Source: an uncultured Planctomycetia bacterium
Lineage (GTDB): Bacteria > Omnitrophota > Gorgyraeia > 2-02-FULL-51-18
NCBI GenBank assembly: GCA_964606485.1
Contig: CAZSGP010000001.1
Coordinates: 289,085 to 353,084, forward strand
Direction of reading: 5' to 3'
DNA length: 64,000 nucleotides
Of this stretch, positions 1-64,000 are shown piece after piece. The notes beneath the pieces were generated by a model, which did no database searches, was not told where the DNA came from, and worked only from the letters and a program-made list of their open reading frames with translations. The translations under genes were made by a program, and so were the position numbers. Each line of letters opens with the position of its first letter. Positions within the stretch are counted from its first letter, which is position 1.

Positions 1-260
1 ACGCAGGTGGTCATCTAACGGAGCCAATAATTGAAGCGTTGGATGACTTACAATCCGGGAGAATTAAAAAATGGTATGACGCTTTTAATTCTCACGATGA
101 TGCAAGAATGGCCGCAGGCAAGCTCTGGCACTGCACGGACATATTGGGCAGTCATATAAGGTCAATCGTCCAGGATGAATTTCATCTTGAGAAAGAACCT
201 TTTACCTATGCCCAATTATCAAGGGTTTTGCTCAATGATATGAGAACTGCCAGTGCTTGA
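1..260 (+). CDS. Hypothetical protein, 3' part of an ORF that enters from upstream of the window
   Basis: The frame is open from position 3 with no in-frame stop before the TTG-initiated track ORF at 39..260. No recognisable motif. Confidence 0.3.
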   Translation, partial: AGGHLTEPIIEALDDLQSGRIKKWYDAFNSHDDARMAAGKLWHCTDILGSHIRSIVQDEFHLEKEPFTYAQLSRVLLNDMRTASA

Positions 261-600
261 TTGAGAAAAATCCCCTGCAGGAGAAATCTTGCAGGGGTCT
301 CAATTTACCGGACGATAAATCTTCCAACGCACCACTGAGCGGTATCTTCACATCGTAGGCGAAGACCTGAAGACCGCTGTCGGAAAGATTGATCTTAAAT
401 AGGCGTTTTGCTCGATTAAAAGAACGCGTGAACAGCCCATCAGTTTGGAGTAAAATACCTCTCATTCACATGAAGAGGCCACTATTTGATGACACGTGGG
501 AATTACCCAAAAAAGAGATTTATCAACTTTTACAAGCGCCCTGAATTTCCCGCCGCTGTATTTCGTAGTTCTATTTCCCTAAAAATTTATCCGCCAATGT

Positions 601-1674
601 ATGCTAGATAACACGGCCGTGAGAAAAATCATCATCGGTCAGCTCGCCACGCTTACAGGAGATAAGTTCCAAGATTTTTGTGATCGGTATTGCTTAAAGC
701 TTCACCCAGGTGATTATCAGCCTGTAAGAGCTGCCGGAAAAGCTGGGGACGAAAAGAACGATGGGTATTGTCCAAAAGCGCGTATTTTTTATGCCGCATT
801 TGGATCACGAGGCCAAACTCTCGCCAAGATCAAACGAAAAATAAAAAGTGATTTACTTGGTTGTCTGGAGAAGCAGGTGGAAGTTCGAGAGTGGCGTTTT
901 ATTACGAACGACGATAAGTTGCCAGGCTATATTGAAAAATACATTGATAAGGAGTTTCGGACTAATAAAAAATTTTGGAAGAAATACCCGAAACTTGAAA
1001 AAGTCGAGGCTATTGGAGGCGTGCTCATTACGCAAGTAATGATTGATAAATTCACTCAACCCGAAATCTTTGAAATGCTCGATCTGCCATTAACCGAAGG
1101 GGGGACTATCGGTCAGTGGTCGGAAACAAATGAACGAACGAAAAAGATTGAAAAAATAGTTGAAGCGCTTGAGGCAAACGCGATGGCGACGACCAAGCCA
1201 ACGACCGTTTCAACAAAACCAATTATCGACGCTGAAGAAGATGAGGCATCGCAGTCAAAATATAAATCCGAATTGGATGCTGCCAAGAAGTTGCTTGACG
1301 GGGAAGAGTTTAAAGCGTGCCGAAAAATCTATGAAAAGCTTCTCAAAGAATTTAATTCTGACCAGACGGTGGCTAAGCTCATTCGATTTAAGGTTCATAA
1401 TAACCTCGGCGCATGTCTCGCGGGTATGGGCGAAGGCGATGAAGCCGCGTTTCATTTCAAAAAGGCTTACGAACTAATCGGAAAGACATCCGTCATCGCT
1501 TGCAAAAATAGAGCCGTGGCAAGCTCGCTTGAAGGTAAGCCAGCCGAAGGCCTAAGTTTTATAAATGCTGCCATTGAGCTTAGTCCAGATGATAATGGGG
1601 CGATAAACATCAAGGCTATGCTCCTAAGGGAATCGGGGCAGATAGAAGAAGCCTTAAAACTTTATCAGGAATGA
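601..1674 (+). CDS. TPR-repeat protein with an unassigned ~170-aa N-terminal domain
   Basis: 357 aa. The C-terminal half has TPR-like helical repeats (e.g. KACRKIYEKLLKEF, AAFHFKKAYELIG, ALKLYQE). Its stop lies 4 nt before the next ORF, so the two likely form an operon. Confidence 0.6.
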   Translation: MLDNTAVRKIIIGQLATLTGDKFQDFCDRYCLKLHPGDYQPVRAAGKAGDEKNDGYCPKARIFYAAFGSRGQTLAKIKRKIKSDLLGCLEKQVEVREWRFITNDDKLPGYIEKYIDKEFRTNKKFWKKYPKLEKVEAIGGVLITQVMIDKFTQPEIFEMLDLPLTEGGTIGQWSETNERTKKIEKIVEALEANAMATTKPTTVSTKPIIDAEEDEASQSKYKSELDAAKKLLDGEEFKACRKIYEKLLKEFNSDQTVAKLIRFKVHNNLGACLAGMGEGDEAAFHFKKAYELIGKTSVIACKNRAVASSLEGKPAEGLSFINAAIELSPDDNGAINIKAMLLRESGQIEEALKLYQE

Positions 1675-1677
1675 CCT

Positions 1678-4527
1678 ATGAAAATTAATAAACGATTTGA
1701 AAACGATAGCCAGGCGCTACTGAACATTGCGACGACATTCGCGGATGCAGGAGACCACCCCAAGGCGGTGGAACACTTTGATAAGGCTGTTACCTTAACG
1801 CCCCAATCGCCAGAAATCAATTTTGCGTATGGCTCGTATCTTTTGGAGCATATTCTCCAAGATCGAAAAAGAAAGTTTTCTCTCTCAGTCCAGGGTATAG
1901 GCGAACTCAAAAAATCCGAGACGCTATTATCTGCTGCTATAGAGTTATTGAGGGAATCAGATAAGAAAAAAGAACTACGGGATGCTTTAGTGAACCGATC
2001 GACCGCTCGCATTATTTTGGACAGGTTCACCGAGGCCGAAGAAGATCTTAATTTTGCTATTGGGCTGAAAGATAATTCGCCTTTAATTTATGCAAACAGG
2101 GGTCGTCTATTTAGGATTCGCAATCGCATTGATGAAGCAATCCTTGATTTCAAGAAAGCGCTTACAGTGGGTGCAAAAAAAGATGACATCTTTCCAATGC
2201 TTGCGTCTTGTTATCTTGAGAGAGAAGACGTAAAAGTCGATGAGTTTATTGAACTTCTCAAAGAGCACTACAAGGATGAAGAGACGGTTTTTTCGGAAAC
2301 TCTTCATGCCGAAAGTCTCATCCTGAAAAAAGACCTTGATGCTGCAGAGCACTTGATTAAAAAAGCATATAAGCACTTTGGTCGCGCACCTCGAATTTTG
2401 GCAACCGAAGCCAGCTTGCAAAAGGCCAGGGGAAACACTAAAGCAGTGGAAGCTTTGCTTAAAGAGGCTGCAAAGGGGAACGGGCTCGATGAAAATATGG
2501 CGAAACTTGAGCTCGCCGTGTTTTATAAGCGTTCCAAAAAATACGATGACGCGATACCGCTTTTTGAGCAATTGGCAAGCGCCGAGCTCTTTGATCAAGT
2601 TCTTATGGACTATTTGACGTGCCTTTATAACTCTAAGCAAAATCGTCGAGAAAATATAAATAAGTGTTTGGAGATATGTAAGAACCTGAGGCAAAAGGGA
2701 CAGGAGAATGTCGGGCTCCTCGAGTTGGAAGCCAGCATTTATCAGTCTCTTGATCACCTGAAAGAAGCCTCCGAGCTTTTCTATGAGCTAACGAAGATTG
2801 AAACAAAGCAGTATCGGCATAAATTAAATTATGCGACCACTCTTATTGAAATGGGTGGCGAGAAGCTCAATGAAGGCAAAAAGCTTCTTTACGAAATTAA
2901 AGACGGGATAGTTGATAAGCAGTATTTGGTTTTACTCGGCAAGTTCTTCGCTCGAGTGGGTGACTATGAGGAAGCGATCAAGACCCTTTATAAGGCTCTC
3001 GAATTAGACTATCGCGATAGCGAAACCCAGCTTATTTATATGTATACGTTTTTGAATAGGGGTGAAAAGAAAACGCCGCTATTGGATTCGGATATCATCG
3101 TAGACGATTTTTATATTCGAATTAAAAGGAATGGAAGGGAAGAGACGTTTTTTATCTCCTCTGACCCAAAGGCGAATTATTCAAAGCACGAAATATATAA
3201 AGATTCAGGGCTCGGAAAACAGCTTTTTGGTAAGCAAAAAGGCGAAATTATAAAAATTAAGACAAATGACATTGAAGACATCTACGAGGTTCTTGAGATT
3301 AAGAGTAAATATGTTAGGGCGTTTCAAGAAATTCTCGACAACTTTAATAAAGACTTCCCTGATGATAAAACTCTTCAAATGGTTAAAGCCGATCCCGCCG
3401 AGATTGCAAATCGACTTCGTTTGATGTCCGAGCGCCAGGAGCAAATTGTCGAAATGTATAAGGCTAAGCAGCTACCTATTAACCTTCTTTCAAATCTTCT
3501 AAATAGGGATATTTTTGTTACTTGGGTGGGGTTAGTTACTCAAAAAGGCTTGAGGTTGTATTGTGCATCTGGAAGCGTAGAAGAGCAGCGAAATGAACAG
3601 GACTTGGTTGAGAATTCGGATACGGTCGTTATTGATCTTATATCGCTTTTGACCCTTTCTGTATTAGAGCTACTCGATTTGCCTCAGAAGGTTTTTAAGA
3701 ATGTCTATGTTCAAAGAGCCACGGTCGATGAAATAGAGGCCCAACTACTTGAAGCAAGGGGTAGGCAAAAAGAAGGGTTTATGACACTTTTCCACCTCGA
3801 GGGTAAGACATATCGGGACGAAGTGAAACCAGAGCAAGCGCAAAAACGACTTGAGTATTTGGAGAAGCTTCGAGCCGCGGTCCAGAAAATGACGATTATG
3901 GGGTTGGACAGTCCTCTCGAAGACTCTCTCACCGAAAAAGAGAAGGTATACGGCCGATCTTACATTCACTTAATCCAGCTTTGTTTGGATAGAAAGATTC
4001 CATTATTTAGTGACGACTTTTTGCTTCGTGGTTTATTGTTTAACGAATACAAAATAAGAGGCTTTAGTATTCAAAACTTCATGGTGATAGCTGGTAAGAA
4101 GGGTCTTTTAAGCGAGATGGAGTATTGCGATAAGATCATCGAGTTATCAAAGAGGAATTACCACTACTTGTCGGTTTCAGCGCAGATGCTATTTCATGCG
4201 GTTGAAAAAAATCACTTTCAGCCCCGAAACGCAGATTTTGATGCGCTTATTGAAACTCTCGCTGAAGACACAACAATTGAGTCGCTGATTACTGTATTGA
4301 GTGATTTTATTCGGTTAATTTATATCGATAAATTGCCGCCAGATGTGAAGGCGAGATATCTGGACGTAATTCTTAACAGGTTATCGGCTGGTGGAAATCC
4401 AGAGCACATCAAGCTATTCCTGAAAGCGCTCCAAAATAAATTGCAATTCGTTGAGTTTTTAATGCCTCAGATTCAGAAAGAAATCCAGAGATGGCTGAAA
4501 TCAAGGGGAGCCTTGATAAGAGTCTGA
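1678..4527 (+). CDS. Large TPR-repeat protein (949 aa) with a possible PIN-like C-terminal region
   Basis: About 450 aa of N-terminal TPR repeats (AVEHFDKAVTL, ILDFKKALTV and others). The C-terminus has the acidic signature TVVIDLISLL ... IPLFSDDFLLRG, which resembles PIN-domain motifs. No P-loop. Confidence 0.6.
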   Translation: MKINKRFENDSQALLNIATTFADAGDHPKAVEHFDKAVTLTPQSPEINFAYGSYLLEHILQDRKRKFSLSVQGIGELKKSETLLSAAIELLRESDKKKELRDALVNRSTARIILDRFTEAEEDLNFAIGLKDNSPLIYANRGRLFRIRNRIDEAILDFKKALTVGAKKDDIFPMLASCYLEREDVKVDEFIELLKEHYKDEETVFSETLHAESLILKKDLDAAEHLIKKAYKHFGRAPRILATEASLQKARGNTKAVEALLKEAAKGNGLDENMAKLELAVFYKRSKKYDDAIPLFEQLASAELFDQVLMDYLTCLYNSKQNRRENINKCLEICKNLRQKGQENVGLLELEASIYQSLDHLKEASELFYELTKIETKQYRHKLNYATTLIEMGGEKLNEGKKLLYEIKDGIVDKQYLVLLGKFFARVGDYEEAIKTLYKALELDYRDSETQLIYMYTFLNRGEKKTPLLDSDIIVDDFYIRIKRNGREETFFISSDPKANYSKHEIYKDSGLGKQLFGKQKGEIIKIKTNDIEDIYEVLEIKSKYVRAFQEILDNFNKDFPDDKTLQMVKADPAEIANRLRLMSERQEQIVEMYKAKQLPINLLSNLLNRDIFVTWVGLVTQKGLRLYCASGSVEEQRNEQDLVENSDTVVIDLISLLTLSVLELLDLPQKVFKNVYVQRATVDEIEAQLLEARGRQKEGFMTLFHLEGKTYRDEVKPEQAQKRLEYLEKLRAAVQKMTIMGLDSPLEDSLTEKEKVYGRSYIHLIQLCLDRKIPLFSDDFLLRGLLFNEYKIRGFSIQNFMVIAGKKGLLSEMEYCDKIIELSKRNYHYLSVSAQMLFHAVEKNHFQPRNADFDALIETLAEDTTIESLITVLSDFIRLIYIDKLPPDVKARYLDVILNRLSAGGNPEHIKLFLKALQNKLQFVEFLMPQIQKEIQRWLKSRGALIRV

Positions 4528-4534
4528 CAGCCTC

Positions 4535-4759
4535 TTACTTAATTCCCTTAAAAAAATCTGATAGATTGAGCTTAAAAGCTTCAGCCACTTTGGCGATAGT
4601 GTGAATTTTAGGGTAGAAGCGAGGCGTTTTGGCCTCAAGACGCTGGACGCTTTTATAGTCCAGACCCGCTTTTTCAGCCAACTCCTGCTGGGTGAGATCC
4701 TTTTTCGCTCGTAGTTCTCGGATACGGTAACAAATCTGCTTACGGAGGTCTTTTGCCAT
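4535..4759 (-). CDS. XRE-family (Cro/CI-type) HTH transcriptional regulator
   Basis: 74 aa with the HTH_3 signature LTQQELAEKAGLDYKSVQRLE. It is convergent with the upstream TPR operon and divergent from the rightward element genes. Confidence 0.85.
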   Translation of the reverse strand: MAKDLRKQICYRIRELRAKKDLTQQELAEKAGLDYKSVQRLEAKTPRFYPKIHTIAKVAEAFKLNLSDFFKGIK

Positions 4760-4776
4760 AGAATCAGTATCTCAGA

Positions 4777-4796
4777 CGGTGTCATAAAAGACACCG
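4777..4796. promoter_or_regulatory. Perfect 7-6-7 inverted repeat (CGGTGTC-ATAAAA-GACACCG), a candidate operator for the XRE regulator
   Basis: The palindrome lies 18-37 nt upstream of the XRE start codon on the minus strand. Confidence 0.35.
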
Positions 4797-4942
4797 CACG
4801 CGTGCCCTATTTATATGGTATACTTATAGAGGGTATAAAAACCCTCCTCGACAAGGGCTAACCTGTGGTAACGCAGGGGCGCAAAGCCACAAGTCCTAAT
4901 ACGGACAGTTGGGCTACCGAGAAAGACGAGTGAATAAGTGCG

Positions 4943-4974
4943 CCCATTTCTCATTATCGAGGGATGGGTTTTTT
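4943..4974 (+). terminator. Intrinsic terminator-like hairpin followed by a T6 run
   Basis: Arms CCCATTTCTC / GAGGGATGGG give a 10-bp stem with 2 G-U pairs and a 6-nt loop, then TTTTTT. No upstream plus-strand CDS exists, so it may terminate a small RNA or attenuate the leader of the 5021 gene. Confidence 0.45.
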
Positions 4975-5020
4975 ACTGGGTGATTGATACAACGAAGAAA
5001 GCCAAGCTGGAGGATAAATT

Positions 5021-6343
5021 ATGAAAAAAATCTCACTTAAATATAATTTGCTTCCTGTTCTATTATTGGTGCTCTTCGTATTTTTACAGGTTAGGTTAGC
5101 CGGGGCTGATGAGGTGCCTGCCAAAAACTATTTTGGAAAATATGTATCAGCCGACGGTAATGGCGGTGTCGTTGAAAGCCTGGAACGCGTCGACCTTGTA
5201 AATAAGGATATATCAAAACTCAACCCACAGCATATCTATGTCGATGACAGAGGTATGCCGCTTGCGTTTTTTAATGAAAAAGGTCAGACGATCTCAAAAG
5301 ACGATATGTTACAAGGAAGCCGTCAAAGGATGGAGCGGGAACAGCAGATGGGTGGCTCGGGAACCTTTTTTAAGGATGGGTATGTTCGGGACAGTGACTA
5401 TTATGGACGGCTTACAGGTTATAACCCAAACAACAATAATCCGGGCGATGACAGCGTCTATAAGGGGCGGAATACTGCCCAATCACCGAACGTGGTTCAA
5501 TCCCAAGGGAAGCTAGAAGTAAGTGGACCATCTAGCCCTTCTGTTGGAACTGGGCTTCTTCCAACCCCAAAAACACTTAGCGGTGAAACAGTCGGCTTAA
5601 GCGGCGGCACACCCATTGACCCTAGCAAGTTAAGCGCCGATAGTATACCCGATGGTTTTGTCTTGATGAACGGCGCTTTGGTAAAGGACCCCGTCATTCG
5701 AGAAAAAGCCGTAATGCCCAAAGAACAGTGGCCTGCCGACCGTATGGAGAAATCATGGCAAAGCAACGCAGAGGGTCTTTTGAAAGTCAGAGAACAGGCC
5801 AAGGTAGACGGTCGTGAGCTTACAACAGACGAGCTTCGTCTGGCCGCTTGCCGCCTTGATATTCAAAACAGGGTGTATGTGAATCCCAACATCAAGCTAA
5901 CGCCTGAAGAAATCGAAAAAGAAGCCACAAAACAAGTCCAAGAATGGAAGCGAGACAATCTCTACATGCTGTCTGATGGCAAGATCGCCGGTTTTGGACC
6001 GGGTGGGGTCGAGGGATGGGTTCAGGAGCAAAGAGAAAACCGAGAAAAGTTTATTCGAGAAACCAGAGCTTCAGTGGAAAAAATGGCCAAAGGCGTTACG
6101 CCGGGATTGACGCCAGAGGGAAAAGAACGTGAAGATAAAGTAAGGGCCGAGACGCTTAAAAACCAAGCTGATTTTGAAAAAAGTATGCGGGAAGATTCCG
6201 AGAAGAAAATTGTACAGTTATTGAAGGATACTGGCGTAGCAGACCCCGGGCGGTCCAATTCAACGGTATCAAAGCCAGCGCTCGTGGCCTACGCATTGCC
6301 AAAGATGCTGGTGTCATACGAGAAAGCGAGCGATAAGAAATGA
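5021..6343 (+). CDS. Secreted hypothetical protein (cargo gene)
   Basis: N-terminal signal peptide MKKISLKYNLLPVLLLVLFVFLQVRLAGA. GGAGG ribosome-binding site upstream. Low-complexity Pro/Gly/Ser central region. No identifiable domain. Confidence 0.6.
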   Translation: MKKISLKYNLLPVLLLVLFVFLQVRLAGADEVPAKNYFGKYVSADGNGGVVESLERVDLVNKDISKLNPQHIYVDDRGMPLAFFNEKGQTISKDDMLQGSRQRMEREQQMGGSGTFFKDGYVRDSDYYGRLTGYNPNNNNPGDDSVYKGRNTAQSPNVVQSQGKLEVSGPSSPSVGTGLLPTPKTLSGETVGLSGGTPIDPSKLSADSIPDGFVLMNGALVKDPVIREKAVMPKEQWPADRMEKSWQSNAEGLLKVREQAKVDGRELTTDELRLAACRLDIQNRVYVNPNIKLTPEEIEKEATKQVQEWKRDNLYMLSDGKIAGFGPGGVEGWVQEQRENREKFIRETRASVEKMAKGVTPGLTPEGKEREDKVRAETLKNQADFEKSMREDSEKKIVQLLKDTGVADPGRSNSTVSKPALVAYALPKMLVSYEKASDKK

Positions 6344-6669
6344 ATACAAACATTCAAAGCCAAAAAGCCGATAAGCCAACGACGATCCACCTGACACAAA
6401 TAAAGCCAGGGATCACCAAAGAAGAACGTGGCAGGTTGGCGAAGAAGCTGGCCAATGTGCTATGGGCAGATTCTGCCAATCGCTTTCCCACCAACCAATA
6501 ATCTTAATAGATGTAAGTCGCGATTTACTTGAAGCCAAAATGATTATGGTTATTTTCTTTATCCGAGTAAAATAAGGCAAAATAGAAAACCTAATAAAAT
6601 GTTGCGTTTAAAGAATAGCGCGTTGTATTTTTTGATTGTATTGATGATCATGATGAGAGGTGATGAAGC

Positions 6670-7572
6670 GTGGCGAAGGATCAGGATGAAATACGCCAAC
6701 ATGAGGTTTTAATTGCCCTTGATAAATGGGAGTTTATAAGGATAGGCTCTCGATATCGTGGTGATTACAAAAATATTTGGCTGCCTTTTCTGAACAAGAT
6801 TAAAAATTTCCGCTTAAAGAAAGTTGATGGGCGGATAGTCAAAATTAAGCCAATAGACGACAGAGAATTTCAAAAGGTTAGCTCTCATTTTTGGAACCAA
6901 TATGGAATTGTGGAACCGGTTTGGCCTGGAATTTGTGCTTTTAATAGGAAAGGGGAGATTAACGAACAAAATATAAAAGTAATATGTAACGCTTTTGCGG
7001 ACATACCGGTCATTAGGCATGAGGATTATCTGGGTTTCGGCGGTGAGGTGCTATTCAAAAAAAACCATAGAAAAGTGACAAAAAATAAAGAATCATTCTT
7101 CATTGGGCGTGTCACCGCGCAGGACATGAGAGAACTAAAAACGTTAAAGGTTTCAGTTGATAAGACAATGAGCAAAGAACGCATTGATTACCATAACAGA
7201 AGACTCATTAGCCAGTGGAAGATCTTAATAAATCGACAGAATGAATTAAAGAGAGACGAAAAAGCGGGAGTGAGAACTATTCTTAAAAAACATCAAGACA
7301 AGATGCGGATATTCCTGCGCAGGCACAAAACGGAAATCAGGTATCGATTTAGAGATCACGCTGAGTACAGACGGGCATATCGTATCGTTGAACGGATCAA
7401 GCGAATGAAGAAGTATAGAGGGACTGAATCAGCTGTAACCATCGCAACCCTATACTTAAACCCAGGAGTTTCAGTCTCATCAAGAACATGGATCAATTGT
7501 TTTGATGATACTTGTAGAAAGTACAGAATGGGCTGTCGGTATATTGGCGGAGACTATATGAGTATAAAATGA
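6670..7572 (+). CDS. Hypothetical highly basic protein
   Basis: 300 aa, rich in Arg/Lys (RYRFRDHAEYRRAYRIVERIKRMKKYR). GTG start with an AGAGG ribosome-binding site. Followed by a strong terminator. Confidence 0.5.
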   Translation: MAKDQDEIRQHEVLIALDKWEFIRIGSRYRGDYKNIWLPFLNKIKNFRLKKVDGRIVKIKPIDDREFQKVSSHFWNQYGIVEPVWPGICAFNRKGEINEQNIKVICNAFADIPVIRHEDYLGFGGEVLFKKNHRKVTKNKESFFIGRVTAQDMRELKTLKVSVDKTMSKERIDYHNRRLISQWKILINRQNELKRDEKAGVRTILKKHQDKMRIFLRRHKTEIRYRFRDHAEYRRAYRIVERIKRMKKYRGTESAVTIATLYLNPGVSVSSRTWINCFDDTCRKYRMGCRYIGGDYMSIK

Positions 7573-7628
7573 TTACTTTATTTCCAACCGTCACAAATTG
7601 ATTAAAATATAGAACGTACTAAGATCGG

Positions 7629-7664
7629 ACCTGTAGGAAGAAAAATTCATCCTACAGGTTTTTT
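7629..7664 (+). terminator. Rho-independent terminator
   Basis: ACCTGTAGGA ... TCCTACAGGT forms a 10-bp stem with an 11-nt loop and is followed by TTTTTT. Confidence 0.6.
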
Positions 7665-7698
7665 GTGTTTCAAGGCCAAACTAAGAATCGAGAATTTG

Positions 7699-7992
7699 AT
7701 GACCGATGAAATAATGATGTCAATCGCATCCCTCATATCAGAAGTTTCCGTCACGCCGGTTCGTCCAAAAAATACCCTCGTAGCTTTTTGTTCGTTCGTC
7801 TATCGCAAGGAATTTTATTTAGGCGATATCGCGCTTCATATTGATTTGTCCGGCGATGGTTATCGACTCGCGTATCCCGAAAAAACCCTATTTAATGGCA
7901 CACGCTGCCAAATTATTTTCCCTCTCTCATCAAATATTGGCGACGCTATCAAAAATGTCATCGTGACCAAATACGAGGGAATGATCCGATGA
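7699..7992 (+). CDS. Small hypothetical protein
   Basis: The track ORF at 7663 starts inside the terminator T-run, so the internal ATG at 7699 is a more plausible start. No motif. Confidence 0.25.
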   Translation: MTDEIMMSIASLISEVSVTPVRPKNTLVAFCSFVYRKEFYLGDIALHIDLSGDGYRLAYPEKTLFNGTRCQIIFPLSSNIGDAIKNVIVTKYEGMIR

Positions 7993-8035
7993 ATAAAAAA
8001 GTGACACATAATTTTCGCACTGTCTTTTTGTCTTA

Positions 8036-10798
8036 TTGTCTTGTGTTCTTGGAGAGCAAATGAACGATTTTGAAGAAATTAAAAGCCGGGTCGTCCTGGC
8101 GGACCTGATCCATGAAGAAACGGGTCTTGCGCTTAAAAAAGCAGGAAGCAATACCCTTGGTCTTCACGAGTGTCCCTTCTGCGGAGGTCACGACTGCTTC
8201 CGGATTCAGATTAAGAATCAATTTTATAAATGCTTCCAATGTGATGAAGGGGGCGACGTATTCAGTTTTATTAAAAAAAGGCATGAGTTTAATTCACGAT
8301 TTGAAGCTCTTAAATATGTGTCCAAAAAGATCGGCTGTGAACTAAAAAACAAGAAGGAGTGCGAAGGGTATCTGCGGACACAGGAAGCAAAGCGTCATTC
8401 GGCTGAATACTACAGCCATAACTTGCTAGAGCGACTTAAAAGCCGGTCCATCCGCTACGCTGGTGGGCAGGATGACAAGGTGTTCGTCTCCACAGTTCTT
8501 GAGTATCAAACCGTGGTTCGTAAGCATGATCCTTCGGTGTTAAGAAAGCTCAAAATAGGATATGCGGATGGCGGGCTATTCGATTATCTGATCGGCAAGG
8601 GGTTTAAGAAACAAGAAATTCAGAAATCCGGACTTTTGAACTCGGCGGGGAAGGATCTTTTCAAAGATACGTATGTTTATCCGCAGTATGTGGATGGCGA
8701 GATGTCACATTTCACGCAAAAAGACCCGCTTAAAAAGCAGAAACATCAGGTAAAGAAGGAGTATTGGGATAAAAGGTGGTTTGGCTTTAACCAAGATTCG
8801 CTGGATGGGAAGGAAGTTATTCTCTGCGAGGGTGAGAATGACGTCTTGTCAGTTGTTGGTAAGGGGGGAGCCTCGGCGGCCATTGCGTTTATTGGGTCGA
8901 TATCTAATGAGCAACTTGAAGCGCTAGCCCCTCATATAAAAGGAAAGATCGCATATACGTGTTTTGACAGCGACGACACCGGCAAGAAATATGAAAAGTT
9001 AGTTTCAGGACGCTATATCGGGGATGAATATGATATACGGCTTGTGAATTTCGAGGGCGCAAAAGACATCGACGAAATTCTCAAGGCCTCACAAGATCCT
9101 AAAACACTACTTGCTTCCCTAATATCTAATGCAGTCAAACCTCCCGAAATTACATCTCCAATTGAAATCCGGAACGGACGCTATTTCGTCCAAAGACGAA
9201 GGGGCAGTGTCCAAATCACCAATTTCACTATCCGTATAAAAAACCGCATTGTGTCGAATGGCAATTCCGTGCGAGAAGTTGCGTTTGTAGACATTAACGG
9301 CGAGGAGACGCGGCCTTTCATACTCGAACCCGAGCACATGGTCACTCCGTCAAGGTTCAAAGAATTTTGTCTTTCAAAGGGAAACTTTGTTTTTGAGGGG
9401 AACGGAACCGATCTAGCCGAGATTTGGAAATATGAAATGGCCAAAGATAGAGGCCGAAAAATAATTCAGCCAGACCATATCGGCTTCCTGCAGGAGTTTC
9501 AATTATGGCTCTTTGGAAATGCCCTTTTCAAAGATGGAAAAGTAATTACAAGTGACGATGATGGGGTCTTTTGGATTGGTAATACCGGATTTAAACCAGT
9601 CTCACTTTCAATAAAAGATGAGGATCAGGCGGTCTTACCAGAACTACGTATTGAAGAGCCTGAAAAATCAAGAGAGCTTCTGAGGTTCATTGTTCAGAAA
9701 TCAAAGGAAAATATTGGAAATCACAACTCATCGTTAGCGCTTGGATATATCAAGGCGGTGATTTACAGCAGAGAAATCTTTAATCGTTTTAAATTTTTTC
9801 CTTTTCTATTTATCTATGGAAAATTTCAGTGCGGAAAAAATACGTTCGCCAGATTCCTTCTTTGGTTTTTTGGTTTGGGTGATACTGATGGAATCAGCAT
9901 TACGGAAGCAACTCAGACAGGAATTTCAAGGAAATTAGCGTATCTGTCTTGTCTTCTCGTGTGGCTGGATGAATTTCGAAACGAAGTAAAAACTTTCAGA
10001 CTGAGCAGTTTCCTAAGAAGCGTGTATAACAAAATCACTTCAGTGAAAGGTATAAAGAGTGATTTCGGTACTCGAAACGTGCCAGTTCGAGCGGCGCTTC
10101 TTCTCTCAGGGGAGCAGCTTCCGAGTGATCCTGGACTTCGCAGCCGGTGCATTCCTATTATGTTGCGTCGCAATCAGCGCAAGGATTCCGTTCTTCATGA
10201 AATCAACAACGTCGCTTATCGACTAAGCGCCATAACCTCAATGTGGATTCTCGAGAAAACACCTGAAAAGGTGAGCGAGTTCCTCGAGAATATTGAGACC
10301 ATAAAAACGCAACTTCAAGCTGACCATCAATTCGATACCCGTCTTGCCGAAAACTATGCGGTCCCAATTGCCGGATTTCGTTCAATCGCATCCAGCGAGG
10401 AGTTCGATGAGTTTTATGAATGGGTTGTTGAGGCGGCAAAGCACGATAAAGAGGCCAAGGACGAAGACCATGTCCTTCATCAATTCCTTGAGGATATCGA
10501 AGTGCTTATCTGTAACCGGGCTGTTCCATCCGATTATTTCCAGGTAGACGATGCAGCTGGAGAAGTGAAGTTTTATTTCAACGGTCTTTATAACATGTGG
10601 GCCCGAGATTTTCGACAGCGAAAAGGGGAAGAGCCTTTTCCAAAGCGAGCAATTTTGGACCATTTTCGCGAGGAAGACTACTACATCAAATATGATCGGC
10701 CTTATATCAACGGCAGGCAATTCCATGGGCTTGTGCTCGATCTAAAGAAAGCACCCGCAGACCTTGTTTCAGCTATGCGGAACCATCCAAGCCGATGA
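8036..10798 (+). CDS. DnaG-type primase (zinc ribbon plus TOPRIM) fused to a C-terminal P-loop/helicase-like domain (P4-alpha / D5-like replication protein)
   Basis: CHC2 zinc finger CPFCGGHDCFRI...YKCFQCDEGGD. TOPRIM acidic motifs ILCEGENDVLSV and CFDSDDTGKKYE. C-terminal Walker-A-like GKFQCGKNT. Confidence 0.8.
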   Translation: MSCVLGEQMNDFEEIKSRVVLADLIHEETGLALKKAGSNTLGLHECPFCGGHDCFRIQIKNQFYKCFQCDEGGDVFSFIKKRHEFNSRFEALKYVSKKIGCELKNKKECEGYLRTQEAKRHSAEYYSHNLLERLKSRSIRYAGGQDDKVFVSTVLEYQTVVRKHDPSVLRKLKIGYADGGLFDYLIGKGFKKQEIQKSGLLNSAGKDLFKDTYVYPQYVDGEMSHFTQKDPLKKQKHQVKKEYWDKRWFGFNQDSLDGKEVILCEGENDVLSVVGKGGASAAIAFIGSISNEQLEALAPHIKGKIAYTCFDSDDTGKKYEKLVSGRYIGDEYDIRLVNFEGAKDIDEILKASQDPKTLLASLISNAVKPPEITSPIEIRNGRYFVQRRRGSVQITNFTIRIKNRIVSNGNSVREVAFVDINGEETRPFILEPEHMVTPSRFKEFCLSKGNFVFEGNGTDLAEIWKYEMAKDRGRKIIQPDHIGFLQEFQLWLFGNALFKDGKVITSDDDGVFWIGNTGFKPVSLSIKDEDQAVLPELRIEEPEKSRELLRFIVQKSKENIGNHNSSLALGYIKAVIYSREIFNRFKFFPFLFIYGKFQCGKNTFARFLLWFFGLGDTDGISITEATQTGISRKLAYLSCLLVWLDEFRNEVKTFRLSSFLRSVYNKITSVKGIKSDFGTRNVPVRAALLLSGEQLPSDPGLRSRCIPIMLRRNQRKDSVLHEINNVAYRLSAITSMWILEKTPEKVSEFLENIETIKTQLQADHQFDTRLAENYAVPIAGFRSIASSEEFDEFYEWVVEAAKHDKEAKDEDHVLHQFLEDIEVLICNRAVPSDYFQVDDAAGEVKFYFNGLYNMWARDFRQRKGEEPFPKRAILDHFREEDYYIKYDRPYINGRQFHGLVLDLKKAPADLVSAMRNHPSR

Positions 10799-10889
10799 GC
10801 GACGGTCATTTTGTCTTGTTATTTGTCTTATTTAATTACTTGTGGACTAAGAGGTTAGAGCAAACAAGTCAAAAAGACAGGAATTTCTA

Positions 10890-11489
10890 ATGGGTATTCC
10901 AATATTAAAAGGCAAGGGGGATTTGGAGGGCTTAGGCAGCCAGCCCGTGGCAAATCCCATCGACCAAGACAACGCCCTTAAGGTGATGGAAAAAGACTAT
11001 CGAGAAGCTGCCCTGCGCCTTGCCGCAGCACATAAGAGCCTTCCCGCATCTGTTCGGCCCTGGTTCATATATGAAGCACAGAAATTTGATGCGAGTATCC
11101 ATGCGGCATTGACCACAAAAAATAATGACAAACTTCAAGATGTTTTGGTGGGTTTCGAAGCGCTAATCGCAGAAGTTGTGCCGCTATCCGTGAGCGGTTG
11201 GAACGAAGATCGCGAGTGGATCTTTCCATTTTGGAGTGATCGATTCAATTGTGAGGTCTGGTTTGTTTATTCAGAAAAGGAAGCAGGTTTTTTAATGCAG
11301 AAAGGTGTCTCAAGAGGGTTTATTTTTACCGAAGACGAAATCAAAAAATTATCAAAACTCAATCAATCCAGTTTCGAGTCCATTGATCTGATCAAAAAAA
11401 CTTTTAATGCCACTTTGATTGGTATTAAAGATGACCGGTCAGAATCAACGCAAGTAGAGCCACCACCTGAAAGGGCTGGCCCGAACTAA
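10890..11489 (+). CDS. Hypothetical protein
   Basis: 199-aa ORF inside the replication module. No motif. Confidence 0.45.
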   Translation: MGIPILKGKGDLEGLGSQPVANPIDQDNALKVMEKDYREAALRLAAAHKSLPASVRPWFIYEAQKFDASIHAALTTKNNDKLQDVLVGFEALIAEVVPLSVSGWNEDREWIFPFWSDRFNCEVWFVYSEKEAGFLMQKGVSRGFIFTEDEIKKLSKLNQSSFESIDLIKKTFNATLIGIKDDRSESTQVEPPPERAGPN

Positions 11490-11574
11490 TTAAAGGTGAC
11501 GAAAGCGTATTGAAAGGGAAAAAAGGAAGTAAATGGTTACTACTGTTAAATCAGAAAATCGAAGGAGATAAGAC

Positions 11575-12060
11575 ATGGGTAGATTTATTGGGAAAAAAGC
11601 AAAGTTGGTTGAGATTAAGGTTCCAACTGGGAAGAAAATCAAAGGGATAGTCACGGAAATCAAGGCCTCTGACCTGTATCCAAATTCGCTCAACATAAAA
11701 ATTGAGTGTCCGGAGCATACGGCCTGGTCGGAAGACGGACAGAAGCAATTTGTAAAAATTGCTTACTTCAGTTTTCCGATGGATTGGTCTCCAAAAAATA
11801 AAGCGGGTAAGTTTTACCTGGCCCTAACCGGCAAATTACCAACCGGTGAAGTTGACTGGGATGAACTCCTTCTGAACCGCGAGGTTGGTGTCATCTTCAA
11901 CGACGAGTTAGATCCTAGTACAGGTGAATTCAAGGGCCAACGTGTGATATGGATCGGTAGTATGGATGGAGGCCTCAAAGCACCTGAACAAAAGGCCAAA
12001 TCACCTACTAATCCACCAAAGAAAGATGAGTCAACGTTAAGTGATGAAACACCGTTCTAA
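11575..12060 (+). CDS. Hypothetical protein, possibly SSB-like
   Basis: 161 aa. The acidic C-terminal tip ...STLSDETPF recalls the SSB tail DDDIPF. It sits between the primase and helicase genes. GGAG ribosome-binding site. Confidence 0.45.
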   Translation: MGRFIGKKAKLVEIKVPTGKKIKGIVTEIKASDLYPNSLNIKIECPEHTAWSEDGQKQFVKIAYFSFPMDWSPKNKAGKFYLALTGKLPTGEVDWDELLLNREVGVIFNDELDPSTGEFKGQRVIWIGSMDGGLKAPEQKAKSPTNPPKKDESTLSDETPF

Positions 12061-12073
12061 GCATGTTCTGTTT

Positions 12074-12129
12074 AAACTCGGGCTGTTGTTACATGCTATT
12101 GAGCCCGCAATGACAGTCCGAGTTTTTTT
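12074..12129 (+). terminator. Rho-independent terminator with an unusually large loop
   Basis: A 12-bp stem AAACTCGGGCTG / CAGTCCGAGTTT (one G-U) encloses a 28-nt loop and is followed by T7. Confidence 0.5.
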
Positions 12130-12144
12130 AACTTTCAATAGGAG

Positions 12145-13479
12145 ATGATTGTTATGCCAGAAATTTCGATCGCTGCCTTGTCACTTCCGCCAGATTTTGA
12201 AGAGAGTCAAGAATTTCGGCAGGGCTACGAAATTGTCGAGAAAACCTCAAGGTCTCTATATATATCGGGTGTTCCGGGTGCTGGTAAGTCAACCTGGCTT
12301 ACATCGTTTCGGAAGAATACTAAAAAGAACCTTGTCGTTCTGACGCCAACGGGCATTGCAGCGGTCAATGTTCAAGGGCAAACCATCCACAGTTTTTTTA
12401 AGTTCCCTCATTCTTTAATCCAAAAAGAAGATATCCGACGTCATCCAACAAATGGACTTTTCAAGAAGCTCGATCTTCTGACCATAGACGAGGTCTCTAT
12501 GGTCAGGCCAGATTTGTTGGACGCAGTCGATTACTCACTCCGGCTTAACCGGAATTGTTTTAATCTCCCGTTCGGAGGTGTGCAGATTCTTTTAATCGGC
12601 GACCTCTATCAGCTTCCGCCTGTGCTGGACAAGGAGCTGGCCAAACATTATGCAGAGTTATATGAAACCCGTTACTTTTTCAGTGCAAAGGTGTTTGAGG
12701 AAGCCAAATTTCACTCATTTACGCTGACAAAAAATTTCAGGCAGAAGGACGAGAAGTTTATGTCCCTGCTCAACAGGATCAGAAACAACAACGTTAGCGA
12801 CGATGATCTGAGGTTACTGAATACACGGGTCGACCCCGAACTTGCTGAAGTGTGGAGGGACAGCATTAGGCTCGTGCCCACAAACGCCGCCGCAGACGCT
12901 GTAAACCATTCGCGCTTGTCAAAACTACCGGGCGAAGAATTTCTTTATCAAGCAACGATTAAGGGTGAATATGACCGCCGGTCATATCCTGCTGACGAAA
13001 ATCTAATACTCAAAGTCGGAGCCCAAGTTTTGATGATCAAGAATGACCCCGGAGGGAGATGGGTAAATGGGAGTATCGGGCGGGTTGTTGAATTGACACC
13101 CGACGGAATCAAGGCACAGATTGATCATGGAATATATGACGTACATCCCGTGAAATGGGACAAGATTGTATATGAGCATGGCGGTTCGTCAGGAGGCATT
13201 ACTCCCGAAGTAGTTGGTACATTTGAACAGTTTCCGGTCAAACTCGCCTGGTCGATTACGGTTCACAAAAGTCAGGGCCTTACTCTTGATAAAGTTATCG
13301 TGGATTTAGACCGTGGGGCTTTTGATCACGGGCAAACTTATGTTGCCCTTTCTCGATGCAGGACGCTTGAAGGACTAGTCCTGAAGCGTCCTGTTAAGCG
13401 CAGCGACATCATTTTTGATAGACGTATTGACCGAATTTCAGGACTGTTCATTCCGAGTGAAATAAGAAAGTTTCAATGA
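12145..13479 (+). CDS. PIF1/RecD-family ATP-dependent DNA helicase
   Basis: Walker A GVPGAGKST. Motif II LTIDEVSMV. C-terminal UvrD_C_2-like region TVHKSQGLTLDKV. Confidence 0.85.
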   Translation: MIVMPEISIAALSLPPDFEESQEFRQGYEIVEKTSRSLYISGVPGAGKSTWLTSFRKNTKKNLVVLTPTGIAAVNVQGQTIHSFFKFPHSLIQKEDIRRHPTNGLFKKLDLLTIDEVSMVRPDLLDAVDYSLRLNRNCFNLPFGGVQILLIGDLYQLPPVLDKELAKHYAELYETRYFFSAKVFEEAKFHSFTLTKNFRQKDEKFMSLLNRIRNNNVSDDDLRLLNTRVDPELAEVWRDSIRLVPTNAAADAVNHSRLSKLPGEEFLYQATIKGEYDRRSYPADENLILKVGAQVLMIKNDPGGRWVNGSIGRVVELTPDGIKAQIDHGIYDVHPVKWDKIVYEHGGSSGGITPEVVGTFEQFPVKLAWSITVHKSQGLTLDKVIVDLDRGAFDHGQTYVALSRCRTLEGLVLKRPVKRSDIIFDRRIDRISGLFIPSEIRKFQ

Positions 13480-13506
13480 GCAGGTTAATATAAAGGAGGG
13501 TATGGA

Positions 13507-14217
13507 ATGAAAGTCTTTATTTTGGATGATAAGAATTCGTATGTTTATGACGGTAGCCGCAACAGACAATTTATTGAATTGGCACCATGCTCAGATTGCA
13601 AAACTTTTCTCTGGAGCGATGATGAGCGCACATTGATTCAGGACGCTGTTCAATTTGTATGGGAACTATCAGATTTTGAACTTGATGTATGGCATGCTCT
13701 GTCAGCTACATACTGCTCAAAAGATGCTAATGATGCTATACGCTTAGGCAACCTGCTCAATCCGCTTCGCGATTTATTCGAATACGACAGTGAGGAAATA
13801 GGGTCGCTTCGCGATGTATTGCAACTTGCTGCATTTGCTGGACCCATAAGCATCAACATTGAAAAAGCTAAAATAGTTTATAAAAAAATTCGAAAATTTG
13901 TTGTGCACATCCACAACAAGCACCGAGATGAGAAGGGTAAAGTCCTGGCCCCATCAGACTGGTTTAATAATGGTTCACTTGACTGGATTGATCTTGATAG
14001 ACTGCTAAGTTTTTTGCCTGGAGTCCGGGGGAAGTCCGAATCGGAAATTGCGGCGTACTTGAAAGAAGAATGGGAGAAGCTTGATAGATGCAAGAAGTGC
14101 AACCAAATTCTTGCAATTGGTCAAGACGAAGGGAAGTTAAATGGTATCTGCTACAAATGCGAACCTCAGCAGATCTTTGAAAACAGCACGGATGGAAAAC
14201 AGGTACCTAGCCAATGA
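13507..14217 (+). CDS. Hypothetical protein with a C-terminal zinc ribbon
   Basis: CKKCNQ...CYKCEP Cys4 motif. No other recognisable domain. Confidence 0.45.
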   Translation: MKVFILDDKNSYVYDGSRNRQFIELAPCSDCKTFLWSDDERTLIQDAVQFVWELSDFELDVWHALSATYCSKDANDAIRLGNLLNPLRDLFEYDSEEIGSLRDVLQLAAFAGPISINIEKAKIVYKKIRKFVVHIHNKHRDEKGKVLAPSDWFNNGSLDWIDLDRLLSFLPGVRGKSESEIAAYLKEEWEKLDRCKKCNQILAIGQDEGKLNGICYKCEPQQIFENSTDGKQVPSQ

Positions 14218-14250
14218 ACTTTTTCAGCGCTTATTATAATCAAAAGAATC

Positions 14251-14502
14251 ATGATGAAATCAGTGACCCATGCGAGTATATTAACGGAGAGAATGCTAAA
14301 CAACCCACTGACAACATACGAAGCGGCAAAGCGCGCAGGTTTCGCAGTTCCTTATATTCGCCAGCTATTGGCGAAAGGCAAACTGAAGGGTCGGTATGCA
14401 AAGATCAACGACTCGAAAGCTATCTGGCTTATCGACAGCGCTTCTTTGAAGAAATATCTCTCTTCTTCTCGCCAACGTGGTCCCAAACCAAAGAAAAAAT
14501 AG
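14251..14502 (+). CDS. Small HTH DNA-binding protein, excisionase/RDF-like (recombination directionality factor)
   Basis: 83 aa. Its short HTH (TTYEAAKRAGFAVPYIRQLL) and basic C-terminal tail resemble excisionase/AlpA-type proteins, and it lies just upstream of the recombinase genes. Preferred over the overlapping 14214..14621 ORF. Confidence 0.55.
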   Translation: MMKSVTHASILTERMLNNPLTTYEAAKRAGFAVPYIRQLLAKGKLKGRYAKINDSKAIWLIDSASLKKYLSSSRQRGPKPKKK

Positions 14503-14775
14503 CCACTAGCTGTATCAAGCTCGTCCACGGCATACGCCTTGTATTAAATTCCTACTTCGTATATAATATAATCCAAAAGAATAGTGCCCATTGTTGCGAG
14601 GATGCCAATGGTTACGCTTGAAATATCTGTTGTCGAAACCATTCTCATAAGCGAGCCGGATGATTTTCAAATCTTAGTTTGGTGTCTCGCTGACCTAAAC
14701 TCATTTTTTTCGGTAATAGCAGCTTTATCAAATGGGGTTATTCAATACGCAGAAGAACAGGGGATTCTTAGCTAA

Positions 14776-15171
14776 ATGGGAGGGTTCAAGATGTCAGAAA
14801 ATAAAAGAATAGTGGCGTGTTATGCGAGGGTTGGTAGAAATTCAATAGAGCAAAGCGGTCACTTTAAAGAAGGTGAAGCGCTGCTTAATCAAATCGAGAA
14901 ATGTAGTTCATTTATTGCTCAAAACAGAACATGGCAAGCTGGGCCAATTTATATGGATATAGCTAGCACAGGCGATTTAGAGAGATCCGGGTATCAGCAG
15001 ATGTTGAAAGACGCGTGGAGTGGAAAATTTCATGTATTGGTTGTTACCGACTTCGATCGCCTTACGAGAAACCTCAGTGAAGGGATGCGTATGGTTCGAG
15101 CTTTTACTAAAGGCCTTGGGATAAAGATTTCGTTCGTTGCTCGGTCTCAAAGGAAGAAGAACAGATGTTAG
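14776..15171 (+). CDS. Resolvase/invertase N-terminal-domain paralogue lacking the nucleophile serine
   Basis: It aligns to the N-terminus of the downstream LSR (SGKFHVLVVTDFDRLTRN versus AGKFQVLVIWKIDRFMRN). The catalytic motif YxRVSTxxQ is replaced by YARVGRNSIEQ, with Ser changed to Gly. It overlaps the LSR start by 7 nt. Confidence 0.6.
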   Translation: MGGFKMSENKRIVACYARVGRNSIEQSGHFKEGEALLNQIEKCSSFIAQNRTWQAGPIYMDIASTGDLERSGYQQMLKDAWSGKFHVLVVTDFDRLTRNLSEGMRMVRAFTKGLGIKISFVARSQRKKNRC

Positions 15172-16811
15172 GAAAAGTAATAAAAAGAATAGCGGCAATA
15201 TATATTCGCGTTTCGACAGAGGACCAAAAGCGAGAAGGTCACTCGCTTGACACTCAACTTGAAGATTGCCAAGGCTTGATACGCCGGGACGAATCGTTAG
15301 TCGAGGGGACAATTTATAAAGAAGTTGAGAGTGGGCATAAGATCGATCGTGAGCAATATCAACAGATGTTGCGAGATGCCCAAGCGGGTAAGTTCCAGGT
15401 GCTAGTGATTTGGAAAATCGACAGATTTATGCGTAATACGCTCGAAGGATTGCGTGCGGTCGAGTTCTTGATGGGGTTGGGAATCGAAATTATGTCTCCA
15501 ACAGAGTATCTAGATTTCGTTTCTGCACGCGGAAAAAGAAATATGCGGGAAGATTTGGTCGGAGCCGAATTTGAACGCGATAGGCTAATTGAGCGTGTTA
15601 TGCCTGGTATGAAAAGGGGTGTCGCGAAGGGACATTGGCAGGGTGCACGTTCTTGTTTTTACGGTTATCGTTATGACAAACGGGATAAACTTCTTATTGA
15701 GGTTCCAGAAGAAATTAAAGTAGTGAAAATTATTTATTCACTTCGTTCTCAAGGCATGGCTATTTACTCGTTATGTATGCGACTTGCAGAAATGGGGATT
15801 CGTAACAGAATGAGGCGGCTTTTTACCACCAGACAAATAGAAATTATTTTGAACCGTGCCATTTATTATGATGGGCATCTACTCTGGAATGGTGTGCGTA
15901 GCGAACAGCCCGTTATGGTCCCTATTCTTGATAAAGATATTTGGGAAAAAGTGCAGGCGGTTAATGCTGACAGAAAACAAGAGACGAAAAATGTTTCGCC
16001 GGGCCGGGCAACTTCAAGTTATGTGCTACAAGGGGTTCTAAAGTGCGCTCTTTGCGGCGGCAATATGGTTGGTCAGCGTCGACACTCCAATCGTCCAAAA
16101 AATATAAAAGTTCCTTGGTATGTTTGCGGCACATATATTCAACGAACTCGCAAGGCATGTCCTGGGCAATGCGTTCGGGCTGATGCTGTTCATGAATTAG
16201 CATTCGATATTCTTAAAAAGATATTACGGAATCCACAGTTGATCGAGTTTACACGAGACAACTTGAAAAAAATGTTTGCGCATAGTTTTCCCCATTTGTC
16301 GCGTCGAGTTAATGATCTGCAAGCCAATTTACAACGATTAAAAAGGGAAGAAGCCAAATGCCGTGATGCATATTACCGCGAGGCACTGACATTGCAGCAA
16401 TTCAAAAATGAAAATTATCGTCTTTTGGAGGAACAGAGAGCTGCCGAAGAAGAATCAAGAGATCTGCAGACGAAGCTAAGTGGAGCGGTTGCCTACGAAG
16501 GAAAGATCGACCAGGTCTTTTCGTTATTGAGCAATTTTGAGCCCGTATGGAAAAAGATGGACCCTGTCCAACAAAGAGTAGTTTACCGGGGGATATTTAA
16601 TACGTTCTTTACAGACAGCAGAAAATACAGCAGGGAGTACAAAGTTAAGGATTTTTCACTTAAGGAACCTTTTAAAAGCTGGTATTATGATCAAGCGTGG
16701 GGAGGACCGATTCTGATCACAGAAGCGGGTGGGGCCCTTTTAATCGATAACCAAATTAAAAACAAAGACTTATGCGAAAAGTTTATATTTGCACCTTCGG
16801 ATGTCAAATGA
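15165..16811 (+). CDS. Large serine recombinase (phage-type integrase)
   Basis: Catalytic motif AAIYIRVSTEDQ. Recombinase domain. Zinc ribbon CALCGGNM...YVCGTY. Coiled-coil region. 548 aa. Its 3' end overlaps the miaB start by 40 nt. Confidence 0.9.
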   Translation: MLGKVIKRIAAIYIRVSTEDQKREGHSLDTQLEDCQGLIRRDESLVEGTIYKEVESGHKIDREQYQQMLRDAQAGKFQVLVIWKIDRFMRNTLEGLRAVEFLMGLGIEIMSPTEYLDFVSARGKRNMREDLVGAEFERDRLIERVMPGMKRGVAKGHWQGARSCFYGYRYDKRDKLLIEVPEEIKVVKIIYSLRSQGMAIYSLCMRLAEMGIRNRMRRLFTTRQIEIILNRAIYYDGHLLWNGVRSEQPVMVPILDKDIWEKVQAVNADRKQETKNVSPGRATSSYVLQGVLKCALCGGNMVGQRRHSNRPKNIKVPWYVCGTYIQRTRKACPGQCVRADAVHELAFDILKKILRNPQLIEFTRDNLKKMFAHSFPHLSRRVNDLQANLQRLKREEAKCRDAYYREALTLQQFKNENYRLLEEQRAAEEESRDLQTKLSGAVAYEGKIDQVFSLLSNFEPVWKKMDPVQQRVVYRGIFNTFFTDSRKYSREYKVKDFSLKEPFKSWYYDQAWGGPILITEAGGALLIDNQIKNKDLCEKFIFAPSDVK

Positions 16812-18085
16812 ACGAACGGGACACCGAAGCCGTCGAAGGCTTGATGCTGGATAAGGGTTACGAAAAAACAGCTGAAATTGAGCAGGCGGATCTCATTTTA
16901 TACAACACCTGCAGTGTGCGTGATCACGCCGAGCAAAAAATATTCGGACGTATGGGGCATTTTAGAAAACTAAAAGAAAATAACCCTGAACTTGTAGTGG
17001 GAATCATGGGCTGCATGGCCCAGGAGCACGCAGGAGATTTTTTTAAAAAGAATCCTCATATTGACCTCGTCTGCGGCCCAGGAAATTTAAAACAAATTCC
17101 AGCTCTTGTTGATGAAGTGCGCTCCGGAAAAAAAGCCCGGCTTGCCGTCGACCGGCTAGACGAAGAATACTCGCTCGAGGATGCGCGCTACCGATCGGGA
17201 AACCCCAAAGCGCTTGTCACGATCATGAAGGGTTGCGATCACAAGTGCACCTACTGCATCGTCCCGTTTGTGAGGGGAGTCGAGCGCTCGCGCTCCTCTG
17301 AAAGCATTTTAAATGAAATCAAAGATTTGGAAGCGCGCGGGTTTAAAGATGTGATGCTGCTTGGACAAAATGTGAATTCGTATGGAAAGGGATTGGACGA
17401 GCAAATTGATTTTGCGGGGTTACTTGAGAAAATTCAATTGCACGCGCCAAAAATTCCGCGACTTCGGTTTATCACGAGCCACCCCAAAGATGCACACACC
17501 CGGCTTTTTACGGCCATGCGCGATCTGCCCATGGTCTGCGGGCATTTGCATTTGCCGGTGCAGGCGGGGTCTGATTTTATTTTGCGCCGCATGAAGCGTG
17601 AGCACACGCGCCAGTGGTATTTGGATCAGATTGAAGAGTATCGAAGGCTTGTGCCGGAGGGGACGCTTACGACAGATTTGATTGTTGGATTTCCGGGCGA
17701 AACCGAGAAAGATTTTTTAGACACGGTGGACCTTGCCGAAAAAGCACAGTTTGACGCAGCCTACATTTTTACGTATTCGCCGCGGCCGGGAACGCCTGCG
17801 CTCAAATTAGAAGACGACGTGCCGTTTGAGGAAAAAGACCGGCGCTTGCATCATCTTTTAGCGGTGCAGCGGGCGATGGCGCTTAAAATCAATCAGGGAC
17901 TTATTGGAAAAACATTCGAAGTGCTCTTTGAATTTAAAACCCGGCGCGATGAAAGTCGTTTTTCAGGGCGCACCCGCGGTTTTAAGCGTGTAGTTGTCTC
18001 CTCAGAGGCTGATTTGACGGGGCTTTTAAGGGCTGTTAAGATCACGGGTGCTGCGGATGAAACATTGCTTGGAGAACTCATTTAA
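16772..18085 (+). CDS. miaB: tRNA-2-methylthio-N6-dimethylallyladenosine synthase (MiaB)
   Basis: MTTase N-terminal TFGCQMNE. Radical-SAM CDHKCTYC. TRAM C-terminus. Confidence 0.95.
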   Translation: MRKVYICTFGCQMNERDTEAVEGLMLDKGYEKTAEIEQADLILYNTCSVRDHAEQKIFGRMGHFRKLKENNPELVVGIMGCMAQEHAGDFFKKNPHIDLVCGPGNLKQIPALVDEVRSGKKARLAVDRLDEEYSLEDARYRSGNPKALVTIMKGCDHKCTYCIVPFVRGVERSRSSESILNEIKDLEARGFKDVMLLGQNVNSYGKGLDEQIDFAGLLEKIQLHAPKIPRLRFITSHPKDAHTRLFTAMRDLPMVCGHLHLPVQAGSDFILRRMKREHTRQWYLDQIEEYRRLVPEGTLTTDLIVGFPGETEKDFLDTVDLAEKAQFDAAYIFTYSPRPGTPALKLEDDVPFEEKDRRLHHLLAVQRAMALKINQGLIGKTFEVLFEFKTRRDESRFSGRTRGFKRVVVSSEADLTGLLRAVKITGAADETLLGELI

Positions 18086-18086
18086 A

Positions 18087-18872
18087 ATGAAAAAATATTT
18101 TTTTATACTTATAGCACTTCTTTGTGTAGCCACAGTCTCCTACGCAGACTTTGGACGCACGACGACTCGGCGCGAAAGAGGGGAGACGCTGCGCCGCGAA
18201 TTATCTTCGCCCCGCCAAGCGAGTGGCGCTTATGAAGCGATCCAGAATGCATTTTTAAATAAAAATTATTCCAAGACAGTAGAGCTTTGCGATGTTTATT
18301 TAAATTCTTTAGATTCAAAGGAACATTTGGAAGACGTGCTTAATTTTCAGGCATTTAGCCTTTTAAAATTAGGCCGCACCATGGAAGCGCGAAGCCGTTT
18401 CCGTACTTTAGAGGAGCGTTCTTCAAATCTAAATTTAAAAGCAGCCGCCTCGGCTTCACTCGGAGACACCTATTATTTTGAAAAAGATTGGCGCACGGCC
18501 CGTGAGCGCTACGAAGAAACTCTGGCCAAATACCCCACGAGCGACCAAACCATTTATATTCAGTCACGCCTGTCTGAAATGACAAGCCGTCCCGGCAGTG
18601 GAGCGACTTCCGGGTTTTATCGGCCGCTCAAGCAGGTGGGGATTGAAGAGAGTGGATTTTACAGCGTGCAAGTCGGCTCATTTTCAAAAAAGCAAAATGC
18701 GCAGGGACTTCTCGATAAAATTCTAGCGAGCCACTCGGATGCATACGTCCAAAAAGATCCTTCCGCGTCGGTTTACCGAGTTCGTGTCGGACGACTTTCT
18801 TCGCGCGAGGATGCCTTGCGTTTAGAGACTTCTCTAAAAAAAGAAGGCTACCCCACTAAAATCTCTTCGTGA
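18087..18872 (+). CDS. Secreted TPR-like / SPOR-domain protein
   Basis: Signal peptide MKKYFFILIALLCVATVSYA. C-terminal SPOR-like region YSVQVGSF...YRVRVGRLSSREDALRL. Confidence 0.7.
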   Translation: MKKYFFILIALLCVATVSYADFGRTTTRRERGETLRRELSSPRQASGAYEAIQNAFLNKNYSKTVELCDVYLNSLDSKEHLEDVLNFQAFSLLKLGRTMEARSRFRTLEERSSNLNLKAAASASLGDTYYFEKDWRTARERYEETLAKYPTSDQTIYIQSRLSEMTSRPGSGATSGFYRPLKQVGIEESGFYSVQVGSFSKKQNAQGLLDKILASHSDAYVQKDPSASVYRVRVGRLSSREDALRLETSLKKEGYPTKISS

Positions 18873-19789
18873 CCAAACCGCTTTTAATTGCCGCAATGGG
18901 TCCGACGGCTTCCGGAAAATCGGACGCGGCCCTAGAAATTTCCCGAAAGTTAAATGGCGTGGTTATTTCCTGTGATTCGATGCAGGTTTATCGCCACATG
19001 CCAGTTTTAACGCAAGGCACCCCCGGAGTTTTGCTCACCGCATTTTTAGACCCCAAAGAAGAATACAGTGCCGATCAATTCCGCAAAGACGCCGAAATAC
19101 TTATTCAAAAAGCATGGACGGAGAAAAAAATTCCTGTTCTTACGGGCGGGACCGGGCTTTATTTGCGGGCTCTCTTAGATGGATTATTTGAATCAAGCAT
19201 CGGAGCGCCTGTCAAAGACTCGGCGCTGCGAAAAAAAATTATTCAGGACCTAGACGACAATGGCGCTTTGCGTCTTCACGAGCGACTTGCGAGCGTCGAT
19301 CCTGTTTCCGCCAAAAAAATTCACCCCAACGACTCCCGGCGAGTGGTGCGCGCGCTTGAAATTTTTGAATCGACCGGAAAGCCATTTTCGGAACAAAAAT
19401 CAAACCGTTCGGGCTTGCGGCAAAGTACGGACTGCCGGGTCTTTGTTCTAGAGCGAGATAGGGCGGAGCTTTATGCGCGCATCGACACCCGTGTAGATCG
19501 AATGGTGGAACAAGGTCTCCTTGAGGAGGTGCGTTCTTTGGCTAGTCGGCCGCTTAGCCAGACTGCTGCTGGCGCGCTGGGACTAAAGGAGATAGGCGCT
19601 TATCTCCAAGGCAAAACGACGCTAGAATCAGCTGTCGAACTTTTGAAAAAAAATACACGAAATTATGCTAAACGCCAAATGTCCTGGTTTCGCTCGGAAA
19701 AAGAAACAACGAAGATTTCTGTCTCCAAAGAAGACTCGCCAGAAATGATTGCGGAGAAAATTTTAAATCACTGCAAGGATGCCTTGTGA
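18869..19789 (+). CDS. miaA: tRNA dimethylallyltransferase
   Basis: P-loop GPTASGKS. Full-length MiaA-like. GTGA start overlap. Confidence 0.95.
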   Translation: MTKPLLIAAMGPTASGKSDAALEISRKLNGVVISCDSMQVYRHMPVLTQGTPGVLLTAFLDPKEEYSADQFRKDAEILIQKAWTEKKIPVLTGGTGLYLRALLDGLFESSIGAPVKDSALRKKIIQDLDDNGALRLHERLASVDPVSAKKIHPNDSRRVVRALEIFESTGKPFSEQKSNRSGLRQSTDCRVFVLERDRAELYARIDTRVDRMVEQGLLEEVRSLASRPLSQTAAGALGLKEIGAYLQGKTTLESAVELLKKNTRNYAKRQMSWFRSEKETTKISVSKEDSPEMIAEKILNHCKDAL

Positions 19790-21009
19790 AAGAACGCGCG
19801 ATTGCCGTTACGATTCTCCTCGACCAAGAAAAAAATGAATCGGACCCCAAGGATCTTTCTGAGGAGCTTCAGGCGCTGGTTGAAGCGAGCGGCCTCGAAG
19901 TCGCAGAGAGCATGATTTACAAAGAAAAAACTCCCAATGCGCCTCACCTTATCGGCATGGGAAAGCTAGAAGAGCTTGCGCGGATTGGCAAAAAAGAAAA
20001 GGCGAATGTTTTTGTGGTGAGCCACGATCTTTCTGCAACCCAGCAGAAAAATTTAGAAGAAATCCTAGGCCAAAAAACCATCGACCGGACTCAGCTTATT
20101 TTGGATATTTTCGCTCAGCGCGCGCGTTCAAACGAGGGGAAGCTTCAGGTGGAGCTTGCGCAACTCAAATACCTGTTACCGCGGCTTGCGGGACAGGGAA
20201 TTTATTTGTCGCGTCTAGGAGGCGGTATCGGAACGCGCGGTCCGGGAGAACAAAAATTGGAAGTGGATCGTCGCCGGGCACGCGAAAAGGTTGTAAAGCT
20301 GTCAAGAGAACTTGCCACCCTTCAAAAGCGCCGGGCGCAGGCTCTAGACCGCAAAAAAGAAAAAGATTTTTCGGTGATTGCCCTTGTGGGGTATACCAAC
20401 GCCGGGAAATCACGGCTTTTCAATGCGCTGACGGATTCAAAAGTGATGGTAAAAAATCAGCTCTTCTCAACACTCGACACCACGACGAGACTGGCGGAGT
20501 TACCTCACAATCAAAAGGCGCTGATTGTCGACACCGTTGGATTTGTGCGCGACTTGCCGCATCATTTGGTTGAGTCTTTTAAAGCGACGCTTGAAGAAGC
20601 GCTTCATGCGGATATTTTGATTCACGTGATGGACTATAGCCGGGAAGACCGCGATGTTTTAGAGAAAGCTGTTGAAAGCGTACTCAAAAGCTTGGGAGCC
20701 CAAGAGAAAAAGGCTCTGCGCGTGTTTAACAAACTTGATCTCGTCTCTGATTTTAAGGAGCGTGGCGCATTTGGAATTTCGGCGCTCACTGGCCAGGGTG
20801 TTCCGGAGCTCAAAGCGCTACTTTCACGAGAATTGATGACCGGTTTTGAAGAGACTCAATTTTTTATTCCTAAAGAACGCCACGATCTTTTACCGTTTTT
20901 GTACGAACAAAGCCATGTGATTCGCCGGCAAGACACCGATCGCGGCGTTGAGATCACGACTCATATTTCACCCAAATCCGCTCAAATTTTCCGTTCAAAA
21001 TTGCGCTAA
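19786..21009 (+). CDS. hflX: GTPase HflX
   Basis: GYTNAGKS (G1), DTVGF (G3), and an HflX N-terminal domain. Confidence 0.95.
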   Translation: MKERAIAVTILLDQEKNESDPKDLSEELQALVEASGLEVAESMIYKEKTPNAPHLIGMGKLEELARIGKKEKANVFVVSHDLSATQQKNLEEILGQKTIDRTQLILDIFAQRARSNEGKLQVELAQLKYLLPRLAGQGIYLSRLGGGIGTRGPGEQKLEVDRRRAREKVVKLSRELATLQKRRAQALDRKKEKDFSVIALVGYTNAGKSRLFNALTDSKVMVKNQLFSTLDTTTRLAELPHNQKALIVDTVGFVRDLPHHLVESFKATLEEALHADILIHVMDYSREDRDVLEKAVESVLKSLGAQEKKALRVFNKLDLVSDFKERGAFGISALTGQGVPELKALLSRELMTGFEETQFFIPKERHDLLPFLYEQSHVIRRQDTDRGVEITTHISPKSAQIFRSKLR

Positions 21010-21127
21010 GCTTTAGCGCCTCCCCACAGCCATTCTCAGAGCTAAATCGTTAATAATTTAAAAAATCTAGAAATTATTTTTGGTAAAAATCGCACCCTCT
21101 GACGTCTTGTGTAGTGGGAGGAGTGAT

Positions 21128-21601
21128 ATGGAAAAGTGCATTTTTTCGGTCCGAAATCAAAAGGTTATGCTGAGCGTACACCTGGCCGAGCTTTATGGTG
21201 TTGAGCCACGAGCTTTGGTCCAAGCGGTTAAGCGTAATCGGAGTCGATTTCCAGACGATTTTATATTTCAACTTACGGTAGCCGAATTTGAAAACTTGAA
21301 ATCACAGATTGTGATTTCAAGTTGGGGAGGATTGCGGAGAGCTATGCCATATGCGTTTACAGAGCAAGGGATCGCGATGCTTTCAAGCGTTTTGAAAAGC
21401 CAAAAGGCGATTCGAGCCAATATTCAAATCATGAGAACTTTTATTAAATTCAGGCAATGGGCTCTAGCGCATAGCGATTTGCAGCTAAAAATTGAGCAGT
21501 TGGAGAAAAAATACGATCAGCAATTTCAAGTTGTGTTTAAAGCGATAAAGATGTTTTTGGAGGACACCTCAAATCCAGGAAATATGGATAAGAGATTTTA
21601 A
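21128..21601 (+). CDS. ORF6N (KilA-N-like) domain DNA-binding protein
   Basis: LAELYGVEPRALVQAVKRNRSRFPDDFIFQLT...SSWGGLRRAMPYAFTEQGIAMLSSVL matches the ORF6N signature. GGAGG ribosome-binding site before the ATG at 21128. Confidence 0.75.
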   Translation: MEKCIFSVRNQKVMLSVHLAELYGVEPRALVQAVKRNRSRFPDDFIFQLTVAEFENLKSQIVISSWGGLRRAMPYAFTEQGIAMLSSVLKSQKAIRANIQIMRTFIKFRQWALAHSDLQLKIEQLEKKYDQQFQVVFKAIKMFLEDTSNPGNMDKRF

Positions 21602-21613
21602 AAGGAGGAAACG

Positions 21614-21895
21614 ATGAACACGATGATAGACGTAGAAGTGGTGGATATCCGGAAAATCAATTCGGACAGCAAGCTGAGGGCGTACGCGGATGTGAAAGTG
21701 GCTGGCAGCTTGGTGCTTCGCGGCTTTTCGGTATTAAAAGGAGACAACGGTATTTTTGTGAGTCTTCCAGCTAAGGCCGGGAAAGATGGGAAGTGGTACG
21801 AAACCGTTATCCCAACGGATGAAAAGCTGGGTCGTTACATGAAAGACAAGGTGATGGAAGCCTACGACCGCGAAACCGACGGCGTGCGGGGTTAA
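21614..21895 (+). CDS. spoVG: SpoVG-family protein
   Basis: Full-length similarity to SpoVG (DVRKINSD...GIFVSLPAK). Confidence 0.85.
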   Translation: MNTMIDVEVVDIRKINSDSKLRAYADVKVAGSLVLRGFSVLKGDNGIFVSLPAKAGKDGKWYETVIPTDEKLGRYMKDKVMEAYDRETDGVRG

Positions 21896-21897
21896 GC

Positions 21898-22263
21898 GTG
21901 GACTATTCCAAGCAGATTCAGGGAAAGCTCGGCGAGGACTTGGCCTGTGATTATTTAAAATCACTGGGCTATAAAATTCTCATTCGAAATTATACGAGTC
22001 CGCTTGGAGAGATCGATCTTATCGCCAAGGACAGGGGGCAGTTGGTGTTTGTGGAAGTCAAATGCCGCGCGTCTTTGGCGATGGGTCATCCGTGGGAAGC
22101 GGTAACCTTTTATAAAAGACGACAGATCATTAAATGCGCCAAGGGCTATCTTAAGCGCTACGATCTTTTTGATTATCCCTGCCGTTTTGACGTGGTGAGC
22201 GTGCTCGCCGAAAGTTCCAAAGAACCCGTATTTGAACATTTTCAAAACGCCTTCGGAGAATAA
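21898..22263 (+). CDS. yraN: YraN-family (UPF0102) endonuclease
   Basis: GEDLACDYLKSLGYKIL...GEIDLIA...VFVEVKCR. Confidence 0.8.
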   Translation: MDYSKQIQGKLGEDLACDYLKSLGYKILIRNYTSPLGEIDLIAKDRGQLVFVEVKCRASLAMGHPWEAVTFYKRRQIIKCAKGYLKRYDLFDYPCRFDVVSVLAESSKEPVFEHFQNAFGE

Positions 22264-22267
22264 TAAA

Positions 22268-23803
22268 ATGCTAGCAACGGTTTTATCCAGTGCTGTGTTA
22301 GGAATTGAAGCTTTTTTGGTGGAAGCGGAAGTAGATTTGGCCAATGGATTGCCTGCTTTTAATATCGTGGGCTTGCCAGACGCAGCTTGCCGTGAAAGTT
22401 CAGACCGGGTGCGTGCGGCGATTAAAAATAGCGGAGTCGTATTTCCTTCCAAAAAAATTACTGTGAATCTTGCGCCGGCTGATCTTAAAAAGGAGGGCTC
22501 GGGTTTTGATTTGGCGATCGCGGTCGGAATTTTAGCGGCTAGCGAAGCCGTGCCGCTTGACTCGATCACCAACAAAGTTTTCTGCGGGGAGTTGTCGCTT
22601 GATGGAAGTCTCAAGCCGATAGCAGGGATTTTGCCGCGCGCTGCTTTCATTTTAAAAAATTTTCCCGAAAAGGAATTTGTGATTCCGGAGTCTAATTCCA
22701 AGGAGGCCTTGTGTCTTGAAGGTTTAAATGTGAGACCCGCTAAAAATCTTTATCAGATTATCCAGTTTTTAAAAAATGAAGCGGAGCTTAAATTAAAAAA
22801 GGGCAAGCGCGCATTTTCAGTGAGTGAAGGAAGGGTTTTGAAATATTTAGATTTTTCTGACATCAAAGGACAGCTTCAGGCGAAGCGTGCCTTGGAAATT
22901 GCCGCTGCGGGTCGGCATAATGTGCTGATGATCGGCCCGCCGGGTTCCGGGAAGACCATGCTTGCTAAGCGCATTCCGACGATTCTTTCTTCAATCACGT
23001 TTGAGGAGGCGGTTGAAACGACAAAGATTCACAGCGTGGCGGGCTTGATTGGAAAATCCAGGTCGCTCGTTGAGCAAAGGCCTTTTCGGGATCCGCATCA
23101 CACCATCTCCGACACCGCGATGGTGGGCGGGGGAACTTACCCGAAGCCTGGCGAAATCAGCCTTTCGCATAATGGAGTGCTATTTTTGGACGAACTTGCC
23201 GAATTTAAGCGAAATGTTTTGGAAGTTCTGCGTCAACCGATGGAAGAGGGGACGGTGACGATCTCGCGCGCGGCGATGACACTGACACTTCCAGCGCGAT
23301 TCATGTTAGTTGCCGCGATGAATCCGTGCCCCTGCGGAAATTACGGCGATCCCAAGCGTGAGTGCCACTGCAATGCCGTACAGGTTAAAAAATATTTGTC
23401 CAAAATTTCAGGGCCGATGCTAGACCGGATTGACATACAACTCGAAGTGCCTTGTCTTAAGTCTGGCGAGATCACTGACAAGGCCAGTGGGGAGAGTTCG
23501 GAATCCATTCGTTTGCGGGTTGAAGAGGCGCAGGATCGCCAGCGCAAGCGCTACGAAAAAGAGGGGATCTCTTCAAACTCGGAGCTGGAGGCCCGGCAAG
23601 TTGAAAAGTTTTGCGCAGCGTCGCCCCAAGCCGAGGCGCTTCTTAAGATGGCTATCGAAAGCCTTGGGTTTTCGGCGCGGTCCTATCACAAGGCGCTCAA
23701 GGTCGCGCGCACGGTCGCGGACTTAGAGCGGTCGGAAACGATTGAAGACCGGCATGTGTCAGAGGCGATTCATTACCGGTCGCTCGACCGGAATCGTCAC
23801 TAA
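22268..23803 (+). CDS. comM: YifB/ComM-family Mg-chelatase-like AAA+ ATPase
   Basis: GPPGSGKTMLAKR. Full-length family match. The start is placed at MLATVLSSAVLGIEA. Confidence 0.9.
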   Translation: MLATVLSSAVLGIEAFLVEAEVDLANGLPAFNIVGLPDAACRESSDRVRAAIKNSGVVFPSKKITVNLAPADLKKEGSGFDLAIAVGILAASEAVPLDSITNKVFCGELSLDGSLKPIAGILPRAAFILKNFPEKEFVIPESNSKEALCLEGLNVRPAKNLYQIIQFLKNEAELKLKKGKRAFSVSEGRVLKYLDFSDIKGQLQAKRALEIAAAGRHNVLMIGPPGSGKTMLAKRIPTILSSITFEEAVETTKIHSVAGLIGKSRSLVEQRPFRDPHHTISDTAMVGGGTYPKPGEISLSHNGVLFLDELAEFKRNVLEVLRQPMEEGTVTISRAAMTLTLPARFMLVAAMNPCPCGNYGDPKRECHCNAVQVKKYLSKISGPMLDRIDIQLEVPCLKSGEITDKASGESSESIRLRVEEAQDRQRKRYEKEGISSNSELEARQVEKFCAASPQAEALLKMAIESLGFSARSYHKALKVARTVADLERSETIEDRHVSEAIHYRSLDRNRH

Positions 23804-23883
23804 TTGATAAATAATCAAATAAACTTGACAAAAAACAAAGTATCGGGTAAGGTTGCCCGTACGAGTCGAGGGAGGGAGCTGTT

Positions 23884-25485
23884 TTGAAAGAGGCGAGATT
23901 TACGATCGCAGTGTTGTGTATAGGATTGGCGCTATCTAGTGTTCCCGCAGGTGCCGAATGGGTGAGCGGCTCTCAGGGCCTCGAAGACGTTCAAATGAAA
24001 TTTGTCACTCCCGACCCGTTTACGGCTAATACGGTTTATTCAGGTTCAAAAAATAAACTCTACAAAAGTTTAGACGGCGCCAAAACTTGGAAGCGAATTT
24101 TAAGCCTTCGCGGTAATCACGAACTCACCTGTGTTTTACCTGATGCCGTCACTCCGGGAATAATTTATCTTGGCATGGACAGCGGAGTGAAAGTGTCTTT
24201 AGATGGCGGGCTTCACTGGAAGGATTTGTGGAATCCCATCTCCAAGGAATCGGCGGGCGTTTTTTCACTCGCCACCTCGGCCAAGTACCCACACCTTCTT
24301 TTTATAGGAACCGCTAACGGCCTAAAAGCCATCTCGACTCAGAATGAGAAAATGGACTCGCAAAATTTTCTAGAAGGGGAGTCTGTTTGCTCAATTGATC
24401 TTGGGCAGAGTTTAAATGCCCCCGATTTTGTGATCACCGAAAAAGGAATCTACAAAAGTGAGGCGGCACATCTTTCGTGGAGCCGCGTTTTTTCATGGGT
24501 GAATCGTTCAGATGAAGAGCCTCTCCAGCAATTTGGAGTAGAAGAAATTTTCCTAAGCCCCTCTTTTTCATCGGTAGTCCGAAACGCCGAATCAAACCAG
24601 GTGTATGCTCTCACACAGAAAGGTTTGGTGGAGGGTGATGAGTTGAATGATCGTTGGGAATTTGTGGGGCGTGAAAACTTTTCCGGAAAAAGGTTGAGCT
24701 CTATTTGTCGCTCGACGCGTTCTTTCTACGTGGCTACGGATCGAGGTGTGCTGGGTTGGAATCCGGAAACGAAAGAGTTTAAAAATATTTCAGAGGGTCT
24801 TGGGTCGCTCAAGGTTACACAGCTTTCATACAGTACTCACGGAGACTATTTGATCGCTGCGACTGATCGCGGAATTTTTAAATGGAGTTATCCGGACCTA
24901 AAGATAGAAAGTGCAGATTCCGAAAAAGCAAAGAGCGTTCTACCGGAAGCTAAGAACCTGCTTTATCAGTTTTCATCCGAACCTAGCATTCGGGATATTC
25001 AAAACGCCGCCATTACCTACGCCGAAGTACATCCGGACAAAATCCAGGCGTGGAGAAAAGCTGCGGCCAAGAAAGCGATTCTTCCAAGCGTCTCGCTCGG
25101 CGGGAAAAGGGGGGAGAATCAAAATATAGATCTCGACCGCGGGGGGACCGATGACCCGGACCATTTTATTCAAGGCCCGAATGAGAAAAATTTTGATTGG
25201 TCGGTCTCGATGAGTTGGGATTTAGGTGACTTAGTATGGAATGACGACCAAACTTCGATCGACACCCGCTCGAAACTCATGACCGAACTGCGAGATGACG
25301 TGGTCAACGAGGTGACGCATCTTTACTACGAGCGACGCCGACTTCAAATTTCAATGAAGCTTGCTGCCGTGAACGATTTATCGGTTCAAATTGAAAAGGA
25401 ATTGAAGCTCGAGGAGCTTACGGCGAATATCGACGGTCTCACCGGTGGTTATTTGTCCCGAAAGCTCGCTCAACTAAAGTCCTAA
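23884..25485 (+). CDS. Secreted BNR/Asp-box-repeat protein
   Basis: Signal peptide. BNR motifs SLDGAKTW and SLDGGLHW. Confidence 0.6.
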   Translation: MKEARFTIAVLCIGLALSSVPAGAEWVSGSQGLEDVQMKFVTPDPFTANTVYSGSKNKLYKSLDGAKTWKRILSLRGNHELTCVLPDAVTPGIIYLGMDSGVKVSLDGGLHWKDLWNPISKESAGVFSLATSAKYPHLLFIGTANGLKAISTQNEKMDSQNFLEGESVCSIDLGQSLNAPDFVITEKGIYKSEAAHLSWSRVFSWVNRSDEEPLQQFGVEEIFLSPSFSSVVRNAESNQVYALTQKGLVEGDELNDRWEFVGRENFSGKRLSSICRSTRSFYVATDRGVLGWNPETKEFKNISEGLGSLKVTQLSYSTHGDYLIAATDRGIFKWSYPDLKIESADSEKAKSVLPEAKNLLYQFSSEPSIRDIQNAAITYAEVHPDKIQAWRKAAAKKAILPSVSLGGKRGENQNIDLDRGGTDDPDHFIQGPNEKNFDWSVSMSWDLGDLVWNDDQTSIDTRSKLMTELRDDVVNEVTHLYYERRRLQISMKLAAVNDLSVQIEKELKLEELTANIDGLTGGYLSRKLAQLKS

Positions 25486-25498
25486 CGACTGCAGAGCA

Positions 25499-25526
25499 TT
25501 GACTTTAGCCATTCGGTATGGATAAT
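25499..25526 (+). promoter_or_regulatory. Sigma70-like promoter TTGACT-16-GATAAT placing the transcription start about 2 nt before the coxB ATG (leaderless)
   Basis: Spacing and sequence read directly from the window. coxB has no Shine-Dalgarno sequence. Confidence 0.35.
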
Positions 25527-25534
25527 GTTCGCTC

Positions 25535-26281
25535 ATGCAGGAAAAATATTACCGTTGGGGCTTACCAATCGACGTTTCCGTCGATGGTTATCAAGTTGAT
25601 CGACTGATCAACGTCATCCATATTTTCATGGCCGTGCTATTTATTGGCTGGCTAATTTTCCTTGTTTACACACTGATCCGTTTTCGCGCGCGTCCCGGTC
25701 ATGAGGTTTCTCATAGCCACGAACATTTTAAGCTCCCCACTTATCTAGAGGTTGGTGTTGCGCTGTTTGAGGTTTTTTTGCTTTGCGCATTTGCGCTCCC
25801 AGCCTGGCATCATTTTAAAAGAGAGCTCCCACCGCGGGATCAGGCCGTTCAAATTAGAGTGGTCGCCGAACAGTACGCGTGGAATATTCGGTACACAGGG
25901 GCCGATGGGGTATTTGGAAAAACAGACGCGAAATTAATAGACGGCTCCAATCCGATCGGTCTTGACCCAAGCGACCCTGCGGGTAAGGATGATGTCGTGT
26001 CGCTCAACCAGTTGCATATCCCGGTCAACACGCCCGTCATTGTGGATTTAACCTCTAAGGATGTGATTCACAGCTTCTCGCTCCCTGTTATGCGCGTAAA
26101 ACAAGACGCTATTCCGGGTCAGACGGTTCCACTTTGGTTTCAAGCAAAAAAAACAGGAAATTTTGAAATTGCATGTGCCCAGCTTTGCGGATTAGGGCAT
26201 TATCGGATGAGAGGTTTTTTTGTAGTGGAGACAAAAGAAGAATTTCAAAATTGGCTGAAGGAGCAAAAGGCATCTCAATGA
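25535..26281 (+). CDS. coxB: Cytochrome c oxidase subunit II (CuA-containing, no fused cytochrome c domain)
   Basis: Two N-terminal transmembrane helices. Cupredoxin domain with CuA ligands H...CAQLCGLGH. Confidence 0.85.
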   Translation: MQEKYYRWGLPIDVSVDGYQVDRLINVIHIFMAVLFIGWLIFLVYTLIRFRARPGHEVSHSHEHFKLPTYLEVGVALFEVFLLCAFALPAWHHFKRELPPRDQAVQIRVVAEQYAWNIRYTGADGVFGKTDAKLIDGSNPIGLDPSDPAGKDDVVSLNQLHIPVNTPVIVDLTSKDVIHSFSLPVMRVKQDAIPGQTVPLWFQAKKTGNFEIACAQLCGLGHYRMRGFFVVETKEEFQNWLKEQKASQ

Positions 26282-28008
26282 CGCATTCCGACCACGGTTC
26301 GCACGGACACGATTTGCCATTTTGGAAAAAATATATTTTCTCGACCGATCATAAAGTGATCGGTATTCAGTACGGCATTACAGCTCTTGTGTTTTTATTA
26401 TTCGGATTTTGTTTGATGCTTCTTATGCGTTGGCAGTTGGCGTACCCGGGTCAACCGCTTCCTTTTATAGGGGGCTGGTTTCCCGATACCGCTATGATTG
26501 GCGGAATCATGCTGCCTGAGTTTTACAATCAGCTTGGAGCCATGCATGGCACGATTATGATTTTCTTAGGGGTTGTTCCGCTCGCCGTCGGCGCGTTTGG
26601 GAATTTTGTCATGCCGCTTCAAATCGGAGCGCCTGATATGGCGTTTCCTAAGCTTAATATGATGAGTTACTGGCTTTATTTTATCGGCGGCGTCATTATG
26701 CTTGCTAGTTTTTTTGTGCCACAGGGCGCGGCTCAGTCGGGATGGACGTCGTATCCGCCGCTGTCGGACATTGCGCCACTCGGTCAGACGTTCTGGCTGA
26801 TTGGAATGGCGTTTTTAATCAACTCGTCGCTACTCGGGTCGGTTAATTTTATTGTCACCATCGTTCATTTACGGGCTGACGGAATGTCCTTTTTTAGACT
26901 TCCATTTTTTGTGTGGGCACAGTTTGTTACATCCTTTTTACTTTTGTTGGCGTTTCCTCCGCTCATGGCGGCCGCAACACTTCAGCTCATGGACCGTTTG
27001 GCGGGCTCCAGTTTCTTCTTGCCGTCGGGTCTTGTGGTGAATGGGGCGGCTCTTGGCAATGCCGGCGGCGGAAGCCCGGTTCTCTGGCAGCATTTGTTTT
27101 GGTTTTTGGCGCATCCAGAAGTGTATGTTTTGATTTTGCCGGCAATTGGAATTATCGCCGAAGTCATCGCCGCCAATACTCGCAAGCCGCTGTACGGCTA
27201 CAAGACGCTTGTTTATTCGGTGATCTTTTTAGGATTTATGTCGTTTATTGTTTGGGCGCATCACATGTATCTCACCAACATGGGCGACAAGATGAATACC
27301 TTTTTTCAGATCACGACAATGATTATTTCCATTCCGTCGGTGGTGATTTTGACGACGCTCGTTTTGACGCTTTGGGGTGGGTCCATTCGATTTAACACTC
27401 CGATGCTTTTTGCGCTCGCTTTTCTACCCATGTTTGCAATTGGGGGGCTCACGGGTTTACCGCTTGGACTTTCCGCGCCGGATATTCATTTGCACGACAC
27501 CTATTACGTGATCGGTCATTTCCATTACGTGGTCGCACCCGGAACCCTTTTTGCGCTCTTTGCGGGGATTTATTATTGGTTTCCCAAAGCCACGGGACGC
27601 AAAATGTCCGAGTTTTTGGGCAAACTTCATTTTTGGGGCTCATTTATTTTTATCAACGGTGTTTTTATGCCAATGTTTATCATGGGTTTAGCCGGGGTTT
27701 CGCGCCGCTTGTACGACCCGATGCAATACGCACACGCTCAAGTGGTTCAGCCGCTCAATGTGGTGATGTCGATTTCGGCTTGGCTTTTGGGACTCGCGCA
27801 AATCCCATTTATTCTAAATTTTTTCTGGAGTATTTTTGCAGGAAAGAAAGTCGACAAAAATCCATGGCAGGCGACGACGCTTGAGTGGAGTGCTGTGTCA
27901 CCGCCTCCGCATGGCAACTTCGACCATCCGCCCGTGGTTTACCGCGGTGCGTACGATTACAGCCTGAAAGGGCAGAAGGCGGACTTTGTTCCGCAGGACG
28001 TAAAATGA
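26278..28008 (+). CDS. ctaD: Cytochrome c oxidase subunit I
   Basis: 12-helix heme-copper oxidase with VWAHHMY and other His ligands. ATGA overlap with the coxB stop. Confidence 0.95.
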   Translation: MTHSDHGSHGHDLPFWKKYIFSTDHKVIGIQYGITALVFLLFGFCLMLLMRWQLAYPGQPLPFIGGWFPDTAMIGGIMLPEFYNQLGAMHGTIMIFLGVVPLAVGAFGNFVMPLQIGAPDMAFPKLNMMSYWLYFIGGVIMLASFFVPQGAAQSGWTSYPPLSDIAPLGQTFWLIGMAFLINSSLLGSVNFIVTIVHLRADGMSFFRLPFFVWAQFVTSFLLLLAFPPLMAAATLQLMDRLAGSSFFLPSGLVVNGAALGNAGGGSPVLWQHLFWFLAHPEVYVLILPAIGIIAEVIAANTRKPLYGYKTLVYSVIFLGFMSFIVWAHHMYLTNMGDKMNTFFQITTMIISIPSVVILTTLVLTLWGGSIRFNTPMLFALAFLPMFAIGGLTGLPLGLSAPDIHLHDTYYVIGHFHYVVAPGTLFALFAGIYYWFPKATGRKMSEFLGKLHFWGSFIFINGVFMPMFIMGLAGVSRRLYDPMQYAHAQVVQPLNVVMSISAWLLGLAQIPFILNFFWSIFAGKKVDKNPWQATTLEWSAVSPPPHGNFDHPPVVYRGAYDYSLKGQKADFVPQDVK

Positions 28009-28601
28009 GCGAAATGATCCGTTTTATTTCAAAACCCCACCCGGTGACCGGTATCACCAACTCCAAGCTTGGTGTGTGGTGCTTTTTAGCCTCGGAAGTG
28101 ATGTTGTTCGGCGGTCTTTTTTCGGCGTATATTTTTCTGCGCACCGCTTCAACGAGTTGGCCGCATGGCTGGGAGCATTTGAATGTGCCACTTGCGACGC
28201 TAAACACCATGGTTCTCATCACCTCGAGCGTCACAATGGTGATGGCGTGGGCGAGTCTTAAGATGAATCAATTTTCGAAATTTAAGCTCCACATGACGCT
28301 GACTATTTTATTGTCGTTTGTATTTTTAATCATAAAATATTTCGAATACGCCCACAAATTTGAGCACCATCATTTCCCGAGCACTGATAATTTTTACGCA
28401 ATCTACTTCACGATGACTGGGCTTCACGGTTTGCACATCATCGGCGGAATCATCGTCAATGCGTATCTGTTGCTTCCGGGTTCTAAGATGTGGAAGGCGA
28501 GCCCTGAGCAGTTTACCGGACGCGTGGAAGCGGCCGGTCTTTACTGGCATTTTGTGGATTTGGTCTGGATTTTTCTTTTTCCGTCACTTTATTTACTGTA
28601 G
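28005..28601 (+). CDS. ctaE: Cytochrome c oxidase subunit III
   Basis: Polytopic subunit-III-like sequence. ATGA overlap with the subunit I stop. Confidence 0.8.
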   Translation: MSEMIRFISKPHPVTGITNSKLGVWCFLASEVMLFGGLFSAYIFLRTASTSWPHGWEHLNVPLATLNTMVLITSSVTMVMAWASLKMNQFSKFKLHMTLTILLSFVFLIIKYFEYAHKFEHHHFPSTDNFYAIYFTMTGLHGLHIIGGIIVNAYLLLPGSKMWKASPEQFTGRVEAAGLYWHFVDLVWIFLFPSLYLL

Positions 28602-28610
28602 GGGATTCGC

Positions 28611-28895
28611 ATGGACGCGGGACACGACGACATTAAAAAGCACGTGAAGGTGTACATCAGCGTATTTGTTGCGCTGGCTTTTCTCACCGTGGTCACGGTG
28701 GCCGTTTCGTACTTGCATCTTCCGATTCACATGGCCGTCATCGTGGCCCTAATCATCGCCACCATCAAAGGAACGCTGGTGGCAGGCTACTTCATGCACC
28801 TTTTCTCAGAAAAACAAATTATCACCTCAATCTTAGCTTTGACGGTCGCTTTTTTTGTCGTCTTATTGCTCCTGCCTGTTTTTTCGCATCACTAA
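28611..28895 (+). CDS. Cytochrome c oxidase subunit IV (prokaryotic CtaF-like)
   Basis: 94-aa protein with 2-3 transmembrane helices (HVKVYISVFVALAFLTV) immediately after subunit III. Confidence 0.55.
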   Translation: MDAGHDDIKKHVKVYISVFVALAFLTVVTVAVSYLHLPIHMAVIVALIIATIKGTLVAGYFMHLFSEKQIITSILALTVAFFVVLLLLPVFSHH

Positions 28896-28915
28896 TCTGG
28901 TAGAATAGTTCCACC

Positions 28916-29119
28916 ATGTCGCTCAAATACATCCACTTATTCTTTATTATGGCCGCAGTCTCCATCAGTCTTTATTTTGGCGCATGGGCCGTCCACCGGT
29001 ATTTTGTGACGAAAGACGTCTGGATGTTTGTTTGGGGTGTCATGTCGCTCGTTGTGGCACAGGTGCTTGTGCCTTACGGGGTTTGGTTTTGGAAGAAATC
29101 CAAAAAAGAGGGCTTATAA
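28916..29119 (+). CDS. Small two-helix membrane protein
   Basis: 67 aa. Two hydrophobic helices. Sits within the cox operon. Confidence 0.35.
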   Translation: MSLKYIHLFFIMAAVSISLYFGAWAVHRYFVTKDVWMFVWGVMSLVVAQVLVPYGVWFWKKSKKEGL

Positions 29120-29295
29120 TGAATTTGAGCTCTATTTTTATGGCGTGCTCGGTGTGCACGGGTGATCCCCAGTCTCCGATTTCAAAGGCTCTAATTGCAG
29201 CTGTGGTGCTGATGATTCTCGTTGTGGGCGGAGTGCTCGGTGGAATAGCCGGAACCGCTGTTGTTTGGGCGCGCCGCGCCAAAAATATTTCGTGA
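29119..29295 (+). CDS. Small Cys-rich single-pass membrane protein
   Basis: 58 aa with a CSVCTGD motif then one transmembrane helix. TAATG overlap with the previous ORF. Confidence 0.3.
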   Translation: MNLSSIFMACSVCTGDPQSPISKALIAAVVLMILVVGGVLGGIAGTAVVWARRAKNIS

Positions 29296-29651
29296 ACGTC
29301 GCGGTGATCGGCGCGTCGAACGATCCCGAAAAATACTCCTACAAAGCCGTTAAACTTCTCCAAGAAAAAGGGCATACCGTTTTTCCAGTTCACCCGACGC
29401 TGAAAGATATCGAAGGAACTCCTGTCTACTCTTCGGTGAAGTTGGTTCCTCAAAAAATGGACACGGTCACGGTTTACTTGAATCCTAAAGTGTCCTCTTC
29501 GATTTCTGATGAGATCATCGCAATCGCTCCCCGGAGAATTATTTTTAATCCGGGTGCCGAAAACCCAGAGTTTGAGCAAAAAGCCAAATCAAGGGGTATT
29601 GAGACGCTTGAGGCGTGTACGCTCGTATTGCTTAAAACCCGCCAATTCTAG
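29292..29651 (+). CDS. CoA-binding domain protein (YccU-like)
   Basis: VNVAVIGASNDPEKYSYKAV Rossmann-type CoA-binding motif. GTGA start overlap. Confidence 0.75.
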   Translation: MNVAVIGASNDPEKYSYKAVKLLQEKGHTVFPVHPTLKDIEGTPVYSSVKLVPQKMDTVTVYLNPKVSSSISDEIIAIAPRRIIFNPGAENPEFEQKAKSRGIETLEACTLVLLKTRQF

Positions 29652-29700
29652 GCTTTATTGCAGTTTTAATTTCGCTGTGTTAGATTACGCCTTACCCCTT

Positions 29701-30396
29701 ATGGTTAAAGATATTGTGAACATCCAAGATCGCGTCAAAATAGTTCGTGAAAAAATTGCAGCCGCAGCGCTCAAAACTGGGCGCAAGGCCGACGATGTGG
29801 CGCTTGTTGCCGTGACAAAGATGAGCACTGTTGCTCAAATTTTAGAGGCGAGGAGCGCTGGGATCACGCTTTTTGCTGAAAACCGCGTGCAAGACGCTCA
29901 GGAAAAAGTGCCGCAGGTGCAGGGCGAGGGGACTAGTTGGCAAATGATTGGCCATTTGCAAACCAATAAAGTAAAGACAGCTCTCTCTCTTTTTAGTTTA
30001 ATTCAATCGGTGGACACGGTGCGCCTTGCTGAAACGATCAGCAAGGCGAGTGTCGAAGAAAATCGAGTGACGCCCATACTACTTGAGGTGAACATTGCGG
30101 AACAGACTCAGAAATATGGCTTTAAATCCGAAGACCTTTACAGTGCAATTGATGAAATTGCGCAGTTTCCGGGTGTCACGGTGCAGGGGCTGATGGGAAT
30201 CGCGCCTCACCCGGCTGACGAAGCGGCCAAGCGCAAAGCGTTTAAAAATTTAAAAGGAATGTTCGGCGTCTGCAAATCTCTCAAGCATGCGAATGTTTCG
30301 ATGAAAATTTTATCGATGGGGATGAGCGATGATTATGAGATAGCTATCGAAGAAGGCTCAAACATGGTGCGTCTCGGGAGAGCGATTTTTTCATGA
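29701..30396 (+). CDS. yggS: YggS-family PLP homeostasis protein
   Basis: VAVTKMSTV (PLP lysine)...HLQTNK. Alanine-racemase N-terminal fold. Upstream of proC and yggT as in many bacteria. Confidence 0.9.
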   Translation: MVKDIVNIQDRVKIVREKIAAAALKTGRKADDVALVAVTKMSTVAQILEARSAGITLFAENRVQDAQEKVPQVQGEGTSWQMIGHLQTNKVKTALSLFSLIQSVDTVRLAETISKASVEENRVTPILLEVNIAEQTQKYGFKSEDLYSAIDEIAQFPGVTVQGLMGIAPHPADEAAKRKAFKNLKGMFGVCKSLKHANVSMKILSMGMSDDYEIAIEEGSNMVRLGRAIFS

Positions 30397-31235
30397 GTAA
30401 AAATGCGGTTTTGTCCGGTCTTAAGATCGGGGTGATTGGTTCGGGTAATATGGGCACGGCTTTGATTCGCGGCCTTGTCGAGAAATCGGTTTACCCGCAA
30501 AACATTTCGGTTTATGACGTGGATTTGAAGAAGCTCAATCTTCTCAAAAAAGAAGTGCACGTAAAAATTGCCAAATCAAACCGTCTCTGCGTGTCGCTCG
30601 CCGATGTTTTGATTCTTGCGGTAAAGCCTCAGACCCTCCAACAGGTTTGCGAGGAGGTGGCAACCTCTCTGAATGATGGGGCGCTCGTCATTTCCATTGC
30701 TGCCGGCGTGCCGATTCAAAAAATTGAATCCTTTTTAGCGAAGGCCGGTAAGAAAAATGCGGCGATTATCCGCGTCATGCCGAATATGCCAGCCCTTGTC
30801 GGAGCGGGGATGTCGGCATTTAGTTTGGGGCGTCACGCCACTGGGAAGCACAAGAAAATAGCAGAAAATATTCTAAGCGCGTTTGGAGAAATTGCGCAGG
30901 TCCCCGAAAAAACATTGGATCTTGTGACGGCCATTAGCGGATCGGGCCCAGCTTACTTTTTTCTCTTGGCCGAAAAGTTAATCGAGGCCGCTTACGAGCA
31001 GGGTATGAAAGTAGATATTGCCAAGAAACTTGTTTATCAAACGGCCTTCGGAAGCGGTAAAATCATGGCTGACGGCCAGGAAGACCCGGAAGTGCTGATT
31101 GAGCGCGTCGCTTCTAAAAAGGGGACCACTGAGGCCGCACTTCTGACGTTTAAGCGAATGGGTTTTGGAAAAATAGTGCAGGACGCAGTCAAATCGGCTC
31201 ATAAAAGAGCCAAAGAAATTAGTCAGGGGCAATAA
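30393..31235 (+). CDS. proC: Pyrroline-5-carboxylate reductase
   Basis: IGVIGSGNMGTALIRGL NADP-binding motif. Full-length ProC. Confidence 0.95.
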   Translation: MSKNAVLSGLKIGVIGSGNMGTALIRGLVEKSVYPQNISVYDVDLKKLNLLKKEVHVKIAKSNRLCVSLADVLILAVKPQTLQQVCEEVATSLNDGALVISIAAGVPIQKIESFLAKAGKKNAAIIRVMPNMPALVGAGMSAFSLGRHATGKHKKIAENILSAFGEIAQVPEKTLDLVTAISGSGPAYFFLLAEKLIEAAYEQGMKVDIAKKLVYQTAFGSGKIMADGQEDPEVLIERVASKKGTTEAALLTFKRMGFGKIVQDAVKSAHKRAKEISQGQ

Positions 31236-31534
31236 TGTTTGTCGCAGGAAATTTATTACAAGCGGTTGCTGGGGTGCTCGACATGGCCATCACCTTTTTC
31301 TGGTGGCTTGTGATCATTCGTGCGCTCTTAAGCTGGGTGAACCCGGACCCTTACAACATGATTGTTCAGTTTATCGAGCGTGTCACCGAGCCTTTGCTTT
31401 ACCCATTCAGGAAGCTGCTCCCGGTTTATAAATTTGGAATCGATTTATCGCCGTTACTCGCCATTTTATTTCTTTATTTCCTGAGAATTTTTGTGGTGCG
31501 CTCGATTTTTGATTTAGCGGCTAGGCTCTCTTAA
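31235..31534 (+). CDS. yggT: YggT-family membrane protein
   Basis: ITFFWWLVIIRALLSWVNPDPYN signature. Confidence 0.75.
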   Translation: MFVAGNLLQAVAGVLDMAITFFWWLVIIRALLSWVNPDPYNMIVQFIERVTEPLLYPFRKLLPVYKFGIDLSPLLAILFLYFLRIFVVRSIFDLAARLS

Positions 31535-31542
31535 GACCAGCC

Positions 31543-34326
31543 ATGGAATACAAACAAACACTCAATTTGCCCGTCAGCGATTTTCCCATGAAGGCCGATC
31601 TGCCTGCGAGAGAACCGAAGGTTTTGGAGCGCTGGGAAAAAGAGGGGCTCTACCAAAAAATCCGCAGTGCGGCCTTGGGGCGCAAAAAATACATCCTGCA
31701 CGACGGCCCGCCTTACGCCAATGGCGACATTCACATCGGACATGCGCTGAATAAAATTTTAAAAGATATGATTGTAAAGTTCAAAACCATGAAAGGTTTT
31801 GATTCGCCATATATCCCCGGATGGGATTGTCACGGTCTGCCGGTGGAACACCAACTTTTCAAAGAGCTTAAGATCACGAAACACCAGATTGATGCGCCGA
31901 CTTTTCGTAAAAAAGCCCACGACTACGCGATGGGATTTGTCGAAAAGCAAAAAAATCAGTTTAAACGTTTAGGAATTTTGGCGCAGTGGGAGAAGCCGTA
32001 TCTGACGTTGAACCCGGAGTTCGAAGCCGCCAGCATCGACGCATTTGCCACACTTGTCGAAAAGGGAATGATCTACCAAAGCTTAAAGCCGGTGCATTGG
32101 TGCGTGTCTTGCGAAACTGCACTCGCCGAAGCGGAACTCGAGTACAACGAAAACCACATCTCGCCCTCAATTTATATTCTCTTTCCAGTAGAGGCTTCCG
32201 AATTTTTAAAGTTGGGGATTTCAATTCCGGCGGGGCAGAAAGTTTCGTTCTCAGTCTGGACGACAACACCGTGGACGCTTCTTGCGAACGTTGCCGTAGC
32301 TCTCAACCCCGAATTTCAATACGTTTTTGTGCAAACTAAAAATCATGGCATCGTGATAGCGGTGGAAGAGTTAGTGGATGGAGTGATGAAGAGCGCGGGA
32401 TACGAAAATCCATCCGACACTCAGATTCTCTTTAAGAAAACCGGAAAAGAGCTCGATGGAATTATGGCAGAGCACCCTTTTATTAAGCGCCCTTCACGCG
32501 TGGTGCTGGCAGACTACGTGTCGCGCACCGACGGAACCGGTTGCGTGCACACCGCTCCCGGTCACGGCGTGGATGACTACCGCACCGGTGTTAAAAATAA
32601 ATTAGAAACACTGATGCCCGTGAATGAAAAGGGCGTCTTCAAAGAAGAGGCTGGTGATTTTAAAGGACAATTTATTTTTAAAGCCAACCCCAAAATTATT
32701 GAAGTGCTGGAGCAAAATGGAAATCTGCTTCAAGCCGGACAAATTAAGCATTCGTACCCGACTTGCTGGCGCTGCAAGACGCCGGTGATCACGCGTGCGA
32801 CGCGCCAATGGTTTATGAGCGTTGATAAATTTGAGTTGCGGCACAAGTTGCTTGAAACCATCCGTAAGGTAAAGTGGGTTCCCGAGGTCGGTCAAAATCG
32901 CATTTCAGGAATGGTGGAGCAACGGCCAGACTGGTGCTTGTCGCGCCAACGTTACTGGGGAATTCCGGTGCCCGCATTTTATTGTCAGGCATGTCACGAG
33001 GCGGTGGTAGACGCAGCGCTCATTCGCCACGTGCGCGACGTGTTTAAAAAACACGGCTCGGACGCGTGGTTTACGATGTCGACGCTTGAGCTCACCGGCG
33101 GAAAATTTACATGCCCCAAATGTTCGCGCAAAGATTTGAAAAAAGGTGAAGATATTTTAGATGTGTGGTTTGAGTCGGGCACGAGCCACGTTTCGGTTTT
33201 AATTGAAAACGAAGCTCAAAAATTCCCGGCCGATCTGTATTTGGAAGGAAGCGATCAGCACCGCGGCTGGTTCCAGAGTTCGCTGCTCGTGTCTGTTGGG
33301 ATGTCCGGTAGGGCTCCTTACGAAACGGTGCTGACACACGGCTTTATCGTCGACGGGGAAGGGAAGAAAATGTCCAAGTCCGTGGGCAATGTCATTTCCC
33401 CTCAAGACGTGATGAAAGAATTTGGCGCGGACATTTTGCGGCTTTGGGTTGCGTCGAGTGACACATCAGATGACATTCGTATTTCTAAAGAATCCATCGC
33501 GCGTCTGGCTGATGGTTACCGCAAGATTCGCAATACCTTTAAGTACTTGCTTGGCAATATTCACGGTTTTAACCCCGAAAAAGATGCGTTAAAGCCAAAC
33601 GAGCTACTCGAGGTAGATGCTTGGGCGTTGTCTCGTTTTGAGGCGCTCAAAGAAGAGGTGAATTCCTCATTCGAGAGCTTTGCTTTCCACCGGGCGTATC
33701 ACGCCGTGTATAACTTTTGCGTCAAAGACCTATCTTCGTTCTACCTGGACGTGTTAAAGGACCGGCTTTACACCGATTCCCGGCATTCGATTTCGGGGCG
33801 TTCGAGCCGCACTGTATTGCACGAAATTTTAACTGGTCTTGCGAAGATTCTAGCTCCCGTTTTAAGCTTCACCTCAGAAGAGGTGTGGCAGTTTCTGGGG
33901 AAGACCGAGAGTATACATTTGGAAGCTTGGCCTAAGCCTCAGACTGGAAATCGTCGGATAGATCTAGAACAAAAATACGAGAAATTTCTAGGAATTCGCG
34001 ACCAGGTTTTGAAGGCATTGGAAGAAAAACGCGAGAAAAAAGAGATTGGTAATTCGCTAGAGGCTGAGGTAGAATTAGCTGTTTCAAAAGCCGATAATTT
34101 TGATTTTTTGAAAAGTTTTAAGGAAAATTTACCGTCTCTCTTTTTAGTTTCAGGCGTTGAGCTTGCTCATCGCGCCGGACTCACCGAAGCAGAATTTACG
34201 GTCACGGTTCGGTCGGCTAGCGGTCAGAAATGCGAACGTTGCTGGAATTGGCGAAAAGATGTGGGCAGTGTGAAGGCTCATCCAACCATTTGTCGTCGTT
34301 GTGCGGAAGCAGTAGAAGGAGTTTAG
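31543..34326 (+). CDS. ileS: Isoleucine--tRNA ligase
   Basis: HIGHAL and KMSKS motifs. 927 aa. C-terminal Zn cysteines. Confidence 0.97.
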   Translation: MEYKQTLNLPVSDFPMKADLPAREPKVLERWEKEGLYQKIRSAALGRKKYILHDGPPYANGDIHIGHALNKILKDMIVKFKTMKGFDSPYIPGWDCHGLPVEHQLFKELKITKHQIDAPTFRKKAHDYAMGFVEKQKNQFKRLGILAQWEKPYLTLNPEFEAASIDAFATLVEKGMIYQSLKPVHWCVSCETALAEAELEYNENHISPSIYILFPVEASEFLKLGISIPAGQKVSFSVWTTTPWTLLANVAVALNPEFQYVFVQTKNHGIVIAVEELVDGVMKSAGYENPSDTQILFKKTGKELDGIMAEHPFIKRPSRVVLADYVSRTDGTGCVHTAPGHGVDDYRTGVKNKLETLMPVNEKGVFKEEAGDFKGQFIFKANPKIIEVLEQNGNLLQAGQIKHSYPTCWRCKTPVITRATRQWFMSVDKFELRHKLLETIRKVKWVPEVGQNRISGMVEQRPDWCLSRQRYWGIPVPAFYCQACHEAVVDAALIRHVRDVFKKHGSDAWFTMSTLELTGGKFTCPKCSRKDLKKGEDILDVWFESGTSHVSVLIENEAQKFPADLYLEGSDQHRGWFQSSLLVSVGMSGRAPYETVLTHGFIVDGEGKKMSKSVGNVISPQDVMKEFGADILRLWVASSDTSDDIRISKESIARLADGYRKIRNTFKYLLGNIHGFNPEKDALKPNELLEVDAWALSRFEALKEEVNSSFESFAFHRAYHAVYNFCVKDLSSFYLDVLKDRLYTDSRHSISGRSSRTVLHEILTGLAKILAPVLSFTSEEVWQFLGKTESIHLEAWPKPQTGNRRIDLEQKYEKFLGIRDQVLKALEEKREKKEIGNSLEAEVELAVSKADNFDFLKSFKENLPSLFLVSGVELAHRAGLTEAEFTVTVRSASGQKCERCWNWRKDVGSVKAHPTICRRCAEAVEGV

Positions 34327-34328
34327 CT

Positions 34329-34703
34329 GTGGAAAAAAAAGACCTGCAGATGTTCAAAGAACTACTCACGAAGAAAAAAGAGCAGCTAGCCAAGGGAATT
34401 GAGCATATCACCGAAGACACTTTAAAAACGTCCCAGCGCGATGCCGCGGGCGATCTTTCGGCTTACAGTCTTCATATGGCGGATGTGGCCACAGACAATT
34501 ACGACCGCGAATTTTCGCTAGGTCTTGCCGGCAACGAACAGAAAATTTTAAACCGCATTGATACCGCCCTCGATAAAATCGAGGACAAAACGTTTGGTCT
34601 CTGCGAGTCCTGCAATAAGAAAATTTCAAAAGTAAGACTCAAAGCCGTTCCTTACGCAGAATTGTGCGTTCCCTGCCAGGAAAAACAAGAGAAGAAGCGA
34701 TAA
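34329..34703 (+). CDS. DksA/TraR-family C4 zinc-finger regulator
   Basis: CESCNKKI...CVPCQ C4 motif. Coiled-coil N-terminal region. The start is uncertain: GTG at 34329 or ATG near 34350. Confidence 0.7.
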   Translation: MEKKDLQMFKELLTKKKEQLAKGIEHITEDTLKTSQRDAAGDLSAYSLHMADVATDNYDREFSLGLAGNEQKILNRIDTALDKIEDKTFGLCESCNKKISKVRLKAVPYAELCVPCQEKQEKKR

Positions 34704-35158
34704 AAAAGTCGCTTTTTATTTTCTGCGCGGCTGGAATATTTCTGGCTGATCGAATCTCCAAGCTTGTCGTGATTCATTTTTTTTCAGTTGGAGAAAGCTT
34801 CCCGCTTTTACCCGGTTTTTTTCATCTGACGCGCGTGAGCAATGCTGGCGCGGCTTTTGGAATTCTAAAACATCAAATTCTTTTTTTGAACGCCGTTTCG
34901 CTTATTTTTATCGGGGCGTTTATAGTATTTTTTTTACAGCCATACGATTGCTCAAAGCGGATCTTATTTTGGGCGTGGTCGCTTGTGTTCGCGGGTGCGC
35001 TTGGAAATTTGGTGGACCGGCTCCAGTTTGGTTATGTGATTGATTTCTTGGATTTTAGAATTTGGCCGGTGTTTAATTTGGCCGATAGTAGTATTTGTAT
35101 TGGAGTGGGGCTCATGATGCTACAAATGTTCCGGAAGCCATCTAGCGATGCATCCTGA
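34664..35158 (+). CDS. lspA: Lipoprotein signal peptidase II
   Basis: Four transmembrane helices. VIDFLDF and FNLADS motifs. Confidence 0.9.
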   Translation: MRSLPGKTREEAIKKSLFIFCAAGIFLADRISKLVVIHFFSVGESFPLLPGFFHLTRVSNAGAAFGILKHQILFLNAVSLIFIGAFIVFFLQPYDCSKRILFWAWSLVFAGALGNLVDRLQFGYVIDFLDFRIWPVFNLADSSICIGVGLMMLQMFRKPSSDAS

Positions 35159-35837
35159 ACTGTGCCGGATAGGCCCACTCACGGTTTATACTTATGGTTT
35201 CTTTTCGGCGCTGGCCATGCTGCTCGTTTACGCGGTGAGTTTATCCCGGGCAGAGGCTAAGGGTTTTTCGAAGGATTTTATTTCTGATTTTATTTTTTGG
35301 GTTTTTGTAGCTGGTATTGCTGGGGCGCGCCTTGAGTATGTTTTGCAGAATGGGGCCGAATTCCAAAGCCATCCTTTGACCGCCTTATGGATTTGGCAGG
35401 GGGGATTGGTTTGGTATGGCGGAATGATCGCCGCCACTCTGACAGGGTGGGGTCTAGCTCATTTTCGCAGACAAAAAATAGCGAAACTCGCCGATTTTTT
35501 AGCGCCGGTTTTAGCGCTCGCGCACGGGGTTGGACGGATTGGATGTTTTTTTAACGGCTGTTGCGGCGGAAAAATTCTTTTTGGGTTTCAGCAGCCGGTT
35601 CAGCTTTATGAAAGTGTGGGTTTATTTCTTTTGGCGGGAATTTTATTTTGGATGTCAAAGCGTCCGCTAAAAGCGGGAAGTGTTTTTGTGAGTTATCTAG
35701 CTTGCTACGGTCTTCTTCGGTTTTTGCTCGAGTTTTGGAGACAGGGGCAAACGATTTTAGCTGGCCTCACCGTTCCACAGTGGATTAGCGTTGGACTCAT
35801 TGTTTTGTCAGGAGTTTTATGGAAAAAATTAAAATAA
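35148..35837 (+). CDS. lgt: Prolipoprotein diacylglyceryl transferase
   Basis: GRIGCFFNGCCGG signature. Polytopic. Confidence 0.9.
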   Translation: MHPELCRIGPLTVYTYGFFSALAMLLVYAVSLSRAEAKGFSKDFISDFIFWVFVAGIAGARLEYVLQNGAEFQSHPLTALWIWQGGLVWYGGMIAATLTGWGLAHFRRQKIAKLADFLAPVLALAHGVGRIGCFFNGCCGGKILFGFQQPVQLYESVGLFLLAGILFWMSKRPLKAGSVFVSYLACYGLLRFLLEFWRQGQTILAGLTVPQWISVGLIVLSGVLWKKLK

Positions 35838-36736
35838 CCGTTCCCGAAGTTCTTATTTCTAAACGGCTTGATCTTTATTTAACTGAACGTCTGGACGGCC
35901 GTTTCTCGCGCGAAGAAATTAAGGCAGCGATTGAAGCTAAAAAAGTGCTCGTAAACTCAAAGCCCGCCAAACCAAGTCTAAGACCCGTGCAGGGCGACGT
36001 GGTGGAAGCAGAGCTTGAAGAAAAGAAGCCGTTTACGCTGGAGGCTGAGAAAATTGCGCTGAATATTATTTTTGAAGACGCCTCGATTATCGCCATTGAT
36101 AAGCCGGTCGGACTCGTGGTGCATCCGGGTGCGGGGAATTCGAGCGGAACGCTTGTGAACGCGCTGCTGGGTCAGGCGAAGCATTTGTCGGATGTTGGCG
36201 GGTCGGAGCGGCCAGGCATTGTGCACAGACTTGATAAAGATACGTCTGGAATTTTACTGGTCGCCAAAACAAATATCGCTCACCGCAAACTTCAGGCGCA
36301 ATTTGCCGCGCGCTCGCTCACCAAAATTTACACCGCGCTCGTAAAAGGGAGCGTGGAGTTTGAAGAAGGTCATTTAGACGGCGCCATCGGTCGTGATCCG
36401 AAAGTCCGTGAAAAAATGGCGGTTCGTCATCCGGATGACAAAGCGGGTCGACAAGCTCAGTCGCGTTACCGGGTGATCGAGCGTTACCGCTATAGCACGC
36501 TTTTAGAAGTGCAGATCATGACGGGTCGTACGCATCAAATCCGCGTTCACATGCAACACCTGGGTCATCCGGTGGTGGGGGACGTGTTGTACGGAACGCC
36601 GTCCGGAAGCCGGCTTATGCTGCACGCCTCGAAAATTATTTTCACGCACCCTAGAACTGGTAAAATGGTGCAACTCGAAAGTCCTTTACCCAAAGAATTC
36701 AAGAAGGTGCTTGAACTTGAAAAAAGTAGAAGTTAA
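35819..36736 (+). CDS. rluD: RluA-family 23S rRNA pseudouridine synthase (RluD-like)
   Basis: S4 domain followed by HRLDKDTSG catalytic motif. Confidence 0.9.
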   Translation: MEKIKITVPEVLISKRLDLYLTERLDGRFSREEIKAAIEAKKVLVNSKPAKPSLRPVQGDVVEAELEEKKPFTLEAEKIALNIIFEDASIIAIDKPVGLVVHPGAGNSSGTLVNALLGQAKHLSDVGGSERPGIVHRLDKDTSGILLVAKTNIAHRKLQAQFAARSLTKIYTALVKGSVEFEEGHLDGAIGRDPKVREKMAVRHPDDKAGRQAQSRYRVIERYRYSTLLEVQIMTGRTHQIRVHMQHLGHPVVGDVLYGTPSGSRLMLHASKIIFTHPRTGKMVQLESPLPKEFKKVLELEKSRS

Positions 36737-38030
36737 AAGAGCCACGAAACCCGTTTCGGGGGAATTGTCCTTTCCGGGAGATAAGTCTTTGTCGCACCGG
36801 GCGATAATTTTCGGTTCACTTTCCGAAGGTGTTTCTCATTTTACAAATGTGCTCACTTCCGAAGACTGCGAATGCACGCGCAAAGCGTTTGAGGCGATGG
36901 GAGTCTCAATTCATTCCCAAAATCCGTCCGAACTTGAAATCAAAGGTCTTGGGCTTCACTCGCTTAAAAAACCTGCCGAGCCGCTCTACTTAGGAAATTC
37001 CGGAACGTCGATGCGGATTTTATCAGGCATCCTGGCGGGACAAAAATTTGAAAGTGTTCTAACAGGCGACCCATCGCTTTCGTCGCGCCCCATGAAGCGC
37101 GTGACGAGTTACTTAAAACAGATGGGGGCTCGGATTGACGGGCGTGACGACGGAAATTTTGCGCCGCTTACGATTCATGGAGCGGCGCTCAAACCAATTT
37201 CGGTGAGCTTGGTCGTTTCGAGCGCTCAGGTGAAGTCAGCCATTTTACTTGCTGGGCTATACGCATCGGGAAAAACGTCGGTGTCGGAGCCTGAAAAATC
37301 CCGCGATCACACAGAGCTCTTTTTGAAATATTTTGGCGCCAAGATCGAAGAAAAAGGAACCCTGGTTTCGATGGAGGGCGGCCAAGCGCTCAAAGCGCAG
37401 AGCTTTTCGATTGCGGGGGATATTTCGAGTGCCGCGTTTTTTATGGCGATTGCGGCACTCTTACCGGGCGCTAAAATTCATTTTAAATCGGTGCTGTGGA
37501 ATCCCACCCGCGTGGGCGTTGTGGATGTGCTGCGCCGGATGGGTGCGAAGATCACCGTTGAAAAAGTGTACTCGGAGGGTCCTGAAGAAGTGGCGGATTT
37601 TTGGATAGAGTCGGGGCCTCTTAAAGCGTTTCGAATTGAAAAAGAAGAGCTCCCTCGTTTAATTGATGAAATTCCAATTCTAAGTATCTTGGCCTCTCAG
37701 GCGACGGGTGAGAGCGCGGTGCTCGATGCCGACGAACTGCGTGTTAAGGAGACGGACCGCATTGCCTCAATGGCCAAAGGTTTGAAAGCGATGGGAGCAA
37801 ATGTTCGGGTGGAGGGAAATTCCATGTTTATCAAAGGCCCCACCAAGCTCGTGGGCGCGGAAATAGACTCCTTTAAGGATCACCGCACGGCCATGTCGTT
37901 TATTGTGGCGGGTCTTGTGGCCGATGGGAAGACGGTGGTCAAGGACTTGGACTGCATCAACACGTCTTTTCCCAATTTCTTTGAACTTTTGAAGAAAGTC
38001 GGGGTGGATTATCGAATTGACAGCGTTTAA
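36711..38030 (+). CDS. aroA: 3-phosphoshikimate 1-carboxyvinyltransferase
   Basis: LGNSGTSMRIL. Full-length EPSP synthase. TTG start. Confidence 0.95.
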   Translation: MNLKKVEVKRATKPVSGELSFPGDKSLSHRAIIFGSLSEGVSHFTNVLTSEDCECTRKAFEAMGVSIHSQNPSELEIKGLGLHSLKKPAEPLYLGNSGTSMRILSGILAGQKFESVLTGDPSLSSRPMKRVTSYLKQMGARIDGRDDGNFAPLTIHGAALKPISVSLVVSSAQVKSAILLAGLYASGKTSVSEPEKSRDHTELFLKYFGAKIEEKGTLVSMEGGQALKAQSFSIAGDISSAAFFMAIAALLPGAKIHFKSVLWNPTRVGVVDVLRRMGAKITVEKVYSEGPEEVADFWIESGPLKAFRIEKEELPRLIDEIPILSILASQATGESAVLDADELRVKETDRIASMAKGLKAMGANVRVEGNSMFIKGPTKLVGAEIDSFKDHRTAMSFIVAGLVADGKTVVKDLDCINTSFPNFFELLKKVGVDYRIDSV

Positions 38031-38062
38031 AAATCACTGTTATAATGCCGCCTTCGACTTAA

Positions 38063-39151
<1,089 letters not shown>

Positions 39152-39172
39152 CGATTTGAATTTAGCCCCAGT

Positions 39173-39952
39173 GTGCTAAGGCCAGCGCGCATTTTTTTTG
39201 GCGTTATTGTTGTTACAGCGGTTTTAGCCGCAGTCCCTCTGTCCCAATCCGTAGAATTAAAAGCCCGGATCTATTCTTTGCTCAAAGGACCTCTTTCTTT
39301 TTCGGCCACCATTTCCGGGCGCGCTATGGACCTGTTTGCTTTTGCCCAAAATGCGGATCGTGCTAGAGAGATGGAGCGTGTTTCCTCAAAAAAGGTGATT
39401 GCCCAGTTTGACGCCCAACAGCTTTCGATTGAAAATGAACGTCTCACCCGACTTCTATCTTTAAAAAAGCAAATTGCTTCCGGAGATCGGAACGTTATTT
39501 TTTCGCGTGTGATCGGGCGTTCTGCTGCTTCCTGGAACCGGGCCTGTCTAATTGATAAAGGATTTAAGCAGGGCGTTCGGGTAAACATGGCGGTGCTGTC
39601 AGAGTATTCTTTAGTCGGAAAAATTGTGGAATGTGGACCGTCGGTCTCAAAAGTGCTTTTTGTCACGGACCCGAACTCTAAAATTGGGGTGGTGGTCGGC
39701 CGCACGCGTCAGCACGGCGTGTTGTATGGAACGTCTGGCGGCCAATGCCGGGTGAAATATTTGTCCATCGAACAAGAAATTAAGCCAGGGGATGAGGTTT
39801 TGACCGCGGGTTTTGGAAATGTGTTTCCCAAGGGCCTAAAGATCGGCGTACTTACGCGGGCGTGGAAAGAGCCGGGGCAAATTTATCAAGTTGCGGAATT
39901 AAAGCCCGCCACAGACTTTAGCACGATCGAAGAGGTGGCCTGTGTTCAGTAG
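39173..39952 (+). CDS. mreC: Rod shape-determining protein MreC
   Basis: N-terminal transmembrane helix, coiled coil and beta-domain. Position after mreB. Confidence 0.8.
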   Translation: MLRPARIFFGVIVVTAVLAAVPLSQSVELKARIYSLLKGPLSFSATISGRAMDLFAFAQNADRAREMERVSSKKVIAQFDAQQLSIENERLTRLLSLKKQIASGDRNVIFSRVIGRSAASWNRACLIDKGFKQGVRVNMAVLSEYSLVGKIVECGPSVSKVLFVTDPNSKIGVVVGRTRQHGVLYGTSGGQCRVKYLSIEQEIKPGDEVLTAGFGNVFPKGLKIGVLTRAWKEPGQIYQVAELKPATDFSTIEEVACVQ

Positions 39953-40322
39953 TCAAAAAATAAAAATATTTTTTTGGTTGTTTGCGGCTTATTTTTTACA
40001 AAATAGTCTCAATTTTGTACTACCCTTTAAAATCATTTTTTTAGTGACGATTTGTGTGGTCCTGGGAGCAATTCAGGAGGGGCCTGGGTTCGGAGCGTTG
40101 CTCGGAGCTTTGGCGGGACTATTGCTCGACTTGTACGGAGTGGGGCGGCTAGGGCCTTGGATATTTGTATTATCGATCACGGGACTTACGACGGGGATGG
40201 CCTCTCGAAAGCTTTTTAAAGACAGTTTTCTCACGCGCTTTTCCTTGAGTATGCTTGGAATTTTTTTAAGTCATTTTTTAAGCATCACCCTCTTTCATGG
40301 CCACGAGCTTTTCGGCTTCTAG
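39942..40322 (+). CDS. mreD: Rod shape-determining protein MreD
   Basis: Small polytopic protein between mreC and mrdA. Confidence 0.6.
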   Translation: MFSSQKIKIFFWLFAAYFLQNSLNFVLPFKIIFLVTICVVLGAIQEGPGFGALLGALAGLLLDLYGVGRLGPWIFVLSITGLTTGMASRKLFKDSFLTRFSLSMLGIFLSHFLSITLFHGHELFGF

Positions 40323-42039
40323 GGCGAAGCATCTGTGGATTTTCGCGCTGGTGGGCCTTTGCGCGCTTTTAATAAATCTTTACCGCATGCAGGTTCTGCG
40401 TGGGGATTATTACCGATCACTTTCTGAAAAAAATAGACTGCGCGCGATTTTTTTAGAAGGGCCGCGCGGCGTCATTACTGATCGCAATGGAAAGATTCTT
40501 GCTCAAAATCGTCTTAGTTTTAACTGCTCCGCAATGGTGCGCGAAGCGAAGAAAACATTTCCAAAAACAAGCCAGGTTTTAGCTCCGCTACTGGACGTCC
40601 AGCCGGAAGAGTTGCAGAAAAATTTTAAAAAACGCAAACCCGGAATTTATAACAGCGTTCTACTGGCTGAAGATATTTCTTTAGAGCAAGCCGTTCAAAT
40701 CGAAGAACTTTCCGATCGAATGCCGGGCGTGATGGTGGAAACGCGGCCACGCAGGGAATACCCTTTAGCCGAAGCAACGGCGCATCTTTTGGGTTTTATT
40801 GGGCCGCTCAACCGCGATGAGATTGACGAGCTTGAAGATTTTGGCTATCGCGCTCAGGACTGGGTGGGTCGGGACGGTGTCGAAAAAAGTTATGAGAGTT
40901 ATTTGCGCGGCCGGTCGGGCGGCGTGCAAATGGAAGTGGATTCTCGCGGCAAGCCCGTCCGCACACTGGGCGTTCAGGAGCCTCAAGAAGGTAAGCCGCT
41001 CATGTTGACCGTGGATGCGCGTCTTCAAAAATTTGTGCAGAATTTACTAGAAGGCCAGCGTGGTGCGGTGATGGTGATGGAATTGGAAGAGGGCGGAATT
41101 TTATCGATCAATAGCTCGCCGTCATTTGACTCCAACTTATTTGCCTCTGAGCGCGGCCGAAAAGATGTGGGGCAGTACTTGACCGATAGTTCGGCTCCGA
41201 TGGTGGATCGCGCGGTGCGGGGCCAGTACCCGCCGGGATCCATTTTTAAAATTATTACGGCGCTTGCGGCCATTGATAAAGGTCGCGTGACCGCGGACAC
41301 TACATTTAATTGCGCGGGATATTCGATGTTTGGCGGAATTCGTTTCGGATGCTGGAACGAAAAAGGCCACGGGCCGCAAAGCATGACCGAAGGGTTTTCT
41401 CATTCTTGCAACGTGTATTTTTTTAATGTTGGGCTTTTGGCGGGCGTGGACGCGATTGTTGAAAAAGCATTTTTATTTGGATTTAGCCGTTTGACGCAAA
41501 TTGATTTGCCCGGAGAAAAGCCCGGGTTTGTGCCCTCCAAGGAATGGAAGCGAAAAACGCGCAAGGAAGGTTGGTATGAAGGGGAGACGGCGAATCTTTC
41601 GATCGGCCAGGGTTATTTGCAAGTCACTCCAGTACAAGCGCTCGTGATGATTGCTGCTGCGGCAACCGAGGGCGATGTGATTTTACCTCACGTCATTTTG
41701 AAAATAGGCGACGTAAAAGTTTCCGAAAAACGCGCAAAGCGCGTGGCCGTCAAAGAAGGTTCTTGGAAAATGGTGCGCGATGGGCTCGACGCAGTTGTGA
41801 ACTCCGACACCGGTACCGGCCGCTTGTCTAAAGTGCCGGGGCTTCACATTGCCGGAAAAACAGGGACCGCCCAGTCCGGACAAGACAAAACGCATGCCTG
41901 GTTTGTGGGTTTTGCGCCGTTCGACCGGCCAAAAGTGGCGGTCGTGGTCTTTTTGGAAAATGGCGGCCGCGGAGGAGTGGCTGCCGCAAGATTAGCGTCC
42001 GCCGTTTTTGGTCAGCTGAAGGAAATGGCTTACGTATAA
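40297..42039 (+). CDS. mrdA: Penicillin-binding protein 2 (elongasome transpeptidase)
   Basis: SIFK (SxxK), SCN (SxN) and KTGT motifs. N-terminal transmembrane helix plus dimerisation domain. Confidence 0.9.
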   Translation: MATSFSASRAKHLWIFALVGLCALLINLYRMQVLRGDYYRSLSEKNRLRAIFLEGPRGVITDRNGKILAQNRLSFNCSAMVREAKKTFPKTSQVLAPLLDVQPEELQKNFKKRKPGIYNSVLLAEDISLEQAVQIEELSDRMPGVMVETRPRREYPLAEATAHLLGFIGPLNRDEIDELEDFGYRAQDWVGRDGVEKSYESYLRGRSGGVQMEVDSRGKPVRTLGVQEPQEGKPLMLTVDARLQKFVQNLLEGQRGAVMVMELEEGGILSINSSPSFDSNLFASERGRKDVGQYLTDSSAPMVDRAVRGQYPPGSIFKIITALAAIDKGRVTADTTFNCAGYSMFGGIRFGCWNEKGHGPQSMTEGFSHSCNVYFFNVGLLAGVDAIVEKAFLFGFSRLTQIDLPGEKPGFVPSKEWKRKTRKEGWYEGETANLSIGQGYLQVTPVQALVMIAAAATEGDVILPHVILKIGDVKVSEKRAKRVAVKEGSWKMVRDGLDAVVNSDTGTGRLSKVPGLHIAGKTGTAQSGQDKTHAWFVGFAPFDRPKVAVVVFLENGGRGGVAAARLASAVFGQLKEMAYV

Positions 42040-42041
42040 AT

Positions 42042-43136
42042 ATGCGAAAAAAATTTAATTTTAGAAATTTTGATAGAACCCTATTTCTCTTGCCGATTCT
42101 TATTTTTTTAATCGGCTTAGCGAGTATTTACAGCGCCTCATTTCGCGTGGGGCAGCCCTTAGATCAAAGTTTAGCGGTGCGCCAGATTTTATGGATGGGG
42201 ATTGGGGTTTTGCTTGTTTTCCTTACGGTGCGCGTGGATTATTTCAGGCTTCAAGATTGGGCTTGGCCGCTTTATTTTGCGAGCCTTTTCTTTTTAGTTG
42301 TTGTTCTTTTTATGCCCAGCCGCCTAGGGGCGCATCGCTGGATTCAAGTCGGTGGCTTTAATTTCCAGCCGTCCGAGTTTGCGAAGCTAACCTGCATTTT
42401 TGTGCTCAGCAGTTTTTTCTCCAATAACCGTATTGAAAATATCTCGCGAGCTAAAATGTGCGTCCCGTTCATTGTGGTTGGCGTCCCATTTTTGCTGATT
42501 TTAAAAGAGCCTGATTTGGGGACAGGGCTTTTACTGATCCCCATTTTATTTTCGATGCTTTATCTGTGGGGATTTAAAAAGAGATATTTGTTTGCACTTT
42601 TTCTCGTGGCATTGGTTTCCACTCCTATCCTTTTCCATTTTTTAAAAGACTATCAGAAATCGCGGCTACTTGTTTTTATTAACCCCAACGCGGACCCCCT
42701 GGGAACGGGGTATACGATTATTCAATCCAAGATCGCCATCGGCTCCGGAGGTCTCTTTGGAAAAGGCTTTATGGGGGGGACTCAAAATCAGCTTAATTTT
42801 ATCCCTGAGCGGCACACGGATTTTATCTTTCCCGTCATCGCCGAAGAGGGCGGACTTTTTGTTTCATTAATTGTTATGGTTTTGTTTGGATGGATGATTA
42901 AGAAGGGGTTTAAAATTGCCTCCCAGACTCCCGACCGTTTTGGGTCGGAACTTGCCTGCGGAATTTCCGTTTTTCTTGCCTGCCAGATCATCATGAATCT
43001 GGGTATGACGATGGGCCTCTTGCCAGTGGTAGGGGTGCCGCTTCCACTTGTCAGCTACGGGGGGACGTCTGTGGTGATTACCATGCTTTCCGTAGGCCTT
43101 CTTTTAAATATAAAGATGCATAGGCCTATATTCTAA
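42042..43136 (+). CDS. rodA: Peptidoglycan glycosyltransferase RodA (SEDS family)
   Basis: FtsW/RodA/SpoVE-family polytopic protein following mrdA. Confidence 0.9.
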   Translation: MRKKFNFRNFDRTLFLLPILIFLIGLASIYSASFRVGQPLDQSLAVRQILWMGIGVLLVFLTVRVDYFRLQDWAWPLYFASLFFLVVVLFMPSRLGAHRWIQVGGFNFQPSEFAKLTCIFVLSSFFSNNRIENISRAKMCVPFIVVGVPFLLILKEPDLGTGLLLIPILFSMLYLWGFKKRYLFALFLVALVSTPILFHFLKDYQKSRLLVFINPNADPLGTGYTIIQSKIAIGSGGLFGKGFMGGTQNQLNFIPERHTDFIFPVIAEEGGLFVSLIVMVLFGWMIKKGFKIASQTPDRFGSELACGISVFLACQIIMNLGMTMGLLPVVGVPLPLVSYGGTSVVITMLSVGLLLNIKMHRPIF

Positions 43137-43208
43137 TAAATATTTAAGCATCCTTGACTAATAATAATTCATAATATATACTTCTTATCAATAGAGGACA
43201 AAAATATC

Positions 43209-44105
43209 ATGTCAACATTTGATAAGCTTTCAGTTATGCCCACAAAGTTAAGGTATAAAATTTTAACGGCTTTTTGTTTGATGTCTCTCGTTCCGATCCT
43301 GGTCGGTCTCTACGTGGCGTCTCTTTTTGTGAAATTTCCATTTCTCGTGACTCCTCAAAATTTAATGACGATTTCTGCGGTGATGCTGTTTAGTCTCGTG
43401 CTATCGATTCTGGGTTATATCGTTACCCAGCAGCTAGTGGGTCCCATTGTGAACGCGGCGCTAGCGGCGCGACAAATTGCTTCGGGCCGCGTCGAATCGA
43501 TGAAAGAAATTAAAATTGAAAAAGGCGCCGATGAGCTAGAGGATTTGTCTAGAAGCCTTCAGATTATTTCAAGCAACGCTAAAGCGCTGATCAACGAGGT
43601 CGAAAAGCTTTCGCTACGCGACCGGCTGACCGGTCTTTATAATTTGTCGTATATTCGGGAGCGTCTAGGAGAGGAGATTCAGCGGGCGTACCATTTCCAG
43701 AAGCCATGTGCGTTCAGTTGTATCGCTGTGGAAAATCTTCAAGCTTACCGTGTTAAATATGGGGAAGCTGCTGCGGATGAGATTCTTAAAAAAATAGCGG
43801 GCATTATTCGGAAACATCTAGAAGTTTTCCAGCCCGCCGCTAAAATTTCAGATGATGACTTTGCGCTGATTTTGGCAGGGGCCAATTCCAAAAAAGCAGT
43901 GGAGGTTGCGGAGCTTATTCAAAGAGAAGTGGATGGGCTTCCTCAGGTCCAAACGGAACGTTCAGAAAATTTAAAAATCGGTTTAAGTGTGGGTGTTAGC
44001 GCAAACCCCATTGATGGGAATAATGCGGACGAACTATTTCTAAAGGCGCAAGTTCGGATGAAGACTGCTCGCTCTAAGGGCAGAAACGCAATAGAAGCTT
44101 TTTAG
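43209..44105 (+). CDS. Membrane-anchored GGDEF-domain protein with a degenerate active site (SDDDF in place of GG[D/E]EF)
   Basis: Two N-terminal transmembrane helices. RDRLTGLYNLSY and RSKGRNA flank the degenerate motif KISDDDFALIL. No RxxD I-site. Confidence 0.75.
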   Translation: MSTFDKLSVMPTKLRYKILTAFCLMSLVPILVGLYVASLFVKFPFLVTPQNLMTISAVMLFSLVLSILGYIVTQQLVGPIVNAALAARQIASGRVESMKEIKIEKGADELEDLSRSLQIISSNAKALINEVEKLSLRDRLTGLYNLSYIRERLGEEIQRAYHFQKPCAFSCIAVENLQAYRVKYGEAAADEILKKIAGIIRKHLEVFQPAAKISDDDFALILAGANSKKAVEVAELIQREVDGLPQVQTERSENLKIGLSVGVSANPIDGNNADELFLKAQVRMKTARSKGRNAIEAF

Positions 44106-44117
44106 GAGACCTGAGAA

Positions 44118-45194
44118 ATGGCGACAAAATTTGCATCAATGACGGAACTTCTCCGATACACGCTTTCGAAACGCGCGTCGGACGTGCATATCGGCGAAAA
44201 TATGGCTCCCATGATGCGGGTAGACTCGGAGCTTGTGCAGATTGAAGACGCGACGGTTTACACTAAAGATGAAATTATGAAATTCATCATGGAGTTTTTA
44301 AGTGAAGAGCGTTTCAAAGTGTTTGAGCAGGAGCGAGAGCTTGATTATTCGTTCGGCATCAAAGACCTTGGACGCTTTCGCGCGAACCTTTATTTTCACA
44401 AAGGTTCGATTGGGGCCGCTGTCCGCGCGCTGCCGTTCGTGCCGATGAATTTTGAAAAAATTGGTTTTCCAGCCGCAGTTGCCGAAAACTTGGCATGCAA
44501 GCCTTCGGGTATGGTTTTGGTTTGCGGGGCAACCGGCTCCGGTAAAACGACGACGCTTGCTGCGATGATTGATTACATCAATCAAACGGACCCAGTTCAT
44601 ATCGTGACCATGGAAGATCCGATTGAATTTGTTTTTCAAGACAAGCGGGCGGTAATTTCTCAGCGCGAAGTGGGTTCGGACACGCACTCGTTTAACCAGT
44701 CATTGAAACATGTGCTGCGCCAAGATCCGGACGTGATACTCGTGGGTGAGCTGCGCGACTTGGAGACCATTGAAATGGCCATGACGGCGGCTGAAACGGG
44801 TCACTTGGTTTTTGCAACCCTTCACACGCCGGACGCGGTGCAGTCCATTAATCGTATCATTGACGTTTTTCCGGCGCATCAACAACAGCAGGTGCGCGTT
44901 CAGTTGTCGTTCGTCATTCAGGCCGTCATTTGTCAGCAGCTCATTCCTCGCGTGGGCGGCGGGTTGTCGCTGGCTCCAGAAATCATGATTGCGACGCCGG
45001 CTATTCGCACACTGATCCGCGATTCGAAGTCTCATCAGATTTATTCTTCGATTCAGATGGGTCAAAAAGAAGGCATGAGAACGATGAATATGAGTTTAGC
45101 AGAGCTTGTGAAGGCGAACCGGATTACAAGGGAAGACGCGTACAATCGCTCCAATGATATTCCGGAACTAGAAAGGTTAATTAATAATCGGTAG
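44118..45194 (+). CDS. pilT: Type IV pilus retraction ATPase PilT
   Basis: GATGSGKTTT Walker A. PilT-length protein (358 aa) lacking the GspE N-domain. Confidence 0.9.
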   Translation: MATKFASMTELLRYTLSKRASDVHIGENMAPMMRVDSELVQIEDATVYTKDEIMKFIMEFLSEERFKVFEQERELDYSFGIKDLGRFRANLYFHKGSIGAAVRALPFVPMNFEKIGFPAAVAENLACKPSGMVLVCGATGSGKTTTLAAMIDYINQTDPVHIVTMEDPIEFVFQDKRAVISQREVGSDTHSFNQSLKHVLRQDPDVILVGELRDLETIEMAMTAAETGHLVFATLHTPDAVQSINRIIDVFPAHQQQQVRVQLSFVIQAVICQQLIPRVGGGLSLAPEIMIATPAIRTLIRDSKSHQIYSSIQMGQKEGMRTMNMSLAELVKANRITREDAYNRSNDIPELERLINNR

Positions 45195-45199
45195 AGACA

Positions 45200-45640
45200 A
45201 TGCCACCTAGAAAAGTTATTCAAAAAAATTTAGGTCAAATCTTGATGGATTCCAAAATCATCACCCAAGAGCAATTGGACAATGCTCTTAAAACGCAGGA
45301 TGAGAAGGGTGGTCTGATCGGACAAATTTTGGTCTCGTTTGGGTTTACGACAGAAGATGCGATTGCCCGTGCGCTGACGGCGCAGTATGGTTTCCCGTAC
45401 ATGCCGCTTGCCGGTTATGAAATGGATGCGCAGGTGGTGAAGCTGATTCCTGAAAACGTCGCCCAACAGTACGAAATCGTGGCGGTGGACCGGATGGGCA
45501 ATGTTTTGACCGTGGCCATGTCTAATCCGCTGAATTATCAGGCCATCGAAGACATTGAAATGCTTACGAAATGCCGCATTCAAACTTTTGTTTCCACTTC
45601 GACAGATATTAAGGAAGCAATCGCAAAGTATTATAAATAG
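45200..45640 (+). CDS. Standalone GspE/MshE N-terminal (MshEN) domain protein, a putative c-di-GMP receptor
   Basis: Two copies of the MshEN-type motif: LGQILMDSKIITQEQLDNALKTQ and IGQILVSFGFTTEDAIARALTAQ. No ATPase domain. Confidence 0.75.
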   Translation: MPPRKVIQKNLGQILMDSKIITQEQLDNALKTQDEKGGLIGQILVSFGFTTEDAIARALTAQYGFPYMPLAGYEMDAQVVKLIPENVAQQYEIVAVDRMGNVLTVAMSNPLNYQAIEDIEMLTKCRIQTFVSTSTDIKEAIAKYYK

Positions 45641-45649
45641 AGGTTTCCA

Positions 45650-47386
45650 ATGCCTTCGATTTCGAAAGAAAAAATTGGCCAGCTGCTGGTTGAAAATAAT
45701 TTCATCACCCAGGAAAAATTAAACGAAGCGCTGGAACTGCAAAAGCAGAAAAAAGAAAATCTGGCGGACATTCTGATTCGCCTGGGCTATATTTCCCGCG
45801 ACAATTTGATGGAAGTGCTCAGTATTGAGCTCGGTATTCCGGCCATCCATCTTTCGAAATATAAAATCACGCCCGAAATTCTTCAGGGTATTCCGAAACG
45901 CATGGCTGAAAACCATTGCATGATGCCTATCTCGCGATTTGGGAACACCATCACCGTTGCCATGGCCGACCCGATGAATGTGATGGCGATCGATGACATT
46001 AAGCGGTTGACCAAAATGGAAGTGAGGCCGGTGCTCGCAAACGAGCTCGACATCAAACAATCGATCGAACAATACTACGGTGTTGGAACAGGGATTGGCG
46101 CAACGGCGACGGGGATTGCGGTTAAAGCCGGGAAAATGGCGGTGGAAGCGGCAGCGCCCGAGCCGGCAGCCAGCGTTTCGGAGTCGCTTTCTGCGCTCGA
46201 TAATGAACCGGTTGTGAAACTGACCAACTCCATTATTGTGGACGGTGTGCTCAGGCGTTCGAGCGATATTTTTATCGAGCCCGAAGAAGCAAGTATGCGC
46301 GTGCGTTACCGCGTCGACGGACTTCTGCAGGAAGGTGTGACGGACGCGAAAGTCATGCATTTGGGAGTGGTTTCAAGAATCAAAGTCATGTCAAAGCTCG
46401 ACATTGCCGAGCACCGTGTTCCTCAAGATGGTCGGTTTAAGGCGAAAGTAAAAGACAAGGAAGTGGATTTCCGTGTTTCGGTTTTGCCAACTTATTTTGG
46501 CGAAAAAATTGTTTTGCGCGTGCTAGATAAGCAATCTTCGGTTCTCGATTTAGAAAAATCTGGATTTGAGCCGGAGCCACTCGCGGCGATCAAAAAAGCT
46601 TCAGAGCATCCACACGGCATGATTGCCATCTGCGGCCCGACGGGTTCTGGAAAAACAACAACACTTTACTCCACCTTAAAATTAATTGATAAGCCTGAAA
46701 CCAATATTGTGACCGTTGAAGACCCGGTCGAATTTCAATTGCCCGGAATCAATCAGGTGGCGGTCCGCTCCGAAGTGAAGCTGACGTTTGCCGCGGCGCT
46801 CCGGTCGATTTTACGCCAAGACCCAGATGTCATCATGGTGGGTGAAATCCGCGATTCTGAAACAGCGGACGTGGCGGTCAAGGCGGCCTTAACGGGACAT
46901 TTGGTTTTGAGCACGCTTCACGCGACCACGGCACCCGGAGCGATTACGCGTCTTGTGAATATGGGCATCGAGCCGTTTCTGATAACGTCAAGCTTGCTGC
47001 TCGCCGGTTCACAGAGACTCGTTCGAAAAGTGTGTGAGAAATGCAAAGAGGGCTACGAGCCTTCCAATGAACTCATTCAACAGCTTGGAATGACCGAAAA
47101 ACAAATCGCCGGAAAAAAATTAGTGTTTTACCGCGGTAAAGGGTGCGATGCCTGTAAAAATAAAGGCTACTCTGGTCGCGCGGTGCTGCTTGAAACGCTC
47201 ACAATTTCTCAGGCCGTCAAAGCGCTGATCTTGAAGGGCGCTCCCGAATACCAACTCAAAGTTCAAGGCCGCAAGGAAGGGATGCTCACCCTCCGGGAAA
47301 ATGGAAACGCTAAAATTTTACAAGGTATCACGACTCCCGAAGAGGTTATGCGCGTGACGGTTCGAGACACGGAAGGCAAGGCATGA
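45650..47386 (+). CDS. pilB: PilB/GspE-family extension ATPase (paralogue 1) with an N-terminal MshEN-like domain
   Basis: GPTGSGKTTT. N-terminal IGQLLVENNFITQEKLNEALELQ. C-terminal Cys4 (CEKCKEGY...CDACKNKGYSGR). Confidence 0.9.
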   Translation: MPSISKEKIGQLLVENNFITQEKLNEALELQKQKKENLADILIRLGYISRDNLMEVLSIELGIPAIHLSKYKITPEILQGIPKRMAENHCMMPISRFGNTITVAMADPMNVMAIDDIKRLTKMEVRPVLANELDIKQSIEQYYGVGTGIGATATGIAVKAGKMAVEAAAPEPAASVSESLSALDNEPVVKLTNSIIVDGVLRRSSDIFIEPEEASMRVRYRVDGLLQEGVTDAKVMHLGVVSRIKVMSKLDIAEHRVPQDGRFKAKVKDKEVDFRVSVLPTYFGEKIVLRVLDKQSSVLDLEKSGFEPEPLAAIKKASEHPHGMIAICGPTGSGKTTTLYSTLKLIDKPETNIVTVEDPVEFQLPGINQVAVRSEVKLTFAAALRSILRQDPDVIMVGEIRDSETADVAVKAALTGHLVLSTLHATTAPGAITRLVNMGIEPFLITSSLLLAGSQRLVRKVCEKCKEGYEPSNELIQQLGMTEKQIAGKKLVFYRGKGCDACKNKGYSGRAVLLETLTISQAVKALILKGAPEYQLKVQGRKEGMLTLRENGNAKILQGITTPEEVMRVTVRDTEGKA

Positions 47387-49155
47387 AAAACCTAAACGAA
47401 TTCTTAATGGACGGTCTCAAAAAATTCACCAAGGTCACCGAGGCGGATGTCCGAAAAGCCGTGGCACTTTATTCCAACAAAGAGAGCGGAAAAATCGGAG
47501 AGGCTCTCATTCAAATGGGGCTTGTCACTGAAAAGGATCTGCGGCTGCTTTTAAGTGTAGAATTAAAAATTACAACGGTAAGCCTTGCGGACAAAAAAAT
47601 AAGCTCTGAGATCGGAAAAATGGTGCCAGAGCGCTACGCGAAGCGGTATTTATTTGTCCCGCTTTCAAACGTGGGCAACACTCTAACGCTCGCGATGGTG
47701 GACCCGCTCAATATTTTTGCGCTCGACGACGTTTCGGTTCTTAAAAATAATCGCGTCGAGTGCGTGATGTGTTCGGAGGGAGATGTTCAGCTGGCGTTCG
47801 ACCGTATTTATGGACGCGTGAAGGATAAGCCTGTAACACCAGAGACGGGAGTAAAGCCTCTGACGGCTGCGGCTGCTGCGGCTAAAGTGGCCAATACGAT
47901 TGGGGATGTTCGCGTTCAGGACGAGACTGACTCCGGCATGTTCGCAGGGGAGACTAATCAGGCGCCAGTGGTTAAAATCGTGGACGCTATCCTGCAAGAG
48001 GCGTTGAGGCGTCGGGCAAGCGACATTCACATTGAGCCCTACGAAGAAAAAGTTCGGGTTCGCTTCCGTATCGACGGAGGACTGCAGGAAGCTCAGGGCG
48101 TTGAAGTTCCAAAGAAAAATCAAAACGCGGTTTTGACTCGTTTAAAGATCATGTCAAAGCTGGACATTACTGAAAACCGAATTCCACAGGACGGTCGTTT
48201 TAAAATTAAATTTCAACAAGACGGCAAAGAAAAGGAAATTGATTTTCGCGTATCAATCCTTCCGATTCACCACGGCAGTAAAGTGGTTATGCGTATTTTA
48301 GATAAAAGTGCTCTGAGTTTGGGACTGGATAATCTTGGATTTTTGCCTGAAACGTTGAATGCCTTTAAAGATGCCGTGGCAAAGCCCTTTGGAATGATAT
48401 TAATCACCGGCCCAACTGGAAGTGGAAAGTCCACCACACTTTACTCCATTTTAAATCAGCTCAACACGCCCGATAAAAATATTATCACCGTCGAAGAGCC
48501 GATCGAATACCAGGTTCGGGGGATTAGCCAGATTCAGGTGCGCCAGGAAATTGGTCTTGATTTTGCCAGCGGCCTTCGCGCTATTTTGCGTCAGAGCCCG
48601 GATGTGGTGATGGTGGGTGAAATCCGCGACGGAGAAACAGCCGACATCGCGATCAAAGCGTCGCTGACGGGACAAATTGTGCTCAGCACGCTTCACACCA
48701 ACGATGCGTCGGGTGCCGTCACCCGCTTGGCGGATATGGGCATCGAGCCCTTCTTAATCGCGTCCAGCGTAATTTTAGTCGCTGCACAACGCCTATGCCG
48801 AAAAGTTTGTTCACAATGCAAACAGCCGATTGATATTCCCAGAGAGGTGTTCGAGCGCATGGGTCTAAACCCCGATACAATGTTCCCGGATATCAAAGAA
48901 AAAAAATTCATGAAAGGCGTCGGATGCGAAAACTGCAGTTTTACCGGGTATCGCGGACGCATGGGGGTGCTTGAGACGCTGATGATTGACGACGAGCTCC
49001 GCGAACTCATCGTTAAACGCGCATCGTCTTATGAAATCAAAGATTATGCCGTCAAGCATGGCATGACAACCTTGAGAGAAGATGCGCTTAAAAAATTTTG
49101 TTTGGGTTCTACGACGCTCGACGAAGTGATTCGCATAACTGCAGAGGACGAATAA
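47383..49155 (+). CDS. PilB/GspE-family extension ATPase (paralogue 2)
   Basis: GPTGSGKSTT. C-terminal Cys4 (CSQCKQ...CENCSFTGYRGR). ATGA overlap with paralogue 1. Confidence 0.9.
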   Translation: MKNLNEFLMDGLKKFTKVTEADVRKAVALYSNKESGKIGEALIQMGLVTEKDLRLLLSVELKITTVSLADKKISSEIGKMVPERYAKRYLFVPLSNVGNTLTLAMVDPLNIFALDDVSVLKNNRVECVMCSEGDVQLAFDRIYGRVKDKPVTPETGVKPLTAAAAAAKVANTIGDVRVQDETDSGMFAGETNQAPVVKIVDAILQEALRRRASDIHIEPYEEKVRVRFRIDGGLQEAQGVEVPKKNQNAVLTRLKIMSKLDITENRIPQDGRFKIKFQQDGKEKEIDFRVSILPIHHGSKVVMRILDKSALSLGLDNLGFLPETLNAFKDAVAKPFGMILITGPTGSGKSTTLYSILNQLNTPDKNIITVEEPIEYQVRGISQIQVRQEIGLDFASGLRAILRQSPDVVMVGEIRDGETADIAIKASLTGQIVLSTLHTNDASGAVTRLADMGIEPFLIASSVILVAAQRLCRKVCSQCKQPIDIPREVFERMGLNPDTMFPDIKEKKFMKGVGCENCSFTGYRGRMGVLETLMIDDELRELIVKRASSYEIKDYAVKHGMTTLREDALKKFCLGSTTLDEVIRITAEDE

Positions 49156-49156
49156 C

Positions 49157-50368
49157 ATGCCAAATTATCGTTATGTTGCACGAGATAAAACCGGAAAAAG
49201 TATTACGGCCGTTATGGACGCTAATGATGAGAAAGCTGTCATCGATTTTGCCCGCCAACAAGGCTTGATTCTGACCTCCATCAAGATAGACGCTCAGGAA
49301 ACCAAGAAGGTTGCCAAGCCCAAAACCGGCAAAAAAATAAAATTAACCGATTTGGTTCTTTTTTCAAGACAGCTGGCAACCATGATTGATAGCGGTATCC
49401 CACTTTTGCAGGCGCTTGAAATTTTATCGGAACAATCTGAAAATCCCGCCTTTGTGAATATATTGAATATCGTTAAAAACGATGTGGCCACCGGAACTGC
49501 CTTTTACGAGGCGCTCGCAAAACATCCGGGCGCATTTACTCCTTTATTTGTGAACATGGTGAAAGCAGGGGAGTCGAGCGGCGCGCTCGATGACATTATG
49601 GAGCGCTTGGCATCCTATCTTGAAAAAACGGATGCACTCATCCGAAAAGTGAAATCCGCCATGACGTATCCGATCGTTGTATCGACCATGGCGCTTAGCA
49701 TTACACTGGTTATGTTGCTTAAAGTAGTGCCTGTGTTTAAGAGTATGTTCGCGGATTTCGGAGCCGCACTCCCGCTCCCGACACAAATCTTAGTCACCAT
49801 CAGCGATAATTTGATCAGCACTTTCTTTCTGTGGTTTTTTGGAGCCATAGCCGGATTTGTAATGTTGGGCAAGTACATCAAGACACCTAAGGGGAGATTA
49901 CGATTCGATCACTTTAAGCTCAACATGCCTGTTTTCGGAGTCATTATGCGAAAAGTTTCGGTGAGCAAGTTTTGCCGCACACTCGCAACACTCGTTAAGA
50001 GCGGCGTGCCGATTTTAGCCGCGCTTGAAATCGTTGGAAAAACCGCCGGAAATAAAGTGATTGAAAACGCCGTCGACAGCGTTAAGTCGAGCATCCGTGA
50101 AGGAGAAAATATCTCCGAGCCTCTTGCCAAATCAAAAGTATTTCCGCCCATGGTGGTGCGCATGATCGCGGTCGGTGAGCAGACCGGAGAACTTGAAAAA
50201 ATGTTGAGCAAGGTTTCTGATTTTTACGACGACCAGGTGGACGCCGCTATTTCAGGGATCACTAGTTTGATCGAGCCGCTCATTATTGCCTTCTTGGGTA
50301 TCGTGATCGGCGGTATCGTGATTTGTATGTTTCTCCCAATCTTTAAGATCGCGAACATGGTTAGCTAG
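49157..50368 (+). CDS. pilC: Type IV pilus / T2SS platform protein PilC/GspF
   Basis: 403 aa. Two GspF repeats. Polytopic. Confidence 0.9.
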   Translation: MPNYRYVARDKTGKSITAVMDANDEKAVIDFARQQGLILTSIKIDAQETKKVAKPKTGKKIKLTDLVLFSRQLATMIDSGIPLLQALEILSEQSENPAFVNILNIVKNDVATGTAFYEALAKHPGAFTPLFVNMVKAGESSGALDDIMERLASYLEKTDALIRKVKSAMTYPIVVSTMALSITLVMLLKVVPVFKSMFADFGAALPLPTQILVTISDNLISTFFLWFFGAIAGFVMLGKYIKTPKGRLRFDHFKLNMPVFGVIMRKVSVSKFCRTLATLVKSGVPILAALEIVGKTAGNKVIENAVDSVKSSIREGENISEPLAKSKVFPPMVVRMIAVGEQTGELEKMLSKVSDFYDDQVDAAISGITSLIEPLIIAFLGIVIGGIVICMFLPIFKIANMVS

Positions 50369-50370
50369 AT

Positions 50371-51849
50371 TTGAAAACACGCCCACACTTTTTTTATATC
50401 ACCTTTATTTGCCTTGCAGGGTTTCTTGCGTATTCCAGCATTTTAAGCGGCGCATTTTTATGGGATGACATTAATTTAGTCCGCGACAATATCTTGATCC
50501 GCAGTTTTAAAAACCTCCCTCTCATTTTTTCTCACAACATCGGCGAGGGTTCCGCCGTGAGCTATATTTTTTACCGCCCCATGCAAGTCTTTAGTTATAT
50601 GTTGGATTTTTCGTGGTGGGGACTGAATCCGGATGGGTACCATTTGACGAACATCGTATGGCATCTTCTGGCTGCGAGTCTTGTTTATTTTGCTGCCTTT
50701 GAAATACTCAAAGATAAAACCGCTTCTTTTTTGACGGCACTTTTATTTGCGCTTCATCCGGTTCACACGGAGGCGGTGGCTTATATTTCAGGGCGCGCCG
50801 ATTCTCTTGCCCTTGTTTTTTTGCTGGCGGCTTTTTTAGGTTACCTGAAATCACTGGAATCTCGCAGGATTGGCATCCAAATAGCGTCAATAGCATTTTT
50901 TTTAATGGCCATTCTTTCAAAGGAAAGTGCGCTTATTTTTCCGGTGCTTATTTTTTTGCATCACCGCGTTTTTAAAACAAAATTTCCAGGACTCCTCTTT
51001 TGGTTATCGGTAGGGATCACCCTAGCCTACGGAGCGCTCCGGCTGACGCTCTTAAGGAGCTTCATGATTTTTGAGTCCGGACACGGAAATATTTTTGAAA
51101 GAATACCCGGATTTTTCGCGTCATATTTGAACTATCTCAAACTGCTCGTGTGGCCGTCGCCCTTGCACATGGAATATGGTTTTACGATTTACAAATGGTC
51201 CGATCCATTTGTCTGGGGCGGCGCTGTGGCGATGACCATTCTTTTACTAGTCATGGTTCAATTGTGGAGGCGAGGGGAACGCGCCATTTTTTTTGGGTGC
51301 GCCTGGTTTCTCGTTGCACTAATCCCTGTATCCAATTTATTTTTACTAAACGCCTCAATGGCGGAGCACTGGCTTTATGTTCCGTCGATTGGAGTTTTTC
51401 TAGCGTTGTCTGAGTGGACAGCACCTCTCTTCAAAAAGTCAAAATTAAAGGAATTGGCGGTGATCAGTGTTGCCGCAATTTTAGCAGGCTATGGACTCGC
51501 CACATTTGAACAGTCCAAAACATGGAAAGACCCGGTTATTTTTTACGAAAGAACGCTAGATTATGCCCCCAATAGTCTTGCCGTGAATGTAAATTTAGGG
51601 CTCGCACTTTATGAGAGAGGTGAAATTTCAAAAGCGTATCTTGTTTTTAAAAAAGCGGTGGAGCTTGGGCCGAATCAGTATTTCCCGTACTTTGGTCTGG
51701 GGTTGTGCGCAAATTCCTTGGGTAAACACCCGGAGGCGATAGCTGCCTACAACCGTTGCCTGGAGCTAAAGCCAGACTTGGTTCAGGCGCATAATAATTT
51801 ATCGGAAATTTATTACCCTAAAACTTTAAAAGGGGGAAGAGGTGAATAG
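50371..51849 (+). CDS. TMTC/PMT-like GT-C fold glycosyltransferase homologue (DUF1736-type) with C-terminal TPR repeats
   Basis: N-terminal FLWDDINLVRDN (acidic loop-1 motif) and GYHLTNIVWHLL resemble TMTC O-mannosyltransferases. Polytopic. C-terminal TPRs. Overlaps the pilin start. Confidence 0.65.
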   Translation: MKTRPHFFYITFICLAGFLAYSSILSGAFLWDDINLVRDNILIRSFKNLPLIFSHNIGEGSAVSYIFYRPMQVFSYMLDFSWWGLNPDGYHLTNIVWHLLAASLVYFAAFEILKDKTASFLTALLFALHPVHTEAVAYISGRADSLALVFLLAAFLGYLKSLESRRIGIQIASIAFFLMAILSKESALIFPVLIFLHHRVFKTKFPGLLFWLSVGITLAYGALRLTLLRSFMIFESGHGNIFERIPGFFASYLNYLKLLVWPSPLHMEYGFTIYKWSDPFVWGGAVAMTILLLVMVQLWRRGERAIFFGCAWFLVALIPVSNLFLLNASMAEHWLYVPSIGVFLALSEWTAPLFKKSKLKELAVISVAAILAGYGLATFEQSKTWKDPVIFYERTLDYAPNSLAVNVNLGLALYERGEISKAYLVFKKAVELGPNQYFPYFGLGLCANSLGKHPEAIAAYNRCLELKPDLVQAHNNLSEIYYPKTLKGGRGE

Positions 51850-52213
51850 AAGTTTAAGCGAGGCCGGATTTACACTCGTCGAAATTATGATCGTCGTAGC
51901 TATTATTGGATTGCTGGCTGCTATAGCGGTCCCTAACTTTGTCAGAGCCAGAGAATCCGCTCGCAGTAGCGCCTGCGTGAATAACTTGCGCCTAATTGAT
52001 GCGTCCAAAGAGCAGTATGCTTTGGAAAATAACATCGCGCATGGCGGGGCTACCACCTCTGATAGCCTGACGCCCTATCTGAAAAATAATGCATTTCCGC
52101 AGTGTCCGGCTACAAGTTCTACGTACGCCACGAATGCTGTGGGGACCTATCCTAGTTGCGACCTGTCAGGAGCCTCTTCCGGGCAAACCCCGCTGAGCCA
52201 TCGACTCAATTAA
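51842..52213 (+). CDS. Type IV pilin / pseudopilin (prepilin N-terminal methylation motif)
   Basis: Leader MNRSLSEAG followed by FTLVEIMIVVAIIGLLAAIAVPNF. Ser/Thr-rich C-terminal third. Confidence 0.8.
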   Translation: MNRSLSEAGFTLVEIMIVVAIIGLLAAIAVPNFVRARESARSSACVNNLRLIDASKEQYALENNIAHGGATTSDSLTPYLKNNAFPQCPATSSTYATNAVGTYPSCDLSGASSGQTPLSHRLN

Positions 52214-52334
52214 GTTCAGCTTGTTAATAGTGTAAATATATAAGTCTATAATGTTGATATTATTGATAACTATGTTATATTATAGTATATAAATAGTAAT
52301 TAATGATAAATTTAAAGCTAATTTTTCCTTAACT
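52214..52334. promoter_or_regulatory. AT-rich tract (>80% AT) separating the pilin gene from the downstream block. It contains TTGATA / TATATA-like promoter elements.
   Basis: Composition is sharply different from the flanking ~50% GC coding sequence. Confidence 0.3.
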
Positions 52335-53555
52335 GTGCAGTTGGTGCCGATGAGAAACTCATATCATTTATACGCTCCGGGAGATCAGTTTCAGATTGAT
52401 ATTAAATATCTCTCGGCCGGCGGTGAGCAGGCGAGTGAGAGTAAGGTTGTCAATGTGGCGGATGTGAGAGGCGGGGGTTTTTTTGGAAAAGTGCTGATCC
52501 TTCGGGGTGAGGGCTTTGTGATTAAAACAACTCAGCCCGATCCGTGGCAGCATTTTTGGAGAATTGTGAATTGGGATTTTAAGCCATTTCCAGCCCAGCA
52601 GGATGAATTATCCGCTCAGATCGAACACCTATCCACTCAGATCATTCACCTGACTCTCCCCATTGTTTCTGGGGGAAAGTTTTATAGTCCTCGGTCCATT
52701 GGCTACACGCTTTTAGCGAATGGATTCGCTCAAGTGATAGAGAAAATGAGCGGTCGAGGACCTCGTTTTGACAAGGCGGGCAATGAGTATGAGTTATTTC
52801 GCCAGGCGCAGTCGGAGCTCGCCACAATTGCTCTGAGTCTTGGATTGGAGGCTGTTGGACAAATTCATCCGGACAACCCTTTTAGTATGGCGAACCTGTG
52901 GTTAGACGAGAGCCGGAATCGCTTTGTCTGGCTGGATACAAACGCGGCAATTCGTCATACCGGTTGGGTGAAACCAATATTTTATTTCAAATTTCATAAG
53001 CGTATTCGAAATGAGTTTGGGGGTAAAGAGCTTACGTTTAATAAGATTCATGCTGACCGATTTCGCGCAACGCTTAAGCGGAAGCAAGGCGAATTTGATG
53101 AAAAAATTTACGCGATGATTATGAATTATTTAGATTTGTACGAACGTTTATGGAATAGACGAAAGGTTCGGCATGAAAATCAATCCTTTGATGTGGAGAA
53201 TGTCTTTCTTGTGCTGAGGCAGCTAGCCCTAAACATAGTCCCGGGTATTGTGCATGCGTTACGGAAGACGCTGATGTGTCCCATGCAGTTGGTGTTTAAG
53301 AGCCGGTTCGGTCATCAGCTACGACTTCAGTCCGCATTGCAGGCTTTGCAGTGTGGATTGCTATCGCAGGATGAATATTGCCAGGCTATAGATGGTGATC
53401 GAACGCTGCTTCGGCACTGTGTTATCCGAAAATTTATTCGTGATCTCTCTAAAATTAGTCCAGCCGGAGGTGTGGGGTCCCAGTTGGATGCGCAGCTTTG
53501 GCTCAAGTTAGGAAGTCGGATAGAGAAGATATTGGAAAGCCGGCAATGCGCTTAA
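52335..53555 (+). CDS. Atypical kinase-fold protein (eukaryotic-like kinase / APH / Kdo-kinase type)
   Basis: Gly-rich loop plus Lys (GGGFFGKVLILRGEGFVIK). Brenner-type catalytic motif HPDNPFSMANLW. WLDTN (DFG-like). GTG start at 52335 or ATG at 52350. Confidence 0.45.
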   Translation: MQLVPMRNSYHLYAPGDQFQIDIKYLSAGGEQASESKVVNVADVRGGGFFGKVLILRGEGFVIKTTQPDPWQHFWRIVNWDFKPFPAQQDELSAQIEHLSTQIIHLTLPIVSGGKFYSPRSIGYTLLANGFAQVIEKMSGRGPRFDKAGNEYELFRQAQSELATIALSLGLEAVGQIHPDNPFSMANLWLDESRNRFVWLDTNAAIRHTGWVKPIFYFKFHKRIRNEFGGKELTFNKIHADRFRATLKRKQGEFDEKIYAMIMNYLDLYERLWNRRKVRHENQSFDVENVFLVLRQLALNIVPGIVHALRKTLMCPMQLVFKSRFGHQLRLQSALQALQCGLLSQDEYCQAIDGDRTLLRHCVIRKFIRDLSKISPAGGVGSQLDAQLWLKLGSRIEKILESRQCA

Positions 53556-56500
53556 TAGAGAAGGAGGGGCAAGGGAGAAATTTTGTGAGACTTTGCGTTA
53601 AGCTTCTTTTGATTTTTGATGTGATTCTTTGCTTGCTGCACCAGCTATTTCCGCATTATCAATGGGGTCAGGGCAGGAGCTCCTATTTCACTCTCTCAAG
53701 TGCAATGACACTGAGTTCTTGGTTTATCAGTATGCAGTTAATCGGGATATCGATCTTCTCATTGCTAACTCTTCTTAAGAGGTGGGACTGGGGGCGACGG
53801 GGTACTTTTCAATGGGTTTGGTTTTTATTGGTATCGGCCGCGTTATCCGTGGCGGAGTTTACGCGATTTCATATCAAAATGAACTTTCTCAATCCCCTTG
53901 ATTCAAACATCTTTCATTCGATTGGAGTCTATCTGCTTGGGGGTATGTTTTTAGGTGTAAGCGGCACACTCATCTGGATGACGCCTGGAGCCTCGTTGCG
54001 GACGAAAATCTTGAGCTTTGGGTGGCTTCTATCGTGGTTGGGCGCAGGCTTATTAACACTGGGTAGCGCATGGGCGCCCGCTGATTGGATGGGCGCGGTT
54101 GCCTATTTATTTGGCACTACGTTGTGGCTAGCGGTAGCTTCAGAACTCTATTTTCAAGAACCAAGTCAGGAGCATCGTGCCGATAACGCCAAAGAAGCTC
54201 CTCCTGTTTCAATTGGCTCAACATGGCTGCTGCTGGGAGTTGCGGGAAGCTCATTTACGATGATTTTTTTACAAGTACTACACTTTCAAATTTTGACCGT
54301 TGCGGTGGATACCCTGGCCGCGCACTCTGTGCTTCCGCTCGCACTCATTGGAATTGCCGTGGGAGGAATTCTGGGGTTGAGAATATCGAGAATGGATTCG
54401 GCGGGGCAATTGAGCGTCGGACTTGCGGCGCTACTGCCAATTTCAATTTGTGCTAGTTTTGCTGTGGCGTCAAATGAGCCCTCACATTTAGCGCTTGGTT
54501 TGGCGCTACTTTTTATTCCGTTTATGATTTGCGGCGCACTCATCACATTAGGTCTCGTATGGTTGCAACCGAGCGTTGTGTATTGTGTGGATTTATTGGG
54601 AGCGGCGCTAGGCGCTTTTTGTCTTCCCTTTTGTTTGGCTTATTTTCAAGAGGAGGGTAGTCTTTGGTTTTTAGCGGCAATCGCTTGCTTGGTAGCCGTT
54701 TGTTTTGCAAAGGCTTATCGAATGTTCGGCCGCCGATTCTCCGTAATCCCCTATCTGGCGCTCGCTGGGTTTATGGCGTTCACGGCAATGGCTTATACGC
54801 AAAAACAGGGGCAGGGGCTGAATATCGTAGCCCCTAAAATCCAGGCGAGCTTTCCCGGCTCAGAAATCATTTTTTCAAAGTCATCTTTTGTAGGGCGGGT
54901 TGATTTGGTACGACGAAGCCGTAAAAGCGATTTGCTAAAGGCCTATGAGAACGGTTTTACCATTGATACGATTCGCAAAAATATCCCTGAGCAGTATCAA
55001 ATCGATCCGCGGATACCCAGCCGGCTGGCAACGAACCCAAAAATTCTTATTCTAGGTCTTGCTGGAGATGGGGTTACTAAAACGGCCAAACAACTGAGCA
55101 ACTCCGTCACGGGAGTAGAGATAAACCCTGCCATGGTTGCTTTACAGAAGAGTGAAGCCTCTGAATTTAACGCAAACAGTTACCAGGGCATCGATGTCAA
55201 GGTTATGGATGCCCGCAGCTTTCTTCAAACTAGTTCCGAACAATATGACGTCCTTACTCTATTAAACGCGCACACTGCTCGCGGCCGGGCGCATTATAGC
55301 GGGGTCAGTGCTGAGTATCTCCATACCAAAGAGGCGGTGCGAGAGTATTGGGATCATATGACTCCAAGAGGATTTCTAAGCATTGAGGAGCCCGCTGATC
55401 GCCCATCAAAGGAGCCTGGCATCTGGAAGTTTCTGGTAACCATGCGGGGCGCTCTGTTGGATGCGGGAGCACAGAACCCTGAAAATCATTTTTTTGTTTT
55501 TCAATGGAAGACAAAATCAAATAATTACATCCAGATCATCCTAAAGAAGTCTCCCTTTACGCAAGAGCAAATCTCCGATTTAAAAAAATGGCTCGATGAG
55601 ATTGATCGGTTGCGAGAAATAGAGAAAATCCAGCAGAGGCGTCTAGGACCCATAGACTGCAAAACAACTTTGCTTTACTCGCCCGGGGAGAATGTTCAAA
55701 CCACCTATGCCAACCTGATTCGCGGAACTGCTAACCCGCAATTGCACAAACAGCGCAACCTAGTTCCGGCGACTGATGACCGGCCATTTTTGTTTAACAC
55801 CGATCCTCGGCAGGGGGCTTTGTACAGTGTTTATCTGCGAACGCTTCTATTGGTTTTACTTCTGGGAGCTTGGTTGATAGGGTTGATGAGAAAACAAAAT
55901 GCCAAGTCATTTGAAGTTCTATCAGTGCTGTGCATGGCATCGTTAACAGGCGTTGGGTATTTATTGGTAGAGCTTGTCTTGATGCAGCGGTATCAAATTT
56001 TTTTAGGGTCTCCCGTCACGGTGTTTTGCGTGGTTTTAGGATCTATGCTGGTATTCTCAGGTTTAGGCAGTTTGTGGGGTGCCCGCCACGGTTTGAGGGC
56101 TATGGTGTTTTCAATTATTGGCGTGGTGGTGAATTTATGGATGCACCAGCAGTTTGCCCCCATTTTTTTGGATAAATTTTCCAATCAAGCATTGATCATA
56201 AAGTGCTTTATTACCATAGCGAGTTTAGCCCCGTTATCATTTTTTATGGGAGTTCCATTTCCTTACCTTATCCAGAATATTAAAGAGCGTTTAAACGCCT
56301 CATTTGCCGGGGCGGCGGTTGCCGCAAATGCAGGGGCAAGTGCGCTTGGTGTCCCCCTAGCATTGATGCTTTCGATGAAACTAGGTTTTAACGGTGCATT
56401 TGCCTGCGCTATGCTTATTTATGGTGCGGTTGCCGTTTCGTTTTTTTGGATGAACCGGAATAGGTTTGCTATAGCAGGATTTTTTTCTTTGACGATTCTC

Positions 56501-57343
56501 GCGGTAACGTTGGCCAGCCCAACCTTGATTAATTTGTGTTCCGGTGATTTGAAAGACAAAAATAATGGATACCAGGTTTATGGAATTCGTTACGGACGAT
56601 CACTCATGGCTGAACGACAGCTGATTCGCGGGGGGGATAAAAATAAGAAGGTTTCTTTGGATTGGAGATTTTGGCTCGTTCAGGGGTCTGGTAAAAATAT
56701 ACTGGTTGATACGGGTTTTGAAAATCCATCTTTGGCGCGCCAGAAGCATTTTTCAAAGTATGTTCGCCCATCAAAAAAACTTTCCGATCTTGGAATAGAG
56801 CCTTCTGAAATTACGGATGTGATTTTGACTCATGCGCATTGGGATCACGCGGGCGGTGTGCGGATGTACCCGAATGCCGTTATCTGGATGCAGAGCCGAG
56901 AGTGGGAGCATATGCTCCAGCTAAAAGTGAGCAATCAAAAAAAGGTTAAGGGTATGCGATACAAGGATTTCGAGGCGCTAGAACAAGCTTATGAGCAAGG
57001 CCGTTTACGATTGTTGAGCGGAGATGCGGATGTAGCTAGCGGCATTCGTGTTGAACTGGGTGGCGGACACACGCCCGGGTCTCAGGCGGTGATCGTCAAG
57101 GGCTTGGAAGGCAATTTTATTATCGCGGGGGACACCACTTATCTTTATCGAAACAGCCAATGGCATCAACCGATTGGGGGCGGTGCGGATTCCGAAGAAA
57201 ATTTACGAATGATTCGGCGTTTTCACGCAGACTCAGCGTCCCCTTACTATATTTTACCCGGACACGATCCATTGATTGGCCGGTGTTTTCCGGAGGTTGC
57301 CAAAGGAATTGTTGAGATCACCTCCGCGGCGGAGCGTCGATGA
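53546..57343 (+). CDS. Giant polytopic membrane protein fusing a spermidine-synthase-like domain and a C-terminal MBL-fold (lactonase-like) domain
   Basis: About 440 aa of transmembrane helices. PABS-like region ILILGLAGDG...VTGVEINPAMVAL...DVKVMDARSFL...YDVLTLL. A second transmembrane block. C-terminal HAHWDHAGG (HxHxDH, AiiA-like). The start could instead be the track's 53498. Confidence 0.7.
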   Translation: MRLIEKEGQGRNFVRLCVKLLLIFDVILCLLHQLFPHYQWGQGRSSYFTLSSAMTLSSWFISMQLIGISIFSLLTLLKRWDWGRRGTFQWVWFLLVSAALSVAEFTRFHIKMNFLNPLDSNIFHSIGVYLLGGMFLGVSGTLIWMTPGASLRTKILSFGWLLSWLGAGLLTLGSAWAPADWMGAVAYLFGTTLWLAVASELYFQEPSQEHRADNAKEAPPVSIGSTWLLLGVAGSSFTMIFLQVLHFQILTVAVDTLAAHSVLPLALIGIAVGGILGLRISRMDSAGQLSVGLAALLPISICASFAVASNEPSHLALGLALLFIPFMICGALITLGLVWLQPSVVYCVDLLGAALGAFCLPFCLAYFQEEGSLWFLAAIACLVAVCFAKAYRMFGRRFSVIPYLALAGFMAFTAMAYTQKQGQGLNIVAPKIQASFPGSEIIFSKSSFVGRVDLVRRSRKSDLLKAYENGFTIDTIRKNIPEQYQIDPRIPSRLATNPKILILGLAGDGVTKTAKQLSNSVTGVEINPAMVALQKSEASEFNANSYQGIDVKVMDARSFLQTSSEQYDVLTLLNAHTARGRAHYSGVSAEYLHTKEAVREYWDHMTPRGFLSIEEPADRPSKEPGIWKFLVTMRGALLDAGAQNPENHFFVFQWKTKSNNYIQIILKKSPFTQEQISDLKKWLDEIDRLREIEKIQQRRLGPIDCKTTLLYSPGENVQTTYANLIRGTANPQLHKQRNLVPATDDRPFLFNTDPRQGALYSVYLRTLLLVLLLGAWLIGLMRKQNAKSFEVLSVLCMASLTGVGYLLVELVLMQRYQIFLGSPVTVFCVVLGSMLVFSGLGSLWGARHGLRAMVFSIIGVVVNLWMHQQFAPIFLDKFSNQALIIKCFITIASLAPLSFFMGVPFPYLIQNIKERLNASFAGAAVAANAGASALGVPLALMLSMKLGFNGAFACAMLIYGAVAVSFFWMNRNRFAIAGFFSLTILAVTLASPTLINLCSGDLKDKNNGYQVYGIRYGRSLMAERQLIRGGDKNKKVSLDWRFWLVQGSGKNILVDTGFENPSLARQKHFSKYVRPSKKLSDLGIEPSEITDVILTHAHWDHAGGVRMYPNAVIWMQSREWEHMLQLKVSNQKKVKGMRYKDFEALEQAYEQGRLRLLSGDADVASGIRVELGGGHTPGSQAVIVKGLEGNFIIAGDTTYLYRNSQWHQPIGGGADSEENLRMIRRFHADSASPYYILPGHDPLIGRCFPEVAKGIVEITSAAERR

Positions 57344-59907
57344 TGAGACCATCCGAGCGGCTTTTGAACATTTTGTTGTTTAGCCTGTTTGCCGCGGCAG
57401 TTATTTTTGGTGTGCTGCACGGCGTGTACCAGGATTGGCAGGTGGGTGGAGTGGAGTGGTTTAATCTGGACCGGGAGAGAAATTTTCCAACATGGTTTTC
57501 AGGTTTTGTGCTTTTTTTGATGGGTTGCTCCTCTGTGGTTGCCTACTACTGGGAAAAGAAGCGATTGGCTGAGGGGGTTAAGCACTTTAAGCTGCCGGTG
57601 CTATGGTTAGGAGTGGCGTTTTTAAGCTTTTTAATGTCACTAGATGAAATGACCGCGCTTCACGAGAATATTTGCTGGCGCGAGATTCGTCAGTTTTCCG
57701 CTTCAAAAGGCGGGGGCTTCGAGCATGTCACCCAATGGCAAATTCTTTTTATCCCGCTTCTATTGATCATCTTTTCTTACTTCGCCGTGTTTTTTTTAAA
57801 TCGATTTGCTTCTAGCGCCCGCATGCGCTTTTGGGGTCTGTCGGGCCTAGGGTGCCTGCTGTTTTCTATCGCTTTGGAGGGGCTAAGAAATTGGTTTAAA
57901 CATCATGGGCACGACTTTTACAGCGCACAGGTTTTGGGTGAGGAATTATTAGAAATGTTTGGGATGTTGTTTATTTTTGGAGCCATTCAGTTCTACGTGA
58001 AAGATATTTCTAACAGCTCCGCGGGCTTAAACCCAAAGAGACTGCCAGTAGGACCTGCTTTTTTTACTCGCAAATCCGCGGGAGCTCTTTTAATACTATT
58101 TGTCGCCTTTACGTTACTCGCACTGCTTGCGTATAAAACAGCTGCGAGCTTATCGAAAAAAGGGGTGGGGGCACCCAAATTGTTTGATCAAGCTCTTCGT
58201 TCCAACTTAAAGGAGACAAACGAAAAATCGGTGGTATGGTTTGAAAATGTTGAAGGTGTTGGCAATACCTTAACTTTCGAACAGGGGGCTCAAATGGTTC
58301 GCTCCGCGCACCTAGCGCTGAAATCACCTGGCGAGACTGCTCATAGTTGGCCGCTAGATCTATCGAATGATCAAGCCCCTAGAATCGCATTTCTTTCAGT
58401 AACCACTGGTAAGTCTAGGGCCCGAGTTTTTTCTGGGACGGGCCTCGGTTACACAAAGGCTCTGGAGCAATCGATAGTAAAGGCTCGCAAGGTTTTTAAA
58501 AACTCTCAGAAAAATTTATGGGTTAAGCTGGATATCGTTTCAGAGGTCAGAGTTGCGGCTTCTAATAACCCGGATGATTTTGAAGGGCTTAGTTTTGGTC
58601 TAGAGGGTATTGCCACCGGCAAACCGTCGCCTTCCGCGCTTATACCGGAAGTTCTTTCCTCGCGCGGTTACATCAGTTCCGCGGGCCGCCCCACCTCAAA
58701 GCTTACGGAATGGATCTCCAATAGAAAAGAAGCCCAAAACATTTTCCGCTTTAAAACAAAAAGTTATTTTAGCGACAAAGATACGGTTGTGGAGCTCTAT
58801 AGGGGTCATCGGGTGTACGATCAGCTGAGTCGAGAGATTTTGATGGATTCAGCAAAACGCGCAGGCGAATACCTTGTGAGAAATACGGATGAGAACGGAC
58901 GATTTAATTATATTTATAAGCCCGAAGTGAACCGGGTGATAAATTCATATAACGTGGTGCGTCATGCGGGAACCCTCTATTCAATGATGGAGCTTTATGA
59001 GGCGGCACCGGATCCAGAGCTTTTATCGGCCGCCACCCGCGCTATTAGCCACTTATTGAGTTATGCGCGACCTGTGGAGACTCGTTTGGGCAATGCGCTT
59101 GCAATTGTGGACGGGACGAGTGTGAAACTTGGAGCCAATGCTCTGACGGTTGTTGCATTATCAAAGTATATGCAAGTCACCGGAGACCGTAAAGAGGCGG
59201 ATAAGTTAATCAAGCTCGGCCTTTATATTCGAGATTCACAACTAGAATCTGGCGAGTTTATTTGTAAACGAGAGCACCCTAGCGGCAATCAAATTCCATT
59301 TCAATCGGAGTACTACCCCGGCGAAGCTATATTGGCCATGGTCAGGCTCTATGAACATGATCCGCAACCTTACTGGCTAGACAGCGCCCAAAAAGCTACC
59401 GATTTTCTGATTCATGTCAGGGATAAGGGTTTAGCGACGGAAAAGCTCATCCATGATCATTGGCTTATTATGGGATTAAATGCTCTGGCTGAACACAGAC
59501 CGGACGCTAGTCATACCCAGCATGCCCTTCGAATTGCGGAGGCTATTATGAAGAGCCAGATTCAACATTCAGCCATAGAAGATTATATCGGGGGATGGGG
59601 CGAGCCCCCGCGGGCTACGCCTGCCGCTACTCGAAGCGAAGGTTTGATAGCGGCTTATCGAATAGCCGAGCGGCAAGGAATGAATGATTTTAAAATTAAG
59701 GTAATGGACTCGCTGGGGAAGGCTGTCAAATTTCAGCTAGGAAACCAATTTGGGTCCGAATCTTCCATGTATATGCCATTCCCAAAAAAATCAATCGGCG
59801 CCTATCGCCGTAGTCATTTATCCTACGAGACACGAATTGACTATAGCCAACATAACATCTCTAGTTTAATAGGGTTATGTAGTATTCTTAATAAGTTAGA
59901 AGATTAA
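57340..59907 (+). CDS. Membrane protein with a large C-terminal soluble alpha-helical (toroid-like) domain
   Basis: About 280 aa N-terminal transmembrane region. ATGA overlap with the upstream ORF. No confident domain assignment. Confidence 0.5.
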   Translation: MMRPSERLLNILLFSLFAAAVIFGVLHGVYQDWQVGGVEWFNLDRERNFPTWFSGFVLFLMGCSSVVAYYWEKKRLAEGVKHFKLPVLWLGVAFLSFLMSLDEMTALHENICWREIRQFSASKGGGFEHVTQWQILFIPLLLIIFSYFAVFFLNRFASSARMRFWGLSGLGCLLFSIALEGLRNWFKHHGHDFYSAQVLGEELLEMFGMLFIFGAIQFYVKDISNSSAGLNPKRLPVGPAFFTRKSAGALLILFVAFTLLALLAYKTAASLSKKGVGAPKLFDQALRSNLKETNEKSVVWFENVEGVGNTLTFEQGAQMVRSAHLALKSPGETAHSWPLDLSNDQAPRIAFLSVTTGKSRARVFSGTGLGYTKALEQSIVKARKVFKNSQKNLWVKLDIVSEVRVAASNNPDDFEGLSFGLEGIATGKPSPSALIPEVLSSRGYISSAGRPTSKLTEWISNRKEAQNIFRFKTKSYFSDKDTVVELYRGHRVYDQLSREILMDSAKRAGEYLVRNTDENGRFNYIYKPEVNRVINSYNVVRHAGTLYSMMELYEAAPDPELLSAATRAISHLLSYARPVETRLGNALAIVDGTSVKLGANALTVVALSKYMQVTGDRKEADKLIKLGLYIRDSQLESGEFICKREHPSGNQIPFQSEYYPGEAILAMVRLYEHDPQPYWLDSAQKATDFLIHVRDKGLATEKLIHDHWLIMGLNALAEHRPDASHTQHALRIAEAIMKSQIQHSAIEDYIGGWGEPPRATPAATRSEGLIAAYRIAERQGMNDFKIKVMDSLGKAVKFQLGNQFGSESSMYMPFPKKSIGAYRRSHLSYETRIDYSQHNISSLIGLCSILNKLED

Positions 59908-59950
59908 AAATTAACAATACTTATAATTTAATAAATATTATAATTGAATA

Positions 59951-59978
59951 TTGACATTTATTAAATATAATATATAAT
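59951..59978 (+). promoter_or_regulatory. Consensus sigma70 promoter TTGACA-16-TATAAT inside an AT-rich tract, upstream of the minor-pilin operon
   Basis: Exact -35 and -10 hexamers with a 16-nt spacer. About 65 nt upstream of ATG 60046, which has an AAGGAGA ribosome-binding site. Confidence 0.5.
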
Positions 59979-60045
59979 TTAATTAGAATTGATGCAATAA
60001 TAGGTTTGAGATTTTGATGTCAAAAAACTGTCCAAGGAGAGTCAT

Positions 60046-60612
<567 letters not shown>

Positions 60613-60641
60613 TTATGAGCAGTAGAAGAAAAGGAGTTTTT

Positions 60642-61130
60642 GTGAAAAGCGCAGATAGATCGGGATTCACGTTGGTAGAGGTACTGCTTGCATCGGTGCT
60701 AGCGATCGTGGCCCTTACGGCTGTAGGGCTCCTGATTACCGACAGCGGTGTTTTTGCTTCGCGAAACAACCGATCGAATGTATATGCGTTAAACGCTGTT
60801 CGTGAGCAAATTGAAGATATTCGCAACACCAACTTCGATACTCTCATCGGTTATGGTAGCCCCTATTCGTTTACCAACGCTCAGTTGGCTATGATCCCTG
60901 GGGCAATTGGGAGTGTTGTTTTGGCTGATGCGGCAGGAAGTGATATTAAAAAGATCACCGTCTCTGTTACCTGGGTTGGAGCGAAAGGAGAAAGCCTTTC
61001 TACGAGTGCAACGACTCAAATTTCTCGCTCCGGGATCAATAGTGGATCCGGTGTTGCAAGAAGCCCATCTGGCGGCGATGATGACGATGACGATGATGAC
61101 GACGATGACGGCGATGACGACGATGATTAG
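60642..61130 (+). CDS. Paralogous GspI/PilV-like minor pilin with a shorter poly-Asp tail
   Basis: GTG start with an AAGGAG ribosome-binding site. RSGFTLVEVLLASVLAIV. About 60% identical to the upstream paralogue. Tail D11-G-D5. Confidence 0.8.
   Translation: MKSADRSGFTLVEVLLASVLAIVALTAVGLLITDSGVFASRNNRSNVYALNAVREQIEDIRNTNFDTLIGYGSPYSFTNAQLAMIPGAIGSVVLADAAGSDIKKITVSVTWVGAKGESLSTSATTQISRSGINSGSGVARSPSGGDDDDDDDDDDDGDDDDD
61077..61127 (+). repeat. In-frame (GAY)n repeat encoding D11-G-D5
   Basis: Direct reading. Confidence 0.9.
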
Positions 61131-61172
61131 TCCTAGAAAAGAGGGCGGCTCTTTTGGTGCGTGCGTGGTTAG

Positions 61173-61787
61173 GTGGATGGTTTTGTGGAGGTGAGAGGCC
61201 GTAGTGGGTTTACAGTAGTTCAAACCCTAACCGCTTTGTCTCTGAGCGTACTGGTGCTAGGGGCATTTCTGACCGCATTTTTTGGAATGAGAAACTCATT
61301 GTTTGCTCAAGACAGTTATTTTACCTCCAACCGAACCGGTTATTACGCAATCAACGTACTTTCGAAGGATGTTCGAGAGGCTATTGCAATTGAAAGTAGC
61401 TATGGAAGCGACACAACCGGAACATCCGTGCTGATTCTTCGGTTACCGAGTATTAGCGCCTTAGAGATTCCTACGGATATTACGAGTCAATATGACTACG
61501 TTACTTATAAGTTAAGCGGCACGAATCTTACGCGCACATTGGATGTTTTGGGAGGCACAAGCAACCGTAACGGCGGTAGTGACATTAGCGGAAAAATTAT
61601 CGCGAGGAATATTACGGCGTTTACACTTTCCACATCATCTGGCACGGCGTTTAGCAGCTTGAGCTCGTCACAGATAGAAGCATTAAGTTTTTTTAATGTG
61701 GCGTTGACGTCATCCGAAACAATCGCCGGAAGGGCCCGAACTATGGTTGCCGACTCCAATATGAAACTCATGAATTATGGCACATAA
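61173..61787 (+). CDS. Minor pilin (GspJ/PilW-like) with a prepilin-like N-terminus
   Basis: RGRSGFTVVQTLTALSLSVLVL has a hydrophobic N-terminal helix but Gln in place of Glu5. Ser/Thr-rich. Alternative GTG starts at 61185 and 61191. Confidence 0.55.
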   Translation: MDGFVEVRGRSGFTVVQTLTALSLSVLVLGAFLTAFFGMRNSLFAQDSYFTSNRTGYYAINVLSKDVREAIAIESSYGSDTTGTSVLILRLPSISALEIPTDITSQYDYVTYKLSGTNLTRTLDVLGGTSNRNGGSDISGKIIARNITAFTLSTSSGTAFSSLSSSQIEALSFFNVALTSSETIAGRARTMVADSNMKLMNYGT

Positions 61788-63063
61788 GCAGCCTTGTCCC
61801 ATGTTTAAAAAAATGAATAATCAAAGCGGAATGACACTTTTAACGGTAATTATTTTTACTATTTTTTTGTTTGTGCTTTGTGCGACGTACATGGAGAAGT
61901 TGGCCGGAGAGAAGCGGATGACTCTTGCCACCCAAGAGGGGTTTAACGCAACCAATATTGCAGACGCGGTGGCTGAAGAAGTATTCTGGAGATACAATTA
62001 TAATAATTTTTCCACCAACGCCTCAGGGAACGGATGGTCGACGGGGGCGGGGTCGTGCGGCTCTGCCACCTCCGCTTGCACCGGATCGGTAAGTACGCCA
62101 ATCACTTTTACAGACACCAGCGGGACAACGGTCGGGAATTATTATGCCACCATTGCTGCTTATGCGACTGCTCCCATTTTGACGGTCAACACAACCTATA
62201 CCGGCGGAACTGAGAAACGCATCGGCAATACAGCTCAGATCCTGGTCGCTTACCAGGCCAAGCCAAAATATCCGGGTGCTGTTTTGGCAAAGGGACTCGT
62301 TACCTTGAGTGGGAATGGATATACCGACAGCTATGATTCTGCCGCAGGTGTGTACGGCGGCAGTAATATTAATGCCAATGGCGATATTGTTACGAATAGC
62401 GCGTCAAGCACGGCAGTCTCATGGAATGGATCATGCCACATAGAGGGAGACGCGGTTGTTGGTGTTGGCGGCGGTGTTACAGATTCATCTGACGTGAGCG
62501 GCATAGTGTCTGCCTCAGCCAATGAAACCATAAGTGATGTGACCTACTCTACTTCGGCGGTTGATGCTGGGACTCTGACTACTGATCGCGCATTCACTGC
62601 CGGCACCTATCAGTACACAGCGTGGTCGCTTGGAGGGGGGGACGATATCACGATCACCGGAGATGTTATTGTTTATTTATCCACTACCGGAACGGCACTT
62701 TCAACGACGGGCAATGCCAATGTGACGATTGCCAGCGGGTCAACGCTCACTATATATACGAAAGGAAACATTGATATGGGGGGCACCGGCATTGTTAATA
62801 ACAATGGTTCCAGTAACCCCGATACGTTGATTATAAATGGGACTAGTACCTGCACGAGTGTATCCCTTGGCGGGAACAGTGCGCTGACAGGCCTCATTAA
62901 TACTCCATATGCCGCCGTGAGTACAAGCGGTAGCACGACTCTCAACGGCGCTATTATTTGCGATACGGCCAGCTTGGGACAGCCGGTTCACTATGACGAA
63001 GATTTGTTGATTAATGGCCCAACGAATGGTTGGGAGCTTAAATGGTATCGTAAAATACGTTGA
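61777..63063 (+). CDS. Large minor pilin / tip-associated protein (GspK/PilX-like), rich in Thr/Gly/Ser
   Basis: NQSGMTLLTVIIFTIFLFVL prepilin-like helix without Glu5. 428 aa with an adhesin-like low-complexity body. Confidence 0.5.
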   Translation: MAHKQPCPMFKKMNNQSGMTLLTVIIFTIFLFVLCATYMEKLAGEKRMTLATQEGFNATNIADAVAEEVFWRYNYNNFSTNASGNGWSTGAGSCGSATSACTGSVSTPITFTDTSGTTVGNYYATIAAYATAPILTVNTTYTGGTEKRIGNTAQILVAYQAKPKYPGAVLAKGLVTLSGNGYTDSYDSAAGVYGGSNINANGDIVTNSASSTAVSWNGSCHIEGDAVVGVGGGVTDSSDVSGIVSASANETISDVTYSTSAVDAGTLTTDRAFTAGTYQYTAWSLGGGDDITITGDVIVYLSTTGTALSTTGNANVTIASGSTLTIYTKGNIDMGGTGIVNNNGSSNPDTLIINGTSTCTSVSLGGNSALTGLINTPYAAVSTSGSTTLNGAIICDTASLGQPVHYDEDLLINGPTNGWELKWYRKIR

Positions 63064-64000
63064 CCCTGATTAAAAGCATTTTAATTGTTGTTTTAACGAC
63101 TTTATCGCTATGTCCAGTCCTTAGAGCTGAGGTTGAGCTCGTCGGTAAGGGTGCTATTTTGGCCGATGCGACGGATTTATCCGGCTTGACGGGAGCTTAT
63201 GAGGATGGCACGCCGAAGAATCGTTTAGGTTCGGCCGGGTCTGGCATCACTTATACGGGCCGATCCAATCGTTATCTTTTCTTGTCAGATCGCGGGCCCG
63301 GAAACGGATCATTGGACTATCAAGCTCGTTTTCATGAGGTGGATCTGAAGTTGTCGGGCGCAGAAGTGGCAATTAATCTAAAGGCCACGACGCTTCTTAA
63401 AAGCTCTACTTCTAAGCCATACTCAGGGCTATCTTCGTCTAAGCGTCGATTGGATCCAGAATCTTTACGATTGGATTCGAGAGGCATTGTTTATATCGCA
63501 GATGAATACGGTCCCTCCATATTAAAATTTGAGCGCAAAACCGGAAAAATTATTGATCGACTCGCTATTCCCCAAAAGTTTTTGCCTTTGTATCCCGATC
63601 GCTCGCACTCCAAAGAGTTGCCGCCTCACAACACGGTTGGTCGTCAGCCGGGTCGGGGTTTTGAGGGTCTTGCGATCAGCCCAAACGGTAAAAAAATCTA
63701 CGCAATTTTACAGAATCCGCTATTGCAAGATCGGGCACTTGACGAAAAAAATAAGCGCATTGGGAAAAGTGTGAGACTGCTTGAGATTCATTTGAAAACG
63801 AGAGTTACGAAAGAATATTTGTATCTTTTAGACCATGCTCGGGGAGGGATTAGCGATATGGTTGCGGTCAGCGATACTCAGTTTCTCGTTATCGAACAAG
63901 ATTCGAAACCGGGAAATCGGGCAGAGTTTAAAAGAATTTACAAAATTGATGTCTCCGGCGCATCTGACATTTCCTCGCTGGGAGGACTTCGAAAGAGATC
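63060..64000 (+). CDS. Secreted phytase-like / esterase-like family protein (3' end outside the window)
   Basis: The frame is open from the TTG at 63060 to the window end and is absent from the ORF track because no stop occurs. Signal-peptide-like MTLIKSILIVVLTTLSLCPVLRA. The similarity to the phytase-like beta-propeller family is a call from memory. Confidence 0.45.
   Translation, partial: MTLIKSILIVVLTTLSLCPVLRAEVELVGKGAILADATDLSGLTGAYEDGTPKNRLGSAGSGITYTGRSNRYLFLSDRGPGNGSLDYQARFHEVDLKLSGAEVAINLKATTLLKSSTSKPYSGLSSSKRRLDPESLRLDSRGIVYIADEYGPSILKFERKTGKIIDRLAIPQKFLPLYPDRSHSKELPPHNTVGRQPGRGFEGLAISPNGKKIYAILQNPLLQDRALDEKNKRIGKSVRLLEIHLKTRVTKEYLYLLDHARGGISDMVAVSDTQFLVIEQDSKPGNRAEFKRIYKIDVSGASDISSLGGLRKR

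Follow-up and report, generated by a model that had tools for sequence, protein, structure and literature searches.

The TPR-GreA/B-C-PIN (TGP) conflict system, and with it the hypothesis that such proteins sense RNA polymerase, was described by Kaur, Iyer, Burroughs and Aravind (eLife 2021, PMC8195603), who presented it as one polypeptide encoded by "mostly standalone genes". Heads of the restriction-endonuclease (REase) type are the commonest in that catalogue, accounting for 906 + 118 of about 2900 architecture strings (PMC8195603). The only experimentally tested TGP system that we found is Bab/Agp of E. coli ECOR25, which gives E. coli resistance to T5 via abortive infection; mutations in the GreA/B-C domain of Agp abolish this resistance, the PIN substitution D762N also leads to its loss but destabilises the protein, and Agp showed no effector-independent activity (bioRxiv 10.1101/2024.11.07.622273). 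Among the Lamassu/ABC-3C systems, DdmA is an example of a Cap4 nuclease joined to a CTD7 domain (PMC11707656).

The window analysed here, the whole stretch of 64,000 nucleotides, carries two adjacent genes related to the first of these systems. Gene 2 is a clear member of the TGP family, with the TPR, GreA/B-C and PIN parts in the canonical order; the earlier note had proposed a novel module, whereas the family already has a Pfam entry (PF20698) and a published description (Kaur et al. 2021, PMC8195603). What is unusual is that the single TGP chain is split into a head-adaptor gene and a gene for the headless core. We consider it likely that the two genes together encode a "split" form of the TGP anti-invader system and belong to the cargo of a serine-recombinase integrative island. 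The features of the locus are as follows (window coordinates and strand, with the supporting evidence in brackets):

601..1674, plus strand: gene 1, head-adaptor protein of 357 aa, ATG start, made up of a REase-fold head, a disordered linker and 4 TPR hairpins (ORF; whole-protein AF2 model, pLDDT 89)
601..1080, plus strand: head domain, aa 1-160, divergent PD-(D/E)xK / restriction-endonuclease-fold module, predicted toxic effector (AF2, Foldseek)
1093..1239, plus strand: flexible linker, aa 165-213, rich in Thr, Lys and Glu (AF2, pLDDT 46-71)
1243..1671, plus strand: constant TPR adaptor block, aa 215-357, 8 helices, predicted docking surface for the gene 2 product (TPR_1/TPR_2)
1672..1680, plus strand: junction TGA-CCT-ATG with a 3-nt spacer, possible translational coupling (sequence)
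1678..4527, plus strand: gene 2, headless TGP protein of 949 aa, ATG start, in the order TPR array, GreA/B-C, PIN, C-terminal helical region (Pfam matches, homologues, alignment)
1678..3072, plus strand: TPR array, aa ~1-465, predicted scaffold or sensor surface (multiple TPR families, alignment)
3118..3312, plus strand: GreA/GreB C-terminal-like domain, aa ~481-545, predicted binder of the RNA-polymerase secondary-channel rim (PF01272)
3628..4029, plus strand: PIN domain of the TGP type, aa 651-784 (PF20698)
4030..4524, plus strand: C-terminal conserved region, aa 785-949 (alignment)
4535..4759, minus strand: XRE/HTH_3 regulator, 74 aa (PF01381, E 1.4e-10)
5021..16811, plus strand: island backbone, abutting the MiaB-like gene (domain matches, synteny, GC3)
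within 5021..16811, plus strand: 440-aa protein with a signal-peptide-like N-terminus
within 5021..16811, plus strand: 300-aa ORF
8036-10798, plus strand: primase
12145-13479, plus strand: Pif1/Dda-like helicase
14776-15171, plus strand: small resolvase
15165-16811, plus strand: large serine recombinase
16772-18085: MiaB-like radical-SAM gene, at the island edge

The gene pair and its island

Genes 1 and 2 are intact, co-oriented and in the same reading frame, and the lengths and positions reported earlier for the two open reading frames proved correct; the gap between them had been given as 4 nt, but the boundary sequence CAG GAA TGA CCT ATG leaves a spacer of 3 nt. The sequence AGGAA lies 8 nt 5' of the gene 2 start codon. 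A homologue of gene 1 with 68% identity (P0015) has the same type of downstream partner, and the gene 2 homologues P0002-P0007, at 45-47% identity, are equal in length and domains. Since homologues of both genes exist at 45-74% identity, these are not chance ORFs, and the evidence supports a pair that looks co-transcribed and forms part of the cargo of a mobile element. The P-loop is absent from both proteins, in agreement with the earlier remark that they lack NTPase motifs; the sole Walker-A-like string, AYELIGKT (aa 289), falls within a predicted TPR helix. TPRs are present in both, but they make up only about 40% of the small protein and about 49% of the large one, so that the description "mostly TPR" was somewhat overstated.

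The XRE gene is convergent with the pair, as had been noticed, ending 7 nt after gene 2, and is divergent from the island replication genes; it gives generic matches to capH, C-protein and RstR models. In the homologous loci with a visible downstream neighbour it is not found beside the pair, that place being taken by a methyltransferase gene (L001) or a 126-aa ORF (L007). Its designation as the repressor of the element is plausible but unproven, and it probably regulates the island and does not belong to the pair as a conserved component.

The mobile-element context proposed earlier was borne out in the form of an integrative island with a primase, a helicase, a resolvase and a large serine recombinase, beyond which ordinary chromosomal genes begin; the element is not a phage. 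GC3 is 0.43-0.44 in the pair and 0.445 in the island primase, against 0.53 in chromosomal genes. The window and the Omnitrophota MAG loci L007 and L008 have in common the synteny of recombinase, MiaB-like gene, SPOR protein and MiaA, and the insertion site is identical in all three; these two loci hold a comparable island, in which the pair is accompanied by a non-homologous primase. The window does not reach the left end of the island, and further partner genes may lie upstream. The homologous pairs checked reside in defence-island-like contexts beside restriction-modification (R-M) genes: a type I R-M system is located directly upstream of the pair in L007, an HsdS gene near it in L002, and methyltransferases, an HATPase_c_3 gene and SocA/Panacea are its neighbours in L001. 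PADLOC did not call the window pair as a system, each protein giving weak single-domain matches only, and a tblastn search of 50,697 phage records with the GreA/B-C-PIN half as query produced no match, a result that is neutral with respect to a defence role for the host or the island.

Domain composition and the conserved split

In gene 2 the TPR array starts near residue 10, and no effector precedes it. The following GreA/B-C domain was matched by PF01272 at aa 483-542 with 28.6 bits (threshold 26.9), NCBIfam GreA models match by their C-terminal part alone, and the match to the GreA structure 1grj is weak (E 0.11); residues E505, G522, S543, K544 and Y545 are invariant in the TGP alignment. 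The C-terminal-type domain of Gre factors binds the rim of the RNA-polymerase secondary channel. The PIN domain was recognised by PF20698 with 63.1 bits (threshold 27.8, E 4e-17) and displays the acidic residues D653, D684/E685 and D779/D780, with the invariant Q799 just downstream. Both motifs earlier quoted as a PIN-like acidic signature are inside this match, VVID containing D653 and FSDDF the invariant D779/D780, and the presumed catalytic Asp positions align with the acidic residues of the TGP family. Across relatives at 16-47% identity, D653, E685 and D779/D780 are conserved together with the GreA/B-C residues. The C-terminal region of every TGP homologue, single chains included, aligns to the end.

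The N-terminal domain of gene 1, which the earlier note had singled out, is a real, compact unit of about 160 aa (AF2 pLDDT 96.1, pTM 0.89). It was called unassigned, and no Pfam family matched it at E <= 0.1 except for a chance-level AbiGi match, but its AlphaFold model has a restriction-endonuclease fold. The top Foldseek matches in the PDB are the REase-fold nucleases R.BspD6I, Can2, Avs4, Cap4, EcoT38I and NucS, each individually weak (TM about 0.5, E at least 0.047), while the BFVD matches are restriction endonuclease and PD-(D/E)XK proteins with a probability of 0.98-1.0; no sequence match to solved nucleases was found. In 80 diverse sequences D50 and D54 are invariant, and conservation reaches 90% or more at F23, Q24, G46, G49, K52, G55, K80, D84, G87 and N103; D54 lies at the beginning of strand 2, the position of the PD aspartate. 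The canonical (D/E)xK motif is absent from strand 3, where the family consensus is FFQxYAP and the window protein has A65 and F67; therefore, nuclease activity of the head is not assured.

The head family comprises 260 cluster representatives at E <= 1e-3 and is almost always N-terminal. It was found on single-chain TGPs and on NB-ARC, NACHT and nSTAND5 proteins, and 48 of 80 members are joined to the ABC-3C effector domains CTD10 or CTD11. The head matches the PADLOC models PDC-M68A and LmuA (PDLC03852; E 6e-6 for the window head and 2e-13 for the best family member). One REase+TPR+GreAB-C+PIN protein of the published catalogue contains DUF4365 according to NCBI, and the window head has no DUF4365 match. 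Together these data support the assignment of the head as a nuclease-fold module that other immune systems use as their effector. The earlier note placed a nuclease in the large protein only, whereas the main toxic effector is probably the head of the small one, a predicted DNase.

The linker behind the head is not conserved between partners. The helices that follow span aa 215-356 in the AF2 model, and the counterpart of this adaptor in single-chain TGPs is the first TPR block, residues ~100-360. Two unrelated heads occur on the one conserved TPR adaptor, which is a pattern of swappable effectors.

The split is real and conserved. In a small clade of about 10 loci, Omnitrophota MAGs included, a gene of its own, placed upstream, encodes the head together with the first TPR block, and 10 adaptor genes are situated directly 5' of a headless TGP or equivalent. 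The junctions of the homologues lie in different frames and vary from a 2-nt spacer (L004) to overlaps of 4 nt (L001, L007 and L008) and 11 nt (L002). About 24 of 31 more distant relatives consist of one chain of 1200-1440 aa, the others being shorter or truncated ORFs, and a conceptual fusion of genes 1 and 2 is collinear with single chains across the boundary (P0111 aligns with residues 2-902 of the fusion and P0124 with residues 2-677).

Proposed mechanism and alternative readings

In the proposed mechanism, one transcript would allow both proteins to be made together, and the TPR block of the adaptor would stack onto the N-terminal end of the core TPR array, rebuilding the superhelix of single-chain TGPs and keeping the head inactive. 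The GreA/B-C domain would monitor RNA polymerase, and the PIN domain may cut transcripts of a phage-captured polymerase, following the hypothesis of Kaur et al. Once infection is sensed, the complex would change state and the head would be released or activated, degrading DNA and thereby aborting the infection. The pair has no NTPase switch; therefore, activation must be NTP-independent. For the TGP family as a whole, too, interaction with RNA polymerase and cleavage by PIN are hypothetical, and for this pair it is homology and the literature that suggest TPR-TPR docking, polymerase binding, two nuclease activities and an anti-phage phenotype. The sensor-effector reading offered earlier, in terms of defence or abortive infection, is still the best one, although we infer the defence function in this organism.

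It is unlikely that, within the same TGP system, the head is a non-catalytic REase-fold sensor or adaptor binding nucleic acid or a ligand, with PIN as the sole effector. Such a role would agree with the strand 3 that lacks a canonical motif, where Q65 and Y67 of the family are replaced in the window, and with the fold TM of only ~0.5 and missing sequence match to solved nucleases; however, the head always occupies the N-terminal effector slot of STAND, ABC-3C/Lamassu and TGP proteins, this slot holds enzymes in characterised systems, such as the Cap4 nuclease of DdmA, and the conservation of D50, D54, K52, K80 and D84 fits an active site. PIN domains are classic VapC toxins, and two tightly coupled genes on a mobile island beside an HTH regulator could also be read as an addiction (toxin-antitoxin-like) module serving to stabilise the island, in which the PIN protein or the head is a toxin neutralised by its partner and there is no anti-phage role. 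We hold this to be quite improbable: unlike VapBC, the PIN protein has 949 aa with TPR and GreA/B-C parts and a small DNA-binding antitoxin is absent, the upstream protein bears an effector-type head, most family members are single chains unable to act as a two-part toxin-antitoxin, the homologous pairs checked adjoin R-M genes, and the one tested member of the family, Bab/Agp, is an anti-phage system.

Since the GreA/B-C domain implies contact with RNA polymerase, the pair might instead be a transcription modulator of the island itself, a Gre-like factor plus RNase redirecting host or helper-phage transcription in a satellite-like manner and not acting in immunity. The part of the island within the window, with replication genes and no structural genes, is indeed satellite-like, and the pair adjoins the XRE switch region, but the non-homologous primases of L007 and L008 indicate that the pair moves independently of the backbone, the pairs of L002 and L007 adjoin type I R-M genes, most single-chain relatives stand alone on chromosomes or plasmids, and bona fide immune effectors share the head, which makes this role highly improbable. 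Finally, we find it hardly credible that the locus is a decaying single-chain TGP broken by a nonsense mutation, or one whose full-length protein is restored by readthrough. The two ORFs are in one frame with only TGA and one codon between them, and their summed length of 1306 aa is comparable to the 1256-1260 aa of same-head single chains; nevertheless, about 10 loci with identities of 45-74% share the split position, neither ORF is disrupted, and an ATG preceded by AGGAA gives gene 2 a start of its own. As junction frames differ and the two genes are out of frame in the closest homologue (68% and 74% identity), the in-frame junction in the window is a one-in-three coincidence.

Comparison with known systems

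Gene 2 holds the entire constant core of the TGP family, in equal order and above Pfam thresholds, and P0125 and P0134 are single-chain TGPs that carry the window head as well. The window pair differs from the family in having the head and the first TPR block encoded separately, which leaves a headless core of 949 aa. An N-terminal REase-fold effector combined with a repeat-based sensor is shared with Avs/STAND proteins, the head family being present on NB-ARC, NACHT and nSTAND5 proteins and Avs4 (PDB 8dgf) being among its best structural matches, whereas the NTPase switch is missing from the window pair.

The likeness to LmuA of the Lamassu/ABC-3C systems consists in the same head family, located N-terminal of CTD10/CTD11 and reflected in the PADLOC LmuA match, and in a constant coupling module that restrains a nuclease-fold head. 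However, the CTD of LmuA-type proteins is replaced by a TPR block in the window protein, the portion of the island inside the window lacks genes for SMC-like LmuB or LmuC, and the sensor would be a TGP protein, in contrast to the SMC/Rad50-like ATPase of Lamassu.

Compared with Bab/Agp, the effectors differ: Bab is a 109-aa helical protein of the Bell/HetE-N1 type, presumably membrane-targeting, whereas the window effector is a REase-fold domain. [quoted passage not shown] Agp has 1094 aa, against 949 aa for gene 2. In both cases two adjacent, co-oriented genes are arranged with the effector gene 5' of the TGP gene, and in both the TGP protein would act as the sensor or controller, with a separate upstream protein executing abortive infection.

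The gene pair and the TGP core

The two genes described in the earlier note as a TPR operon, and the XRE gene said to converge with them, were all found at the left end of the window:

601..1674, plus strand: gene 1, small protein (357 aa)
1678..4527, plus strand: gene 2, large protein (949 aa)
4535..4759, minus strand: XRE/HTH_3 protein (74 aa)

The genes of the pair are indeed adjacent, but the spacer between them is 3 nt rather than the reported 4 nt (junction CAG GAA TGA CCT ATG). Homologues of both proteins were detected at 45–74% identity, which indicates that the genes are real. As the note had held, neither protein carries an NTPase motif: the P-loop is absent from both, and the sole Walker-A-like string is part of a TPR helix. 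The XRE gene had been taken for the repressor of the element; an HTH gene does adjoin the pair, but it is not beside the pair in two homologous loci (L001 and L007) and, since it does not travel with the pair there, it is more likely to be the island's own regulator than a part of the pair. Promoter and terminator scans over positions 1-5100 yielded hits at chance level only. A terminator-like hairpin with a T-run is located at 4942-4969, between the XRE gene and position 5021, and an exact 14-nt repeat, TCGAGGGATGGGTT, occurs at 4957-4970, in this hairpin region, and at 6009-6022, inside the gene of a 440-aa protein.

The large protein can be assigned with great confidence to the TPR-GreA/B-C-PIN family, described as a conflict system in which a constant TPR-GreA/B-C-PIN part follows a variable effector domain, with REase, HNH, TIR, SIR2, PNPase, and peptidases among the 13 such domains (Kaur, Iyer, Burroughs, Aravind, eLife 2021, PMC8195603); the name TGP comes from a 2024 preprint (10.1101/2024.11.07.622273). 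Pfam domains appear in the order TPR, GreA/B-C, PIN: multiple TPR families at aa ~6-465, the GreA_GreB C-terminal domain PF01272 at aa 483-542 with 28.6 bits against a threshold of 26.9, a narrow margin, and PF20698 ("PIN domain associated with the TPR-GreAB-C-PIN system") at aa 651-784 with 63.1 bits against a gathering threshold of 27.8 (E 4.3e-17, profile positions 1-133 of 138). The GreA/B-C domain follows the TPR array and precedes the PIN domain, as expected, and its residues are conserved in the family; the match of the NCBIfam GreA models is confined to their C-terminal part, and the GreA structure 1grj matches weakly at the same position. In an alignment of large-protein relatives down to 16% identity, the position of D653 (VVID) has D or E in 10 of 11 sequences, conservation reaches at least 90% at D684/E685, and D779/D780 (FSDDF) are invariant. 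Both motifs quoted as a PIN-like acidic signature therefore fall on conserved acidic positions, and the PIN-like, catalytic-type Asp residues do align, so that this refuting condition of the note did not apply.

The claim of novelty does not hold for the large protein, since it is a TGP, an architecture that has already been published (PMC8195603; 10.1101/2024.11.07.622273). In the product of gene 2, TPR begins at about residue 10, with no N-terminal effector or adaptor domain on the same polypeptide; the location of the head on a separate upstream protein makes the pair a variant rather than a typical member of the family. An exact-protein look-up of the window's TGP returned no identical record. 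In PHROGs, the small protein had no match and the large one was matched in its TPR region only, and a tblastn search of the GreA/B-C-PIN half against phage genomes gave no match.

The head of the small protein and the split TPR array

The AlphaFold2 model of the whole small protein, built on a 53-sequence alignment, has a pLDDT of 89 and the following parts:

aa 1-160: compact alpha/beta head
aa 165-213: low-confidence linker
aa 215-357: eight TPR helices (the adaptor), helical at high confidence through residue 356

The N-terminal domain, left unassigned in the earlier note, gave a confident REase-fold model when modelled alone (80 sequences; pLDDT 96, pTM 0.89), and its predicted secondary-structure order fits the alpha-beta-beta-beta-alpha-beta core of the PD-(D/E)xK superfamily. 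A Foldseek search against PDB found no strong match, the best ones being nearly all restriction-endonuclease-fold nucleases at TM ~0.5, including R.BspD6I, Can2, Avs4, Cap4, EcoT38I, PspGI, NucS, and EcoO109I; a viral structure library likewise returned REase or PD-(D/E)xK proteins, with probabilities of 0.98–1.0, and the scores were modest in both libraries (TM 0.5–0.58). Searches of PDB with the head, by sequence and by profile, yielded noise and no relative of known structure, and sequence comparison placed it in no Pfam family.

An exhaustive search revealed 260 cluster representatives with this head, in proteins of 68–2393 aa, where it lies N-terminally or close to the N-terminus. Its fusion partners include single-chain TGPs (P0125, 1260 aa; P0134, 1256 aa), NB-ARC with TPR, NACHT, and nSTAND5, and, of the 80 aligned head sequences, 48 carry CTD10 or CTD11, domains that mark an ABC-3C/Lamassu-type effector subunit. 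The PADLOC models PDC-M68A and LmuA matched the head family strongly. The label "AbiJ-NTD3", attached in UniRef to one head relative (P0092), was dropped as Pfam did not reproduce it. Dozens of proteins of ~270-300 aa, mostly from Streptomyces (P0020-P0097), carry the same REase-fold head, 55–58% identical to that of the window, followed by an unassigned C-terminal domain with a conserved GRDLWPILS motif; these proteins have no Pfam match.

Two aspartates of the head, D50 and D54, are invariant; K52, K80, and D84 come close to this. D54 stands at the start of strand 2; strand 3 (aa 62-67, IFYAAF) contains neither an acid nor a lysine, and the conserved K52, K80, and D84 lie off it. The (D/E)xK motif being absent from strand 3, the active site, if any, would be non-canonical. 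The head is a REase-fold effector module, its fold and effector context being observed, and we infer that it is more likely than not an active nuclease; a non-catalytic head fits the comparative data less well.

When the two proteins are joined conceptually (1306 aa), the product is collinear with single-chain proteins across the gene boundary, and the TPR block of the small protein corresponds to the first TPR block in single-chain TGPs. Among 33 species-representative loci compared (GTDB species representatives, a set that does not contain the window's own genome), the two closest (46% identity, Candidatus Omnitrophota MAGs) show the same split, and single chains of 1200-1440 aa prevail in relatives further away, which come from Cyanobacteria, Chloroflexota, Poribacteria, Planctomycetota, and other groups. 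Metagenomic relatives (L001-L006) are also split, with junctions formed by a 2-nt spacer or by a 4- or 11-nt overlap, in other frames. In the window, both ORFs share one frame, with a TGA and the single codon CCT between them (1672-1680); readthrough of this stop would yield a single-chain-like protein of ~1307 aa. Since the homologues are split in other frames, the in-frame TGA is probably a coincidence, a nonsense mutation or stop-codon readthrough was rejected as an explanation, and the pair as a broken gene or readthrough product fits the comparative data less well. Judged from these sequences, the split goes back to the ancestor of a small clade, of which about 10 loci are known.

Within this clade, the adaptor TPR block is conserved and the head is not. 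The REase-fold head is present in the window and in P0015, and the other eight of the ten adaptor proteins carry an unrelated, all-helical-looking head of ~140 aa with a hydrophobic first helix (MDFLWLQQLIIGHAIKHGLDKS…) and no Pfam match:

L001, 8117-9094: helical-head adaptor, with the head at 8117-8560
L002, 2486-3505: helical-head adaptor
L007, 9027-10004: helical-head adaptor
L008, 9015-10004: helical-head adaptor
Proteins P0016-P0019: helical-head adaptors

By analogy with the Bell-like domain of Bab, the upstream effector of the E. coli Bab/Agp pair, the helical head might be a membrane-active effector. Exchangeable heads on an otherwise constant coupling module usually mark an effector position. 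One could tentatively propose that the split clade represents a third type of coupling between effector and TGP sensor, in addition to covalent fusion and amyloid templating, whereby exchangeable cassettes dock non-covalently and complete the TPR superhelix of the sensor. If so, a sensor gene could be re-armed by swapping the small upstream gene alone, and the pair, its sensor and effector being apart by nature, would lend itself to studies of infection sensing by TGPs at RNA polymerase.

The island and its insertion site

The mobile-element location reported for the pair was confirmed: it lies on a serine-recombinase island with a GC3 of 0.43–0.45, distinct from that of the chromosome (0.53). 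Mobile DNA is limited to the first 16.8 kb of the window; the possibility that the whole window is a phage was ruled out by the housekeeping chromosome from 16.8 kb onward, and the "phage" matches to a 927-aa protein concern IleRS. Gene orders are as follows:

Island: gene pair, XRE gene, two ORFs, primase, Pif1/Dda-like helicase, small resolvase, large serine recombinase (15165..16811)
Chromosome after the island: MiaB-like, SPOR protein, MiaA, ComM, COX1, IleRS, PBP, others
Island of L007: type I R-M system, two MBL-fold genes, split TGP pair, different primase, serine recombinase

The two ORFs, which are the first genes of the island's rightward operon, encode a 440-aa protein with a signal-peptide-like N-terminus (MKKISLKYNLLPVLLLVLFVFLQVRLAGA; 5021-6343) and a basic 300-aa protein (6670-7572), neither with a match in Pfam or PHROGs. 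The serine recombinases form a tandem overlapping by 7 nt, namely a 131-aa protein with the resolvase N-terminal domain only (14776-15171) and the large 548-aa one (15165-16811), whose ORF overlaps the MiaB-like ORF by 40 nt. The window opens inside a plus-strand ORF (open from base 3, stop at 258-260), the last 85 residues of which have no Pfam match; the island, possibly with more cargo, therefore extends to the left of the window. In the chromosomal part, two adjacent paralogous genes of PilB/GspE-type secretion ATPases (45650-47386 and 47383-49155), unrelated to the pair, both match phrog_19065, the first one also Pfam T2SSE and MshEN.

A comparable island occupies the same place in L007, an Omnitrophota MAG locus, adjoining the MiaB-like gene, and the window, L007, and L008 share a syntenic block of recombinase, MiaB-like gene, SPOR protein, and MiaA:

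Window, 15165-19789: region of the shared insertion site
L007, 17354-21968: region of the shared insertion site
L008, ~17039-21637: region of the shared insertion site

In these three distantly related genomes, the serine-recombinase islands lie directly upstream of the MiaB-like radical-SAM gene, followed by the SPOR/TPR protein and MiaA, and the site looks like a conserved integration hotspot with defence cargo. A repeat search over the island of the window found no convincing att-like repeats. Elsewhere, split pairs have as neighbours an HsdS gene (L002) or methyltransferases, a HATPase_c_3 gene, and SocA/Panacea (L001), which is defence-island company.

Possible mechanism and comparison with known systems

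The pair probably has a defence function. The following mechanism could be hypothesised: the small and large proteins would be co-translated, and the adaptor TPR would stack on the N-terminal end of the TPR array of the core, restoring the single-chain architecture and keeping the head inactive; the GreA/B-C domain would report on RNA polymerase, with transcripts possibly cut by the PIN domain; upon infection, the head would be unleashed as a DNase, leading to cell death before the phage completes. The TPR-TPR docking of the two proteins is an evenly balanced proposition, and RNA-polymerase sensing by the large protein is a more tentative one, taken by analogy from the family hypothesis and the GreA/B-C mutants of Agp, the TGP protein of the E. 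coli pair. An addiction module of the island and an island transcription factor are both alternatives that fit the comparative data less well than defence.

TGPs are widespread, with ~1,500 catalogued (PMC8195603) and one tested, and the pair extends the family without overturning current ideas. It could be useful for dissecting TGPs, as the natural split parts the presumed toxic head from the sensor, allowing easier expression and purification as well as reconstitution from two proteins. The head is an immune "warhead" reused in Lamassu/ABC-3C, STAND, and TGP systems, and hundreds of proteins would gain an annotation once its activity was defined.

In the published source table of ~1,500 TGPs, described as "mostly standalone genes", REase-headed forms are the commonest (PMC8195603). 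A typical TGP has its variable domain at the N-terminus of the same chain, whereas in the window the head is on a separate upstream protein. Anti-phage, abortive-infection activity has been demonstrated for just one TGP, the E. coli Bab/Agp, which protects against phage T5; protection is abolished by GreA/B-C mutations and is also lost in a PIN active-site mutant, whose protein is, however, unstable (10.1101/2024.11.07.622273). The upstream effector in Bab/Agp is small and of the Bell/HetE-N1 type, while that of the window comprises 357 aa with a REase-fold head and TPR. The effector C-terminus and the TGP N-terminus of Bab/Agp have an amyloid motif in common; none was seen on inspection of the window's pair, where the C-terminus of the small protein (…IEEALKLYQE) has no resemblance visible by eye to the N-terminus encoded by gene 2 (MKINKRFENDSQ…).

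In LmuA of Lamassu/ABC-3C, the head is followed by a CTDn domain, whereas the small protein has TPR there and no CTD match; neither an SMC/Rad50-like LmuB ATPase nor LmuC was found among the ORFs of 1-16.8 kb. In VapBC, the PIN toxin is small and stands alone, and a small DNA-binding antitoxin is encoded upstream of it, whereas the PIN domain of the window sits in a 949-aa multidomain protein, and Pfam detected no antitoxin-type domain in the upstream small protein. The TGP family and its domains have already been published, as have forms with a REase head and a form made of two genes (Bab/Agp, "HetE-N1 -> TGP"); what the window adds is a split that falls within the TPR array, alternative heads being borne by a conserved TPR adaptor, the recognition of the head as a large family, unnamed in Pfam, common to Lamassu/ABC-3C and STAND effectors, and the island with its insertion site.

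Follow-up and report, generated by a model that had tools for sequence, protein, structure and literature searches.

Introduction

Large serine recombinases (LSRs) are major genome-engineering tools. The factors known to control them, the recombination directionality factors (RDFs), all target, to our knowledge, the coiled coil and the DNA-binding part at the C-terminus. In serine recombinases the long helix E is the main dimer helix, belongs to the tetramer interface as well and contacts the DNA minor groove; the synaptic interface includes helix D. Elsewhere among mobile elements, Tn5 Inh and the P-element KP repressor are shortened, non-functional enzyme versions that come from the same locus and interfere with the full-length enzyme; each is made from the gene of the enzyme itself, as an alternative product, and retains the oligomerization region. 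Within serine recombinases, CcrA and CcrB of SCCmec are adjacent, co-expressed paralogues that are thought to cooperate and that both keep the catalytic serine, and in the Tn3/gamma-delta res synaptosome the resolvase catalytic domains at sites II and III are architectural and do not catalyze.

The RDFs phiC31 gp3, Bxb1 gp47 and SPbeta SprB are encoded by small accessory genes on LSR elements and are presumed to work through protein–protein contact. The RDFs known so far bear no relation to the recombinase; their binding sites on it are DBD2 and the coiled coil (PMC5814800, PMC12286644). A further account describes them as having no common fold (PMC11795197).

Here we analyze an LSR locus within a 64,000-nucleotide stretch of DNA (hereafter the window), in which the recombinase gene is directly preceded by an open reading frame (ORF) for a free-standing serine-recombinase catalytic core of 126 residues, which we refer to as the short core. 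It has the same fold as, and clear homology to, the LSR catalytic domain represented by the N-terminal domain of the TP901-1 integrase (3BVP) and by the C. difficile transposon recombinase (3G13), and it keeps the invariant Tyr, Arg, Asp, Ser and Arg residues of that domain but lacks the nucleophilic serine, helix E and the attached DNA-binding domains. Like the RDFs listed above, it is the product of a small accessory gene on an LSR element and would presumably act by protein–protein contact; whereas those RDFs are regulated apart from the integrase, the short core is paralogous to the catalytic domain and appears to be translationally coupled to the LSR. With Tn5 Inh and KP we expect it to share a principle, that of a shortened, non-functional version encoded at the same locus, but it is a separate gene, has diverged to about 40% identity and lacks the main dimerization helix. 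NCBIfam models reveal weak, sub-threshold similarity of the short core to both CcrA and CcrB, which differ from it in being full-length LSRs. The subunits at res sites II and III are identical to the catalytic ones, full-length and bound to DNA, whereas the short core is a separate, truncated and serine-less product.

The initial annotation of this DNA, made from the sequence alone, knew of no description of such an LSR accessory factor. Full-text literature searches found none either, a survey paper on RDFs offered no precedent, and searches of the full-text literature for inactive, truncated or serine-less resolvase paralogues tied to LSRs returned nothing relevant. We rate the locus as an LSR integration module whose accessory gene belongs to an undescribed type.

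A catalytic core without its nucleophile precedes the LSR

The ORF at 14776..15171 (+ strand) spans 131 codons when counted from its first ATG. The true start is probably the ATG at 14791, yielding a product of 126 residues that begins MSENK, since (i) a GGGAGGG Shine–Dalgarno sequence (14778..14784, + strand) lies 6 nt before this codon, and is also found in L001, L003 and L039, (ii) gene callers from three sources select it and (iii) the related loci L001 and L003 carry TTG in place of the ATG at 14776. The short core (14791..15171, + strand) is followed by an intact LSR gene (15165..16811, + strand) whose 548-residue product carries the motif YIRVSTEDQ and comprises a PF00239 Resolvase domain (E 1.1e-27, covering all 145 profile positions), a PF07508 Recombinase domain (E 2.8e-9), a PF13408 Zn_ribbon_recom domain (E 7.5e-11) and a coiled-coil region.

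BLASTP aligns the short core with residues 7-109 of the adjacent LSR at 46 identities over 109 positions (42%; 82.8 bits, E 8e-24), and PF00239 recognizes it at E 7.4e-15 (55.8 bits against a cut-off of 23.3). Both results bear out the paralogy with the LSR catalytic domain that had been proposed at the outset. The PF00239 match covers profile positions 2-101 of 145, which indicates that the part corresponding to helix E is missing. Further Pfam domains are absent from the short core, and its 126 residues leave no room for a DNA-binding domain.

An AF2 model of the short core (pLDDT 84.7, pTM 0.79) adopts the canonical b1-aA-b2-aB-b3-aD-b4 order, with Gly15 immediately after strand b1 and with residues 120-126 disordered. 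The chain terminates about 10 residues past the last core strand, in the first turn of the would-be helix E, and its C-terminal tail is basic and disordered. In the PDB, the best Foldseek matches (32 at E <= 0.001) are without exception serine-recombinase catalytic domains and include 3g13, TP901-1 3bvp, the IS607-type 6dgc, Sin and the SPbeta, Bxb1 and phiC31 integrases.

The nucleophile loop reads YARVGRNSIEQ in the short core versus YIRVSTEDQ in the LSR. When the short core is aligned with 141 homologues, the column occupied by Gly15 is Ser in 124 of 142 sequences. The earlier description of this loop as a Ser-to-Gly change plus an insertion is thus correct in its first half, whereas the insertion exists only relative to the protein's own LSR: HMMER aligns YARVGRNSIEQ gap-free with YCRVSTDSEDQ of the C. 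difficile LSR (3G13), placing Gly15 on the nucleophile, and the alignment with STDSEEQ-type LSRs is likewise gapless. The remainder of the active site is retained, namely Y11 (138/142), R13 (137), D56 (137), R65 (140), R90 (140), R93 (141) and S59 (Ser or Thr in 133/142), as is the DRLxR motif. We take Y11, R13, D56, S59, R65, R90 and R93 to be the counterparts of gamma-delta resolvase Y6, R8, D36, S39, R45, R68 and R71.

With neither a nucleophile nor helix E nor a DNA-binding domain, the short core could not cut or exchange DNA, and we conclude that it is unable to act as a recombinase, as the initial annotation had anticipated from the loop. That annotation had also pointed to the downstream serine of the RNS triplet, Ser18, as a residue that might take over as nucleophile. 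This reading, in which the short core is still an enzyme, draws on the presence of Ser, Thr or Cys three residues past the canonical position in three lineages of short cores and on the retention of the rest of the active site. Ser18, however, aligns without a gap with the second, non-catalytic Ser of STDSEEQ-type LSRs, its column is variable (E 31, S 29, N 17 and D 15 of 142, with Thr or Cys in the other short lineages), and the AF2 model places it in a short helix rather than in the loop after b1; moreover, nothing would position a protein devoid of helix E and of a DNA-binding domain on DNA. We consider catalysis by Ser18 extremely improbable.

Selection and origin of the short core

A search of 5.8 billion proteins identified only four proteins of this kind, the window's own and three at 85-88% identity, which measure 124-129 residues and all carry YARVGRNS(I/M)EQ. 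The contigs of the close relatives share the same layout, the LSR start overlapping the stop of the short ORF. Nei–Gojobori dN/dS values for the six pairs among the four proteins range from 0.10 to 0.23 (117 codons, dS 0.26-0.50), similar to those of the LSR N-terminus on the same contigs (0.04-0.25), and the deficit of non-synonymous changes in the short core is significant in every pair (Fisher p 7.5e-5 to 5.5e-11).

To reach more distant relatives, we ran a profile search against 1.84 billion representatives (50% clusters of ~15 billion proteins), which returned seven matches below 1e-10. The short-core family makes up three clusters at 50% identity among these representatives. The best of these matches after the protein's own cluster were P0005, P0006 and P0007. 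P0005 (125 residues, E 6.7e-17, YVRINRNTIGQ) and P0007 (110 residues, E 9.1e-15, YARVNQNCGEH) both have Asn on the nucleophile column and end at the same point as the window protein, and P0006 is an LSR (558 residues, E 1.6e-16, YIRVSTEDQ) with the serine present. Each of the two short proteins is encoded directly 5' of an LSR gene and overlaps it, at L039 (short ORF 4540-4917; LSR 4905-6560, 551 residues) and at L040 (short ORF 5735-6067; LSR 6064-7719, 551 residues). The position of the window's Ser18 is Ser, Thr or Cys across the three short lineages. The family is very rare and known from metagenomic contigs only: scanning genome contigs with the LSR revealed only two relatives, at 28-29% identity; a metagenome scan with the short-protein alignment returned generic resolvases and LSRs only and no tandem arrangement; viral contigs produced no matches; and phage and plasmid collections held only generic matches of 29-38% identity and no close relative.

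The three short lineages are 34-43% identical to one another and equally 34-43% identical to any LSR N-domain, their own LSR being no closer, whereas the LSR N-domains of the same lineages are 60-68% identical to one another. Neighbor-joining trees (200 bootstraps) group the short proteins as monophyletic in 88% of replicates and the four LSRs in 100%. Because the short proteins form one clade, the short core is best explained by a single, old event in which part of the element's own LSR gene, its 5' end, was duplicated in tandem; the window LSR gene is the source of the duplicated core. That no short protein is closer to its own LSR argues for an old duplication without gene conversion, and we rejected a recent duplication or gene conversion on the same grounds. 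The comparisons point to faster yet constrained evolution of the short core after the duplication.

The constraint is unevenly distributed. All seven family-invariant residues (Y11, R13, D56, S59, R65, R90 and R93) are retained despite the 34-43% identity, and the D..AS....R loop, helix B and the b3-DRLxR segment are comparatively conserved among the short lineages. In the nucleophile loop, 1 of 10 positions is invariant among the short lineages versus 7 of 10 among the LSRs, and in helix D, the least constrained element of the short proteins after that loop, the corresponding numbers are 2 of 14 and 9 of 14.

These data bear directly on whether the ORF is a decaying remnant of a tandem duplication, a pseudogene, which the initial annotation had raised against its own proposal. 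A truncated protein without the catalytic Ser, from a rare family, invites such a reading, and a truncated LSR fragment of 170 residues is found at another locus (L043). However, the gene is under purifying selection (dN/dS 0.10-0.23), the ORF is intact and truncated at the same point in three lineages whose synonymous sites are saturated, its position is kept in lineages only 34-43% identical, and the short proteins are monophyletic. We therefore rejected the pseudogene explanation as very unlikely, on the basis of purifying selection and of conservation across diverged lineages.

Geometry of the junction with the LSR

The coupling junction between the two genes occupies 15150..15171 (+ strand). 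A Shine–Dalgarno-like sequence for the LSR, AAGGAAGAAG, is located at 15150-15159 within the 3' end of the short ORF, and the LSR start codon (ATG, 15165-15167) overlaps the stop codon of the short ORF (TAG, 15169-15171) in the 7-nt string ATGTTAG. The overlap and the position directly 5' of the LSR, both noted initially, are confirmed and extend to all loci of the family: the short core directly precedes the LSR with overlapping start and stop in 7/7 loci, and its ORF is intact in all seven. The overlap is 1 nt in L002, 4 in L040, 7 in L001, 13 in L039 and 20 in L003, and both its length and the sequence of the short core's C-terminal tail differ between loci. This arrangement has the geometry of translational coupling, as judged from the positions of start, stop and Shine–Dalgarno-like sequence. 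On the + strand, no terminator-like site was detected within 13400-17000; the counts of predicted promoters and terminators are at the level of shuffled sequence. We also considered a programmed frameshift that would join the core to the LSR and rejected it, as the overlaps range from 1 to 20 nt, the junctions show no slippery site and L003 uses a different relative frame.

Such a junction could serve as a leader, in which translation of the short ORF brings ribosomes to the LSR start by termination–reinitiation and the peptide itself has little or no function. The overlaps in all loci, with their varying length and tail sequence, and the LSR Shine–Dalgarno-like sequence inside the short ORF agree with this. 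A mere leader, though, would not hold a dN/dS of 0.10-0.23 over 117 codons, a fold and seven invariant residues, and coupling and a protein function can coexist. A role as leader alone is, in our estimate, quite improbable.

Neighboring genes and the probable integration site

The short core is the second member of a three-gene cassette that opens with a conserved ORF of 55 codons (...ADLNSFFSVIAALSNGVIQYAEEQGILS; 14608..14775, + strand) and ends with the LSR. The 55-codon ORF precedes the short core in the window and in L001, L003, L039 and L040, matches the LSR in its degree of conservation (55% identity between lineages) and has a pN/pS of 0.14 and a near-invariant block, ADL..(F/L)FSV.AAL..G..QYAEE.G.L. 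Among 5.8 billion proteins its family has no more than 8 members, at 50-100% identity to the copy in the window. L041, the locus of P0006, which is the closest LSR that lacks a short core, contains a homologue of this small ORF directly 5' of the LSR (1268-1456; hhalign probability 91%, E 1e-6), and on the P0161 contig a gene of at least 248 codons directly follows the small ORF and overlaps it, with no core between. These two pairs indicate that the ancestral unit was the small ORF plus the LSR, and that insertion of the dead core between the two genes took place in a subclade. The 55-codon ORF is the ancestral upstream neighbor of this LSR clade and a candidate LSR cofactor.

Farther upstream, an ORF of 83 codons (14251..14502, + strand) resembles HTH_17 (E 2.1e-4) and the excisionase family TIGR01764 (E 8.8e-4), with both matches under the curated cut-offs. 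Its frame has a pN/pS of 0.23-0.36 versus about 0.85 for the called ORF of 135 codons at 14214-14621, and this contrast identifies the 83-codon ORF, and not the 135-codon call, as the selected frame within 14214-14621. The ORF is a candidate for a conventional Xis-like protein or a regulator. It lies on the same strand as the 55-codon ORF, the short core and the LSR, with no terminator-like site between any of them.

Downstream, a miaB-like gene with UPF0004 and radical SAM domains (16772..18085, + strand) begins 40 nt before the LSR stop. Since this gene abuts the element, its start overlapping the end of the LSR, it is probably the integration target. The LSR stop of L040 overlaps a miaB-like gene by 40 nt likewise, and the host genes beyond differ, so that at least two of the integrative elements with a short core appear to be located at the 5' end of miaB. 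The GC content rises from about 0.43 on the left (element) to about 0.48 (host), with a step at ~16.8 kb. To the left of the cassette the element encodes a DnaG-type primase, a Pif1 helicase and a TPR-GreAB-C-PIN protein; phage structural genes were not found in the window. Candidate attachment sites sought as direct repeats were discarded, since the only one was an exact 14-mer (1127, 16805) at chance level, with flanks that have no similarity.

The neighborhood also informs on whether the short core is itself an RDF that binds the LSR and switches it to attL x attR excision, in line with the biased directionality that the initial annotation had suggested. Like known RDFs, the short core is small, confined to a lineage and encoded next to the LSR, and it is conserved under selection. 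An RDF coupled to translation of the integrase, however, would also be present at integration, which would defeat directionality; as far as the sequence features go (the overlaps and the absence of a + strand terminator-like site), expression of the short core is not separable from that of the integrase. Furthermore, the related LSR at L041 has the 55-codon ORF yet no short core, and the HTH_17/excisionase-like gene, situated 290 nt 5' of the short core, is a competing candidate of the kind for which phiRv1 Xis, an HTH-type RDF acting with a serine integrase, provides a precedent. The targets of known RDFs are DBD2 and the coiled coil, and they do not work via a copy of the catalytic domain (PMC12286644, PMC5814800). 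Overall, we consider an RDF function unlikely.

A proposed partner of the LSR

Our preferred reading, which we find plausible while holding it tentatively, is that the short core is a non-catalytic, co-translated partner of the LSR that modulates, and probably restrains, recombination. Such a pseudo-recombinase consists of the alpha/beta core of the serine-recombinase catalytic domain alone, and purifying selection has maintained it within a small group of related integrative elements; it would be co-transcribed and translationally coupled with the LSR. It would bind the LSR, through the catalytic domain or helix E, or the LSR–DNA complex, and thereby tune recombination; we infer both this contact and the direction of its effect. 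As coupling implies that the short core is made whenever the LSR is, a constitutive subunit is favored over a directional switch.

The most plausible mode would be a brake on an integrase that must be transcribed continuously. Insertion at miaB would have displaced the upstream region of that gene by ~16 kb or more, and its transcription would come from the element, possibly via the LSR operon. A brake is favored because the promoter region of miaB would be lost and miaB would have to be read from inside the element, so that read-through, possibly via the LSR operon, makes damping of the integrase advantageous, and because truncated paralogues are known to restrain transposases, as Tn5 Inh does. 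Set against inhibitors of the Inh type, which lack DNA binding or catalysis but keep the oligomerization surface of the enzyme, the short core has neither catalysis nor DNA binding, has no helix E and shows a relaxed helix D.

The state of these two helices argues against canonical mixed dimers between the short core and the integrase, the mode of action suggested by the initial annotation. All lineages are cut before helix E, and helix D has lost most of its invariant positions (2/14 versus 9/14 in the LSRs); with one helix absent and the other poorly conserved, the classical oligomer interfaces are not obviously kept, and we regard such dimers as doubtful. Speculatively, the empty helix-E groove of the core might instead dock on helix E of the LSR.

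Other observations also fit this partnership less readily: the LSR of L041, a member of the same clade, manages without a short core, the family is tiny, with three clusters at 50% identity among 1.84 billion representatives, and a pure protein-binding role does not account for the retention of the active-site arginines.

If the proposed partnership holds, LSRs would have a second control surface, on helix E or the catalytic domain. The short core would also be a small LSR modulator that can be encoded genetically, and a bacterial case of a pseudo-enzyme that regulates the active protein to which it is paralogous. A cassette of three genes and a known target, the miaB 5' end, open this idea to direct tests.

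Serine-less cores elsewhere

Serine-less short cores also occur without an adjacent LSR (P0020 in L044 and P0060 in L042). Such orphans, together with the retention of R13, R65, R90, R93, D56 and S59 while helix D is relaxed, speak for a role independent of the LSR, whether as a decoy or inhibitor of the serine recombinases of elements competing for miaB or as a phosphate- or nucleic-acid-binding module built around the arginine pocket. Within the short-core family itself, however, only copies that overlap an LSR are found (7/7 loci) and none has a DNA-binding domain; a PADLOC scan for defense systems did not match the short core to any model. We think an LSR-independent role rather improbable, and retain the LSR partner as our preferred reading.

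A further core that lacks the serine is encoded at L043. This protein, P0062, has 124 residues and the motif YARTACPDKQ, with Ala on the nucleophile column, and ends just past the last core strand. It lies 57 nt 5' of an LSR of 539 residues, to which it is 43% identical, and a second contig encodes a version of it that is 89% identical, equal in length and has the same Ala. P0062 groups with the window family in only 4.5% of bootstraps, and the L043 core thus appears to have been derived independently, beside an unrelated LSR. It is conceivable, and we put this forward with considerable doubt, that cores lacking both the nucleophilic serine and helix E constitute an unrecognized class of LSR accessory subunits that evolved at least twice, each time from a partial copy of the integrase gene. 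They would control activity or direction by docking on the catalytic domain or helix E of the integrase, or, via the retained arginine pocket, on the site of DNA cleavage, and not on DBD2 and the coiled coil, where all known RDFs act.

The 170-residue LSR fragment of L043, plainly truncated, accompanies P0062 at that locus. In two other proteins, P0009 and P0049, two cores are fused in a single chain and one of them lacks the serine.

Accessory reading frames upstream of the recombinase

A small open reading frame lies directly 5' of the large serine recombinase (LSR) throughout the window-type LSR clade, at a constant position whether the dead core, the short catalytic domain that lacks the nucleophile serine, is present or absent. 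The window copy spans 14608-14775 (+), directly upstream of the dead core and LSR of the cassette, and its relatives are found at 4286-4525 in L039 and 5551-5730 in L040, two diverged lineages with short core and LSR, and at 1268-1456 in L041, a related LSR locus devoid of the dead core. Across these loci the product is 55-79 aa long and retains a near-invariant block, ADL..(F/L)FSV.AAL..G..QYAEE.G.L. The family has only eight members among 5.8 billion proteins searched, and no match to a known family was found. We propose that this small protein may be the actual cofactor or recombination directionality factor of its LSR clade.

Further upstream, three sources carry a gene-caller prediction of a 135-aa open reading frame (14214-14621, +). 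Substitutions among the window copy and L001 and L003, the contigs with close short-core relatives, yield a pN/pS of ~0.85 in this frame and of 0.23-0.36 in the +1 frame, which encodes an 83-aa HTH_17/excisionase-like product (14251-14502, +). The latter is probably the real gene of this interval, with an HTH product that makes a conventional candidate for an Xis-like factor, and the 135-aa frame looks like a mis-called one.

Integration target and attachment site

In both the window (16772-16811) and L040 (7680-7719), the LSR gene runs 40 nt into a miaB-like reading frame before reaching its stop codon, and the DNA spanning this junction is highly conserved between them. The host flanks of the two elements differ despite the identical 40-nt overlap. 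From this arrangement, the 5' end of miaB is probably the integration target, and miaB expression would have to come from inside the element.

An exact 14-nt direct repeat, CAAATGAACGAACG, was considered as an attachment site. Its copies lie at 1127-1140 and 16805-16818, the right one at the LSR stop and miaB codons 12-16. The repeat is probably coincidental, since no similarity flanks the two copies and chance alone would give ~0.6 exact 14-nt direct repeats over 18.5 kb.

Replication genes and cargo

A 920-aa primase with DnaG zinc-finger and Toprim domains and a 444-aa Pif1-family helicase are encoded within 8036-13479 (+), which suggests a self-replicating integrative element or satellite. 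The window contains neither virion genes nor a detectable left end of the element. The L040 element has an additional, separate 209-aa small serine recombinase (2297-2926) upstream of its replication genes, which keeps the nucleophile serine (YCRCSTSEK). TPR genes at 601-4527 (+) are a probable defence or toxin module carried on the element: a 949-aa protein combines TPR, GreA/B C-terminal and PIN domains (PF20698, TPR-GreAB-C-PIN system), and a 357-aa TPR protein encoded 5' of it gives a weak LmuA-like PADLOC match.

Other nucleophile-less resolvase cores

Resolvase cores without a nucleophile may represent a wider, unstudied phenomenon. The unrelated locus L043 (647-5016) encodes, in order, a 124-aa Ser-to-Ala short core, a 539-aa LSR, a truncated 170-aa LSR fragment with the serine present and a 532-aa LSR. 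This short core is of independent origin from the window family, and a second contig (P0162) keeps it at 89% identity. The short cores P0020, P0060 and P0083 likewise lack the serine, the first two with no adjoining LSR. P0009 (218 aa; YIRTN and YARAS) and P0049 (276 aa; YVRVS and YARIG) are tandem resolvase cores in which one core is missing the serine.

Follow-up and report, generated by a model that had tools for sequence, protein, structure and literature searches.

The pilus locus described here, in a 64,000-nt stretch of an uncultured Omnitrophota genome (hereafter the window), raises the question of what an MshEN domain does as a protein of its own. MshEN belongs to the small set of widespread c-di-GMP receptor domains, and it has been studied almost entirely in copies fused to an ATPase. 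In this locus an open reading frame (ORF) of 146 codons (45200–45640, + strand) encodes a four-helix bundle and a T2SSE_N1 subdomain, without an ATPase, and is followed directly by two pilB genes.

We found that the 146-residue protein is a complete, free-standing MshEN domain encoded by a separately translated gene. PF05157 (MshEN) is its sole Pfam domain (residues 63–145, E 4.8e-19, 68.6 bits against a cut-off of 23.1), the Pfam search found no T2SSE ATPase domain in it, and the ORF closes at a TAG stop, all in agreement with an earlier note on this DNA that had described it as a GspE N-terminal domain and nothing more. In phmmer searches of the PDB sequences, the protein matches MshE (5HTL, E 9.2e-16), Geobacter PilB (1.9e-28) and PilF (3.8e-43). 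The AF2 model built on a 64-sequence alignment has a pLDDT of 88.5 and was used in place of a discarded single-sequence model (pLDDT 40.2); it contains helices at residues 11–17, 23–36, 40–47 and 52–63, followed by an alpha/beta part. Its top Foldseek match is 5HTL, the structure of MshE with c-di-GMP (TM 0.79/0.83, rmsd 2.4 Å, 139 columns). The alpha/beta part is the T2SSE_N1 (MshEN_C) subdomain (residues 63–146; 45386–45637, + strand), assigned by PF05157 and by fold; it is presumed to be a protein-docking module and resembles the same subdomain in the GspE N1–GspL and PilB-N–PilZ complexes. The public gene model, at 131 residues, starts 15 residues too late and has lost part of the first motif; the annotation is corrected here to 146 residues.

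The four-helix bundle carries two 24-residue motifs on the + strand. Motif I (NLGQILMDSKIITQEQLDNALKTQ, residues 10–33; 45227–45298) matches 10 of the 11 scored positions of the relaxed published pattern, [RKPN]hGxxhhxx[GAS]hhxxxxhxxxhxx[QNKRYWST] (PMC5013675), the one mismatch being Lys rather than Gly at position 10, where Geobacter and Myxococcus PilB have Asn. Motif II (LIGQILVSFGFTTEDAIARALTAQ, residues 39–62; 45314–45385) matches 9 of the 11, with Leu at position 1 and Thr at position 12 outside the pattern. The two are separated by a 5-residue spacer, DEKGG (residues 34–38; 45299–45313, + strand; family consensus KEKGG), and the spacer in V. cholerae MshE is likewise 5 residues long (PMC5013675). 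The 53-position NCBIfam model NF053729 ('c-di-GMP_motif') scores 60.3 bits over residues 11–62 against a cut-off of 38. Among 26,778 stop-free 53-residue windows in the six frames of the 64 kb, only the 146-residue protein and PilB1 reach 19/22, and the next best, at 16/22, are membrane segments; the tandem match is beyond chance. Both peptides that the earlier note had quoted as MshEN-type motifs are found, at residues 11–33 and 40–62, and the alignment to the published motif matches the Leu, Gly and Gln contact positions, with Ile for Leu at two of them. The polar ligand-contact positions G12, Q33, G41 and Q62 are all present, and the Leu triads (positions 2, 17 and 21) read L11, L26, L30 and I40, I55, L59. 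Orthologues keep these residues: in motif I, L2 and G3 each in 87/88 and L17 and Q24 in 88/88; in motif II, L1 and G3 in 87/88 and Q24 in 88/88. The six triad positions are all aliphatic in 79 of the 81 stand-alone orthologues, and the family also shares a basic N-terminal patch (K4/K5/K9).

The two PilB paralogues present a different picture at the same positions. PilB1 (578 aa, 45650–47386, + strand; NCBIfam TIGR02538, 637 bits) has an MshEN domain of its own and was thought to carry both motifs. Motif I is indeed good (KIGQLLVENNFITQEKLNEALELQ), but motif II (NLADILIRLGYISRDNLMEVLSIE) is degenerate, Ala having replaced the conserved Gly and Glu the conserved Gln, and NF053729 passes PilB1 at 59.0 bits over model positions 1–51 only. 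PilB2 (590 aa, 47383–49155, + strand), which is 44% identical to PilB1 and overlaps it by 4 nt, was credited with one clear copy. Its motif I is fully degenerate; motif II (KIGEALIQMGLVTEKDLRLLLSVE) is recognisable, but it closes with Glu instead of Gln and NF053729 gives no match to PilB2, so that "clear" claims too much. The comparison across species is sharper still. The Gly3 and Gln24 residues of the two motifs, read together as G-Q-G-Q, are intact in 80 of 81 stand-alone orthologues, as against 0/70 for PilB1 and 0/56 for PilB2. PilB1 mostly has T or I at Gly3 of motif I and S at Gly3 of motif II, and Gln is never seen at position 24 of motif II, whereas the six triad positions remain aliphatic in 65/70. 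There is thus a selection signature specific to the ligand contacts, which are kept in the stand-alone protein and lost in both PilBs. The proposal that the small protein adds a further sensing layer to ATPases that sense for themselves is not supported in that form, given this phylum-wide loss; because the PilBs have lost the Gly/Gln contacts that the stand-alone protein keeps, the arrangement looks instead like one putative sensor detached from two degenerate ATPases.

Judged from its sequence and predicted fold, the 146-residue protein plausibly binds c-di-GMP. Neither motif has the Arg that the strict pattern shows at position 1. In motif I the Arg is replaced by Asn (Gln in 76 of 88 orthologues), which fits only the relaxed [RKPN] pattern of Wang et al.; in motif II it is replaced by Leu, which corresponds to L196 of the GSPII-B domain of Thermus thermophilus PilF and fits the position 1 consensus as since widened to (R/K/L) (PMC11731258). 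With K in motif I and L in motif II at this position, GSPII-B binds c-di-GMP at 6 nM; L196R is 4-fold weaker and K167L binds at 2 nM (PMC11731258). Since GSPII-B binds with K/L and the relaxed pattern admits N, the missing arginines need not be disqualifying. As for the positions that the protein does keep, MshE G11L shows no binding, G40I binds 72-fold more weakly, and Q32A and Q61A 9- to 12-fold more weakly (PMC5013675 supplement); in GSPII-B, binding is 158-fold weaker with Q190E, 77-fold weaker with Q218E and absent when the two are combined (PMC11731258).

Our main reading, to which we assign a probability of about 0.6, is that the protein is a subunit dedicated to the type IVa pilus motor cluster of Omnitrophota, a detached c-di-GMP sensor acting in trans on the PilB motor, with both the binding and the docking being predicted. 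As sequence and structure suggest, the N-terminal four-helix bundle would bind one c-di-GMP: the two Leu triads would stack on the guanines, the backbone amides of Gly12 and Gly41 would contact their Hoogsteen edges, Gln33 and Gln62 would hold the ribose-phosphates, and Asn10 and Leu39 would cap the bases where MshE has arginines. Conservation and gene order suggest a docking role for the T2SSE_N1 subdomain at the extension machinery, with PilB1 or PilB2 as the most probable partner; the N-domains of these two keep the fold without the ligand-contact residues. The second-messenger level would then be coupled in trans to pilus extension through the stand-alone protein.

The protein might instead be a structural adaptor that binds no ligand, resembling PilF GSPII-A, and that bridges motor components, its motifs being kept for the fold or for a protein interface. 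GSPII-A matches the motif yet fails to bind, even with its motifs restored to consensus (PMC12002112), a precedent that makes a good motif match no guarantee of binding. GSPII-A also ranks with the closest sequence and structure matches of the 146-residue protein (TM 0.82), and by score it comes first of the PilF domains (63.5 bits); the absence of the position-1 Arg from both motifs fits an adaptor as well. However, GSPII-A itself carries H and R in place of the two Gln residues, and in its motif II an A replaces Gly3. Gly3 and Gln24 face solvent and ligand rather than the core, and PilB1 keeps the fold-forming aliphatics while varying precisely the four contacts that the stand-alone protein fixes. 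Furthermore, in variants of ~215 residues only the four-helix bundle is duplicated, and all four motifs are intact. We consider an adaptor unlikely.

Less probable still is layered sensing, in which the stand-alone protein and PilB1, perhaps also PilB2, all bind c-di-GMP and thereby provide several thresholds. The intact motif I of PilB1 in the window and its NF053729 score would allow this, as would the 0.5–1 µM binding that GSPII-B retains after a single Q-to-E change (PMC11731258). Motif II of the same PilB1, however, combines Gly-to-Ala with Gln-to-Glu, its orthologues substitute the Gly3 positions and never restore the final Gln, and PilB2 has lost motif I. MshE G11L, with its abolished binding, speaks against such a domain as a receptor, and so does P. 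aeruginosa PilB PA4526, which has Ser at the Gly position and was classed as a non-binder after experiment by Wang et al. (PMC5013675).

The stand-alone gene occurs in 462 genome stretches in GTDB species representatives, and the best 80 of ~460 species genomes are almost all labelled Omnitrophota; homologues number >2000, the top 120 almost all of 143–157 aa. In ~80 loci the protein is 144–152 aa long and its gene is always immediately 5' of pilB1, in an order that is nearly always rodA–GGDEF–(pilT)–MshEN–pilB1–pilB2–pilC. A PilT/PilU-family retraction ATPase (358 aa, 44118–45194; NCBIfam TIGR01420, 450 bits against a cut-off of 319; Pfam T2SSE) stands between GGDEF and MshEN in ~60% of related loci and in the window, where 5 nt separate its stop from the MshEN start. 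Downstream in the window are the PilC platform protein (403 aa, 49157–50368; two copies of Pfam T2SSF, E 1.7e-67) and a type IV pilin with an N-terminal methylation motif (123 aa, 51842–52213; Pfam N_methyl, E 1.3e-06), these three genes also being on the + strand. Most intergenic gaps fall between −4 and +8 nt, a spacing suggestive of coupled expression. With a median identity of 60.8%, against 52–57% for PilB1, PilB2, PilT and PilC, the stand-alone MshEN tops the cluster in conservation.

Docking in trans is favoured over the titration that the protein might otherwise perform, because the T2SSE_N1 subdomain is dispensable for binding (isolated MshE 1–62 binds c-di-GMP; PMC5013675) and yet is conserved like the ligand bundle, with a mean majority fraction of 0.77 versus 0.79 and 22 invariant columns among 64 sequences. 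Action in trans is further suggested by PilB1 orthologues that lack an MshEN domain of their own, which occur at three loci of two species (L004/L005 and L023); they start at the equivalent of residue ~183, and in L004, where the distance was measured, pilB1 lies 43 nt 3' of the stand-alone gene. A pure sponge that lowers free c-di-GMP without contacting the pilus would suit a small, probably abundant and co-transcribed protein whose hydrophobic residue at position 1 of motif II predicts high affinity, but a buffer would need just the 62-residue bundle, not an equally conserved N1, and would have no use for the invariant adjacency to pilB1 in ~80 species; we regard it as very improbable. That the ORF is an artefact, whether a pseudogene fragment, an (MshEN)2–PilB N-terminus broken by a frameshift or a stop, or programmed read-through into pilB1, can be dismissed: although the MshEN and pilB1 ORFs share a frame here with TAG and 9 nt between them, and (MshEN)2-4–T2SSE proteins exist in other phyla, a GAGG Shine-Dalgarno lies within the 9-nt gap ahead of the pilB1 ATG, the highly conserved gene is separate in ~80 species with MshEN–pilB1 gaps ranging from −82 to +498 nt, frame offsets of 30/28/19 across species leave no conserved read-through, and the sole apparent fusion in these loci is a run of N in the assembly.

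That apparent fusion, a PilB1–PilB2 protein of 1170 aa in L063, would have suggested a heteromeric motor. A second candidate, P0156 (723 aa, N-terminus 51% identical), was considered for its length as an MshEN–PilB1 fusion and is not an ATPase fusion; by eye, its MshEN domain is followed by PilZ-like RRxxxR and DxSxxG signatures and then by unrelated sequence.

The upstream neighbour might be expected to supply the ligand. It encodes a membrane-anchored HAMP and degenerate GGDEF-domain protein (298 aa, 43209–44105, + strand; Pfam GGDEF E 4.2e-28, NCBIfam TIGR00254), its HAMP match being below the Pfam cut-off. The A-site reads SDDDF and the RxxD I-site is absent. Of 87 related loci, 83 have a GGDEF-domain ORF at this place; most of these domains are degenerate, and only ~9–10 of ~80 orthologous neighbours keep the GGDEF signature. 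A regular-expression search of the long ORFs in six frames of the window returned no GG[DE]EF, EAL, HD-GYP or PilZ signature, and Pfam found no c-di-GMP genes among 20 further ORFs. With the neighbouring GGDEF degenerate, a local diguanylate cyclase feeding the sensor is not supported in this genome.

Several characterised systems resemble parts of the arrangement. Vibrio cholerae MshEN (5HTL; PMC5013675) has the same two-subdomain fold (TM 0.79–0.83), tandem 24-residue motifs with a 5-residue spacer, Leu/Gly/Gln contacts and a basic N-terminal patch, but it is fused to a T2SSE ATPase, whereas the protein here is a separate polypeptide at 27–28% identity, with Asn (Gln in the family) and Leu where the two MshE motifs have their position-1 Arg. 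PilF GSPII-B (8PDK; PMC11731258) shares the Leu at position 1 of motif II and a near-identical motif II core, L[IL]G[QR]ILV..G....A[IL].RAL..Q, and achieves its 6 nM binding without arginine stacking; unlike our protein, it is part of an ATPase, in which two further fused domains flank it; Lys opens its motif I, and its motif II is shorter by one residue. Another small MshEN module without an ATPase is Pseudomonas aeruginosa PA3740 (Wang et al. 2016, Supplementary Tables 3 and 4), for which c-di-GMP binding and an effect on swarming have been reported, a precedent for a free MshEN receptor (PMC5013675). Compared by its description and first 80 residues, PA3740 differs in having canonical RLG motifs and an N1 half that is highly divergent, whereas N1 is canonical here. 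The Xanthomonas FimX–PilZ–PilB complex (7LKO; PMC8389850) follows the same logic and its PilB N-domain is a fold match, but the receptor there is a degenerate EAL domain with a PilZ adaptor, of unrelated folds, and the candidate receptor here is an MshEN paralogue. In GspE N1–GspL cytoplasmic domain complexes (2BH1, 4PHT), the N1 fold shared by residues ~63–146 docks the ATPase to the inner-membrane platform; these matches are weak and partial (E 0.027–0.5, TMq 0.37–0.38, ~65 aligned columns), belong to a type II secretion system and span only half of the protein. The literature searched, on stand-alone MshEN, on T2SSE_N and on Omnitrophota together with c-di-GMP, yielded no description of the arrangement seen here.

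A more tentative extension of the detached-sensor reading, possible rather than probable, is that c-di-GMP input has moved off the ATPase to a detachable MshEN subunit serving two ligand-blind PilBs, and that in some lineages it has replaced the PilB1 N-domain wholly. If this is true, the locus would contain one regulatory domain, split off and shared by both ATPases of the motor, that possibly arbitrates at the platform between PilB1, PilB2 and PilT. With a phylum-wide, highly conserved free copy that has the ligand residues and two adjacent PilBs that have lost them, the locus amounts to a natural experiment in communication between N-domain and motor, and offers a simple, separable system in which to ask if c-di-GMP control of pilus extension uses N-domain docking. 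Omnitrophota are uncultured bacteria, in many cases tiny and perhaps dependent on a host, and surface appendages probably play a central part in how they live; a regulator of their main pilus would hence be a useful handle.

The 146-aa MshEN ORF (45200–45640, + strand) lies in a densely arranged type IV pilus cluster. The 5′ part of the + strand order is aroA, mreB, mreC, mreD, PBP2 and rodA, and then a gene for a TM–HAMP–GGDEF protein (43209–44105, +). There follow pilT (44118–45194), the MshEN ORF after a spacing of 5 nt, pilB paralogue 1 (45650–47386), pilB paralogue 2 (47383–49155), pilC (49157–50368), a TM/TPR protein gene and the type IV pilin gene (51842–52213), all on the + strand. The MshEN ORF ends in a TAG stop, followed by 9 nt with a GAGG Shine-Dalgarno before pilB1, and pilB1 and pilB2 overlap by 4 nt. 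The MshEN protein is encoded separately and is apparently co-expressed with pilB1.

This arrangement is widespread. A protein search with the 146-aa protein returned 2002 matches, and the best 120 of these are almost all 143–157 aa long, 60–83% identical, and from Omnitrophica/Omnitrophota wherever named. When GTDB species representatives were scanned, 462 stretches proved to encode a relative; the top 80 carry the label Omnitrophota or, for TPA bins, "uncultured Planctomycetia/Planctomycetales", apart from one labelled Eisenbacteria. We annotated 87 loci by BLAST using the proteins of the window, and nearly all of them have the order rodA–GGDEF–(pilT)–MshEN–pilB1–pilB2–pilC. About 60% have pilT in the interval from the GGDEF gene to the MshEN gene, and pilB1 lies directly downstream of the MshEN gene wherever the locus reaches far enough. 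The MshEN protein has the highest median identity to the window of the whole cluster (60.8%), followed by PilC (57.1%), PilT (55.2%), PilB2 (52.3%), PilB1 (51.7%) and RodA (48.0%). In a divergent relative (L088, GCA_028702395.1) the stand-alone MshEN is 40% identical and the synteny MreD–PBP2–RodA–X–PilT–MshEN–PilB is retained, with the GGDEF gene at slot X (3922–4800) replaced by one for a 292-aa protein that has only a weak GAF_2 match.

PilB1 and PilB2 of the window are full-length and 44% identical, and Walker and tetracysteine motifs are recognizable by eye in both. The pair is kept together throughout the phylum, suggesting either an extension motor with two ATPases or two filaments. An apparent PilB1–PilB2 fusion of 1170 aa at one locus (L063) is an assembly gap (run of N).

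The MshEN ORF and pilB1 share a reading frame in the window. Read-through into pilB1 or a broken fusion was dismissed, as the frame offsets are spread 30/28/19 over species and the intergenic gaps are variable; the shared frame is therefore coincidental. The public gene model of the same protein (P0001, 131 aa, 100% identical) begins at Met16, without the L-G of motif I. Residues K4, K5, K9 and L11–G12, upstream of Met16, are conserved in homologues, about 120 of which support the ATG at 45200. This ATG is the genuine start; the deposited model omits 45200–45244 and so cuts motif I short.

The sole Pfam domain of the protein is MshEN PF05157 (E 4.8e-19, residues 63–145). Both motif peptides lie beyond the coverage of the Pfam model, in residues 10–62, and are separated by 5 residues, the spacer length of V. 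cholerae MshE. The motif was published as RLGxx(L/V/I)(L/V/I)xxG(L/V/I)(L/V/I)xxxxLxxxLxxQ, with [RKPN]hGxxhhxx[GAS]hhxxxxhxxxhxx[QNKRYWST] as its relaxed search form (PMC5013675). Alignment to the published motif, suggested in the earlier note, places the conserved Gly and Gln positions in the 146-aa protein. Motif I (NLGQILMDSKIITQEQLDNALKTQ) matches 10 of 11 relaxed positions, with Lys instead of G/A/S at position 10, and motif II (LIGQILVSFGFTTEDAIARALTAQ) matches 9 of 11, missing at positions 1 (Leu) and 12 (Thr). The protein scores 60.3 bits (cut-off 38) against NF053729, a curated 53-position NCBI model named [quoted passage not shown], and we confirm it as an MshEN domain with two motifs. 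Across all six frames of the window only two 53-residue stretches, in the 146-aa protein and in PilB1, reach 19/22, and the runners-up are membrane segments at 16/22, so the motifs are real and homologous rather than chance matches.

The earlier note had also assigned the same two motifs to PilB1 and one clear copy to PilB2. PilB1 passes the NF053729 model (59.0 bits, model positions 1–51) and its motif I is good, but its motif II has Ala for Gly and Glu for the final Gln. PilB2 does not pass; its motif I is unrecognizable, and its motif II is present but Glu-terminated. For the PilBs the observation thus holds only in part, and the proposed c-di-GMP sensing layer on pilus extension is partly supported.

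The predicted fold agrees with the MshEN assignment of the 146-aa protein. Using phmmer against PDB sequences, the protein aligned over nearly its full length (residues 8–10 to 145) with the N-domains of Thermus PilF (E 3.8e-43), Geobacter PilB (1.9e-28) and Myxococcus PilB (6.8e-23), and over residues 5–118 with MshE 5HTL (E 9.2e-16). A confident AF2 model built from a 64-sequence alignment (pLDDT 88.5, against 40 for the single sequence; pTM 0.74) consists of four helices and, after them, an alpha/beta subdomain. Its top Foldseek match is 5HTL, MshE with c-di-GMP (E 3.3e-12, TM 0.79/0.83, rmsd 2.4 Å over 139 columns), and the next are PilF GSPII-A, GSPII-B–c-di-GMP complexes and the Xanthomonas PilB-N–PilZ complex. 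GspE-N1–GspL complexes rank much lower and match only the C-terminal half, weakly (E 0.027–0.5, TMq ~0.37).

In each motif, the Gly3 backbone amide reads guanine O6/N7 and the Gln24 side chain contacts ribose and phosphate (PMC5013675; PMC11731258). We found G-Q-G-Q at these positions of the two motifs in 80/81 stand-alone proteins, as against 0/70 PilB1 and 0/56 PilB2. The six Leu-triad positions are all aliphatic in 79/81, 65/70 and 0/56, respectively. PilB1, whose typical four-position patterns are TQSG, TQSE and GQGE, retains the fold and varies exactly the ligand-specific residues. Such changes are costly in characterized proteins: in MshE, G11L abolishes binding, G40I weakens it 72-fold and Q32A/Q61A 9- to 12-fold (PMC5013675); in PilF GSPII-B, Q190E and Q218E weaken it 158-fold and 77-fold, and the double mutant is non-binding (PMC11731258). 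P. aeruginosa PilB PA4526, with Ser at the Gly position, was classed as a non-binder among the proteins tested by Wang et al. (PMC5013675). The stand-alone protein is a complete MshEN domain whose ligand-contact residues are under strong purifying selection.

Most of the family have Gln at position 1 of motif I, where the window protein has Asn. Motif II begins with Leu in 87/88 Omnitrophota members and is as a whole much like motif II of PilF GSPII-B. The absent arginines may be less worrying, since GSPII-B has Lys and Leu at position 1 and binds c-di-GMP at 6 nM; its Leu-to-Arg change weakens binding 4-fold and K167L gives 2 nM, and the consensus was extended to (R/K/L), a hydrophobic first residue being proposed to predict very high affinity (PMC11731258). 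A motif match alone is no proof of binding, however, because PilF GSPII-A is non-binding even with both motifs restored to consensus, which was ascribed to contacts between the subdomains and to helix α1, which is elongated and capped (PMC12002112).

Three metagenomic homologues of 213–221 aa (P0003, P0011 and P0124) carry an extra N-terminal four-helix bundle and a single N1 subdomain. The duplication is confined to the bundle, with four motifs intact and two KEKGG spacers, an outcome that would be expected of selection for ligand binding. The N-terminus of another metagenomic protein (P0156, 723 aa) is 51% identical to the 146-aa protein and is followed by PilZ-like RRxxxR and DxSxxG signatures, recognized by eye, which would make it a candidate receptor with two c-di-GMP domains, MshEN and PilZ.

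As to c-di-GMP supply, a GGDEF-domain protein fills the rodA–pilT/MshEN slot in 83/87 Omnitrophota loci, and its A-site is mostly degenerate. The window's copy has an SDDDF A-site and no RxxD I-site, and by these signatures is not a plausible cyclase in this genome. The short HAMP class, to which it belongs, always has x[K/R]xEF or similar, and the long class, found without pilT, has GDDEF, GDNEF or ADDEF; a canonical GGDEF occurs in ~9–10 of ~80 orthologous neighbours, all of the long class. Conserved and apparently inactive, this GGDEF protein of the pilus cluster is a possible scaffold or receptor. We found no other c-di-GMP genes within the 64-kb window.

Elsewhere in the window, 8036–16811 resembles an integrated mobile element or the remains of a prophage, with a DnaG-type primase (Zn-ribbon and Toprim, 920 aa), a PIF1-like helicase, a large serine recombinase and several ORFs without Pfam match. 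The PIN domain of the "TPR-GreAB-C-PIN" system occurs in a 949-aa protein (1678–4527) together with TPR repeats and a GreA/GreB C-terminal domain. Downstream of the pilin, 52335–63063 contains large ORFs with scant or no annotation: two without match (406 and 855 aa) and a 1281-aa multi-TM protein with a C-terminal metallo-beta-lactamase fold, besides three small ORFs and a DUF7305 protein.

The stand-alone protein could in principle act as a pure c-di-GMP sponge. The bundle alone is enough for binding, as shown by MshE 1–62 (KD 0.35 µM; PMC5013675), yet the N1 half is as conserved as the bundle (mean majority fraction 0.77 and 0.79, with 22 invariant columns in N1), making a pure sponge unlikely. 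We propose instead that the four-helix bundle would bind one c-di-GMP and that the T2SSE_N1 half would dock on the pilus motor. PilB1 is most likely the docking partner, because it is the invariant downstream neighbour and lacks its own MshEN in two species. In these (L004/L005, 8479–9669; L023, 3619–4797) the PilB1 orthologues are 392–396 aa long, start at about residue 183 of the window PilB1, and lie directly behind the stand-alone gene (43 nt in L004). The stand-alone protein is closer to the canonical PilB N-domain of Geobacter (44.5% identity) than to those of its neighbours PilB1 (33%) and PilB2 (28%).

MshEN as a c-di-GMP receptor is already well established and its domain combinations are catalogued, including (MshEN)2-4–ATPase arrays and MshEN_N-only proteins; P. 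aeruginosa PA3740, a small MshEN protein without ATPase, binds c-di-GMP and affects swarming (PMC5013675). A representative search found many 145–180-aa single-domain relatives outside the Omnitrophota family, and with these and the existing NCBI model the protein belongs to a known kind. In the literature searched we found no description of a free intact MshEN beside two PilBs without ligand residues as a phylum-wide arrangement. Its logic would resemble that of Xanthomonas FimX–PilZ–PilB, in which a PilB with a non-binding N-domain, the one matched in fold by the 146-aa protein (7LKO), is informed of c-di-GMP by a separate receptor (PMC10333796). We regard it as a plausible but tentative reading, with a probability of roughly one in three (about 0.35), that throughout the phylum the c-di-GMP input to pilus extension has passed to an intact free MshEN fixed beside two PilB paralogues whose own ligand residues have been lost.

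Follow-up and report, generated by a model that had tools for sequence, protein, structure and literature searches.

The closest described counterpart of the locus reported here is found in Pseudomonas aeruginosa. The TfpW protein of the group IV strains (Pa5196/PA7) is the D-arabinofuranosyltransferase of the pilin; its gene adjoins pilA and the enzyme O-glycosylates Ser/Thr residues of the pilin. TfpW belongs to the GT-C enzymes. Its N-terminus is cytoplasmic, its DDX motif is essential, and its 11 TM helices are followed by a C-terminal TPR domain in the periplasm. A similar architecture is known from the eukaryotic proteins TMTC1-4, which are O-mannosyltransferases of cadherins and protocadherins; the role of the DD motif in the TMTC proteins is described in PMC7801869. 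Full-length prokaryotic homologues of TMTC were noted earlier by Eisenhaber et al., none of them with an assigned substrate.

The window, i.e., the whole stretch of 64,000 nucleotides of Omnitrophota DNA analysed in this study, carries a block of pilus genes with the following features:

44118..45194, + strand: PilT-like retraction ATPase, with which the pilus block begins (Pfam T2SSE, E 4.4e-45; same position in 40+ related loci)
45200..45640, + strand: small protein with an MshEN domain only (Pfam MshEN, E 4.8e-19; conserved in related loci)
45650..47386, + strand: PilB-type assembly ATPase, paralogue 1 (T2SSE, E 1.9e-133, plus MshEN)
47383..49155, + strand: PilB-type assembly ATPase, paralogue 2 (T2SSE, E 4.4e-136, plus MshEN)
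49157..50368, + strand: PilC platform protein (Pfam T2SSF, E 1.7e-67)
50371..51849, + strand: predicted GT-C glycosyltransferase, TMTC-like, with a C-terminal TPR domain (AF2 pLDDT 90.5; GT-C fold matches; TMTC3 homology; 1340 homologues)
51842..52213, + strand: prepilin of 123 aa (N_methyl, TIGR02532, GFTLVE motif)
52224..52283, + strand: AT-rich gap with sigma-70-like sites (three 10/12 matches)
60046..61130, + strand: two minor-pilin-like genes, 188 and 173 aa (GFTLVEV prepilin motifs)

The initial annotation had placed a TMTC-like glycosyltransferase gene between pilC and the pilin gene, with its stop codon overlapping the pilin start, and this arrangement was confirmed. The gene (50371-51849, + strand) has a TTG start, codes for a product of 492 aa and begins 2 nt after the pilC stop, while its TAG stop codon (51847-51849) lies beyond the GTG start of the prepilin gene (51842), so that 8 nt are common to both. 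A sequence scan revealed no promoter-like or terminator-like site between pilC, the GT-C gene and the pilin gene, and upstream of the pilin gene it showed neither a sigma-54 -24/-12 site nor a convincing sigma-70 site. The short gap, the overlap and the lack of internal signals strongly support a single transcript for pilC, the GT-C gene and the prepilin gene, in which translation of the GT-C gene is probably coupled to that of both neighbours. The AT-rich gap that follows is likely the start of a separate downstream unit.

The locus is rearranged: large unrelated genes lie 3' of the pilin gene, and pilMNOPQ were not found in the 64-kb window. Paralogues of the GT-C protein were likewise not found elsewhere in the window. 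A Pfam search of its approximately 40 ORFs yielded no polyprenyl-phosphate sugar synthase (GT2), GtrA or MATE flippase, and none of the D-Araf donor genes (DPPR synthase, DprE1/2, GtrA-like), which may be unlinked, as they are in P. aeruginosa.

In the public gene call, the GT-C protein appears as P0001 with 430 aa, a start 62 codons too late. The TTG start is considered real because the LWDDINLVRDN and GYHLTNIVWHLL segments, previously pointed out at the N-terminus and located here at residues 30-40 and 89-100, contain D32, D33, G89, H91 and H98, which are invariant across an alignment of 33 homologues. The parts of the protein referred to below are as follows:

50371..51516, + strand: GT-C membrane domain spanning residues 1-382, with its N-terminus inside and 11 TM helices (helix map from models)
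50464..50469, + strand: predicted catalytic DD motif D32-D33 (TMTC motif M1), located in periplasmic loop 1 (invariant in 33; aligned with TMTC3 D31/D32)
51532..51816, + strand: three TPR repeats, residues 388-482, predicted to be periplasmic (Pfam TPR_1/TPR_11; six helices in the model; topology count)

AF2 models were obtained for the full-length protein (pLDDT 90.5) and for the N-domain alone (84.2). When the N-domain model was compared with the PDB using Foldseek, 29 of the 30 top matches were GT-C enzymes, with ArnT, STT3, AglB, Pmt4, PglB, DPY19, ALG3/9, AftD and Emb among these top 30, and the full-length model likewise gave a GT-C result. According to these models, the membrane domain is a GT-C glycosyltransferase fold. 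At the sequence level, the N-domain had no family match in Pfam and NCBIfam even at E<=10, and its profile retrieved nothing, ArnT included, from the PDB sequences, where the full-length profile found TPR proteins only. Pfam PMT_2 (PF13231) did not match the window N-domain either; it matched 10 of 19 relatives (best E 1.2e-7).

The inner loops are short and K/R-rich, and the outer loops hold every invariant polar motif. The models strongly support 11 TM helices with a cytoplasmic N-terminus. By the topology count, D32/D33 are placed after TM1, in the first extracytoplasmic loop, which agrees with the periplasmic position anticipated for the DD motif. The other invariant residues (Y68-R69-P70, R142-x-D144, K184-E185, H266-x-E268-Y269 and E332-H333-x-x-Y336) are all predicted in periplasmic loops as well, and the TPR domain is expected in the periplasm since it follows eleven TM helices in a protein whose N-terminus is inside. 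A truncated or decaying gene was ruled out, as no motif is damaged and lengths of 450-520 aa are common in the family.

Among solved structures, ArnT and STT3 matched the membrane domain best, with ArnT as the top match of the N-domain (5f15; E 9.4e-5, TMq 0.53, rmsd 6.9). As the best single structural match is a lipid A-modifying enzyme and the H266-x-E268 motif resembles the ArnT H-E-H metal site and not the DW of TMTC, the acceptor might be something other than a protein, namely lipid A, the LPS core or another envelope glycan or lipid, as for ArnT and the GT-C members of three-component systems. We regard this as improbable, because ArnT-type enzymes have no TPR domain, whereas both characterised kinds of GT-C enzymes with TPRs (TMTC and TfpW) modify proteins. 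Moreover, a scan of the approximately 40 window ORFs found no LPS or glycan biosynthesis genes nearby, and the linkage is to pilins.

The C-terminus had been described as TPR-rich. It does contain TPRs (TPR_1, E 3.4e-13; Pfam matches at 380-482) but only about three of them; its paralogues have 6-12. The location of the gene within the assembly operon and its NCBIfam matches to PilW, Tgl and GltE, which are weak, due to the TPRs and far under the cut-offs, could also indicate a protein that serves chiefly as a pilus-assembly scaffold, with PilF/PilW/Tgl-like TPRs on a non-catalytic polytopic anchor. In our opinion this is very improbable: the NCBIfam matches amount to generic TPR similarity (35 bits vs the cut-off of 154), and every catalytic and donor-binding motif is invariant in the family and intact in the window protein.

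The relation to TMTC was examined with a human TMTC3 sequence that was checked at the seven motif positions of Table 4 of PMC7801869 and agrees with all of them. BLASTP aligned it with the window protein at E 3e-23 (residues 21-188, 32% identity) and 5e-13 (residues 302-468), and hhalign gave a probability of 99.75% (E 3e-27, 348 columns). Judging by sequence, the window protein is clearly a true TMTC homologue. Five of the seven TMTC motifs, M1-M4 and, with one substitution, M7, are kept at near-equal spacing. M1-M4 are represented by DD 32/33, YRP 68-70, RAD 142-144 and KES 184-186, which are invariant or nearly so and lie no more than 4 residues away from the TMTC3 positions (31/32, 70-72, 143-145 and 188-190), although M2 lacks its S-H-K part and M4 its T. 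In M7 (ERxxY, loop 5) the R is replaced by H, giving E332-H333-x-x-Y336, and half of M6 (PxxP, TM9) is kept as P319-x-x-N322; both are invariant within the family. The DW of M5 (loop 4) is replaced by LHMEYG, and neither the window protein nor 19 relatives matched Pfam DUF1736 (PF08409) at E<=10. Thus, of the TMTC/DUF1736 identity assigned by the initial annotation, the GT-C fold, the TMTC3 homology and motifs M1-M4 and M7 bear out the TMTC part, and the DUF1736 part is not supported.

The prepilin encoded next to the enzyme matches Pfam N_methyl (PF07963, E 1.3e-6) and TIGR02532 (29.1 bits vs the cut-off of 16.3). It reads MNRSLSEAG/FTLVEIMIVVAIIGLLAAIAVPNF, that is, a 9-aa leader followed by FTLVE in a mature protein of 114 aa. 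As in other prepilins, the short leader has Gly as its last residue, F and E occupy positions +1 and +5, and the N-terminal helix is hydrophobic. With 50-77% identity to the pilins encoded after pilC in relatives, the product of 51842..52213 is probably the major pilin.

Using pilC as the anchor, 80 orthologous loci were collected. A GT-C/TPR gene stands directly 3' of the pilin gene(s) in 9 of the 20 comparable Omnitrophota loci (L005, L006, L007, L008, L012, L013, L032, L049 and L067), compared with 3 cases among ~890 other genes (Fisher p 3e-14, phylogeny uncorrected), and the remaining 11 loci have no neighbouring GT-C gene. The linkage extends across at least three separate lineages, and six more pilin/GT-C pairs were found in metagenomes, one of which (L127) has the gene order of the window. 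Adjacency of GT-C and pilin genes is therefore more than chance in the GT-C/TPR family, and the link to pilus loci in relatives, on which the earlier proposal had been made to depend, does exist. The 524-aa polytopic ORF after the pilin gene of L015 was rejected as not GT-C (PMT_2 sub-threshold, E 0.0085; no hhalign family match).

The pilins of linked loci also differ from the others in composition. Previously, attention had been drawn to Ser/Thr in the C-terminal third of the window pilin, and the stretch quoted then indeed has 12 Ser/Thr among 31 residues; Ser/Thr make up 29% of mature residues 56-114. The alpha-beta loop, however, gives a stronger signal than that third. Two regions are candidates for modification:

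52052..52072, + strand: alpha-beta-loop Ser/Thr cluster T62-T63-S64-D-S66-L-T68, a candidate O-glycosylation site
52160..52210, + strand: tail DLSGASSGQTPLSHRLN, C-terminal to the last Cys, another candidate site

The alpha-beta loop has 5.25 Ser/Thr in GT-C-linked pilins and 2.5 in unlinked ones (MWU p 3e-4, shared ancestry uncorrected), and the C-terminal part is also richer in Ser/Thr in the linked pilins (p 0.003, shared ancestry uncorrected). A tail ending in SHRL[DN] was seen only in GT-C-linked loci (the window, L007, L012 and L032; 4/10 vs 0/12, p 0.029, shared ancestry uncorrected). The loop cluster lies in the same region as Thr64/Thr66 of the Pa5196 pilin. Beside the C-terminal peptide, the pilin peptide GGATTSDSLTPYLK is a candidate glycopeptide.

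The window enzyme scores 213 bits on the HMM built from the relatives' pilin-linked enzymes (~30% identity) and 425 bits on that of unlinked paralogues (~40% identity); by this sequence comparison, it is not orthologous to the former. Apart from an identical database copy, no orthologue above 44% identity was found, and the closest database relatives come from loci without pilus genes, often from tandem arrays of 3-7 paralogues. Most members of the family, which comprises 110,722 cluster representatives, sit away from pili in tandem arrays, and in a family of such size some pilin adjacency is to be expected anyway. The grouping with unlinked paralogues, the non-pilus and tandem-array loci of the closest relatives, the size of the family and the rearranged state of the window locus would all suit an O-glycosyltransferase that acts on periplasmic proteins in general, or that serves another secreted or membrane protein. 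Such an enzyme would belong to a large set of TMTC-like paralogues that differ in the specificity of their TPRs. Local rearrangement would have brought its gene next to the pilin gene as a by-product, and the pilin would be one of many substrates or no substrate at all. We consider this unlikely, though by no means negligible. Members of the same superfamily adjoin pilins in three or more further lineages as well as in metagenomic contigs that are unrelated, the coupling through the 2-nt gap and 8-nt overlap is tight, and both the Ser/Thr-rich loop and the tail of the window pilin are of the type that is typical for pilins linked to a GT-C gene. The pattern also fits the loss of a DE-clade enzyme and its replacement by a recruited paralogue.

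Since the gene is wedged between a pilus-assembly gene and the pilin gene, the pilin is probably the substrate, as the initial annotation had proposed; the recurrent linkage and the Ser/Thr-richer linked pilins support this as a hypothesis. On balance, we lean towards the reading that the TMTC-type inner-membrane GT-C enzyme of the window glycosylates the adjoining pilin in a TfpW-like manner. Like TMTC, PMT, ArnT and TfpW, the enzyme would use a donor in which polyprenyl phosphate carries a single sugar. Its TPR domain, the presumed acceptor-binding module, would hold the membrane-anchored pilin, and the sugar would be moved to Ser/Thr hydroxyls of the pilin ahead of polymerisation, most likely at T62-T68 of the alpha-beta loop and/or in the C-terminal tail.

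Much more tentatively, we suggest a wider scheme, in which bacterial TMTC-type enzymes may be protein O-glycosyltransferases whose TPR domain selects the acceptor, and pilin-dedicated members may have been recruited from an expanded pool of paralogues at least three times in Omnitrophota and other uncultured lineages. TfpW would then belong to the same family, and the window pair would be a minimal naturally paired enzyme-substrate system. If so, the three-TPR enzyme and its 114-residue pilin could be used for studying acceptor recognition in the TMTC class.

The genes of the enzyme and of its small candidate acceptor are neighbours, such pairs are found repeatedly in different lineages, and the Ser/Thr content of the acceptor follows the presence of the enzyme; together, these observations provide a concrete enzyme-substrate hypothesis. 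If it is true, TfpW-style pilin glycosylation with single sugars from polyprenyl phosphate would reach well beyond Gammaproteobacteria, and the human TMTC family would be linked to its mechanism. Glycans would then also mask the surface-exposed pili of the Omnitrophota, which are ultra-small and probably attached to hosts; in Pseudomonas, masking of this kind guards against pilus-specific phages (10.1101/150227).

The known systems compared with the window enzyme include the O-oligosaccharyltransferases PglL/TfpO (PilO). These enzymes are also polytopic, perform pilin O-glycosylation facing the periplasm and, in the case of tfpO, are encoded next to pilA, but they belong to the Wzy_C/O-antigen-ligase-like family and move preassembled Und-PP-linked oligosaccharides en bloc; Pfam detected no Wzy_C domain in the window GT-C protein or in the other ORFs scanned. 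ArnT (GT83) uses a monophosphate-linked single-sugar donor, as the window enzyme would, and both have an H-E-H-like metal site in loop 4, but ArnT lacks TPRs and modifies a lipid (undecaprenyl-phosphate-L-Ara4N:lipid A transferase).

With TMTC1-4 (CAZy GT105), the window protein shares homology over the whole membrane domain and the succession of 11 TM helices and lumenal or periplasmic TPRs. The DD, YRP, RxD, KE and E[R/H]xxY motifs, as well as HP[IV]HTEAV and P-x-SNLF, are common to both at near-identical spacing. In the window protein, however, the loop 4 segment corresponding to DUF1736 is ~40 residues shorter, with LHMEYG for DW, PxxN stands for PxxP, and three TPRs replace the long C-terminal TPR region of the TMTCs. 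The latter act on cadherin domains with a dolichol carrier, whereas the window enzyme would use a pilin and a bacterial polyprenol.

With TfpW, as that enzyme has been described, the correspondence covers the GT-C class, 11 TM helices, the N-terminus inside, DDX in periplasmic loop 1, the periplasmic TPR domain and ArnT as the best structural template. Each gene adjoins the (in the window, probable) major pilin gene and is co-transcribed with it (as predicted for the window), although the order is reversed in the window, where the enzyme comes first. TfpW targets Ser/Thr of the pilin including positions 64/66, and the candidate loop of the window pilin lies in that region. As for the TfpW loop 4 motif YX6PFX7P, the Omnitrophota family consensus has Y-x6-P-F and the window protein has Y255-x6-P262-S; Y255-x6-P262 is invariant in the family, and the distal (second) P of the motif is absent. 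TfpW has 646 aa, is encoded downstream of pilA and also polymerises glycan, whereas the window gene, with its 492-aa, three-TPR product, lies upstream of the pilin gene; the pilin-linked genes of relatives (630-700 aa, downstream of the pilin) keep the tfpW order. The initial annotation had expected a mechanism different from known pilin glycosylation, but the mechanism itself is not new, as a GT-C enzyme with 11 TM helices and TPRs that is encoded beside a pilin gene is known in TfpW. By analogy, we infer that the window enzyme may be a functional analogue of P. aeruginosa TfpW.

The gene of the TMTC-like GT-C/TPR enzyme stands between pilC and a prepilin gene in the pilus block of the window:

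44118-50368, + strand: a pilT-like gene, an MshEN-only gene, two pilB genes and pilC (Pfam T2SSE/MshEN/T2SSF)
50371-51849, + strand: the GT-C/TPR enzyme, 492 codons, TTG start, TAG stop
51842-52213, + strand: the prepilin, 123 codons, GTG start, matched by both PF07963 and TIGR02532

The TTG codon follows the pilC stop after 2 nt, the TAG stop and the prepilin GTG overlap by 8 nt, and no internal promoter or terminator signal was found in the pilC-enzyme-pilin stretch. The three genes form one operon. The prepilin leader is MNRSLSEAG, followed by FTLVE. The gene order described in the initial annotation was confirmed, and the two strings quoted there were located at residues 30-40 and 89-100 of the enzyme. 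Upstream, a tandem pair of full-length PilB-type ATPases (45650-49155), each with MshEN, stands behind a stand-alone MshEN protein, an arrangement conserved in the Omnitrophota loci examined.

The enzyme was aligned with 32 homologues. Residues D32, D33, G89, H91 and H98 do not vary, and the similarity already begins at about residue 4, which shows the TTG to be the true start. P0001, the publicly annotated version of the protein (430 aa), starts at the wrong codon. This is an internal GTG located 62 codons downstream of the TTG (window 50371-50556; 9815-10000 in the fetched locus L001), which removes TM1 with the invariant DD catalytic loop and creates a false 188-nt intergenic gap behind pilC.

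Pfam and NCBIfam see only TPRs in the enzyme (approximately three, at C-terminal residues 388-481), and the N-domain profile gave no match to PDB sequences. The AlphaFold2 model had a pLDDT of 90.5 for the full-length protein and 84.2 for the N-domain. GT-C glycosyltransferases accounted for 29 of the 30 top Foldseek PDB matches of the N-domain model; ArnT (5f15, E 9.4e-5, TMq 0.53) and STT3 rank first, ahead of AglB, Pmt4, PglB, DPY19, Pmt1/2, ALG3/9, AftD and Emb. The predicted helix map has 11 TM helices, a cytoplasmic N-terminus and short, K/R-rich inner loops. As this map puts all invariant polar residues in outer loops, the DD motif is predicted to be periplasmic, the location that the initial annotation proposed to check, and the model likewise shows the TPR domain on the periplasmic side.

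The relation to TMTC was tested with the seven motifs that Eisenhaber et al. (PMC7801869) set out for these proteins.

TMTC motifs in human TMTC3 and in the window enzyme
M1, DD: TMTC3 31/32; enzyme D32/D33; kept
M2, YRP: TMTC3 70-72; enzyme 68-70; kept
M3, RxD: TMTC3 143-145; enzyme 142-144; kept
M4, KE: TMTC3 188/189; enzyme 184/185; kept
M5, DW: TMTC3 303/304; enzyme LHMEYG; replaced
M6, PxxP: TMTC3 358-361; enzyme P319-x-x-N322; half kept
M7, ERxxY: TMTC3 375-379; enzyme EHWLY 332-336; kept, R to H

These results show a GT-C fold with the TMTC-type donor and metal motifs and a predicted periplasmic active site. Beside the kept motifs, a function as a TPR scaffold without catalysis appears very improbable; M5 is replaced and M6 only half kept. 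The TMTC3 query was the N-terminal part of the human protein, in a version checked by its seven motif positions, all of which agree with the published table. BLASTP aligned it with residues 21-188 (32% identity, E 3e-23) and 302-468 (24% identity, E 5e-13) of the enzyme, and hhalign aligned it with the family profile over 348 columns (probability 99.75%, E 3e-27). This sequence similarity strongly supports the enzyme as a true TMTC homologue, as proposed initially. The DUF1736 character proposed along with it did not hold: PF08409 does not match the enzyme, in which this loop-4 segment is shorter than in TMTC and different. PMT_2 weakly matches 10 of 19 relatives. With 110,722 cluster representatives collected by the profile search (E<=1e-3), this family proves very large; full-length prokaryotic TMTC homologues were noted earlier, without function.

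The source organism was placed in Omnitrophota. For the comparison of loci, 80 orthologous loci were collected from species-representative genomes with PilC as the anchor. Their usual order is pilT, mshEN, pilB, pilB, pilC, one or two pilins and pilM-N-O-P-Q. Twenty loci were comparable, having a window-type pilin and enough downstream sequence, and in nine of them a GT-C/TPR gene (630-700 aa) follows the last pilin immediately and precedes pilM (L005, L006, L008, L012, L032 and L049, as well as L007, L013 and L067, where it is cut by the contig end). Only three other family members occur among the ~890 remaining genes of these loci (Fisher p 3e-14 for pilin adjacency, ignoring kinship of the loci). 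A pilin-anchored scan of metagenomes added six pilin/GT-C pairs that lie away from pilBC, and the metagenomic contig L127 shares the gene order of the window. Orphan pilins away from pilB/pilC are flanked by distant family members on the metagenomic contigs L092 (5881-9965, with a short-chain dehydrogenase-like gene in between), L096 (5962-9148) and L127 (3308-6378). In the related pilus locus L015 (11909-13483), the pilin is followed by a different 524-aa polytopic protein, which contains YPPLLH and matches PMT_2 below the threshold (E 0.0085); its hhalign comparison with the TMTC-like family was negative, and a second type of GT-C enzyme may occupy the position here.

The window locus itself is indeed rearranged. 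No pilMNOPQ homologues were found anywhere in the window, and the place that they occupy in relatives is taken by three large unrelated genes 3' of the pilin:

within 52335-59907: orf406, no family match
within 52335-59907: orf1281, a polytopic membrane region, a spermidine-synthase-like domain and a C-terminal metallo-beta-lactamase fold
within 52335-59907: orf855, N-terminal TM helices, no family match

This rearrangement would fit the explanation that a general or otherwise dedicated protein O-glycosyltransferase was merely brought to this position, which we consider rather unlikely.

Elsewhere in the window, a primase (Zn-ribbon/Toprim), a PIF1-like helicase and a large serine recombinase amid family-less ORFs (8036-16811) are probably an integrated mobile element. 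A 949-aa protein (1678-4527) combines TPRs with the GreA/GreB C-terminal domain and the PIN domain of the 'TPR-GreAB-C-PIN' system.

Pilins from linked and unlinked loci were compared with related sequences treated as independent, which overstates significance. The alpha-beta loop (mature residues 54-71) contains 5.25 Ser/Thr in linked versus 2.5 in unlinked loci (MWU p 3e-4, kinship ignored), and Ser/Thr beyond residue 55 amount to 26% versus 20% (p 0.003, kinship ignored). The loop of the window pilin reads A-T62-T63-S64-D-S66-L-T68; Ser63 of Neisseria PilE lies at a matching position. A tail ending in SHRL[DN] after the last cysteine occurs only in linked loci (window, L007, L012 and L032; p 0.029, kinship ignored). 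Its full form, C-x-L-[SA]-G-x-x-x-G-x-[TS]-P-x-SHRL[DN] (window 52160-52210), marks these four pilins as a subtype. Linkage and Ser/Thr content thus support the pilin as a putative substrate, the role suggested for it in the initial annotation. A non-protein acceptor, as for ArnT, one of the top structural matches, is quite unlikely.

The pilin-linked genes belong to at least two lineages, namely a clade with the FLFDE motif and L049 with L067, and the window enzyme represents a third. Its HMM score was 425 bits with unlinked paralogues versus 213 bits with the pilin-linked clade. Its nearest relatives in the database (~40% identity) come from loci that lack pilus genes, where 3-7 paralogues often stand in tandem, and no orthologue above 44% identity was found in the fetched material. 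Since the pilin closest to that of the window (L007, 77% identity) is followed by an FLFDE-clade enzyme, one paralogue seems to have been replaced by another in the window's lineage. Tandem GT-C/TPR arrays without nearby pilus genes were seen in L083 (4268-10652), L084/L085 (1247-14562) and L087/L088 (1-12755), a striking local expansion of the TMTC-like family in Omnitrophota.

By analogy with TMTC, PMT, ArnT and TfpW, the donor of pilin O-glycosylation would be a single sugar on polyprenyl-phosphate; neither a donor synthase nor a flippase was found among the ~40 window ORFs scanned. The TPR domain would capture the membrane-anchored pilin, and Ser/Thr of the loop, the tail or both would be glycosylated before polymerisation. 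The initial annotation contrasted such a mechanism with PglL/PilO-type enzymes but left out TfpW, a GT-C enzyme from P. aeruginosa. In this 646-aa protein, the N-terminus is cytoplasmic and 11 TM helices lead to a C-terminal TPR domain in the periplasm; its DDX motif is essential, and ArnT is its best modelling template. It is encoded immediately downstream of pilA and O-glycosylates pilin Ser/Thr with D-Araf; Thr64/Thr66 of its substrate coincide with the Ser/Thr-rich loop position of the window pilin. By description, the window enzyme has the same architecture and gene context. A GT-C enzyme beside a pilin is therefore already known, and the proposal of a different mechanism is not supported; the window case is that of a TMTC-family enzyme in the putative role of TfpW, in an uncultured phylum and with paralogues recruited independently.
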